Positions 1 to 38,243 of a DNA stretch of 38,243 nt are shown here, in pieces. How positions within the stretch are numbered: the first letter of the stretch is position 1; the number at the start of each line of letters is the position of its first letter. The notes under the pieces were generated by a model, which searched no databases, had not been told where the DNA came from, and was given only the letters and a program-made list of their open reading frames with translations. The translations under genes were made by a program, and so were the position numbers. The DNA lies in the IMG/VR virus record IMGVR_UViG_3300032092_000100, positions 1 to 38,243 of that record, one strand, 5' to 3'. The stretch comes from a virus (taxonomy: Duplodnaviria > Caudoviricetes).

Positions 1-32
1 CAATCTTCTAAAATTGATGGATTATTGTTTGA

Positions 33-40
33 TACTTTTG
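33..40 (+). promoter_or_regulatory. Bacteroidota sigma70-type -7 promoter element (TACTTTTG) upstream of portal
   Basis: Matches TAnnTTTG, 10 nt before the portal ATG; TTG at 14-16 could be the -33 element. Confidence 0.6.
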
Positions 41-50
41 ATTACGATAT

Positions 51-2381
51 ATGAGCGAAATTACTGTACTTTGGCCAAAGGATGATATAGATCCTAAAAA
101 GAAAGATGGCAAATGGTTATCTCAAGTGGGCCATGCTATTTTTTATCGTTATGAAAATAATAAAACTTATTTTAGTAGGGCTGATATAGCTCGACTTTTT
201 GAGATCAGAAACTATAGTGAGGGTAGACAGAGTCCGCAGAAGTATATTGACATGTGGGCAAGTAGAGGTGACGAAAAAACAAAAGGACCAAAGGCAGGTG
301 GATCAACTGTAAATAGAGGTAGAAGAAAAGGTTATTCTAATATTGATTTCCAAATATTCTCAATGGCTCCTGAGCTAAAGAGAATTATACATTCGATTAT
401 TTCTACTGATGGACAAAGGATTCAAGCGGATTCAATTAACCCAGACATTAGAAATCAAAAATCATTAAACAAGTATAAGCTATATGTAAAGTCAAAAATG
501 GAGCCTCTTATGAAAGAGTTAGGTACTCCTCAAATGTCTGAAGAACAGTTTGTTCCGCAGAATATGACAGAGCTAGAGCTTTATGAAATTATGGGAGGTT
601 TTAAAATGTCATTTGAAGTTGGCATTGAGAAACTTGCCGAGTTTGGTTTCCAGGGAAGTGATTGGACTAAAATAGAAAAACAATTAAAAGATGATTGTTT
701 AAATTTTGGTTTTTGTGTGGTTAAAGACTATACGGATCCAGATACTGGAGCTGCAAAAGTTAAATATGTAGATGCTACAAAATTTGTTTGTGCATGGACA
801 GATGAATATCAAGGTGATAATTCTCCGTTTGGTGGACACTTTGAAAAATATAGTATACCTCAAGTAAGAAAGCTTCTTTTACAAAATGGATATAGTGAAG
901 AAGAAACTGAGTCTTTTGTAAATAAAGTAGCTCGTTTTGCCTATGATTCTATTGTGGCAAACGATAAATATGGATGGTCGTGGTATTCTCAAAGAGATAC
1001 TATTACAGATAGAATGAGATACGATGCTCTTTTCATTGATGTTTTAGAGTTTGAGTATATATCAAAGGACTCTAATTACTTTAAGAAGAAAAATAGAGAT
1101 GGTAATGTTCAATTTTACCCAGATAAATTCGGAGAATTTGTAAATACTGAAAAGAAAAAAACCGTTGTTATTGATGGGCATAATATTTACGAAGGAGTTT
1201 TTATACCTGGTGCTAATTTGACATTAGGAGGAAAGCAAAAGAATATGAAACGAATTAATAAACAACAACCGTTGTTGTCTTATCGTTTTGTAAAAATACC
1301 AGGAAAATCTATTACTGAAACCGCTATTCCTATTTATGATTCCATGCAAATCAATCACTTAAAGTTGCAGGCTGCTAAATTAGCTGCTGCTCCTAAAGGT
1401 ATTGCTATTGATATTGGAGCTTTGAATGTAAATAGTATTGGTGGCACTTTATATACTCCATTTGATTTAGTTCAAGTTTATTCTCATACAGGTAATTTCT
1501 TTTACAAATCTTCTCTACTAGGTGGAAAGGTTACGATGAATAAATCATTTGAGGAGCTTGAGGGAGGGGTTGGTAAGCAATTGTCAGAATGGATTGCTGC
1601 TTATCAGCATGACGTTGAAAAACTTTTACAGATTACAGGTATAACTCCTACAATTGCTGCATCTCCTGCAAAAGGTGAGAAGTTAGTAGGTGTTGCTGAA
1701 TTAGAAGTTGAGGCTACAAACAATGCATTGTGGCCATTACAACAGGCACTAGAGCAGATTAAAATAAAGGCTGCTCAAAACATGATACTCCGTGCTATTA
1801 CCACAATGAAATACGATGCCGCTACTAAAGATTATTATTCTGGAGTATTTGGTCAATCTACCATTGGTGCTATCATGACAGGTTCTGATTTGACACTTGA
1901 TGAGATGGGTATTAATTTATCTAATAAAATATCTCCAACTCAAAAATTCAAAATATTAGAAGCTGCTGAGACTGCGTTGAAAGTAGGTCGTAATGGTATG
2001 CCAGAGATTGAATTAGCCGACTATACCCTTATAGTGGACATGGTGGAGAAGGGAAGATTAAAAGAGGCCACATGGTATCTTAATTATAAGTCTGCTAAAA
2101 AGAGACAGTATAATGATCAAATGGCTGCTCAGAATCAACAGGCACAATCTCAATCTTTAATTGATCTTGAAAATCAGAAGATGATGAACAAGATTGAAAT
2201 TATTAAAGCAGAGACACAGGCTGAAATTGAAAAACAAGCTGCTTTAGCTGAAATTAGAATGAAAGAAAAGCAAATGGAGATACAGGCTAAAACAGAAGGT
2301 AATATTGAAGAGATTAAGACTGAGGCTTATTTGCAACAAGAAACAGGAACAGAGATTACTGGTTCAATTAGAAAAAGATAA
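51..2381 (+). CDS. Portal protein (crAss-like/phi14:2-type)
   Basis: 776 aa, first gene of the head module; motifs YVDATKFV, IAIDIGAL...YSHTGNFFYKS, QITGITP; Q/E/K-rich coiled-coil C-terminus typical of podoviral portals. Confidence 0.85.
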   Translation: MSEITVLWPKDDIDPKKKDGKWLSQVGHAIFYRYENNKTYFSRADIARLFEIRNYSEGRQSPQKYIDMWASRGDEKTKGPKAGGSTVNRGRRKGYSNIDFQIFSMAPELKRIIHSIISTDGQRIQADSINPDIRNQKSLNKYKLYVKSKMEPLMKELGTPQMSEEQFVPQNMTELELYEIMGGFKMSFEVGIEKLAEFGFQGSDWTKIEKQLKDDCLNFGFCVVKDYTDPDTGAAKVKYVDATKFVCAWTDEYQGDNSPFGGHFEKYSIPQVRKLLLQNGYSEEETESFVNKVARFAYDSIVANDKYGWSWYSQRDTITDRMRYDALFIDVLEFEYISKDSNYFKKKNRDGNVQFYPDKFGEFVNTEKKKTVVIDGHNIYEGVFIPGANLTLGGKQKNMKRINKQQPLLSYRFVKIPGKSITETAIPIYDSMQINHLKLQAAKLAAAPKGIAIDIGALNVNSIGGTLYTPFDLVQVYSHTGNFFYKSSLLGGKVTMNKSFEELEGGVGKQLSEWIAAYQHDVEKLLQITGITPTIAASPAKGEKLVGVAELEVEATNNALWPLQQALEQIKIKAAQNMILRAITTMKYDAATKDYYSGVFGQSTIGAIMTGSDLTLDEMGINLSNKISPTQKFKILEAAETALKVGRNGMPEIELADYTLIVDMVEKGRLKEATWYLNYKSAKKRQYNDQMAAQNQQAQSQSLIDLENQKMMNKIEIIKAETQAEIEKQAALAEIRMKEKQMEIQAKTEGNIEEIKTEAYLQQETGTEITGSIRKR

Positions 2382-2401
2382 AACAACACAAATAAATACA
2401 T

Positions 2402-3490
2402 ATGGAAAATAACACTGTTAATTTTTTTGATTATATCGGTGCGGCTAATGCAAAGCCATCCGATGCTACACCTGCTGAGAATGTAGCTACACAACAACAA
2501 GCTGAAGACACTTCTTCACAACAAGGAGAGAGTGATAGTAACTCTTCTGCACCAGAAGAGGCAACATTTAAGGCTTCTGATCTAAAAGCTATTTTTGGAG
2601 ATTTTGAAAATGTTGATTCTATTAAAGAAAAGTATTCTATGCTTTCTGAAAAAGCATTAAAGTATGATGAGTTCGAGCCTTTTATAAAGGATCAGGAAAC
2701 TCTTATGCAGCAATTAGAATCTCCTTTTGCTGATGATAGCTTGGCTAATTTAAATTCATTTATGAAGTCAACAGGTATCAAGGACATGGAAATTGCTAGA
2801 AAATTCATTGGTAAAAATGAAGATGATTTAAGAAATAGTCCTGTCCAAGTTATGGCATTATCTGAAGTTATTAAAGACCCAGACATGCTAAAAACAATGT
2901 CTTTTGAAGAAGTTTGTGAGGCTATTGCTGATGAGTATAACTGCGATGTTGATGTAGAGGGTCAGTATGCTCCTCGTACAATGAAGATGAAGTTAGGTAA
3001 ACATTTAGATGTTGTATCAGAAAAATTAAAAAATATTGGTGAGAATAAAGATTTTGTTGCATCTTTGCGTGGCAAGTTTGATGAGTTTAAACAAAACACT
3101 GAAAAACTTGTAAGTGATTGGAAGCCTATAGTTGAGCAAACAGCTAAGATTAACGATCTAGAGATTGAGGTTGAAGGTATTAAAGTTAAGACTGCGGTGT
3201 CGCAAGCCACTTTAGACCAATTGAACCAAGAACTCATGGGGATTATATCGGCCAACCCTTCACTACCAGACGAAAATAATGTTAATGCCATTAAGAATTA
3301 TGCACGGATGCGTGCAGAAGCTTTAGAGGCAAAGAACATTTATAAGGCACTCGTTCAAGCGGTTAGAGGGGAGTCCCAAGAAAAGGCCATGAAAGAGTTC
3401 CACAACGGAGCTGAAGTAGTGAAACAGGAGAGACCAAGTGGATCTAGCGAAAAATCTCAACTACAAAGGTATTTTGAATCACAGTATTAA
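2402..3490 (+). CDS. Putative capsid scaffolding/assembly protein
   Basis: 362 aa between portal and MCP; acidic disordered N-terminus, helical coiled-coil body. Confidence 0.65.
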   Translation: MENNTVNFFDYIGAANAKPSDATPAENVATQQQAEDTSSQQGESDSNSSAPEEATFKASDLKAIFGDFENVDSIKEKYSMLSEKALKYDEFEPFIKDQETLMQQLESPFADDSLANLNSFMKSTGIKDMEIARKFIGKNEDDLRNSPVQVMALSEVIKDPDMLKTMSFEEVCEAIADEYNCDVDVEGQYAPRTMKMKLGKHLDVVSEKLKNIGENKDFVASLRGKFDEFKQNTEKLVSDWKPIVEQTAKINDLEIEVEGIKVKTAVSQATLDQLNQELMGIISANPSLPDENNVNAIKNYARMRAEALEAKNIYKALVQAVRGESQEKAMKEFHNGAEVVKQERPSGSSEKSQLQRYFESQY

Positions 3491-3521
3491 TTTGATTTAC
3501 AAACCTTAATTTTTTACGAAA

Positions 3522-4949
3522 ATGTCTAATTTTTTTAACCCTGTATCTGGCGAAGGATTAAGCGGTGGCTTATTGTCACTTTTTGACGCTAGTTACACTA
3601 GTGGACTTTTGGTTCCACATTACTTGCGTACTTTGAAAAATAAGTATGGAGATAACGGTCTTTCTGACTTCCAACTTTTGATGGGTCTTGGAATGAAGCG
3701 TGGTGTTCAGAATACTACTGGATGGCACTGGGAAAAAGGTTTCTACGATACCGCTATTGCAGGTGTAGTAGCTACTACAGGTGCTAGCCAAGTTGTAATT
3801 ACTGTTACATCTCAAACTGTAAACTCTACTTATATTGATGAGATTTACGCTAAAATTGGTCAAGTTGTGATGTTTGCATCTGAAGCCACTTTACCATTAG
3901 GTCGTATTTCTAACGTAGTTAAGACTACAGTTCCTGGAGGTCCCGATACATTTGCTGTTACTGTTGACGCTGTTACTACTGGTACTTTATCAGTTCTTTC
4001 GGCTGCTGAGGCTGTAACCATGATTGTTGTTGGTTCTGCTTGGGCTGAAGGTACTGATCAACCAACTTCATCTCAGTCTTTCTGGCAGAAGTATGAGTGG
4101 ACAACTCAGATTTTCAAAGAAACTTATGAATTGACTGGTACTCAAAAAACCAACGCTCCTCAGTGGATGGAGATTGAATATGGTGATATGGGAACTAAGA
4201 AGATGAACGGTTTCTTCTACGAAGGACAAGATGAGGCTGAATACCGTTTGATTAAACAAATCGCTCTTTCTTTGATTTGGGGTAAGCAGACTAACAATAG
4301 TGCTGTTCCTCAAACAAGTACAGGTTTGGATTATGAAATCAGTCAGCGTGGTTATAACCACACAATCACAGGTGGTGCATTAGGTGTTGATGACCTTCGT
4401 GCTATTGCTACTGAGATGTCTAAGCGTTACTCTTCTAACTTGTTCTTAACTTGGTTGACTCAAGAATTATATTCTGAATTAAATCAAGATGCGAATTCTA
4501 CTAACTATTTTGGTAATGCTAACGTAAATGCATTAAATCAATCTTTGGCTGATGTTTTCTTCGGAGGTCAAATGAACGATGTTGAAGCGTTAACTGGTAG
4601 CCTTTCTTACCAAGGTTTAATCGTTGACGGTTATAACTTCTTAGTTAAGCAGGCTCGTTTCATGCAAGATCCTACCACTATGGGTGCTGTATCAACTAGC
4701 ACTCTTCGTGATCGTGGATGGGTTATTCCATTGAACAAGATGGCTGATGCTGAAGGTGTATTGCGTAACCGTATCGAATTGATCTACAAAGAAATGAACG
4801 GATATAGCCGCTTCATGGAAATCACTGACGATGGTCGTGCCTCTGCTCGTAAGATTGGATCTACAGACGTTGCTCGTTTGTATCTATCTTCTGACTTAGG
4901 ATTTGACTTCTTCACTCTAGAGCAATTCACTAGAATTATCCCTGCATAA
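3522..4949 (+). CDS. Major capsid protein (HK97 fold, crAss-like type)
   Basis: 475 aa; WHWEKG, GSAWAEGTDQP, TQIFKETYELTGT, SLIWG...TGL motifs; highly biased codon usage; followed by a terminator. Confidence 0.88.
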   Translation: MSNFFNPVSGEGLSGGLLSLFDASYTSGLLVPHYLRTLKNKYGDNGLSDFQLLMGLGMKRGVQNTTGWHWEKGFYDTAIAGVVATTGASQVVITVTSQTVNSTYIDEIYAKIGQVVMFASEATLPLGRISNVVKTTVPGGPDTFAVTVDAVTTGTLSVLSAAEAVTMIVVGSAWAEGTDQPTSSQSFWQKYEWTTQIFKETYELTGTQKTNAPQWMEIEYGDMGTKKMNGFFYEGQDEAEYRLIKQIALSLIWGKQTNNSAVPQTSTGLDYEISQRGYNHTITGGALGVDDLRAIATEMSKRYSSNLFLTWLTQELYSELNQDANSTNYFGNANVNALNQSLADVFFGGQMNDVEALTGSLSYQGLIVDGYNFLVKQARFMQDPTTMGAVSTSTLRDRGWVIPLNKMADAEGVLRNRIELIYKEMNGYSRFMEITDDGRASARKIGSTDVARLYLSSDLGFDFFTLEQFTRIIPA

Positions 4950-4965
4950 TTTTAGGAAAAACAAT

Positions 4966-5000
4966 AAAAAAGGTGGGGGCTTAAAACCCCTGCCTTTTTA
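4966..5000 (+). terminator. Rho-independent terminator after MCP
   Basis: AAAAAGGTGGGG-loop-CCCCTGCCTTTTT stem (two G-U pairs) with A and T tails. Confidence 0.8.
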
Positions 5001-5028
5001 AAATTTAACACACAAAAAAATAAAACAT

Positions 5029-5892
5029 ATGTTATTCGTAGACAATGAAAAATTTGCATTGGGAGAAGATGAGATTAACCAATTAAAATCCGTATTCCCT
5101 AATTTCATTAAAAAAAATGAGCCTGTAAGAGTTACTTATAACGAAAGCTCAGTAAAAAAAATAGCAACTAATAATCCTAATCAACCTTGGGTTTTTTCTA
5201 AACCAACTCATGGGCTACCATTATCTTATAATTGGGTTGACGATGAGACTGGAGAACAAAGAGAGATTAGATATTCTGATGGACCTCCGACATATATGTC
5301 TGATGGAAGAAAAATATTTGCTAAGAAAACAAAGGTTATAAACAACTCTCTTGTTTTCACATCTAAGGATAAAGAGCTATTGTGGTTTTGCTATAACTTT
5401 TCTAAAATGTTTTCAAATGGCAAGAATGGTAATACAGCATCTCCATATAAATTCTTAATGCCAGACAAGGAAATTACTCAGAAGGCATTTGATATATTGA
5501 AAGACGCTAGAGCTAAGGCTGCTGTAGGTTCTTTGAATACAGAGCAATTACATAAGCTTGCCGTTGCTTCTTCAATAGTATTTAACGAAGATGATTCAAA
5601 TGAGATTATCATAGGTCATATCTTCTCAAGAATGGAGAAAAATGTGCAATATAGAGAGTACATTTACGATCAATTTACTCCTGTAAAGAGCAATGATGTT
5701 TCGGAAATGGTTGAAAAGGCAATTAATGCTGAGTTAATGTTCCCAAGTATTGACGGAGAGCGTACTGTTGTCGTATCAAACGGAAAAGAGGTTGTTATTG
5801 CCGAAATTCCAATCGAAAACAAAGAGGCTTTAATTGAATTTATAACTAAGGACAAGAAGGCACAAAAGCTGTTAGAAAGAACCCTTAACTAA
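5029..5892 (+). CDS. Conserved phage protein downstream of MCP (putative structural/assembly protein)
   Basis: 287-aa ORF with A-rich start context; position matches the gene after MCP in crAss-like heads. Confidence 0.55.
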   Translation: MLFVDNEKFALGEDEINQLKSVFPNFIKKNEPVRVTYNESSVKKIATNNPNQPWVFSKPTHGLPLSYNWVDDETGEQREIRYSDGPPTYMSDGRKIFAKKTKVINNSLVFTSKDKELLWFCYNFSKMFSNGKNGNTASPYKFLMPDKEITQKAFDILKDARAKAAVGSLNTEQLHKLAVASSIVFNEDDSNEIIIGHIFSRMEKNVQYREYIYDQFTPVKSNDVSEMVEKAINAELMFPSIDGERTVVVSNGKEVVIAEIPIENKEALIEFITKDKKAQKLLERTLN

Positions 5893-5912
5893 AATTCTAT
5901 ATATAATTTCTT

Positions 5913-5945
5913 AAATGGGGTACATTTTGTACCCTATTTTTTTTT
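5913..5945 (+). terminator. Rho-independent terminator
   Basis: ATGGGGTAC-ATTTT-GTACCCTAT followed by a long T run. Confidence 0.75.
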
Positions 5946-5952
5946 ATCTTCG
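5945..5952 (+). promoter_or_regulatory. -7 promoter variant TATCTTCG for the tail operon
   Basis: TAnnTTCG variant immediately after the terminator, 22 nt before the ATG at 5975. Confidence 0.5.
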
Positions 5953-5974
5953 TATCATAAAATAATTAGGTCTA

Positions 5975-6619
5975 ATGGCTACACTCAATAATATTGGAGA
6001 TATATATGATCAGCTTTTAAATAAGTTAGGTAAAGATGCTTTTGGTAACTTGGTTACTCCAGAAGCTTTTAACCAAGCTGCTGCATATGTTAATATGGAG
6101 AAGCTAAATGACTTCTTAGAAGTTTCTTCTCAAGATAGAGAAATTGTTGATGACCTTAGACCATTTGCTAAGACAACTACTCTTTCAGTTAACCCTTCAA
6201 CAAATGAAGTTTTAACTCCTGGAGATTATATAGCCTATATACAATTAGTTGTGCAAGGCACTTTGAGACAAATAGAGATGTTGACTTGGGAGGATTATGC
6301 ATATAGACTTTCTACTTCGTTGTACTACCCTACAACTGATAGACCTATTGCGACCATACAAGATGATGGTATATTTGTAGCCCCTAACTTAACTAATGTT
6401 ATTTTAACCTATGTAAGAGAGCCTCAAACTCCAGAATATGGTTACACAATTGACCCATTAACAGGTCTTCCTGTTTATGATCCATTAACAAGCACTCAGT
6501 TTGAATATCCTGTCGATGTTTATCCTGATCTTGTAAATATGTTATATAAATATTTTGCTATTAACATCAAAGATTTTAATAGCCTTCAAACAGTAGAAAT
6601 AGAAAAAGGTAGACCATAA
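5975..6619 (+). CDS. Tail ring / head-tail connector protein
   Basis: 214 aa; VTPEAFN, LTYVREPQTPEYGY, YDP..STQFEYP pattern seen in crAss-like ring proteins; synteny. Confidence 0.65.
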   Translation: MATLNNIGDIYDQLLNKLGKDAFGNLVTPEAFNQAAAYVNMEKLNDFLEVSSQDREIVDDLRPFAKTTTLSVNPSTNEVLTPGDYIAYIQLVVQGTLRQIEMLTWEDYAYRLSTSLYYPTTDRPIATIQDDGIFVAPNLTNVILTYVREPQTPEYGYTIDPLTGLPVYDPLTSTQFEYPVDVYPDLVNMLYKYFAINIKDFNSLQTVEIEKGRP

Positions 6620-7221
6620 TGACTAAAAGACAACTAGTTGAATTGATACAGGAACGTCTCGCAAGCGGTGACGTACCTAACGATATTATGGGTAGATATA
6701 AATATCAAACCGTTGTTGCTTTGTTAGACATCGTTTATCAAGAGACGGCAAGTGTTGATATAAATGCCTTAGGAACTATGGTTGAGCCATATGCTTTGCC
6801 AGTTCTTGTTACAGGAACTCAATACTATAGTGATTTAAATGTCTCCCCTGCTTATGGACCAATGAGCGTTAAGTATGCTATTGATTATGGAGAGGAGGGT
6901 GACACTATATTCTATTCTCGTCAGAGCGATGATCAGAACTTGTTTTTGAATAGAATTAAGAACATGTCAAAGCCAGAGTTTTATGTTCGTGATAAACGAG
7001 TTTTGTGGACAAGCGATCCAGGATCTGTAAACGTAACATATTTTATAATACCTGCATTCTTGTCAATGAGCGATACTCAAGAGATTGTTGTTCCTACTAC
7101 TATTGGAGCTTTAGCTACTCGTGTTATAGAATTGATTAGATCTACAGATACTCGTGCTGAGGAAGTAATTGCTGATTTGGCAGAAGATAACAACCCAAAA
7201 CCTACTAAATATTCTGAATAA
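6619..7221 (+). CDS. Putative tail ring/structural protein
   Basis: 200 aa, TAATG-coupled to its neighbours in the tail operon. Confidence 0.55.
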   Translation: MTKRQLVELIQERLASGDVPNDIMGRYKYQTVVALLDIVYQETASVDINALGTMVEPYALPVLVTGTQYYSDLNVSPAYGPMSVKYAIDYGEEGDTIFYSRQSDDQNLFLNRIKNMSKPEFYVRDKRVLWTSDPGSVNVTYFIIPAFLSMSDTQEIVVPTTIGALATRVIELIRSTDTRAEEVIADLAEDNNPKPTKYSE

Positions 7222-7940
7222 TGCCTCCAGTTAAAAATATAGAATACGTTATACAAACAGCTTTAAACCGTGTTAAAGGTCAAGCTACAGATATTCCTCG
7301 TTTAGAGCAGATAGCTATAGAGTGGATGAGCGAGGTTATTCGTGGAACTACAGCTTTTCCTTGCTTGAAAGTTACGCATATAACTCTTAATGCTAATGCA
7401 CAGGCAACCATACCCTCTGACTGTATGAGGGTCACAAAGATTGCCTTGAATAAAGGCGGTAGATTGTATTCTTTAGGACTAGATCCGCTTCTAACATTAA
7501 TTGATGAGGGTGGTACTCCTGGAGGGCCAGAAGATGGAAACGGATTTTATTTCATAGACCACTCGTGGAATGGGGTTTATTATCCTGCCCTTTTTGCTTC
7601 TGGAGGGGGATTTGCAGAGGCGTATTATAGAATATACCCTGACAATCAGACCATTCAGTTGAGTAATAATGTGTTTGGTGGAGAAATTGTTTTAGAGTAT
7701 TTAAGTACAGGTAACGATATAACGAGTGCTACATTAGTGCCTCATTATTATATTGAGCCTATGCGTAATTACATTATTTGGCAATTAGCTGAGTTTGAGC
7801 CTCAGAAATATCCATTTAATGCAAAAGATAGAGAAAGAATTTACACTGAATCAATGGCTGATGCTGCTATGTCTACAGGTAATACAATTGATGAATTGCT
7901 TGACGCTTACTACTCAGCTCCTGGTTTGAAATTAAGATAA
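7221..7940 (+). CDS. Putative tail ring/structural protein
   Basis: 239 aa; IPSDCMRVTKI and IVLEYLSTG...VPHYYIEPMRNYI motifs as in connector/ring proteins; TAATG coupling. Confidence 0.6.
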   Translation: MPPVKNIEYVIQTALNRVKGQATDIPRLEQIAIEWMSEVIRGTTAFPCLKVTHITLNANAQATIPSDCMRVTKIALNKGGRLYSLGLDPLLTLIDEGGTPGGPEDGNGFYFIDHSWNGVYYPALFASGGGFAEAYYRIYPDNQTIQLSNNVFGGEIVLEYLSTGNDITSATLVPHYYIEPMRNYIIWQLAEFEPQKYPFNAKDRERIYTESMADAAMSTGNTIDELLDAYYSAPGLKLR

Positions 7941-7946
7941 TAAATT

Positions 7947-10900
7947 ATGTATTCATTGTCCAATTTTTTTAACGGTGGGATGAACACCGATGATGAAGAT
8001 CGTCTAGTACCTATTGGAGATTATAGATCAGCTGCTTATTCAAGGAGCTACTCCGTTGGTACAAGTGATAATGGAGCTTTACAGTCAATGACTGGTAATT
8101 TATTAATAGAAAATCCAGATTTACCTAGGGGTAAGAATGTAATTATAGGCAGCTGCGAAGATATTGAAGGGAAGGGGTATAAGGCAGGTAATTTAATATT
8201 ATTTTCATGGAACTCTGAAGGTAATCATTCAATATGGAGATATAATGTTGTTGGTCAAGAATATCAGCTTATACTTCAAGATAGTATATTAAATTTTAAA
8301 CTGCAAAATAGAATATATCATGCGGCAGTAGTTGATGGTTTACTTTATTGGACAGACAATTATTTTAATTCTTATGAATTAGATCCTACTGGATTGCCAG
8401 ATTTTAATCCTCCACGCAAGATCAATATACAAAAGGCAATATTATATACAGAAAGCGGAGGAATTGATCCAGAGGGTTATTCTGAAATTACATTTGATAA
8501 TTTAGATTGGATTAAACATCCACCATTGTTTTCTCCAACAGGTCAATACATAACAGATACTACAGAATCAGCTAACAACTTAAAGAATAAATTATTCCAA
8601 TTTAGATATCAATATATTTATGATGACAAAGAAGAATCTGCATGGTCTCCTATATCGGATTTATTTCTCCCTAATGAAAGTGAGTATATATCTGGGACAA
8701 CTAATATAGATCCATATATTGATAACACGATTCGCTTAAATATAAGCACAGGATCTTCAATAGCCAAAATAATCAGGGTTGCGTATAGAATTGGCAACAA
8801 CTCAGAGTTTTTCTTGTACAAAGAGTTTATAAAATCAGAGCAAGGTTGGGCTGATTATTCTAATGTAACTGTAGACTTTAAAAATGAGACTGCTGGGGTC
8901 CCAATTAGCAACTCAGAACGGAATTATGACTTAGTGCCTCAGATTGCAAAATGCGTTGAGTATTTGCCGTCTAATGAGTTTGCGATGGGTAATATAATAG
9001 AGGGTTATGATAAGCCAGATTTAACAGATGTTAATTTTGACTTTGATATAAATATTAATACTATAGATAACACGGCTTTTACCGCTCCACTAGCTGACTT
9101 TATTAATATACCTTACCTAGGAACGAGACGTAATATTATTAGTTTAAGTAATGTTAAAGGACAATTTTTTTTAAAATATAGATTTGAACCTGGTGATATA
9201 TTGATACTGCAATTAAAGCAATCATCGGCAACAGCAGGTGCTAATAATAATTTATTGACTCCAGACCCTGTTTTGTATTACACAATTCCAGCTGTAGATG
9301 GAACAGTTTATAATACAGATTTATTAAAAATTCTATATGTAACTCAGGATTTATTAAGTTTTCTTAATTCAAATGGTATTGCAGCGACTATTGGATCGCC
9401 ATTTACATATGATGGTAATTTAGTTAACTGGCCTACTATTGATTTGATTTATAATACTTGGTATAATCAAACTGATTGGCAATTAGAGCCATCAAATACA
9501 GAGTCATATAGTTTAAATATAAATGTGTTGAGGATTAATAATGCTAAAAGAACCTTTAAAACAGGGGCTACGCATGAGTTTGCAATTCAGTATTATGACA
9601 GGGCTAATCGTGATGGAACTGTATTAACTATACCTACAGGAAGTGTTTACAATCCTTTTTATTACGATTATCAAGATAGTTACTTAAATAACATATGTTC
9701 GTTGAGAAGAAAACCCTTCTATACAACTATGCAAATGACTATTCCAGATGATTTTCAACCACCTGTTTGGGCTACAAATTACCAAATACTGTATAAGCCT
9801 TCTACTAATATTGCTAATTTCCAACAAAGATCAGTAATTAAGGCAACTTACAACCCAGATACTACGGTTAAATTATTTCTAGATAATTATTACAAGCCTA
9901 ATTACGAGGGAGCTTCAATTAATCAAACTCCTTCGAAAGGGGACTTTGTTCGTTTTGTAAGAAAGAGAGCCTTGTTTACTAAGGAAAATGCTCTTCTAAT
10001 ATCTAATGGACTTAATTTAGGATCTATAACTAGACCTTTAAATCCTACATTATTAGACACATATTATTTCTTGTTTGAGTCCAATCCTCCGACAAATGAC
10101 CATTTAACTGTAATATGTGACCCTACAGGAGCTTTCTCACCACCTGGTGCATTTACAACTGTCGGTGTAACTAATTATAGGTTTGAATTTAATTCACAGT
10201 TTACTTTAAGTTGGGATTTAGGATATGCAACTCCAACATCTGCAACTGTTCAATTTGTTTTATACAATACTTCTACAGGGGCATTTATTGGAACTTTAAG
10301 TTCTAATGTTTATACTACCCTTACAAATGGAATGACCATTAATATAAATGGTGTAACGCCATTTCTATCTTTAGCCGCAGGGATAAATGTTTCGTATGGA
10401 GTAGCTGTTGAATTTGCAGGAGGTGTGGGTGCTTATGCCCCAAATGCTACATTGAACTTTTCTAGTTACACAATGAGTGTGTATAAAAACAATGTGGACT
10501 ACGATGATTATAATTATTATCCAAGTTATGTAACAAATACAGACGAGATAAATTATGAGTTGAATGTTTTATCATATAATCCAGGTGATGAAAACGAAGG
10601 TGAGTCAATTACAGTAAATTATTTTGATATTTCTTTACTTGGGGATTATTTATTTTATACAGGTAATAATAGCCGTAGAGGATTTGCATCTGGAGGGTTT
10701 CAGATAGAAATATACACGCCTAAAAAAGAAAGTGAAAATGATCCTTGGTATGAGACAGGAATTGAATGGGATATTATAGATCCTCATACACAAAATAGAA
10801 GACATGATGGAGATACAGCACAGGTATTAAATACAACTAATGCTGTTGTTGATTTAGATTGTGGAGACGTGTATATTAGGCAGAGAATTATGGCAACTGG

Positions 10901-12410
10901 CTATGATTATGATGGTGCTTATGAGGATGTTAATGATGCCAATGATATTAGAGGGGCTTGGTTCTGCGAAGACCCTCATTATTCAGATTATTACATATCT
11001 AATTGGAACAATAAGGGAAGGTTAGGTTTATTCTCTCCATTTGCAAAAAGACAGGAGTTAAAAACAACTGTTTATCATACTAATTCTTTAATTGATAATA
11101 GTCAAATAAACGGACTTAGTCAAGTTGAATTTCAAAATCAAGTATCATTAAAAGATGAATTTGGTCCTATAAATAGATTGATGCATATTGGGGATACTTT
11201 AAAGGCATTCCAAGATAGAAAGATAAGCTCGATATATGTACAAAAGGCATTCGGTCTTAATGGAGATGGTACTAACAATGTTGTTATATCTGATCAGACA
11301 TTTGCATCTATAAGACCTCACGATGACGATTATGGATGTGTTCATCCTGGAGGTATTGTAAAATCAGAGGGTAATATATACGCTTACGATTATTATAACT
11401 CAACATTTATTGCTATAACCTCTGGAGGAATATATAATATCTGCAATGGAGATAGAAAATTCATGAATGGGGCGTTTACATTTACTCAAAATGTTAATGA
11501 AAATAGTGGGGTTCTATCAAATATTCAATCTCATATAAATAGATCAACAGGTGAATATATTATATATACCACTCGAAATTCTAGTAATTCATATGTAGAG
11601 CTTGAGGTTGCTTCGTTTAAAGCTCCAAACACTATTGTTTTAGTAGGCGATGTTACTAGCCTATTATATGTGGATCAAACTATAGGAATATATGGTGCTG
11701 AGAACTCGGAAAATAATTTAACGGCAACCATACTTACCATAGTGTATGACCCTGTTAAGAATGTCACAAATATAACTATATCTGGAACCGTTGTAAATGA
11801 AATTCCTGCTGGGAAATATGATGTATTCTTATATTATAATACTTATTCAATTAGAGATAATGGAGTTGGATTAGTATACTCTTATATCTTACAAAGATGG
11901 GTTTCTCACATTGAACACGGTGTTCTTCATGCCACATATTTAGGTAATAAGTTTTTTACTGTAGGTGATAAAGCTGGAGATTTTGGTAGTTTATATGAAG
12001 AAAATTCTGGCGATGAATTAACATTTTTTGGAAACGGTGTAGAGCAAAATATCCAATTTATTTTTAATGAATCTCCTAGCGTTGTTAAGAGATTCTACAC
12101 GCACTTACAACAGGCAAATTATCCATTTCGAGTAGAAGTATCAGTACCTTCTAATCAAACTTACCCTAATGGAATGGCAAGCGACATACCTGTTGCAGCA
12201 TTAAAAAACCAAGAAGGTTATTATGTATCAAGATATTTTAGAGACGCTACAGATCCTAGATATCCATCATCAGCAATAGCTAAATTAAACGGAAGAGAAT
12301 TAAGAGGCTATGTATTAAACCATTCTTTATTTAATGATGATACAACACGGAAAAAAATATTGATGAGCGTTGGTGTAAACTTTACCCCAAGCGAACCTTT
12401 TTTTCAATAA
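7947..12410 (+). CDS. Tail stabilisation / muzzle protein (P22 gp10-like, crAss-type)
   Basis: 1487 aa; GGMNTDDEDRLVPIGDYR, LLYWTDN..NPPRKINI, FQFRYQYIYDD.EESAWSP, TFKTGATHEFAIQYYDRANR, PPVWATNYQI motifs. Confidence 0.8.
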   Translation: MYSLSNFFNGGMNTDDEDRLVPIGDYRSAAYSRSYSVGTSDNGALQSMTGNLLIENPDLPRGKNVIIGSCEDIEGKGYKAGNLILFSWNSEGNHSIWRYNVVGQEYQLILQDSILNFKLQNRIYHAAVVDGLLYWTDNYFNSYELDPTGLPDFNPPRKINIQKAILYTESGGIDPEGYSEITFDNLDWIKHPPLFSPTGQYITDTTESANNLKNKLFQFRYQYIYDDKEESAWSPISDLFLPNESEYISGTTNIDPYIDNTIRLNISTGSSIAKIIRVAYRIGNNSEFFLYKEFIKSEQGWADYSNVTVDFKNETAGVPISNSERNYDLVPQIAKCVEYLPSNEFAMGNIIEGYDKPDLTDVNFDFDININTIDNTAFTAPLADFINIPYLGTRRNIISLSNVKGQFFLKYRFEPGDILILQLKQSSATAGANNNLLTPDPVLYYTIPAVDGTVYNTDLLKILYVTQDLLSFLNSNGIAATIGSPFTYDGNLVNWPTIDLIYNTWYNQTDWQLEPSNTESYSLNINVLRINNAKRTFKTGATHEFAIQYYDRANRDGTVLTIPTGSVYNPFYYDYQDSYLNNICSLRRKPFYTTMQMTIPDDFQPPVWATNYQILYKPSTNIANFQQRSVIKATYNPDTTVKLFLDNYYKPNYEGASINQTPSKGDFVRFVRKRALFTKENALLISNGLNLGSITRPLNPTLLDTYYFLFESNPPTNDHLTVICDPTGAFSPPGAFTTVGVTNYRFEFNSQFTLSWDLGYATPTSATVQFVLYNTSTGAFIGTLSSNVYTTLTNGMTININGVTPFLSLAAGINVSYGVAVEFAGGVGAYAPNATLNFSSYTMSVYKNNVDYDDYNYYPSYVTNTDEINYELNVLSYNPGDENEGESITVNYFDISLLGDYLFYTGNNSRRGFASGGFQIEIYTPKKESENDPWYETGIEWDIIDPHTQNRRHDGDTAQVLNTTNAVVDLDCGDVYIRQRIMATGYDYDGAYEDVNDANDIRGAWFCEDPHYSDYYISNWNNKGRLGLFSPFAKRQELKTTVYHTNSLIDNSQINGLSQVEFQNQVSLKDEFGPINRLMHIGDTLKAFQDRKISSIYVQKAFGLNGDGTNNVVISDQTFASIRPHDDDYGCVHPGGIVKSEGNIYAYDYYNSTFIAITSGGIYNICNGDRKFMNGAFTFTQNVNENSGVLSNIQSHINRSTGEYIIYTTRNSSNSYVELEVASFKAPNTIVLVGDVTSLLYVDQTIGIYGAENSENNLTATILTIVYDPVKNVTNITISGTVVNEIPAGKYDVFLYYNTYSIRDNGVGLVYSYILQRWVSHIEHGVLHATYLGNKFFTVGDKAGDFGSLYEENSGDELTFFGNGVEQNIQFIFNESPSVVKRFYTHLQQANYPFRVEVSVPSNQTYPNGMASDIPVAALKNQEGYYVSRYFRDATDPRYPSSAIAKLNGRELRGYVLNHSLFNDDTTRKKILMSVGVNFTPSEPFFQ

Positions 12411-12419
12411 AAAAAATCG

Positions 12420-12427
12420 TATATTTG
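12420..12427 (+). promoter_or_regulatory. -7 promoter element TATATTTG
   Basis: Perfect TAnnTTTG in the intergenic gap, 20 nt before the ATG at 12448. Confidence 0.65.
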
Positions 12428-12447
12428 AACAATAAATTTGAATAGTT

Positions 12448-13173
12448 ATGGTTGGAATGACAACAATGGCCGTTGCAGGAGGCTTACAAGCTTTGGGTCA
12501 ATTAGGATATGGGCTTTATCAGCAAAGGCAAGCTAAAAAATTAGCTGAAAAATTGGGCAAGCAGCCTCAATATCAGTATGATTTAGCTAAAAATGCCGTT
12601 GCTGGTCAACTTGCTTTAGCTCAAGGTGAGGCTCCTGGACTTACTCAGCAGATGCAGGGTATTAATCAGAACCTAGCAAATGTTAACCAAAATATTGCAA
12701 AAATGGCTCCCTCTGGTGCGGCAGGTTTAGGTGCTTTAGTTCAAGCTGGAGCCTCCGCTATGGATACTACCAACCAGGCTTTAGGTAATGCGGCTATTCA
12801 AAAATTAGGTCTTCAGCAGGAGTATTTAAGCTCTTTAGGAAATCTACAGGGGTATGAAGATAAAGCTTTTGAGATAAATAAATATTTACCTTATCAGCAA
12901 AAATTAGAGCAGATACAAGCCCTCCGTGCAAGTGGAACTGAAAATGTTGGTACAGCGTTTCAATCAGCAGGAGATACTTTGATGGGTATTGGACAAGCCC
13001 AATCCGCAGCAGAAATAAACAATTCTTTAATAGACGCTTTGCCTAATTCTGTTTTGACAGGAAACACAAGCGAAGCAGAGGTTAAAAGTTTATATGAAAA
13101 CGCTACGCCTGCCATTAAAGCAAGGCTTAAAGAACTATACGGAAATATATACACAAATATACAATGGCTATAG
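12448..13173 (+). CDS. Putative ejection/cargo protein 1 (internal virion, membrane-interacting)
   Basis: 241 aa, Gly/Ala/Gln-rich with hydrophobic N-terminus; lies right after the tail stabilisation gene like podoviral ejection proteins. Confidence 0.6.
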   Translation: MVGMTTMAVAGGLQALGQLGYGLYQQRQAKKLAEKLGKQPQYQYDLAKNAVAGQLALAQGEAPGLTQQMQGINQNLANVNQNIAKMAPSGAAGLGALVQAGASAMDTTNQALGNAAIQKLGLQQEYLSSLGNLQGYEDKAFEINKYLPYQQKLEQIQALRASGTENVGTAFQSAGDTLMGIGQAQSAAEINNSLIDALPNSVLTGNTSEAEVKSLYENATPAIKARLKELYGNIYTNIQWL

Positions 13174-14570
13174 AAACAAATGAATTGATTCCACCAGCTT
13201 ATGTGTATAAACCCATAAGCTTTGGTAGTGCTATACAAAATATTGGTCAGTCTCAATTAGAGGCACAGAAGTATAAATCAGAACAGGCTAAGAGAAAAGA
13301 CCAAGAGAATAAAAGAATGTTAAATGTTGATATTTATGCGACAGCTAATAAGACATTTAATGATAATCTCTCAGAAATGAGAAAAAAAATCATAGATCAA
13401 TATTCTCAATTAGCTGCTCAAGGTCACAACTTAAGCGATCCAAGCGATGACGCTTATAATTTATTTCAATCGGACCTAAATCAATATAAAACAACAGCAG
13501 AGCAATTTAAAGGTGCTGCAAGTGAATTGAAAAATCTAGAAATCACCTTGAGGACTGCTGACCCACAGATAGCTGATTTTCTTGTTAAGAAAATAGACGC
13601 CTCAAAAGATGCAGATGAGTTACAGAGTAATATACAAGAAGCGTATACTGCATATAGTATAATTGCTAAAAAACCAAATATCTCTCCAATTATTGCTAAG
13701 GCAGTTAACTCAGCTGGAATGGACGCTGTAATAAAAAGTATAAAAGATGAAAAAGACAAGGGCAAAAAGATTACTATTGTAAAAGAAATAAATGAAACAA
13801 AGCTTCCAGAAATTTTAAATCTGGTAAGATTAGACCCAGCTTATACTACTGAAAAGAGTTTATTTGAGTATAAAAAGGAAAAAGAATTATTAGAAGATTC
13901 TGAATATAAAGATGCTAATGGAATTGTATATAAAGAATACGATGATTATTTAAAAGCTAAAATATCTGATGCTATTGCATTAAAAGACGCTTCTATGCAA
14001 CAATATAGAGATAAGTCTACATTTAATTTTAATGCAAGCTTTGGTGGTGGTACAACAACTCCAGCAAATGTTAATATTCCAGCCCCTACAAAAGAAACTG
14101 CTATGGCAGATATCAATGGTTCTAATCCAACATGGGATGCTGGAAGCGGTAAGATTAAAATAGCGACAGGTAAAAATGATAGAGCTTCCGCTTGGGGATG
14201 GAATGGGAATAAATTTGGTGCTGTAGATTTTGATTCAGCTACAGGAATTCTTTCAGTAACACCGCAGCAATTAGCTAAGACAAATGCTCCAGGTAATAAC
14301 TATTGGAATTTAATGACAACTGGTTCTGCTAGTACATTTGGTAGCTCAAAATCTGACTTTGTATTACCAGATGGAAGTAGTAAAAATGGATATATAACCT
14401 CTGTTAAATATGATCAATTTGGTAATTTATGGGGTCTCTTAGATAATAATACAGACCGTGTTATATTGTATTCAACTATAGCTGGATTAGAACCCCAAGG
14501 TAATGATACAGATTTATTAAGACAGTTAGGTATGAGTGGACAAATAACTGACTTATTTAAGCTACAGTAA
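13164..14570 (+). CDS. Putative ejection/cargo protein 2
   Basis: 468 aa; helical N-terminal two thirds and beta-rich C-terminal domain; synteny. Confidence 0.5.
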   Translation: MAIETNELIPPAYVYKPISFGSAIQNIGQSQLEAQKYKSEQAKRKDQENKRMLNVDIYATANKTFNDNLSEMRKKIIDQYSQLAAQGHNLSDPSDDAYNLFQSDLNQYKTTAEQFKGAASELKNLEITLRTADPQIADFLVKKIDASKDADELQSNIQEAYTAYSIIAKKPNISPIIAKAVNSAGMDAVIKSIKDEKDKGKKITIVKEINETKLPEILNLVRLDPAYTTEKSLFEYKKEKELLEDSEYKDANGIVYKEYDDYLKAKISDAIALKDASMQQYRDKSTFNFNASFGGGTTTPANVNIPAPTKETAMADINGSNPTWDAGSGKIKIATGKNDRASAWGWNGNKFGAVDFDSATGILSVTPQQLAKTNAPGNNYWNLMTTGSASTFGSSKSDFVLPDGSSKNGYITSVKYDQFGNLWGLLDNNTDRVILYSTIAGLEPQGNDTDLLRQLGMSGQITDLFKLQ

Positions 14571-14589
14571 AAGATACGTTATTTATTCT

Positions 14590-14597
14590 TATATTTG
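14590..14597 (+). promoter_or_regulatory. -7 promoter element TATATTTG for the giant gene
   Basis: Perfect TAnnTTTG, 19 nt before the ATG at 14617. Confidence 0.65.
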
Positions 14598-14616
14598 AAA
14601 ACTAAAATAATATTCA

Positions 14617-17600
14617 ATGGCAAATTTACAAGATCTCTACCTTTTATTATCTCAAGAACCTCGTATTTCTGAACCAGCAACATACGAAGAGTTTGAAGAA
14701 AGAATGCAGGATCCAGAATATAATGAACATATTTCAAAATTAGCTAATTGGGCTGGATATGATGTTTCTACATATGAAGGCGTAAAAAAAAAAGAGGATT
14801 TTATGGAAGAATCTGCTCAGCAATTAGGGCAGGTTTCAGAGCCGCAAAATCCGATTACAGGAGAAACCCAAGAGGTCTCTACTGAAGATCAAGTTCAATC
14901 TGACTTACCAGATTTTTTAGCAGTTCCAAAAGCAATGGAGATGCCATCTGCCCCTACGTCTGTTTTTGGGGCGGCTCCTAAACAAGATGTAGTTGAAGAA
15001 GAGGTGGATTTAAATCAAAATCCAGACCCTAACAATCCAAATAACCCATATGATTTAGGCACTTTTTTTCATCCTGCTGCTAGTGCTATTCAGACAGGGA
15101 ATAAGGTAAGAAAAAACTTTAGAGATAAATATTCCTTGAATATTAATTCGTCTATTGATGGTGCAAAAGATTTCATTAAAGAAGAAAATACAATGGCTAA
15201 AGACATGGGCTTGCCAGAGGATGAGGTTTCTGAAGATAGTATGAATGTTGATGCATCTGAAGATGTAAATATGATTGATGATGGTGGTAAGAGAAAAAGA
15301 AAAAAGAAGAAAGAGGAGAATGTAGATGGGCAAGAATTGCCTACTGAAGGTGGAGTTAAAGAATTTGAAAATCCACTTCCTGGTGTAGAAATTATTGGTG
15401 TATATACTACCGATCAAAAAGATAAAAGAGGAAGAAAGAAATATCAATACATAATTCAAGATAAAACTACAGGTGCTAAGGGCGTTGGTTCTAAGCCAAA
15501 ATTGATGGAGGGTGTTGAAAATGATGCCGTTTGGAAATATGTAATTAATGAAAAGCCAGATACAAAGTTCTATGATGATGATAGTATGTGGCAAGATTTA
15601 AACCAGGCTGTGATCACGGTTGCTGACTACAATGGAAAGTTAGATTCAGATTATAGCGAGAATTTAAAGCAGCACAGAATAAAATATGCTGACAAATTAG
15701 GATTTAAATACAATGAGGAAACAGGTGATTTAGAAACCGATCCAACATTTCAGTACGAGTCTGGGGCCAATAAAGGTACAAATATTATTGAGATCAAAGG
15801 CACAAAGAAGGAAGATAAGGGTAAGAAATCAATCTTTGGAAAAGCATTAGATTGGGCAAAGGAAGCAGTAGGGGATGTTAAAGAATATTTTGGCGAGAAG
15901 AAAGCCATCAATAAGATTGAGAAAAACTTATCTGGTGCAAATAGAAGAATGCAAGATAATAAGTTGATAGAGGATGCTGCAAATCTTTTAGATGAGACTA
16001 AATACATAAATAATTTAGATGAGGATTTCTCAAGAAATTTGAATATCTCTCAAGACTCAAAAAACTTTATTACACATTCAAAAATATCTACAAAAGATAT
16101 TCTTCTATCTACAGAGACAGACTTAATTAATAAGGTTAAAAACAGTGGGTATTTAAATACATATTTTAAGCCTCAAGTAACTGAGGTTATTGAAGGTGGA
16201 GTTGCTAATGCGGCTGTAGCTGGCCAAGAGCAAATAATAGATCCTTTAACAGATCCAGAAAGATATCAAGAAAGACTTAATCAACTCTTTGATCAGGAGG
16301 CAAAGCGTGTTGCCAGAGAATTAAAAAGAGATGCTAGATATGTATTGGCAGATAAATACATACAGGCTCAAATAGAAAAGGGGGTTCCAGAATATAAGAC
16401 GGAACAAAGAGATAGATTGAGACAAATTTATCAATCTAGATTAGATGAGGCAAATCCTTTTGAATATGAAGATATCGTTTCAAATGATAAAAGGGAAGAG
16501 ATTGGATGGACAGAGGCAGCAAGAAAATCAAACAACTACACTGTAAACAAAGGAGACGCTGATTTTGCATCAACAATATATTCAAACTCGTATAGCGACT
16601 ATATAAATAGACCTCAGGCAGAGGCGTTTATTGCAGGTGAAAACTTAGCTATAAATGGGGTTGAATCTGATGGTGATTCTTTAAGGATCCGTGCCGAGTA
16701 TTTGACTAATAGACTTAACCAAGAAAAGTCAAAGGATGGCCTTGCTGATGATAAACAAATTAAAAATGCAATGTCTGAAATCAACACCGTAAAAGTTGAG
16801 CTTTCAGATATAGAGAAAAAAATTAACAGTAAAAATGAAAAGCTATCTTCTTTAATTATAGAGGAAGATGGTGAAAAATATTATGCCTCAGAGGAAGCTC
16901 AAGAAGAGGGTGAAAAATTAGTCTCTGAGATAGAGGCTCTTACTAATGAATACAACAAAGTATATGAGAGAATAAAAGAGCCAAACAGATTATTATCTCA
17001 GTACAGTTCATATGTAAACAAAACAGGTGGCTTGTATAAGGAGTTAGAGAATATTAACTCAAGATTAAATGAATTATCTAAGGATTCTAATATAGTTAGA
17101 CTACAAGAGCTTAATAGTACATTGGAGCAGATAGATATTTTGGATTGGGATAAGAAAAATGTACAGAGAATAGAAGATGAAAATGGTAATTTAAATATAA
17201 CTCAGTTAAAAACCAAGGCACAAAATGGCGAGCTTTCTAATTTTGAAGGTTACGAAATTTTAAAAAATCACGAGAAGAAGGGATATCAAGATCGTGCTAA
17301 TGACGAAGATTTTTGGGGTTTTGTATTTGATATGCCGTATAAATTAATGCAGGCAGGTTCAGCATCTGGAGGAGGACTTCTTCAAACAATAAAATATGCT
17401 GGTGGATTTGTTGAGACTGTTGTGTCTTATCCAAGCCAGGCTTTAGGGTATGATGTTGAGGAGAATTGGATCAATGAAGATGAGAATGTATGGACATCTG
17501 CTGACATAGAAAAAGAATGGTTTAAAGGAACAACTGAATACTTTTCTAAAGAAGTTGTAAATCCTGCTTATGAAAAATACGGAGCTGCGTGGTGGGCAAG

Positions 17601-20600
17601 TACAGTTATACAACTTACTCCAGACTTACTTGCTGCTGCTGGTGGTACTGCAGGTGCAGTTAAAATAGGTCTCCAATCAGGAGTGAAAGCAGGTGTAAAA
17701 TATGCAGCAACAAATGCAACTACAGCTTATTTTGCCACAAGACTAAGCGGTGAATATATGAAAGAAGCGGAGGAGGCAGGATACTCTCCTATGCAAGCTT
17801 TTGCTATGGGAGGTTCTTTAGGTTATGTTGTATCTATGATGGAAAGCTTATTCCCAGAGATTCCTACTTTCCAACAAATCACCTTAAAGAGAATGGCAAG
17901 ACAGATTGTATCTAATGGTATAAGAGATGGTCTTACGTCAGCTCAAATTGCCTCAAAAATATCAGCAGGTTTTTTTGAGATTACAGGAAAATCAATGGCA
18001 AATATATTAGGCCATGTTGCTAAGGAAGGTGTTGTCGAGGAAGGTAATCAGTTTATCGTTGAAGAAGGATTTATGTCCGCTATTGGGGCTAGAGAATTAG
18101 AAATTATAGATCCAAAAACTGGTAATTTCGGCAGGTCTTTAACTCAATATTTTGACAATGTTGCTATCGGAGGACTTGTAGGTGGTCTTATGTCTTCAGG
18201 ATCTACTATTAAGTCTATCTTTAATGAAAAGATGAGTGATCTTACTAGGAAACAAACATTCTTAGCGATGGGTCGAGATTACGATTCTATATTAGAAAAC
18301 GTACTAAACTCTAATAAAGATTTCAAAGAAACGGCTGCTTTTAAGGAGTTAAAAAATATAAAAGAGGAATATGATAAACTTGCTGCAAGCGAGGTGTTTG
18401 AGCAATACGATGACGTTGCAAAGGGTGATATATTAGACCTGTCTCTAAAGCTACAGTCTTTAATAGAATCGCAAAATGCTTTAGCTAAAAAAGGAGTATC
18501 CAATGTTAAGATAGATTCTATAATATCGGCAACACAGAAGCAGTTAAATGATGTTTTAGAGGCTGCTGATGAGAGAGCTGACCAAAGATCAAAGGTTAAT
18601 GAAGAGCTAAATAATTTAGGTGTTAATTTATTCTTTTTAAATCCAGATGGTTCAGTGAGAACTGTTTTATTTAACAGTGGAGTTAAAAAAGAAGAACAGG
18701 AGGCACGTCTTCCTAAAGCATTAGAAATAATAAATAATAATTATAAATTTAATCCTCAAGAAGATGCCGTTCAAGAGTCAGAAACAGGTCAAGTTCCTGT
18801 ACAGCCAGAAGCCGCAGTTGGCCAACAAGTGGAGAAAGGAGTATCCCAAGCAGAACCTCAAGTCACTACCGAAGCAGTCGAGGAGGAAGTAATAATAGAT
18901 AAGCCTGCTATAACTCAAAATACAACTGAAGAATTAAATAGAGTTAAGTCTTTAGATCTTTCTGCTGAAGATGGGGCCACATTTAATATAGGTGGAGATA
19001 AATATGAAGGGGTTGGTTTAGTTATTCCTGTTATTAGTAAAAATACAACTACTGAAGAAATAACTCCAGAAATGATTGCTGATTTTGTTGAGGAGCATTC
19101 TAGCAAAATAGGTGATACAGATGTTGTTAAATTTGGTATATATAAATTCCCTAATAGCAATAAAGTATCTATAGATTTAAATATTGTTGCTCCAGCATCA
19201 TCAAGAGAGCAGGCGATTGAATTTGCAAGATTAGCAGATCAAGAGTCTTTATTTGATTTAGGCACATTTGAAAACATAAAAACAGGTGGTACAGGTTTAA
19301 ATCCTAGACAATTTAATGATGCTGAATTTAAAGAGGTAGCAAGAGCTATGCGTGAAGGTAGACTTCCTAACATAGAAGGATTTGCTGATAATAAATCGAA
19401 AGTTGATAACATAGATCAGATAACGTCTCGTAGAGAAAGATCTTCAACAGAAACTGAAACTGCTCCAGAAACTGCCCCACAACAAAAAGTTACATTTGAT
19501 CAAGCTGTTGAAAATGCTAATCAAGCAGGGTTCAACATGTCTGATAAAACACGTTCAAGAGAGTTATCTGATCGTTCTACGGACCCTAAGAAAAAAAGAA
19601 TTGTTGAGCAAGCAAATAATGCGGCAAGAACATTAAAGTCAATCCTCCCAGACTACGATATTATTGTATTTGAAAATGAAAAGGAATATGATGATTATCA
19701 AAGATCTATTAATGGGACTACAGGGACTAGTGGTTCATTTACTAGATCAGCAGATGGGAATAAGGGTGTTATAGCTATAAACTTATCCAATGCCAATTAT
19801 AGGACAGTTTCTCACGAGATGACTCACGCATTATTGTTTAAGATATTTGGTGAGAATCCTGCTGTTTTTGAAGAGTTTAAAAAGAAAATTTCTGATTTAG
19901 CAAAAGGTGAATTGATCAAAGGTGTAGATAAAAATGGAAAAAGTTTTACGATGTCCTTTGATGATTTTATTAGCGACTTAGTATCAAATAAAATATACAA
20001 TGATTCTGAACGTGCTGAGGAGTATTTGTCTGAGTTGGTAGGTCTTATCACGCAGTTAGACATGTCTAGTCCTACAACAAAGTCTATCCTTAAATCTATA
20101 GGTGATTTCATCAATAAAATAATATCAAGATATTTTGGCAATAGATTAAAAGCAATTGATAACACTTCTTCTCCAGAAGAAGTTATGGAGTTCTTACAAA
20201 CATTCTCGGCTAGTGTCGCTTCAGGTAGTAAGCTTAGAGTTACTCCTGTTAAGGAGGAAGTTAAGAATGTTGATACAAATGGTGAATTAAAAACAAAATA
20301 TGCTTTAGGAGGAGATTTTGAAGCCACTCTTATGCCAGAATCTGATTTGAAAAAATTGGAAGATGATGGGTACTTAATTCAAAATGCAAAAATAGAAGAT
20401 TTAAATGGTGAAGTTGTAATATCAATGTTCCCAGATAATAAAATGGTAGGTGACCTATCTTATGGTACTTATAAAAAAGACACAGAAGTTGATGGAATTA
20501 AATATAAGAAAGGAGATAAAAGAATAGTATTACAGGGTAATGGAGGTTTGCATTTTGCTCTTAAATATAATGAAGATGGTACATTCTGGGCCTCAACTCC

Positions 20601-23600
20601 TAAGTTGTCAAAGATATTTGTCAATTTAGTGAATAAAATATTTGATAAATACCCAGGCAAACCTGTAAGAGTAGTTGTATTTAAATCAACAGATTTAAAA
20701 GTGTTAAGTAGTCGAGACGGAATGGCTGCCGCTATGGATATTTTAGAGTTGGCGGTTCAAGATGGTGATATACCATTAAGTGTGTTTAGAAATGCATTAA
20801 ATACGGCAGTTAAAGAAGAAAAGGATAATGATGGGATTAAATTATTTAGCGGCAAATTAAGTGCAAAAGAACTTCATAGCATTATAAAAGATTATTTTAT
20901 AAGCTCTAATGATGAGACTTTTAAGAAAAGAGTTGATGTTGGAAAGAAAATTATAGCTGAGGTATTTAAATCTAATGAAATTAACTTTAGTAGTTTGTCT
21001 GATAAGTTAAATATCCCACTAAATAAAAGCGGAAAAATAACAGTTGATGCAGCAACCAAAAGATTAGGTAATGTGCAAGAAGAAGGTTTTATGGAAAACG
21101 TTCCCTCTGAATCAGCAGTTGCTTATATTGAAATACCTTCTAAATTAATTGTAGAAGATGAGTCTAATATTCCAGCGAAAGAAAGAAAACATATTTCTTA
21201 TCCAGGAGTAATGAAAACAGTAGATGGTCAAAGAGTGACTGTTCATATGTTATCGGAAAGAAATAATTGGAGGGAAATTTTAGCTTCTGTAAATGATGGA
21301 GATATAACAACATCTGAAAAACTTGAAGATAACGTATTATTATCTGATTTAGAGTATGGAGCAAATTTTGCTGGAGCTAGAAATATTCCATATGCCCCTG
21401 TTAGAATTAATACATCAAATAAGTCTAAGTCTAAATCTCAAGTAATTATAACTCCACAAGAAGCATTAGAGAGATATCCTGAATTAAAAAATACTAAGGT
21501 TGTAGATAGTAATGGTGATCCTTTATTGGTATATCATGGAGGTCCTACTTTTACTGAATTTAAACCTTCTCAGACTAAAGAAGATAAAGGTATTTATTTC
21601 ACTGATAATTATGATTTTGCATTATTTTTTGCTCATCAACACGAATTAGTTGAAAGAGATAAAAGAAATGACGATTATAAAGATGTACCAAATGAATTAT
21701 TAGAAACTGGGGAACCTTTTCCTGAACAATATTTTAAATACGCTAAAGTTCAAGAAGCATATTTAGATATTCAAAATCCTACAATAGTTGATTCTATAGA
21801 TGCTAAAAGTATACCTGATAATTATGAAAAAGGCAAAGATGGTTTTATAGCAAAATCAACAGGAGATTTTGGATATAAAGGTTCTCAATATGTGGTATTT
21901 GAAACTAAACAAATAAAAAATGCCTTATCATCCAAATCTCAAGCAAAATCTAATACATTAATAGATCAGGCTAAATTAACGGGCGAGATGACTGAGGATG
22001 ATCAAGGTAATTATTTATTCTACCACTATTCTCCAAATAAAATCTCCTCCATTGATCCTAAATACTTTGGTAAAAATACTTCTAGAACAGGAAGAGACGA
22101 GAGACCTGGCTTAAATATCAGCATGTACTATACTCGTCCTGACGTATTGGATGTATCTGGTAAATATGGGTATGTAGTAAGAGTTCCAAAAGATAAAGTT
22201 TATCCATTCAATGAGGATCCTTTAAATCTTTATGATGCAGCAAAAGCTGAGTTTGACAAGATGTATCCAGGACAAACTTTTGATGCGAATAAACAAGCGG
22301 CATTTATTGCTCAAGAAGCTGCTAAAATTGGATATCCAATGACTGTTGCCAAATGGGGTGATAATTTAAGAGCTGAGACAACTGAGAAGATGAAGGGTGA
22401 GTTTTATATGAGACCAGATAAAGAATATCCTTCTACAGTTGAATTTAATCCAGAGCTTGAAAAATTTGAGGCTAATGAAGTTTTGGAGCAAAATAAAAAA
22501 TCTGGAACTGTTACAAAGTCGCAGGCGAAAAGAAGCGATCTAAGCAAAGATGATAGTATATTATTAGATACTGCAATAGAAGAGGCTATCGGTAGAATTA
22601 AGTCGGGATCTGGCTTACAATTTTCTCTAAATAATCTTATCGATCAAGTTAGAAAGATAAAGTCTGTTAGGGATAAATCATCTTTTAGAAAGAAAGAGAT
22701 TGAGCAATCGGTAAAAGAAGAAGTTGTTAAGACCATTTCAAGAGAGATTGCTGGAGATGCTAAATCCTACATGGATACTCAGAACTTGACAAAAGAAAAA
22801 GCTATAGAGATGGCTTTATCTAATGCAATTAATGCAGGCATTGAGTTTTCAACTGCCGATGAAATCAAGGCTGATGTTAGAAAGCAGTTGGATAACATTA
22901 TCAAAAACACTCAGAAGCAGGAAAGAGCAAATCAGCCAGAGATAACTTTAACAACAACAGAGAGGGATGCCTTGAACCAACAAATTAAGAAGATGGCTTC
23001 TGACATCAAGGCTGTTGTTAGCGACATGAAGAAATCCTTCAAGGAGAAAATGAAGGGTGAAAGGGATATGAGAAAGATGTTATCTTCTTGGGTTAAAGAT
23101 TATCTTAAAAGCTCTGGAATATCAGATAAATTAACTCCTGCACAAATGCGTGCAATTGTTAATAGAGCTTTGAGTTTAAATCTATCCATGACAGATAAGC
23201 AATTATCTAATTTCATAGAGTATGTAGATAAGATTGTGGCTAATCAAAAAATGGCTTCTCAGATGGATTCTTTAAAGAAAAATAGAAAAGAGGCATTAAA
23301 GAGAAAGCACAATCAATACACTCAGTCTGTTAAAAAATTCTTGACCATTCCTTTGTTTGGATCAGATGGAGAGATGCTTTTGACTCCTAGTGAGATGTCT
23401 GAATATTTTGACGTTGTTGAAATGTTAAATCAAAATATCCCAGACCATTCAATGATGGATATGGCATTAGCTGATAAAGCTTTAGAGAATTACATTGATA
23501 TTCCAGAGATTGTTACACAGGATGATTACTTGGATAAGCTAAACGAAATAAATGACTTTGATATTAATAGCATTGAAGAGTATCGTGAATTTGTTAAGCT

Positions 23601-26600
23601 TGTTAATTCAGCAGTAAATATTGTAAATTCTTTATACAACAATGGATCTATAGACGAGGTTGAAAGAGCTGAGATGTTGGATACATTGTATTCAATGGAA
23701 GATGGTTTAAGAATTTATGATGAGAATCACCAAGATCAAATAGATAATCTCAAAAGAGAAATTATATCTAACTTAATACAAAAGATTCCAGGAGTTGATG
23801 TTAGCGGATTGATTGGAGATCAAAAAAATCTATGGGGACGATTTGAGACATTGATGAGTGTTTCAAAATCTGAAGGTTTGATGAAGTTAGACATTAAAGA
23901 TTTAATGAAGCTTGAAGAAGCTCTAGATCGAATGGAGTATGGCTTTATGCCAGAAGCTGACTTTAGAGATATTGTAAATAAAGCTGAGGTTCGCTACCGT
24001 CAAATGGGTAAGGCTATTACAAATCAATTAAATGGTTTGTATGGCAAGATGAAAAACATCGTTACTAATTTGATGAAGCGTAGATTATTTACCGAGGAAT
24101 CTTTCCAATGGGAAAAAGTTTTAGGTATTGGTCAGGAAAGTAGTATATACAAATATCTTATCGATCCTATAGACAGAGGAATCCGTAAGATGAATACTTA
24201 CGTTAAGAATAATATTGATAAATATTATGAAGAGAAGAAAGCTATAAGAAAACCTAAGTCTGGATTCTTCAGCTTTGTTCCTAAAAAATCTATCCCAAAT
24301 AAACCAATAAAGATATTTGGAAGAGATATATTGAGATATACAGCTAAGGTTAGTTATGACACATACTATGATACTAGAGTAGGCGTGATATCTCATATCT
24401 TAGACAGTGGACACAAAGCTGTTTTCTTCGGTCAAAAATCAAATGATTGGTTAGGAAAACAATTGAATGATCCTGTGGTAAGAGCAGCTTATGGTAGCGA
24501 TGTATATATTTTAGATAATATATATGAGGATCTTATGAGTAATCCAAACTTTGTCACTAATGGCAAGCTAGACTATTCTAAGATATACGAGTCATATGTT
24601 AATGATCCTTCATCTGTATTTAGTAATTATGAAAACTCTGTTTATGAATTATTCAGAAAGAATGTTCAAAAGGCAGGTGAGTTAATTGTAAATGCCAATG
24701 CTATCCGAGGAATCAACGGGGAATTAAATCCTTTTCACTCTCCTCGTAAGTATGTTGGAGACTACAAAAATGCGGCTGAAGCTGATTTATTAAAAGGCAC
24801 ATTTGGTAAATATGGATCTATTCGATCTGGTTCTTCATATACTAGGGTGCTTGTTGATCCAAACGGACCTTTAAACTTTAACATTGATCAAATTGTTGCC
24901 GAACAAATTACTGAGTCTGCACGAGATTACTATTTGAACGATGCTATTTCTTTTACAAATGCTGTAATTCAGAATGCAAAAGAAAATTCAACCACTCCTG
25001 TTGAAAGATCTGTATTATCTGCTATATCAAATTCAAATAGAAAGCGTGTAGACTTTGAGATATCTAGACCAGAAGGGGAGAATATATTAACAAGGGCATA
25101 CAATAATTTGGCTAGTGCCTTTGCTAAAAAAGTTTTACTACCTCCTAAGCGTTTGGTTACGGAATTAATTACCAACGTAACTTCTGGAGCGTTAAGACAG
25201 AAAACATTGAAAGGGTTCAATCCTTTATCAATGATTGAAGCTAAAAAGATAATGGAGAAGTTTAACAGCCCTGTTGCTGACATGGGTTGGAGATTTAAAA
25301 CTTACGCTTCTATGGGCGGATCTAAGTTGAATAGAAAGTCAATGCTTGGGTTTATAGAGAATATTACAAGCTCTGCCCTAAACATTGCAGGTCCTACTGT
25401 ATTTGGTGAGTGGATGGGTAATTTTGAGCGTCATTTCTATCAATTAAGCGGAGAGAAATACAACCAAGCAAAACATTTGAACTCTCCAGAACACCAGTAT
25501 TTTATCGAAGAAGCTGCTGCTTATGCTAACAGACAAATAGGTAAAATTCGTGGAGGATCTCTTAAGGGTCAAACTAGAATGAAGTACAAAGTTCTTCCAG
25601 AGATATTCTTTGTCAAAGATGCTGTTACAGGCGAGCTTAATGAGAGAAAGGGTGTTGTTGATCCTAATAGCTTCTTAGGTCCAATTGTAAACTTCTTTAA
25701 CAACTTCGTTTACCGAGATGTTACCAACTTCATGTATGGCACTAAAGAAGCTGCTATTGGAGCCGTGAGATTAGATTCTAAGAAATTTGCAGATGGTTTA
25801 GGATCAGTGTTTGGGTCATCTTACTCTTTAAGTATATATCCAATATTAGGTTATATTTTAAATCAGTTATGGAACATCAGATTTGGAGATGATGAGGAGA
25901 AGGAAAAGGCGAAAGTGGCTTTAAGTAAATTTGAATCAAAAGAGGGAATAACTTCTTTCGCATCAGATATATTTGTCAATCTTGCCATGACACTTGGCAC
26001 TTCTAAGTTTGGATTAACTGGTAGAGCTACTGCTATTGGGGCCTTACAAGCCATGAGAAATAGTCCAAATTTTGATTCTAAAGTTATTGATGACTATCTA
26101 CAGACATTCTATTATGTGAAAGGTGTTGATTTTAATAAGAGTGATGCACCTGATGAAATGATGGCTGATTTATTAGGTATAATTTCTCCTCCGATATCAG
26201 ACTTCACAAGAGAGGCTGTAATATTAACACAGGATTTAATATCTGAGCCTAAATATAACAGAGCTACAATAGCTGATGTTTGGGAAGAAGGTGGTAAATT
26301 CTTTAACGACAAAGATGTTGTTGACTATAAAAAACTTCTATCTGGCTTAGTAATGTTGGCTAATGTTAATTTAGCTATGAAAGGTGAAGCTTTGCCTATG
26401 TCTAGAGCTTTGTTAAATGTTTTAAAAGATTCTTCCGAAAAAGAACAAGATATTGTTATTATGTCAAGTGATGATAAATACAATCTTGTGGCTGGTGTTC
26501 TTGATTTTGAAGATGGCAAAGGCAGATTGATTGTTCAAGGTGAAAATAAAGATGAGACGGAACTACTTTCAAATGCCGCCACAGAGTCATTTATTCGCTT

Positions 26601-27141
26601 AATAGAGGAAAATAAAAACGAATTTAAAGATTTAGATGAAATTCGTAAAAATAAAGATAAATACAGTAAAGATGCGATTAGAGAAGCTAATGTTATAGCA
26701 TTTTCATTGATCCAAGATTTAGCTGAAATGGCAAAATATGAAGCTAAAATAAAATATAATATTGCTTCAAATGAACCTAAGTCATCATTTAGAGAAGATA
26801 TGACTGATGATGAATTAAATAAAGCTTTATATAAAGCTGATTCTATATATCAAGATGCCGAATCAAAAAATAAGTTTTCGGAGAATTTCAAAGTTGAAAT
26901 GATGAAACGTGAGAAAGCAGAGTTCTTTGCTAATCCTCCATCAACCATTGTTAATGGTGTAGATATTAAAGATATCAGAGAGGCTTATAACAATATACCT
27001 AACACTAATATAGGTTTGCAAAGAATGGTAAGAGATTATTTTGAGGACTTATTTGATTATCAACAAGGATATATTATGGATCAGCCAGATTTTGCAGAAT
27101 ATTTTTCTTATAATAACAGATCAAAAGAGATAACTGATTAA
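14617..27141 (+). CDS. Giant polyvalent virion/ejection protein (zincin metallopeptidase, ART-PolyVal-like and further modules)
   Basis: 4174 aa; HEMTH at aa 1733-1737 with downstream EE; VVDSNGDPLLVYHG...GIYFTD...AYLDIQNP...DGFI...YVVFETKQIK; Gly/Ala hydrophobic segments at about aa 900-1200; long coiled coils. Confidence 0.8.
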   Translation: MANLQDLYLLLSQEPRISEPATYEEFEERMQDPEYNEHISKLANWAGYDVSTYEGVKKKEDFMEESAQQLGQVSEPQNPITGETQEVSTEDQVQSDLPDFLAVPKAMEMPSAPTSVFGAAPKQDVVEEEVDLNQNPDPNNPNNPYDLGTFFHPAASAIQTGNKVRKNFRDKYSLNINSSIDGAKDFIKEENTMAKDMGLPEDEVSEDSMNVDASEDVNMIDDGGKRKRKKKKEENVDGQELPTEGGVKEFENPLPGVEIIGVYTTDQKDKRGRKKYQYIIQDKTTGAKGVGSKPKLMEGVENDAVWKYVINEKPDTKFYDDDSMWQDLNQAVITVADYNGKLDSDYSENLKQHRIKYADKLGFKYNEETGDLETDPTFQYESGANKGTNIIEIKGTKKEDKGKKSIFGKALDWAKEAVGDVKEYFGEKKAINKIEKNLSGANRRMQDNKLIEDAANLLDETKYINNLDEDFSRNLNISQDSKNFITHSKISTKDILLSTETDLINKVKNSGYLNTYFKPQVTEVIEGGVANAAVAGQEQIIDPLTDPERYQERLNQLFDQEAKRVARELKRDARYVLADKYIQAQIEKGVPEYKTEQRDRLRQIYQSRLDEANPFEYEDIVSNDKREEIGWTEAARKSNNYTVNKGDADFASTIYSNSYSDYINRPQAEAFIAGENLAINGVESDGDSLRIRAEYLTNRLNQEKSKDGLADDKQIKNAMSEINTVKVELSDIEKKINSKNEKLSSLIIEEDGEKYYASEEAQEEGEKLVSEIEALTNEYNKVYERIKEPNRLLSQYSSYVNKTGGLYKELENINSRLNELSKDSNIVRLQELNSTLEQIDILDWDKKNVQRIEDENGNLNITQLKTKAQNGELSNFEGYEILKNHEKKGYQDRANDEDFWGFVFDMPYKLMQAGSASGGGLLQTIKYAGGFVETVVSYPSQALGYDVEENWINEDENVWTSADIEKEWFKGTTEYFSKEVVNPAYEKYGAAWWASTVIQLTPDLLAAAGGTAGAVKIGLQSGVKAGVKYAATNATTAYFATRLSGEYMKEAEEAGYSPMQAFAMGGSLGYVVSMMESLFPEIPTFQQITLKRMARQIVSNGIRDGLTSAQIASKISAGFFEITGKSMANILGHVAKEGVVEEGNQFIVEEGFMSAIGARELEIIDPKTGNFGRSLTQYFDNVAIGGLVGGLMSSGSTIKSIFNEKMSDLTRKQTFLAMGRDYDSILENVLNSNKDFKETAAFKELKNIKEEYDKLAASEVFEQYDDVAKGDILDLSLKLQSLIESQNALAKKGVSNVKIDSIISATQKQLNDVLEAADERADQRSKVNEELNNLGVNLFFLNPDGSVRTVLFNSGVKKEEQEARLPKALEIINNNYKFNPQEDAVQESETGQVPVQPEAAVGQQVEKGVSQAEPQVTTEAVEEEVIIDKPAITQNTTEELNRVKSLDLSAEDGATFNIGGDKYEGVGLVIPVISKNTTTEEITPEMIADFVEEHSSKIGDTDVVKFGIYKFPNSNKVSIDLNIVAPASSREQAIEFARLADQESLFDLGTFENIKTGGTGLNPRQFNDAEFKEVARAMREGRLPNIEGFADNKSKVDNIDQITSRRERSSTETETAPETAPQQKVTFDQAVENANQAGFNMSDKTRSRELSDRSTDPKKKRIVEQANNAARTLKSILPDYDIIVFENEKEYDDYQRSINGTTGTSGSFTRSADGNKGVIAINLSNANYRTVSHEMTHALLFKIFGENPAVFEEFKKKISDLAKGELIKGVDKNGKSFTMSFDDFISDLVSNKIYNDSERAEEYLSELVGLITQLDMSSPTTKSILKSIGDFINKIISRYFGNRLKAIDNTSSPEEVMEFLQTFSASVASGSKLRVTPVKEEVKNVDTNGELKTKYALGGDFEATLMPESDLKKLEDDGYLIQNAKIEDLNGEVVISMFPDNKMVGDLSYGTYKKDTEVDGIKYKKGDKRIVLQGNGGLHFALKYNEDGTFWASTPKLSKIFVNLVNKIFDKYPGKPVRVVVFKSTDLKVLSSRDGMAAAMDILELAVQDGDIPLSVFRNALNTAVKEEKDNDGIKLFSGKLSAKELHSIIKDYFISSNDETFKKRVDVGKKIIAEVFKSNEINFSSLSDKLNIPLNKSGKITVDAATKRLGNVQEEGFMENVPSESAVAYIEIPSKLIVEDESNIPAKERKHISYPGVMKTVDGQRVTVHMLSERNNWREILASVNDGDITTSEKLEDNVLLSDLEYGANFAGARNIPYAPVRINTSNKSKSKSQVIITPQEALERYPELKNTKVVDSNGDPLLVYHGGPTFTEFKPSQTKEDKGIYFTDNYDFALFFAHQHELVERDKRNDDYKDVPNELLETGEPFPEQYFKYAKVQEAYLDIQNPTIVDSIDAKSIPDNYEKGKDGFIAKSTGDFGYKGSQYVVFETKQIKNALSSKSQAKSNTLIDQAKLTGEMTEDDQGNYLFYHYSPNKISSIDPKYFGKNTSRTGRDERPGLNISMYYTRPDVLDVSGKYGYVVRVPKDKVYPFNEDPLNLYDAAKAEFDKMYPGQTFDANKQAAFIAQEAAKIGYPMTVAKWGDNLRAETTEKMKGEFYMRPDKEYPSTVEFNPELEKFEANEVLEQNKKSGTVTKSQAKRSDLSKDDSILLDTAIEEAIGRIKSGSGLQFSLNNLIDQVRKIKSVRDKSSFRKKEIEQSVKEEVVKTISREIAGDAKSYMDTQNLTKEKAIEMALSNAINAGIEFSTADEIKADVRKQLDNIIKNTQKQERANQPEITLTTTERDALNQQIKKMASDIKAVVSDMKKSFKEKMKGERDMRKMLSSWVKDYLKSSGISDKLTPAQMRAIVNRALSLNLSMTDKQLSNFIEYVDKIVANQKMASQMDSLKKNRKEALKRKHNQYTQSVKKFLTIPLFGSDGEMLLTPSEMSEYFDVVEMLNQNIPDHSMMDMALADKALENYIDIPEIVTQDDYLDKLNEINDFDINSIEEYREFVKLVNSAVNIVNSLYNNGSIDEVERAEMLDTLYSMEDGLRIYDENHQDQIDNLKREIISNLIQKIPGVDVSGLIGDQKNLWGRFETLMSVSKSEGLMKLDIKDLMKLEEALDRMEYGFMPEADFRDIVNKAEVRYRQMGKAITNQLNGLYGKMKNIVTNLMKRRLFTEESFQWEKVLGIGQESSIYKYLIDPIDRGIRKMNTYVKNNIDKYYEEKKAIRKPKSGFFSFVPKKSIPNKPIKIFGRDILRYTAKVSYDTYYDTRVGVISHILDSGHKAVFFGQKSNDWLGKQLNDPVVRAAYGSDVYILDNIYEDLMSNPNFVTNGKLDYSKIYESYVNDPSSVFSNYENSVYELFRKNVQKAGELIVNANAIRGINGELNPFHSPRKYVGDYKNAAEADLLKGTFGKYGSIRSGSSYTRVLVDPNGPLNFNIDQIVAEQITESARDYYLNDAISFTNAVIQNAKENSTTPVERSVLSAISNSNRKRVDFEISRPEGENILTRAYNNLASAFAKKVLLPPKRLVTELITNVTSGALRQKTLKGFNPLSMIEAKKIMEKFNSPVADMGWRFKTYASMGGSKLNRKSMLGFIENITSSALNIAGPTVFGEWMGNFERHFYQLSGEKYNQAKHLNSPEHQYFIEEAAAYANRQIGKIRGGSLKGQTRMKYKVLPEIFFVKDAVTGELNERKGVVDPNSFLGPIVNFFNNFVYRDVTNFMYGTKEAAIGAVRLDSKKFADGLGSVFGSSYSLSIYPILGYILNQLWNIRFGDDEEKEKAKVALSKFESKEGITSFASDIFVNLAMTLGTSKFGLTGRATAIGALQAMRNSPNFDSKVIDDYLQTFYYVKGVDFNKSDAPDEMMADLLGIISPPISDFTREAVILTQDLISEPKYNRATIADVWEEGGKFFNDKDVVDYKKLLSGLVMLANVNLAMKGEALPMSRALLNVLKDSSEKEQDIVIMSSDDKYNLVAGVLDFEDGKGRLIVQGENKDETELLSNAATESFIRLIEENKNEFKDLDEIRKNKDKYSKDAIREANVIAFSLIQDLAEMAKYEAKIKYNIASNEPKSSFREDMTDDELNKALYKADSIYQDAESKNKFSENFKVEMMKREKAEFFANPPSTIVNGVDIKDIREAYNNIPNTNIGLQRMVRDYFEDLFDYQQGYIMDQPDFAEYFSYNNRSKEITD
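18764..18892 (+). CDS. Nested +1-frame small basic protein, MPFKSQKQVKFLYSQKPQLANKWRKEYPKQNLKSLPKQSRRK (42 aa)
   Basis: Hand translation ATG 18764 to TAA 18892; AT-rich upstream region; resembles small phage proteins beginning MPFKS-x-KQ with a conserved W (recalled, not searched). Confidence 0.65.
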   Translation: MPFKSQKQVKFLYSQKPQLANKWRKEYPKQNLKSLPKQSRRK

Positions 27142-27151
27142 TAAATTTTAT

Positions 27152-27159
27152 TAAATTTG
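27152..27159 (+). promoter_or_regulatory. -7 promoter element TAAATTTG, ferritin/lysis operon
   Basis: TAnnTTTG only 4 nt before the ATG at 27164. Confidence 0.6.
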
Positions 27160-27163
27160 TAAT

Positions 27164-27661
27164 ATGAAAAAACCTGTAAAATTACCATCTGATATTGTAG
27201 GCATGTTGCTTCCTCGTTTAAATGACGAGTTTAAGGCGGCATACTTTTACCGTGCAGCATCAAATTGGTGCAATAATGTAGGATATTTTAAGGCTGGAGA
27301 ATTTTTTGCCAAAGAATCTGAGGACGAGTTTGGTCATGCTAAAAAGATTGAGCAGTTCTTAGTTGATTGGAATGTAACTCCAGACTTACCTACAATTCAA
27401 AAACCAGTCAACACATTTTTAAATCTTTGTGAATTGATATCTCAGGCATATCAAATGGAGTATGCTCTTTACGAGGCTTATGAAGATACAAGCTTAAAGA
27501 TATTTAAAACAGGCGATATGTGTGTTTTTGATTTTTTACAGCAGTATAGAACAGGTCAAACAAAAGCTGTTGCTGAATACAGCGACATGTTAAATGTTTT
27601 GGAAGGAGTGAATTGTGATAGTAAATTTGAAATGTTATTACTTGAAGAAAAATTATTCTAA
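27164..27661 (+). CDS. Ferritin-like protein (non-haem ferritin family)
   Basis: 165 aa; LNDEFKAAYFY, FFAKESEDEFGHAKKI (ExxH), MEY, FDFLQQY..Q align by eye to FtnA. Confidence 0.88.
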   Translation: MKKPVKLPSDIVGMLLPRLNDEFKAAYFYRAASNWCNNVGYFKAGEFFAKESEDEFGHAKKIEQFLVDWNVTPDLPTIQKPVNTFLNLCELISQAYQMEYALYEAYEDTSLKIFKTGDMCVFDFLQQYRTGQTKAVAEYSDMLNVLEGVNCDSKFEMLLLEEKLF

Positions 27662-28218
27662 TGGAAAGATTTACAATAGAACAAGTTAAAGCTGTCTGTG
27701 AAAAGAAAAGGTATCGTTGGCTTCCATTTCAATTAATAGGAATCAGAAGTGCTGCCGATAAACCTAATGCTTTTGATGATTTATTGGGGTGGGTTGATGG
27801 AGATAAGATTGTATGGCATACAGGAACTACAAACCCTGGTGTTCATTGGTTAAAGCAATGGATGAATCCAGCAGGATGTGCTGTTCTAGCTGAAGGTCAA
27901 CACATAAATTCTTGGGTATTAGGAAAACATAAAGGTCAATATGAGGCACTTGTTCAATACGGTCCTGTGGATGTTTACAGAGACATTGACAAAGATGATA
28001 AGAGTGAGCAAATGGGTAAGCCTATCAGAGGTGTATATGGCATTAATCACCATAGAGCCAACCCTAAATTTATCAGCTCTATTATAGATAAATGGTCAGC
28101 AGGTTGTCAAGTTCGTAACAACCCAAAGGAATATGATGAGTTTATGACTGCTTGCAAAAATAGTGGCCTTAAATTCTTCTCATACGTTCTGTTAAATGAA
28201 AACGATTTTAAGTCATGA
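27661..28218 (+). CDS. Putative endolysin with L,D-transpeptidase (YkuD)-like catalytic motif
   Basis: GINHHRA-x(11)-WSAGCQV fits the His...SxGC motif; directly upstream of holin-like genes. Confidence 0.65.
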   Translation: MERFTIEQVKAVCEKKRYRWLPFQLIGIRSAADKPNAFDDLLGWVDGDKIVWHTGTTNPGVHWLKQWMNPAGCAVLAEGQHINSWVLGKHKGQYEALVQYGPVDVYRDIDKDDKSEQMGKPIRGVYGINHHRANPKFISSIIDKWSAGCQVRNNPKEYDEFMTACKNSGLKFFSYVLLNENDFKS

Positions 28219-28466
28219 ACACAGAAAAAGAGATAGCTTTGATACACGAGGAATTACAAAACATGAACAAGAAGATAGATCGTATCTATAATGTTCTTAT
28301 CGGTGATGAGGAGATGAAGATAGAAGGTCTAGTAGACAAGGTGTCTCAACATGATAAATACATCCAAAAACAAAAGCTATTAATTGCTAAGTATTCGGGT
28401 ATTGCTACAGGTATGGGTATATTGGGTGGCATTATTGTACAGCTTGTAATGAAATTGATTTTATGA
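28215..28466 (+). CDS. Small membrane protein (coiled coil plus C-terminal TM; holin/XhlA-like)
   Basis: 83 aa; TM segment GIATGMGILGGIIVQLVMKLIL; ATGA coupling in the lysis cluster. Confidence 0.55.
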   Translation: MNTEKEIALIHEELQNMNKKIDRIYNVLIGDEEMKIEGLVDKVSQHDKYIQKQKLLIAKYSGIATGMGILGGIIVQLVMKLIL

Positions 28467-28717
28467 TAAAATGGTGGAGAAGCATTCTCTCTGTAGACGG
28501 CAACCAAAGTTCTAAAAGATTAGCTGCTATTCTATCTTTGCTATGCTGTATAGCATTCGCTTGGATAGCCACATTCACAAATTACCAATGTCCAGAGTAC
28601 ATGTTCGAAGGGCTTCTGGTCGTGGCTGGAGGCGGATTTGGGTTGACGGTCATTGAAAGTATATTCACAAGATATAAACAAGATAAAAATCAAGATCCCA
28701 CACAGGGTCAGCAATAA
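28463..28717 (+). CDS. Putative holin (2 TM)
   Basis: 84 aa; SSKR followed by two hydrophobic helices and a charged C-terminal tail. Confidence 0.65.
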   Translation: MIKWWRSILSVDGNQSSKRLAAILSLLCCIAFAWIATFTNYQCPEYMFEGLLVVAGGGFGLTVIESIFTRYKQDKNQDPTQGQQ

Positions 28718-28725
28718 ATACACAT

Positions 28726-29571
28726 ATGGATTTTAAAGTTCCAATTACTTTGTCAGAGGCTGAGAAGTCTTTGATTGAATTATACTCTCTCCTAAACGAG
28801 GATATAAAGTCTAAAGGAGATACATGGAGATTAGTGAAGAATGAGGAGTTAACTGTTAAAGGTGTTGCCACATCGGGCAACATGGAGGTTGGAAGACCAG
28901 ATGGGACAGTTATCTCATCAGACAACTTTACCGTTGTTTGTGAGGATGCTCCGACAAAAGAAGATTGTGTAGCAGTGGCAACAATTAAGTTGATTATTTT
29001 ATGCTGCACTTCATTAGGTTATCCAATTAATTTTCAATATGCTAAACAAAAGAAAGAGTTCAATAGGCAGGACGATACACCGTGGAAGGAAGTGGCTTCA
29101 AGTTGCTCCTTGGATCCTGTTGTGGTGTCTAATCATCACAGTATACGGTCTCTCATCCGTTATTGCAAGAGTGTTGGATTCCCTATTCATCAAGCCTTGG
29201 AAGAAACTAAAGAGGCGTTTGGGTCTGAAAGGGTAACTACTAAACAATTCTTCGAATTTGTTTTTGGAGAAAGTAATTATAGGAAGTTGAAATCTATATC
29301 TAAAAAGAGAAAAGCGGAAAGAGTTGATAATCCGTTGCCTGCTCAAGTTACCCCTCAAATTACCCCTCAAGTAGAGGTTATATTACCAGTACAAGAAGGT
29401 AGACATCATAATGATGTTAAGTATGTAATTGGCAAGTTAATAGCACAAGGTATCAACTCACAAACATTCCCCATAAAATATCCAGAATTAACTGAGAAGT
29501 ATGGTAATTTTCAGTATTTTTGTATTCATGCTTCAGAGAATGAATTGAAGTTAGTAATGATTGATGAATAA
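28726..29571 (+). CDS. Hypothetical protein
   Basis: 281-aa ORF with typical AATACACAT-ATG start context; no family recognised. Confidence 0.6.
   Translation: MDFKVPITLSEAEKSLIELYSLLNEDIKSKGDTWRLVKNEELTVKGVATSGNMEVGRPDGTVISSDNFTVVCEDAPTKEDCVAVATIKLIILCCTSLGYPINFQYAKQKKEFNRQDDTPWKEVASSCSLDPVVVSNHHSIRSLIRYCKSVGFPIHQALEETKEAFGSERVTTKQFFEFVFGESNYRKLKSISKKRKAERVDNPLPAQVTPQITPQVEVILPVQEGRHHNDVKYVIGKLIAQGINSQTFPIKYPELTEKYGNFQYFCIHASENELKLVMIDE
29341..29376 (+). repeat. Imperfect 12-bp tandem repeat (about 3 copies) encoding a PQVT-type linker
   Basis: GCTCAAGTTACC CCTCAAATTACC CCTCAAGTAGAG. Confidence 0.7.
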
Positions 29572-31501
29572 ACCAAACCTATATAACGTAACTAAAATAG
29601 AAAGGCTGTCATCTGGCATCCTTAAAATTTATAATCAAAGTAATTTGATTGCCATATTTAGTGCGTTAAAGTCGGTTAACATATATCGGGAGAATGGTAA
29701 GCCATTAGCATTGACATTTTGCCAGGATTGTGTGGATCCATTTGGATTTACAGTTTATAATCTCATTGAAATTGTAGGGACATCAACTACTCAAACATAT
29801 TCAGAGATCGACCCAACAACTTCCAACGATGATTACATATCTCGAATATACAGCGTATTAGATTTTATAACTGATCAGTGTCTTACAGGTTTTTCTCCGC
29901 AGCCATCTTTTGTAGGAGGTGTGGTAGCAGAGTATCCAAACTTTGCTTCTTTTCCTCCAACGGGCCAGAGTGGAGTTATATATATTGATATGTCTGTTCC
30001 CGAAGCCTATGTTTGGGATGGGTCGACTTATCAAGCGTTGATGGCTGGTAGTGTTTCACCTCTTACTACAAAGGGGGACTTATATACTAGAAATTCTACG
30101 GTGGATGCTAGGCTTCCTGTAGGTTTAGATACTCAAGTTCTCATAGCGGATAGCACAACAGCTACAGGTCTTAAATGGGGTAGTAATACAGCTCCAACTC
30201 CAACAGGTTATTATGGAGCATTCCAAGATAATAACACTCAATTAGCACCTGCATCGAATGTTGGTGTAGCTATGATTTTTAATACAGTTGATTTGTCAAA
30301 TGGAGTAACCGTTGTTACCAATGGAACTAATTTAACTCGAATTACATTTGCAAATACAGGTATCTATAATCTTCAATTCTCATCTCAGTTTCAAAATTCA
30401 GATACTTCTTTACAAGATGTCACTATTTGGCTTAGATTAAATGGAGTTGACGTTCCTGGATCTTCTGGGTTTATATCTGTACCTAATAAACATGGGGCTA
30501 CAAATGGTCACAATATAGTATCTTGGAATTATTTATTAGATGTAGTTGGAGGAGACTATTATGAATTAATTTGGAGTACGACAGACCATGTTCATGTATC
30601 AATGGAATATTACCCTGCGGGATCTCCCCCACCATCTACGGCATCTGTTATATTAACAGCTACCCAACAATCAGGGATAATGGCAGGAACAGGAATGACT
30701 GCTTTAAATGGTTTAACAGGTGCTGTTCAAACTTTTGCAACTGGAACAAGCGGAACAGACTTTGCAATAAGTTCAGCAGGAACAACACATACTTTTAATG
30801 TTCCGATTGCATCTTCTGTAAATACAGGTAAATTAAGCTCTACCGATTGGAGTACATTTAATAATAAAGTAACTTCCTTATCAGCAGGCACAGGAATATC
30901 AATAGGGGGAACAACAACAGTACCTATTGTCACTAACTCAGCCCCAGACCAAACTGTTTCTTTAACAGGAGGTGTAGGTATATCTACATCTGGGACATAC
31001 CCCAACTTTACTATTGCCACTAGCGGAGCTACAATAAATAAACAAACTGTAGCCGATGGTACAGGTGTAACTGGTACAACTACAAGCACATTAACTTCAT
31101 CTGTTTTAATACCTGCAAATACCGTTGCAGTTGGTGATATTATTATTGTTAAAACTCGTGTAAGAAAATCAGGTACAGCAGGTACTCTTGTTACAAGAAT
31201 GTATGTAAATACATCAGCAGCTATTGGGGGGTCGCTTATTGCTACCTCAGCAGCAGCAGCAGCACCTGGAGTATATTTTCAATACAATAGAACTCTAGCG
31301 GTTAAAACCACTACCAATACCGAAACAATGGCAGGTAATGCTAACGTAAATGCAGACGATAATACATCGCTTACAATAGCCGTAAGTACAAATAATATAG
31401 ATTGGACAGTTGACCAATATATAATCGTTGCAGTTCAAAATGGTTCAATTGCGGATACTACAAGAAGCTCATTTATTCATGTTCAAATCAATAAAGCGTA
31501 A
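29564..31501 (+). CDS. Tail fibre / receptor-binding protein (mosaic)
   Basis: Thr/Gly/Ser-rich; FPPTGQSGVIYID..YVWDGSTY, LTTKGDLYT...GLKW, C1q/BclA-like GIYNLQFS...WLRLNG...GDYYELIW, GKLSSTDWSTFNNK fibre motifs; ATG 29564 preferred over TTG 29561. Confidence 0.75.
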   Translation: MNKPNLYNVTKIERLSSGILKIYNQSNLIAIFSALKSVNIYRENGKPLALTFCQDCVDPFGFTVYNLIEIVGTSTTQTYSEIDPTTSNDDYISRIYSVLDFITDQCLTGFSPQPSFVGGVVAEYPNFASFPPTGQSGVIYIDMSVPEAYVWDGSTYQALMAGSVSPLTTKGDLYTRNSTVDARLPVGLDTQVLIADSTTATGLKWGSNTAPTPTGYYGAFQDNNTQLAPASNVGVAMIFNTVDLSNGVTVVTNGTNLTRITFANTGIYNLQFSSQFQNSDTSLQDVTIWLRLNGVDVPGSSGFISVPNKHGATNGHNIVSWNYLLDVVGGDYYELIWSTTDHVHVSMEYYPAGSPPPSTASVILTATQQSGIMAGTGMTALNGLTGAVQTFATGTSGTDFAISSAGTTHTFNVPIASSVNTGKLSSTDWSTFNNKVTSLSAGTGISIGGTTTVPIVTNSAPDQTVSLTGGVGISTSGTYPNFTIATSGATINKQTVADGTGVTGTTTSTLTSSVLIPANTVAVGDIIIVKTRVRKSGTAGTLVTRMYVNTSAAIGGSLIATSAAAAAPGVYFQYNRTLAVKTTTNTETMAGNANVNADDNTSLTIAVSTNNIDWTVDQYIIVAVQNGSIADTTRSSFIHVQINKA

Positions 31502-31707
31502 TGGATTACATAGAAATTAATAGAGGCATTATTACTTATAGAGGTTCTGAATATCAATATGAATCTTATGAAAGGGTTGATGATATGTGTGTTCATGTGT
31601 TTATGAGTGGAGGCGTATATGCTTTTATAGGAAATGAGTGTACTATTAACAATGTATTGTGTATAAACTCAGACGAGATAATACAAATTATTTTACAAAA
31701 CACTTGA
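31501..31707 (+). CDS. Small protein after tail fibre (possible fibre chaperone)
   Basis: 68 aa, TAATG-coupled to the fibre gene. Confidence 0.5.
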   Translation: MDYIEINRGIITYRGSEYQYESYERVDDMCVHVFMSGGVYAFIGNECTINNVLCINSDEIIQIILQNT

Positions 31708-31734
31708 CTTATATTTTAAAGTTTTATATATTCG
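31704..31734 (+). promoter_or_regulatory. Promoter TTG-N20-TATATTCG
   Basis: -33/-7 arrangement matching the Flavobacterium/Bacteroides consensus (TTCG variant). Confidence 0.55.
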
Positions 31735-31738
31735 CAAA

Positions 31739-31818
31739 GTTATTTTGTTTTTACTGTTTATTATTGGTTATTGATTAGTTTGCAGATAGGGGGTGTCATA
31801 GCCCCCTATTTGTTTTTT
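31739..31818 (+). ncRNA. Candidate U-rich small RNA (about 80 nt)
   Basis: Bounded by a promoter and a strong terminator, no ATG inside. Confidence 0.35.
31783..31818 (+). terminator. Rho-independent terminator
   Basis: CAGATAGGGGG-TGTCATAG-CCCCCTATTTG-TTTTTT. Confidence 0.8.
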
Positions 31819-31830
31819 AAAATACACACA

Positions 31831-32268
31831 ATGATTAGATGCCAATCTGAAGAATGCTTTTGTACAGACTTTAACAGATCTTTTTGTAAAAATTACAGAG
31901 AAGATAAAAAAGAAAAGAAGTCTCTCCTTAAGAAAACTCCAATGAAAAGAACAGAGTTTAAAAAGAAGAGAAAGTCTACAGGCGAGATGAAGTTATTTAA
32001 AGAGTTGTGGGAGTCAAGGCCTCACAGATGTTTTGTAACTGGAGTAGAGTTAGAGTTCTCTCATCATATATGTTTTCATATATTGGGCAAAGGAGCTTTC
32101 CCTAAGTATAGATTGAATCCAGAAAATATTATTTTTGTTAACGCACAATACCATACTGATTGGCACACTATGTCAAGGGACAAGTTATTCCAAAAAGATA
32201 ACAGATGGGTTTATGTTTTTAAGATGTACGATCTACTTAAACAGGCGTATCTGTCCGAAGGCCTATAG
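31831..32268 (+). CDS. HNH-like / NinG(Rap)-like nuclease
   Basis: CFVTG...FHILGKGAFPKYRLNPENIIFV...H...H; start moved to ATG 31831 because the ORF-track TTG start lies upstream of the terminator. Confidence 0.65.
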   Translation: MIRCQSEECFCTDFNRSFCKNYREDKKEKKSLLKKTPMKRTEFKKKRKSTGEMKLFKELWESRPHRCFVTGVELEFSHHICFHILGKGAFPKYRLNPENIIFVNAQYHTDWHTMSRDKLFQKDNRWVYVFKMYDLLKQAYLSEGL

Positions 32269-32446
32269 TGTGATTTCTGCACAATTTAATTTGATTGGAG
32301 TCAAAGTGTTTTATCTCTCCAGTTTCCTCAAGAGCTACTACCCATACAGTATTATTCTGCATTCCGTAGTCCATAAGGAATAAAGCAATTCCATCACCTA
32401 ACTCTGTCTCTACCCAAAGTATTTGTTGTATTTCATGTATATTCAT
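32237..32446 (-). CDS. Small conserved phage protein (69 aa, MNIHEIQQILWVETELGDG...)
   Basis: Protein-like beta-rich sequence; ATG 5 nt after its own TAAATTTG element. Confidence 0.65.
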   Translation of the reverse strand: MNIHEIQQILWVETELGDGIALFLMDYGMQNNTVWVVALEETGEIKHFDSNQIKLCRNHTIGLRTDTPV

Positions 32447-32476
32447 TGTAACAAATTTAGGTGTATATTTGTTACA
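32447..32476. promoter_or_regulatory. Palindromic divergent promoter pair
   Basis: TGTAACAAAT-N10-ATTTGTTACA; contains TATATTTG on + and TAAATTTG on -. Confidence 0.7.
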
Positions 32477-32766
32477 TGAGAAATTCATTAGCAGGATCTA
32501 AAAAAGGTAAGTCTGAATCGGCAAAATACTTTCAAAGTAATAAATCTGCACGAGATAAAAAGAATGCCTATAACAAAGAGTATCATTCTACTAACGAGAG
32601 ACGTAAGTATCGTTCAGAGTTGAACAAAGAAAACCGTAAATCTGGAACATACGGTAATAAGGATGGCAAGGATAAGAGCCATACAAGATTAGGTAAAATT
32701 GTTTCGGAGGTTCAATCTAAAAACAGAGCTAGAAACGGAAAAGGCGGCACTCCACGTTTGAAGTAA
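32476..32766 (+). CDS. Small basic protein with a degenerate HNH-like motif
   Basis: 96 aa from ATG 32476; DGKDKSH...SKNRARN pattern. Confidence 0.6.
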   Translation: MRNSLAGSKKGKSESAKYFQSNKSARDKKNAYNKEYHSTNERRKYRSELNKENRKSGTYGNKDGKDKSHTRLGKIVSEVQSKNRARNGKGGTPRLK

Positions 32767-32796
32767 CCGCCTCTCCTTGTTTAACTAAATACTTTT

Positions 32797-33117
32797 TTAT
32801 AAAGGTCTTACATCATATTGCCAGAACTCCTGGCCTTTCTTAACCATAACCTTAAATATATGAAGTTCATAAACATCTTTGTCATTGAACTTATACTTCT
32901 TTTGGAGTATGTCAAGAATAGGTTTGACAGCATTATCAATATCATTTGCCTTGTTTGAATACCCAACAATCAGAGTCATAGAAACAGGGCCTTGAGGAAA
33001 TTTAAATGGACGTAGCCTCAACAGGCATTCCTTTTCATAGGCTTTATACTCCTTAGACTTAAATCTCCTACCTTGGAATGCTTGATTTATTGACAATGGT
33101 TTAACGTCTACTCTCAT
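32797..33117 (-). CDS. rusA: RusA-family Holliday junction resolvase
   Basis: PLSIN N-terminus and DIDNAVKPILD...NDKDV catalytic motif. Confidence 0.85.
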   Translation of the reverse strand: MRVDVKPLSINQAFQGRRFKSKEYKAYEKECLLRLRPFKFPQGPVSMTLIVGYSNKANDIDNAVKPILDILQKKYKFNDKDVYELHIFKVMVKKGQEFWQYDVRPL

Positions 33118-33431
33118 TTCATATTGTATATCACATCTATAACTCTTTGTCTTGTTTCTTCATCGTAAATAAACTTAAGAGCTTCATTTAAAGACTCAGT
33201 GGTTGTATCTGTGTGTACAAATTTAATAAAAGCAGGGTCAACTAATTCAATATCACCGTCCATACTTTCAACAATGCCAGTGGTTTCTCCGCTAGATATC
33301 CCCCAACAGTGGAAAAAACCAATCTTGGCATTGTCAAAATGTATGATTTCACGATCACCTACGTCTCTGAAACAGGCCCTAGATTCAACTAGGATCCCGT
33401 TCCAATATTTAACCTTTCTGTACGTCCTCAT
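33114..33431 (-). CDS. Hypothetical protein
   Basis: 105 aa, coupled to neighbours; GFFHCWG...GIVESMDG pattern of small phage proteins. Confidence 0.6.
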   Translation of the reverse strand: MRTYRKVKYWNGILVESRACFRDVGDREIIHFDNAKIGFFHCWGISSGETTGIVESMDGDIELVDPAFIKFVHTDTTTESLNEALKFIYDEETRQRVIDVIYNMK

Positions 33432-33681
33432 GAATAATTAATAGGATATCGTCAACAGGCACAATACCTACATCGATATCATTTTCTTTTATGAAGTTGG
33501 CCTTTTTGATTGTAAACTTAATTCTGTCTCCAACTTTGACATCATTAACTTCTGGCCCTATAGACGTTACCAGACCTTCATCCCACACTTCTTTTGCATT
33601 AAATTCAGTGTGTAAGATTTCAGATTTCACATCTTTCCTTGAAAGAACTGTGAACTTTACTCGATCAAATAGTGGTTCCAT
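33409..33681 (-). CDS. groES: GroES-like co-chaperonin
   Basis: PLFDRV, GLVTSIGP, VKVGDRI, DDILLII motifs. Confidence 0.8.
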   Translation of the reverse strand: MEPLFDRVKFTVLSRKDVKSEILHTEFNAKEVWDEGLVTSIGPEVNDVKVGDRIKFTIKKANFIKENDIDVGIVPVDDILLIIHEDVQKG

Positions 33682-33690
33682 ATGTTTTTT

Positions 33691-34140
33691 TTATTTAATG
33701 AATTTGTTTGCTAACAAAATACCTGCTGTAAATGATACAGGGATTCCGACAATTGTTACACCCTTCCAAAACATTCTTGTGTTGTATTGGAATAAAAATA
33801 AATCCTCTGTTTCTGAAAGATCATTTTTAAATTTTTCATTGACAGCATTCATATCATCAACTAATTTCTTCTGGTCATCAACTATTTTGACATAGCAGTT
33901 ATTTTGTTGATTCAGAAAATCAATCTGCATCTTTAGATTGTTTATTTCTTTTGTGTTTAAATCAAACATGTTTCTGTAGTATCTTTCTGAAACTATCACC
34001 TTGTTGATTAATTTTACCTCTTGACCGTTAAGGTTTTTCAAAGTATCCAGCCCTGTCCATGCTGTCGAGTTGCTTAAGGTTAGTTGAGAGAATACTGAAT
34101 TGCTCACTAGTAGTAGCACGATTAACAATTGATTTTTCAT
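33691..34140 (-). CDS. Secreted coiled-coil protein with C-terminal TM (spanin-like partner)
   Basis: Signal peptide MKNQLLIVLLLVSNSVFSQ, coiled coil, hydrophobic C-terminus; overlaps the upstream gene by 113 nt. Confidence 0.5.
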   Translation of the reverse strand: MKNQLLIVLLLVSNSVFSQLTLSNSTAWTGLDTLKNLNGQEVKLINKVIVSERYYRNMFDLNTKEINNLKMQIDFLNQQNNCYVKIVDDQKKLVDDMNAVNEKFKNDLSETEDLFLFQYNTRMFWKGVTIVGIPVSFTAGILLANKFIK

Positions 34141-34438
34141 AGTTGTAATTTTTAAGAGTGTTATTTTTTTGTTTTTGAATGTAGATGTATTCTACTTTTT
34201 TTTCACCGATCAGACTTTTTAAAGAATCTATTTGATATTCATAATGTTTGATATCTTCTTCTCTCTGTTTCATTATTTCTTTTAATCTGTTCTCTACAGG
34301 ATCCTCTTTCTTGTCAATTTTATTAGGTTTAAATATTGAGAAAAGGAATAGTGTTAAAAAGAAAATTGAGATTAAGAGTATTATCAAAATCAAGTTTTCA
34401 CTAAGACTCTTTAGTATTTTCTGAATCATTTTCATCAT
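34028..34438 (-). CDS. Inner-membrane-anchored coiled-coil protein (i-spanin-like)
   Basis: N-terminal TM LILIILLISIFFLTLFLFSIF followed by a coiled coil. Confidence 0.5.
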   Translation of the reverse strand: MMKMIQKILKSLSENLILIILLISIFFLTLFLFSIFKPNKIDKKEDPVENRLKEIMKQREEDIKHYEYQIDSLKSLIGEKKVEYIYIQKQKNNTLKNYNYEKSIVNRATTSEQFSILSTNLKQLDSMDRAGYFEKP

Positions 34439-34736
34439 CTAATTGTTTTATATATTCTATAACTTTATGGTACTTATGCCAATCCAAATGGCATATTTGC
34501 TTGATGAGTTCCTCACAATCTGATTGAGCTTTCTGGTACATGTCTCCTCCCTCTATTTGAAACAATACAGAGGCGAGTAGTTTGTATTTCTTCTCAACGG
34601 CATCAACATATCTCTTACCGATCATCTTGATTTCCTTCTCCCAGAATGGAGGTCCCATCTCGTCCGATAAAATTACGAAACAATTTGCGTGTAACACACT
34701 AGCAATTATCTGATGTTTTTTCTTATCTGTCAACAT
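34401..34736 (-). CDS. Hypothetical protein
   Basis: 111-aa ORF tightly packed in the operon. Confidence 0.6.
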   Translation of the reverse strand: MLTDKKKHQIIASVLHANCFVILSDEMGPPFWEKEIKMIGKRYVDAVEKKYKLLASVLFQIEGGDMYQKAQSDCEELIKQICHLDWHKYHKVIEYIKQLDDENDSENTKES

Positions 34737-34739
34737 AGC

Positions 34740-35423
34740 TTATCTGTTTTTAATTCGGTCAAGCAAGAATCTTTTGTAGGCGATAGCTTTTTCGAGTACA
34801 TTGTTAATAACATCCTCGGTATTTGACTGTAGAGTTACAGGGATCAAAGCCATTTTAGCTTTACCATCCATTCTCGGATCGTAGGAGATAAACATACCCT
34901 CTTTGTTATTCGTGATAAGCATGTTCATCTGTAGCTGCCACCAGTAATTCTTGTGAGCCTTGAGCAGTTCAGCCTCGTTCTCGATTAGAAGATTCTCAAC
35001 ATGGTTCTCAGCGTTATATGGGCATTTAACCTCAATAACTCCGTAGGTTGAGCATAATCCATCGGGTGAGCCTCCTGCATGGTCTCCGTAAGCTATGAAA
35101 CCAACAGACTCCACAGTAGATTCAACAAGCGATGAGTACAATGATATGGCTTCTGCCTCATGATCAATACCCCAAGTTGTAGCTGCTGTCTCTGTAGTGT
35201 GTTCAATCCCTGTCAATTCCTCTGCGACTTTGGATTTGATATAGGATTTAGTGGTTTCTGATAACTCGCCCCGTTCCCTAGCGTCTTTTGATTGGGGCTG
35301 GGTCATCAGCTTGTATATCTCACTCGATGTAAATTTACCGAGTCTGGCACTGAACCAAGCCTTAGACCGCTGATCAGCGGCCTGTGCTTGTTCTTTTAAT
35401 ATTTCATTCAGTAGGTTATTCAT
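34740..35423 (-). CDS. YqaJ/lambda-exonuclease family 5'-3' exonuclease
   Basis: QRSKAWFSARLGKFTSSE, WGIDHE, GGSPDGL, IEVKCP, YWWQLQMNM, FISYDPR motifs. Confidence 0.92.
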   Translation of the reverse strand: MNNLLNEILKEQAQAADQRSKAWFSARLGKFTSSEIYKLMTQPQSKDARERGELSETTKSYIKSKVAEELTGIEHTTETAATTWGIDHEAEAISLYSSLVESTVESVGFIAYGDHAGGSPDGLCSTYGVIEVKCPYNAENHVENLLIENEAELLKAHKNYWWQLQMNMLITNNKEGMFISYDPRMDGKAKMALIPVTLQSNTEDVINNVLEKAIAYKRFLLDRIKNR

Positions 35424-36279
35424 TGTCTCCTCCTTTTTTATTTTTGGCTCTCGCCTTTTCGATTATTTCTTTTTTCTGTTCTGGGTCAATCATTACTGAG
35501 TCATCAGATAATGCAGCCTCAAGTTCAACAACATTGGTGGTCTTTTCAAGAAGCCTTTCAATTTGCTGCTCGCTCATCTTAACATATTCGACTGTCTTAT
35601 ACTCTTCGTTGTCGATGTTAATTGCATGGTTGACCTTTTCAATTGAGTCAAGTGCGAATGAAGACTTTGGTATGGACTTCCATCCTCTCTTTACAACGGT
35701 TTTACGAGCCATCTCCGCATAGTCCGTAGACCAAGGACCAAAACCTTTCTTACCTGTCTCAGAACGCATCATAATAGCATCAATCTGAGGCTTCCACATT
35801 ACCTCGAATAAACTCTCACCATTATGTAAGGTGAAGATTGCATATACGGCTCTGATATCTGATACTTCGAAAGTTTCCCCCATCGGAACATGGTGTATGC
35901 TTGGAGATGTTCCTTGTACCAAGTCGAAGATATCGCCTTTGTAAACTACTCCAGAAGATACTGACTTGATAATTCCAGAGTCAGCAATCAACTTAACCAT
36001 TCCTTGATAAGACGGCATAAGCTTCGCCTGCCCTCTAAATGGAACTAGATAAGCCAAGTTCATTACAGGGTTCAAAGACAGCTTGGTCAATGCACAATTG
36101 TACACGGCCATTGCAATACTTTGTGGCTCAGAATTGGCTAAAACAGAATTGTTGTTAGCGGCTTGAACGGCAAAGGACATTTCACGCATTAGCGTTTCCT
36201 CGCCTCCCATTAGCTTTATCATCTCTTCTCTCCGAGGTTCGATGAAAGGCATCACTGCCTGTTTTGTTATATTACTCAT
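35416..36279 (-). CDS. recT: RecT-family single-strand annealing protein
   Basis: LSLNPVMNLAYLVPF, SYQGMVKL, VVYKGDIF, AVYAIF, GPWSTDYAEMARKTVVKR motifs. Confidence 0.92.
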   Translation of the reverse strand: MSNITKQAVMPFIEPRREEMIKLMGGEETLMREMSFAVQAANNNSVLANSEPQSIAMAVYNCALTKLSLNPVMNLAYLVPFRGQAKLMPSYQGMVKLIADSGIIKSVSSGVVYKGDIFDLVQGTSPSIHHVPMGETFEVSDIRAVYAIFTLHNGESLFEVMWKPQIDAIMMRSETGKKGFGPWSTDYAEMARKTVVKRGWKSIPKSSFALDSIEKVNHAINIDNEEYKTVEYVKMSEQQIERLLEKTTNVVELEAALSDDSVMIDPEQKKEIIEKARAKNKKGGDNE

Positions 36280-36314
36280 GTGTATAGAATTTACTTATTT
36301 GTGGGTCTGTAAGA

Positions 36315-36342
36315 CGAAGCTAAAATACAAAAACTTTTTCAA
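36315..36342 (-). promoter_or_regulatory. Promoter TTG-N17-TAGCTTCG for the recT operon
   Basis: -33/-7 arrangement in the intergenic gap upstream of recT. Confidence 0.5.
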
Positions 36343-36650
36343 AAACTAATTATTTTTTGAATAAAAGTTTCTAACAATTCAATGTGTGGTTCGTGTTCTA
36401 TTTTTATCTCCCGACCATCCTCACTGAATATTTCTTTTAACAGCTTTCTGCGATCATCCACGTCCATTTTGTAGAAAGCAAGGTCAAAGGACAGATAGGC
36501 TTTCTTGTCATGCTTCAGCCCAGTCTTTGTTCGTATGGCATTTACCCTTTTATGAAGGGTGTCCAAGTACATGAATTTCTCAGCCCTCGTTTTATACGTT
36601 CTGGCTCTACGAGAAGATTTTCCCATTGTTCCTTCCATCTGTTCTTTCAA
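36339..36650 (-). CDS. Hypothetical protein (start uncertain)
   Basis: 103-aa ORF with several possible ATGs. Confidence 0.55.
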   Translation of the reverse strand: MKEQMEGTMGKSSRRARTYKTRAEKFMYLDTLHKRVNAIRTKTGLKHDKKAYLSFDLAFYKMDVDDRRKLLKEIFSEDGREIKIEHEPHIELLETFIQKIISF

Positions 36651-36846
36651 TAGCTTTTTTTATGTTTGCCCATTCCTCAATGTCCGAGGAAGTGAACTTT
36701 GGTTTCCCATAAAACAGAGATAGCATTCTACCCCTGTCCTCTTTACTTAGATTGGGTCTGAATACACTCAGCACCTTCTTTGGCACGATGTCTCTCTCCG
36801 CAAAGTAGAGAGTCCAGTTAGCCCTTATTCTGTGAATTGATTTCAT
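36607..36846 (-). CDS. Hypothetical protein
   Basis: 79-aa basic ORF overlapping both neighbours. Confidence 0.55.
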   Translation of the reverse strand: MKSIHRIRANWTLYFAERDIVPKKVLSVFRPNLSKEDRGRMLSLFYGKPKFTSSDIEEWANIKKAIERTDGRNNGKIFS

Positions 36847-37084
36847 CCCTTACCTTTTCTACTTTTGAGCGGATTATATCAACCTCATCACAATATTCCA
36901 ATATTCCTTCAATGAGAGACATGACCTTTTCTGGATTCTTCAATTGTCTTTTTCTTATCACAAGGTCGTGCATATATCTTACAGGCAGCCCTTTCTTGGA
37001 TGTTATGTATGATATGTTTAGAACATCTATATTCTCCCTACAAGAATAAATAAGATAGTCTAAAATGTGTTTAGGTATATTCAT
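36818..37084 (-). CDS. Hypothetical protein, possibly HTH DNA-binding
   Basis: 88 aa; ISYITSKKGLPVRYMHDLV is weakly HTH-like. Confidence 0.5.
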   Translation of the reverse strand: MNIPKHILDYLIYSCRENIDVLNISYITSKKGLPVRYMHDLVIRKRQLKNPEKVMSLIEGILEYCDEVDIIRSKVEKVRDEINSQNKG

Positions 37085-37093
37085 GACGTTGTC

Positions 37094-37267
37094 TTATTTT
37101 TTTATTTTGGCCCCTTCCCCTTCCCCCTTTTTACTATCACCTGCGGAAGCAGGTGATCCGCTTCTGATCCATGCAAGTGCTATTTTTATTGCGATACCCA
37201 GATTCAAAATGAAATAAAGGTTGATGTACATCGGTCTATTTTTATTGGTTGAGAATATCTTTTCCAT
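37094..37267 (-). CDS. Possible 57-aa small protein (MEKIFSTNKNRPMYINLYF...), not in the ORF track
   Basis: ACACAC-ATG context downstream of a promoter and one hydrophobic stretch, but it overlaps a repeat/hairpin-rich region. Confidence 0.35.
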   Translation of the reverse strand: MEKIFSTNKNRPMYINLYFILNLGIAIKIALAWIRSGSPASAGDSKKGEGEGAKIKK

Positions 37268-37316
37268 GTGTGTGTGTTTTTAAATTAGTTATATAAGACA
37301 TAACTATTTCATTAAG

Positions 37317-37324
37317 CAAATATA
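37317..37324 (-). promoter_or_regulatory. -7 promoter element TATATTTG
   Basis: Perfect TAnnTTTG on the minus strand just after a terminator. Confidence 0.65.
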
Positions 37325-37328
37325 AGGT

Positions 37329-37364
37329 AAAAAAAAGGGGAATAAGCACATAGCCTATCCCCTT
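37329..37364 (-). terminator. Rho-independent terminator
   Basis: Minus strand GGGGATAGGC-TATGT-GCTTATTCCCC-TTTTTTTT. Confidence 0.75.
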
Positions 37365-37380
37365 CCTTTCTAACCACGAA

Positions 37381-37640
37381 CTAATAAGTTAAATTCTTCT
37401 CCATGTATCTAATCTCAGATGCATCAAAGTCGTTCCAATCGTAGCCATCAGATTCAGATTCCATATCATCTGTGTATGTGGCCACCATTAATTCAATCTC
37501 CTCGGTATCCACATGAACAACTCCATCCAAGAAAACCTTGATGAATTTATTACCGCAATTTGAGAGAATGACATCATCCTTCCGTATGGTTTAACATCCA
37601 ATACAACTTGGTCTGTTATGTCTTTAATGAAATGTTTCAT
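37381..37640 (-). pseudogene. Small acidic protein gene with an apparent 1-nt frameshift
   Basis: ATG 37640 to TAG 37381 spans 260 nt, one short of 87 codons; the second frame is open from about 37590 to the stop. Confidence 0.45.
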
Positions 37641-38053
37641 AGTTCGCCCTCCAGTCTTTTGATTTCTTTTTCCAATGTCTCGATTTGGTTTCTTTTCTGC
37701 TTGGCCCACTCCACCCGTTTCTGATTAATTAAGTCATCAGCAGTCTCAAGCCAAGATGAATATTGACTCGTCATCTCCATGGTTAATTCGTCAAGGTACT
37801 TCTCAATATCCTCGTTGAACGGCATAGATACATTTACACCGCTGATACTCGATATGGTCACCTTGAACTCATGTAGCAGGTCAAGGTCATTGCCAAGGGT
37901 AAAGGTCACGGATGAATAACCTAATTTGCTGTCTCCAAGATAAACAGAAATTCCTTTGATGTACTTAACGTACTCACCGTACACTGAAAATTCAGATGCA
38001 AGGTCTCTGCACTTTGTCGCAAGTGCAATTAGTTTTTCGATTTTTGTTTTCAT
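37637..38053 (-). CDS. Hypothetical protein
   Basis: 138 aa, C-terminal coiled coil, ATGA coupling at both ends. Confidence 0.65.
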   Translation of the reverse strand: MKTKIEKLIALATKCRDLASEFSVYGEYVKYIKGISVYLGDSKLGYSSVTFTLGNDLDLLHEFKVTISSISGVNVSMPFNEDIEKYLDELTMEMTSQYSSWLETADDLINQKRVEWAKQKRNQIETLEKEIKRLEGEL

Positions 38054-38217
38054 AATAATCTGTTAATTATGTTTTGAATTTTATTTATGAGCCACAAAGA
38101 TATTAAAGAAATAGTTCCAATAATCGCCCACATCTCATTGTTGAAAAGTATGGCGAAGAAACATATCAGAAATACAGCGACTCCGATACCCAATGATAAT
38201 TTTTCATAGATGTTCAT
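38050..38217 (-). CDS. Small 2-TM membrane protein (55 aa), not in the ORF track
   Basis: MNIYEKLSLGIGVAVFLICFFAILFNNEMWAIIGTISLISLWLINKIQNIINRLL; stop overlaps the next ATG (ATGA). Confidence 0.6.
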   Translation of the reverse strand: MNIYEKLSLGIGVAVFLICFFAILFNNEMWAIIGTISLISLWLINKIQNIINRLL

Positions 38218-38243
38218 GACATTAGTTTTTAATTGCGTTAATT

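Follow-up and report, generated by a model that had tools for sequence, protein, structure and literature searches.

A giant polyvalent protein at the end of the head-tail-ejection gene module

The window, that is, the whole stretch of 38,243 nucleotides analysed here (IMG/VR record IMGVR_UViG_3300032092_000100), represents approximately 57% of a phage genome according to a completeness estimate. Its plus strand carries the gene of a giant protein, whose domains are listed below together with a recombination gene pair.

14617..27141, plus strand: giant polyvalent protein, 4174 aa; closes the head-tail-ejection gene module; predicted virion cargo
18874..19416, plus strand: upstream swappable module (aa ~1420-1600) without KSQ tags; SAM-lyase-like lead
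19537..20256, plus strand: zincin-like metallopeptidase (MPTase); HEMTH at 19813-19827, third ligand E1802 at 20020-20022
20290..20307, plus strand: tag 1, KTKYAL (variant), aa 1892
20308..21414, plus strand: module A, 370 aa; conserved family, in 60 of 198 proteins compared
21421..21444, plus strand: tag 2, KSKSKSQV; contains AAATCTCAAG at 21433; left breakpoint of the module B replacement in L026
21445..21924, plus strand: module B, ART-PolyVal ADP-ribosyltransferase (Pfam, aa 2297-2441, E 1e-10)
21928..21948, plus strand: tag 3, SSKSQAK; contains AAATCTCAAG at 21934; right breakpoint in L026
21952..22494, plus strand: module C, 181 aa; H2470 and Y2505 invariant
22510..22530, plus strand: tag 4, VTKSQAK, K2634
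22534..27138, plus strand: C-terminal backbone region; nearly tag-free; no family above cut-off
34740..36279, minus strand: YqaJ exonuclease and RecT annealase; candidate recombination machinery

Profile matches placed a portal (phrog_6547), virion structural PHROGs and SU10_MCP directly upstream of the giant gene, and the homologue in phage Elemo is annotated as 'structural protein'. An MPTase, ART-PolyVal, an ART-like module, module A and a SAM-lyase-like lead all lie within one 4174-aa chain. A reading of the sequence alone had proposed an injected effector cassette and had pointed to polyvalent proteins that combine MPTase and ART domains. Our analysis supports this part of it: at the position of the ejection proteins, an uncultured podovirus-like phage encodes a polyvalent protein with MPTase and ART. 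Its gene position suggests that it is likely to be packed in the virion and injected. A hydropathy scan (Kyte-Doolittle, 19 aa) revealed no stretch above 1.2, and we propose no transmembrane segment. The RecT (35416-36279) and YqaJ (34740-35423) genes said to lie nearby, both on the minus strand, were recovered as Pfam matches above cut-off and may have a part in the module swaps.

The metallopeptidase and its neighbouring modules

As noted earlier, HEMTH at aa 1733 (nt 19813-19827) is followed by EEYLSE at aa 1801; it is the only HExxH of the giant protein. Among 120 aligned homologues, H1733, E1734 and E1802 were invariant (100%) and H1737 was kept in 97%. By its sequence signature, an HExxH followed by a further Glu ligand, the domain is a zincin-like MPTase. 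SprT-like and crAss_CARGO2 matches were weak and below cut-off; a PDB sequence search with a three-sequence peptidase profile found nothing, and the peptidase as single query against viral contigs retrieved no relative among 39 candidates. PHROGs and NCBIfam gave no name to the peptidase, module A or module C.

Downstream of the peptidase lie three modules, each bounded by a tag of the form K-[ST]-K-x-[QAS]. Three self-contained modules had been claimed; only the middle one is a Pfam ART-PolyVal, and the other two had no Pfam match. Module B scored 43 bits against PF18760 (cut-off 31.2), and its H2307, GIYFT and D2408/D2417, conserved in 23 homologues, match the strand-1 His, strand-2 aromatic residue and late Asp of the H-Y-D clade of ADP-ribosyltransferases, to which we assign it. 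Module C is likely to be a second ADP-ribosyltransferase fold, judging from an Atlas score of 0.92 to ART-PolyVal clusters and from its model (pLDDT 77). The best, weak fold matches of this model were of the AcrIF11/RES type (PDB 6kyf and 6d0h; Z ≤ 5.6, 10% identity), led by 6kyf (Z 5.6, rmsd 4.3, 115 aligned) and followed by ParT/RES; they indicate a shared fold and imply no anti-CRISPR function. We take 6kyf to be AcrIF11 (database label 'anti-CRISPR protein'). Comparison of modules C and B by hhalign was not significant.

For module A, the predicted structure (pLDDT 80) gave a best VIA match of Z 6.1 to 1wmm (rmsd 3.9, 127 aligned), and its modelled alpha/beta core weakly resembles EVE/YTH (PUA-like) domains, plus a helical insert. 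Neither Foldseek nor Pfam returned a match for module A, and no free-standing copy occurred among 4872 candidates of 203-648 aa. The best Atlas score of module A was 0.81, and GNAT leads were not adopted; module A could also be a fold not yet listed. The upstream swappable module resembled a DUF3293-type module (hhalign probability 77%, pairwise E 2e-5); it had no Pfam match, and a PDB sequence search with it found nothing.

Short tags mark the joints behind the peptidase

The junction motifs were found where they had been reported: KTKYAL at aa 1892, and KSQ at K2273 (nt 21433), K2440 (nt 21934) and K2634 (nt 22516). These are the only three KSQ in the giant protein, with 0.22 expected in aa 1651-2640 (post hoc Poisson P ~0.0014). 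The claimed identity of AAATCTCAAG at two junctions also holds, the copies at 21433 and 21934 being 501 nt apart; the window has these two copies and none on the minus strand. In relatives, the KTKYAL joint reads KSKYSL, KSKQAL, NKAQV, SSKSQT or YKLQN, and KTKYAL is, on this comparison, a variant of the same tag. A search of the open-access literature (PMC, bioRxiv) found no report of such a junction tag.

Tag occurrence depended on position relative to the peptidase. Eighteen close proteins, on which the tag pattern for this density count was itself fitted by eye, held 67 tags in 22,262 aa behind the peptidase and 13 in 26,387 aa before it; farther downstream there were 2 in 15,495 aa. A tagged 5′ flank was seen in 62 of 103 module C copies lying downstream of the peptidase versus 1 of 17 upstream; for the upstream-slot module the counts were 7 of 12 copies downstream and 2 of 27 upstream. 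Specifically, in P0008 and P0016 the latter module sits downstream of the peptidase and has KSKSQ on both sides. A motif-free flank test of module C gave 51% versus 13% cross-protein downstream, and 25% versus 23% upstream. In the tag-based flank counts, tags were largely missed at the 3′ end of module A (seen in only 4 of 48 copies) and at the 5′ end of module B (4 of 12), because the profiles stop 16-35 aa inside the true module boundary. In a wider set, a generic tag followed the peptidase in only about half of the proteins (72 of 137), versus 33-37 of 137 in control windows.

The type of tag also followed lineage. Nearly all KSQ-type proteins (40 of 41) fell into one 58-row branch of a quick MPTase tree (SH-aLRT 82). 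Where module C was at least 55% identical, 40% of the 203 pairs whose peptidases were close had like tags, against 4% of the 197 pairs whose peptidases were distant. Partial rank correlations (0.15 for tag and MPTase given module C; 0.17 for tag and module C given MPTase) give the peptidase no distinct role, and related proteins on the tree share labels. Tags persist across peptidases only ~30% identical.

Modules are exchanged at the tags

Module gain and loss had been expected to break at the motif in homologous proteins, and it frequently did: among 35 relatives, 68 of 113 breakpoints lay ≤ 15 aa from a tag, compared with 11.3 expected by chance and a maximum of 22 in 2000 draws. The remaining 45 of the 113 were away from any tag. 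Module B is absent in P0002-P0004 and replaced in L026, while distant P0008 carries a 92% identical copy. Its exact loss or gain at the tag was seen in two lineages (window versus P0004, and P0008 versus P0016). In the near-identical phage L026, replacement of the ART module had its DNA breakpoints on both AAATCTCA copies, so the suggested micro-homology at the tag served at least one replacement. The tag is, on the other hand, not required for swapping, as the slot upstream of the peptidase exchanges modules without it. Contigs of four runs on 18500-23200 showed joints at this upstream slot (18874) and none at the tags.

These data bear on whether the tags are mere recombination scars or micro-homologies, the peptide being a by-product and the protein never cut there. 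The L026 breakpoints on AAATCTCA at both ends would fit, as would the encoded RecT and YqaJ and the fact that removal of the 501 nt separating these repeats yields the exact P0004 junction. Between tags of one genome, identical codons numbered 124 versus 105 expected from codon usage, an excess that a DNA-level role predicts. However, 87 of 211 same-residue codon pairs were silently different, and tag 4 (AAG TCG CAG GCG) differs from tag 3 (AAA TCT CAA GCA) by silent third-position changes at all four core codons, which points to conservation mainly as protein. Swapping without a tag at the upstream slot, the survival of tags across ~30% identical peptidases and their dependence on place relative to the peptidase also argue against scars, an explanation that we regard as improbable.

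Relationship to known phages and polyvalent proteins

The nearest cultured relatives of the window phage, Elemovirus and Pachyviridae, infect Flavobacteria. Its portal is 22-23% identical to theirs over 93-95% of the length and its muzzle-like protein matches in part; a search of 50,697 phage records gave nothing for its capsid protein. We regard the phage as a distant relative of Pachyviridae/Elemovirus and assign it to no family. In Flavobacterium phage vB_FspP_elemo (Elemovirus), gp18 (YP_010109083; P0118 in our set) shares the order DUF3293, MPTase (HEIFH), module A, module C. This 3694-aa protein is encoded after a muzzle-like and two small genes and has R-x-Q (SRFQ, TRQQ, VRMQ) at three joints. 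It differs from the window protein in having 27-35% identity in matched parts, no module B, and Arg for Lys in the tag. The cassette did not vary among the Elemo records (68 of 68), and no Elemo proteomics was found in the open-access literature (PMC, bioRxiv).

A crAss-like architecture had also been suggested. The likeness holds only for gene order, portal-capsid-ring-muzzle-cargo being the order described for Crassvirales (Bayfield 2023, PMC10172136), whose large cargo proteins are expected to be ejected unfolded. In contrast to the three RNA polymerase proteins of the crAss001 cargo (PMC10172136), the giant protein lacks a polymerase motif of the D-x-D-G-D type and any polymerase family match, at this cargo locus; no crAss Pfam or NCBIfam family matched above cut-off in this 57% complete record, the nearest cultured relatives are Elemovirus/Pachyviridae, and contigs of window phage relatives reach up to ~69 kb. 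We do not assign the phage to Crassvirales. The main text of PMC10172136 mentions neither peptidase nor cleavage.

The protein shares with the polyvalent proteins of Iyer, Burroughs and Aravind (2017; PMC5512222) the large multi-domain build, the position among late virion genes and the MPTase hub with ART-PolyVal; window relatives add LPD23, a second MPTase, a DNA methylase, a nucleotidyltransferase and DUF3293. That paper proposed MPTase processing of polyvalent proteins. Its main text names no recognition site and uses 'linker' 0 times, whereas the window offers a candidate site, a position rule and base-exact exchange. P1 DdrB, reported there as processed, and the N4 virion RNA polymerase (vRNAP) are virion-packed and have an HExxH MPTase, as does, by prediction, the giant protein; no repeated junction tag is described in the passages on them. 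The HExxH domain of N4 vRNAP is part of the solved C-terminal domain (PMC13434306).

Discussion

Viral polyprotein sites usually take the form of a short lineage-specific linker motif at each joint, right behind the peptidase. From the sequence comparisons above, we consider it slightly more likely than not that the tag is a cleavage signal for the in-built peptidase and doubles as a recombination landing pad. The giant polyprotein would be packed in the virion and ejected along with the DNA; the peptidase would bind zinc and become active once refolded in the host cell, or the chain might instead be processed in the head. Cutting within or beside the tag would split the chain into free effectors, and the two ADP-ribosyltransferase-like modules and module A, once freed, could act on host or defence targets. 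Selection would keep the tag at every joint, leaving 8-15 coding bases as short repeats for recombination, possibly by RecT. With the tag retained at all joints, a module landing between two tags would consequently be in frame and release-ready. The polyprotein analogy for polyvalent proteins has been drawn before (PMC5512222).

Alternatively, the tag could be an uncut binding signal, for the peptidase-like domain, a chaperone or the portal/tail, that orders packing, unfolding or ejection, the HExxH being structural or host-targeting. Position dependence suits an ordering signal too. N4 vRNAP has an MPTase and is nonetheless packaged unprocessed, the MPTase region being needed for encapsidation (PMC5512222), which counts against the cleavage reading. 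Moreover, 3 of 158 MPTase matches (P0085, P0115, P0121) have HEAWE, without the second zinc His, and retain tags (e.g. NRSQK, SRSQK, SRAQK); as evidence against cutting by the peptidase this is ambiguous, because His-Glu-Glu could still bind metal. A binding signal is nevertheless unlikely in our view, given the invariant catalytic Glu and third ligand in the 120 homologues, and given that short lineage-specific motifs at all joints from the peptidase on are typical of polyprotein sites.

We also doubt that the tags are cut by another enzyme, be it a host protease or a prohead or maturation protease from another part of the genome. In favour of this reading, the window covers only ~57% of the genome, the tags outlast the HEAWE change, and the scaffold-like protein has EKSQLQ at its end. 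Yet the first tags appear ~20 aa past the MPTase, few occur upstream of it, their type follows MPTase kinship, and 14 other plus-strand proteins contain just 2 loose tag matches. Lastly, although the linkers are K- and S-rich and the pattern was picked after looking, a chance origin of KSQ from linker composition is refuted by the homologue data, the motif being enriched over shuffled flanks (51% versus 6%) and recurring at joints both orthologous and non-orthologous (48 proteins with at least two matches), and we attach almost no weight to it.

To an idea current since 2017, the splitting of polyvalent proteins by their MPTase, the tags add a predicted site at four joints and a position rule. 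Natural controls are at hand in modules that occur with and without tags and in the HEAWE peptidase variants. As Elemo gp18 of the same layout exists in culture, the cleavage question is testable, the cultured pair being Elemo on Flavobacterium sp. BAL314. We tentatively envisage, at somewhat less than even confidence, widespread aquatic Bacteroidota podoviruses with a self-indexing effector cassette, in which the MPTase of each lineage would read its own tag, written only behind the peptidase, and the tag codons would double as a recombination site. Distant phages may thus exchange anti-defence modules (ARTs, SAM lyases, methylases, glycosylase-like and MORN modules) as standard parts, to be freed one by one in the cell from a bacterial-virus polyprotein with a co-evolving protease-site code. 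The tag delimits domains automatically, so that candidates for injected anti-defence proteins such as module A can be excised and screened. It could also account for the in-frame gain of domains by polyvalent proteins.

Genome setting and modules of the giant protein

By every feature testable in its sequence, the giant protein belongs to the phage-type polyvalent proteins, and its layout of modules joined by tags (K-[ST]-K-x-[QAS]-type linkers, three of the four in the window containing KSQ) is a real feature. Each element named in the sequence-only reading was found where that reading had placed it.

Features of the window
Portal, + strand: phrog_6547
2402-3490, + strand: scaffold-like protein
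Capsid protein, + strand: SU10_MCP at cut-off; phrog_13704
Ring-like proteins, 1487-aa muzzle-like protein and two smaller proteins, + strand: same block as portal and capsid
14617-27141, + strand: giant ORF, 4174 aa
aa 1420-1600: upstream swappable module just before the peptidase; profile match to a DUF3293/SAM-lyase-type module (probability 77%)
aa 1897-2266: module A, conserved family in 60 of 198 stored proteins
aa 2277-2436: module B, ART-PolyVal (ART, ADP-ribosyltransferase) above Pfam cut-off
aa 2446-2626: module C, grouped by Atlas with ART-PolyVal clusters at 0.92

The virus record of 38,243 bases has an estimated completeness of 57%, and most sequencing runs containing the stretch are labelled freshwater metagenome. 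The closest cultured relatives of the portal are Cellulophaga phages (Pachyviridae) and Flavobacterium Elemo phages (22-23% identity), and the capsid protein had no match among 50,697 phage records; because these relatives are distant, we infer a Bacteroidota host only provisionally. A ferritin-like gene (27164-27661; Pfam Ferritin, E 4.5e-20) adjoins the 3' end of the giant gene. A GroES-like co-chaperonin (33409-33681, - strand, phrog_3188) is possibly relevant to folding of large virion proteins.

Within the giant protein, KSQ occurs three times, all within aa 2273-2634 (0.22 expected there), and AAATCTCAAG is present in the window in two copies spaced by 501 nt. The consensus of 123 distinct tag matches, its centre fixed by the search pattern used, is [IPV]-K-S-K-[SAQ]-Q-hydrophobic. 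The sole further KSQ among 14 + strand proteins checked, at the C-terminal end of the scaffold-like protein (SSEKSQLQRYFESQY), may be due to chance.

HEMTH is the sole HExxH of the giant protein. An alignment of 120 homologues shows no change at H1733, E1734 or E1802, and H1737 and Y1794 are kept in 97% and 99%; these residues agree with the description of the zincin-like metallopeptidase MPTase (Iyer et al., 2017; PMC5512222), which the domain around HEMTH thus appears to match. The model of module A (pLDDT 80) matched EVE/YTH-type domains only moderately well (best Z 6.1), a lead, no more, towards modified-nucleic-acid binding. A Pfam search with module C gave no match; its model (pLDDT 77) weakly matched ART folds (best 6kyf, Z 5.6), which together with the Atlas grouping makes a second ART likely. 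Relatives also carry a DUF3293/SAM-lyase-type module in the slot before the peptidase.

Modules are exchanged at the tags

Homologues comprised 54 proteins from one search and 150 listed of 548 matches from another (198 distinct). The sequence-only reading implied that their domain boundaries coincide with the motif, and they do: at ≥ 65% identity, 68 of 113 alignment breakpoints lay ≤ 15 aa from a tag (11.3 at random), and at a 50% threshold 92 of 203 (20.2 at random), counted from the 35 of 48 proteins having at least two tag matches. Individual cases are precise. P0002-P0004, homologues whose N-terminal 1400 aa are 96-99% identical to the window, have module A joined straight to C, and the P0004 joint reads just as deletion of the 501 nt between the window's two repeats would leave it. 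P0008 carries between KSQ tags a module B 92% identical to the window's in a backbone only 25-30% alike, and its relative P0016 is without module B, the gap falling exactly at that tag. The related contig L026, 92-97% identical to the window over long matching stretches, departs from it at 21440 and rejoins at 21934, a 585-aa MORN-repeat module replacing B, with both DNA breakpoints on the AAATCTCA of the tags. That module (L026:2228-3982), an N-terminal domain with an NMWCLA motif followed by MORN_2 repeats, had no homologue among the 198 stored proteins.

Contigs L003 and L004 match each other at 78% identity ahead of the cassette and 88% beyond it, yet inside it they share only module C. 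The five L004 joints read NKAQV, KSKAQA, KSKAQI, RSKAQA and TKFQM; its alternative modules (6305-7396, 8000-9130, 9149-9925) include LPD23 together with a further HExxH domain, and a domain like gp82 of phage L5; one, without Pfam match, has motifs that we take to resemble helix-hairpin-helix glycosylase-like families. Independent Pfam domains also lie between tags, e.g. a C5 methylase and a nucleotidyltransferase in P0168. The P0004 peptidase (aa 1641-1873) is 61% identical to the window's, between an N-terminus at 96% and a module C at 98%, so that ordinary homologous crossovers occur inside domains too, and not only at tags.

The proposal that tags serve as swap micro-homologies held in part: the L026 breakpoints speak for it, but the upstream slot swaps without the tag, at nt 18874 in three of four runs compared and also in L025 (a related contig), L026 and P0002. 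As this slot uses another repeated peptide, the tag is dispensable for exchange. Inserts there (window 18874-19456; L025:500-1000; P0002 aa 1405-1790), commonly SAM-lyase-type (DUF3293) modules, are flanked by the acidic peptide QAEPQVTT-x-EGGKE rather than KSQ; this peptide could represent either another tag or duplicated DNA. EDAVQ..ETGQVPVQPE (about 18760-18870, aa 1382-1405), matched by numerous contigs that are unlike elsewhere, their depths summing to a very high value, and also present in gp18, the giant protein of the cultured phage Elemo, appears to be a widespread conserved peptide ending the N-terminal domain.

That the tags are DNA-only scars of exchange would suit the exact repeats, and identical codon pairs between tags number 124 against 105 expected from codon usage (pairs not independent). 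Within one genome (9 loci), however, silent differences separate 87 of 211 same-residue codon pairs, and tags 3 and 4 differ at all four core third positions. We consider this reading improbable; judged by its codons, the tag would be both a DNA and a protein signal, mainly protein.

Tags follow the peptidase

The first tag follows the peptidase at a distance of ∼20 aa. In 18 close proteins, on which the tag pattern itself was fitted, 67 tags fall in 22,262 aa behind the peptidase, vs 13 in the 26,387 aa preceding it and 2 in 15,495 aa further down. Module C is tagged at its 5' flank in 62 of 103 cases downstream of the peptidase but in 1 of 17 upstream of it; for its 3' flank the counts are 51 of 103 and 4 of 17. 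The upstream-slot module is tagged (5' and 3' flank) in 7/12 and 6/12 downstream vs 2/27 and 5/27 upstream. Without any motif, a similar 5-mer was found at both flanks of downstream C in 51% of 76 proteins (6% shuffled, 13% cross-protein), and of upstream C in 25% of 16 vs 23%.

Tag versions differ in other lineages (KGKAS, IQYQK/IKFQK, RxQA, SRRQ). A quickly built MPTase tree (149 rows) places 40 of 41 KSQ-type proteins together in a 58-row branch (support 82), and labels change 12 times vs 36 when shuffled. Among pairs with similar module C, 40% of the 203 with close peptidases have like tags, vs 4% of 197 with distant ones. Against such a link, kin share labels, the partial correlations with peptidase and with module are equally weak (0.15, 0.17), and a generic tag lies behind only 72 of 137 peptidases (control windows, 33-37 of 137). 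Moreover, 3 of 158 peptidases (P0085, P0115, P0121) have HEAWE in place of HExxH. They retain the catalytic Glu and the third ligand and are still tagged, in Arg versions (NRSQK, SRAQK), and so offer a natural control for the idea of cleavage at tags.

Proposed mechanism

The giant protein would be packed and ejected as other podovirus cargo (PMC10172136); the LPD-type protein of phi24B is present in virions (bioRxiv 10.64898/2026.04.10.717836). The peptidase would then refold and cut at the tags, so that modules A, B and C come free of the long flanking regions, and the ARTs would modify targets of the host or of its defences (PMC5512222, section 9). A tag selected for at every joint would give rise to short in-frame repeats usable by recombination, with RecT/YqaJ as candidates only. 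As a whole, this mechanism of injection, cleavage at tags and recombination on their repeats seems to us slightly more likely than not. The main caution is N4 vRNAP, which has an MPTase yet is packaged whole (PMC5512222). A binding signal without cleavage would fit that case and the tagged HEAWE proteins, but is as improbable as DNA-only scars, the invariant active-site residues speaking against it. Cutting by another protease, which the tagged HEAWE proteins would allow and against which the position of tags behind the peptidase speaks, is marginally less probable still. Chance is negligible, given how the tags recur in homologues.

MPTase processing of polyvalent proteins was already proposed in 2017 (PMC5512222). 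In open-access PMC and bioRxiv papers, and in the main text of PMC5512222, we found no named cleavage site or junction motif. Elemo gp18 shares the general layout of the window protein, DUF3293 and MPTase coming ahead of modules A and C, with joints read by eye as SRFQ, TRQQ and VRMQ. To the earlier proposal the present analysis adds module exchange located at the tag to the exact base, a rule for tag position upstream or downstream of the peptidase, and a phage in culture that can serve as a model.
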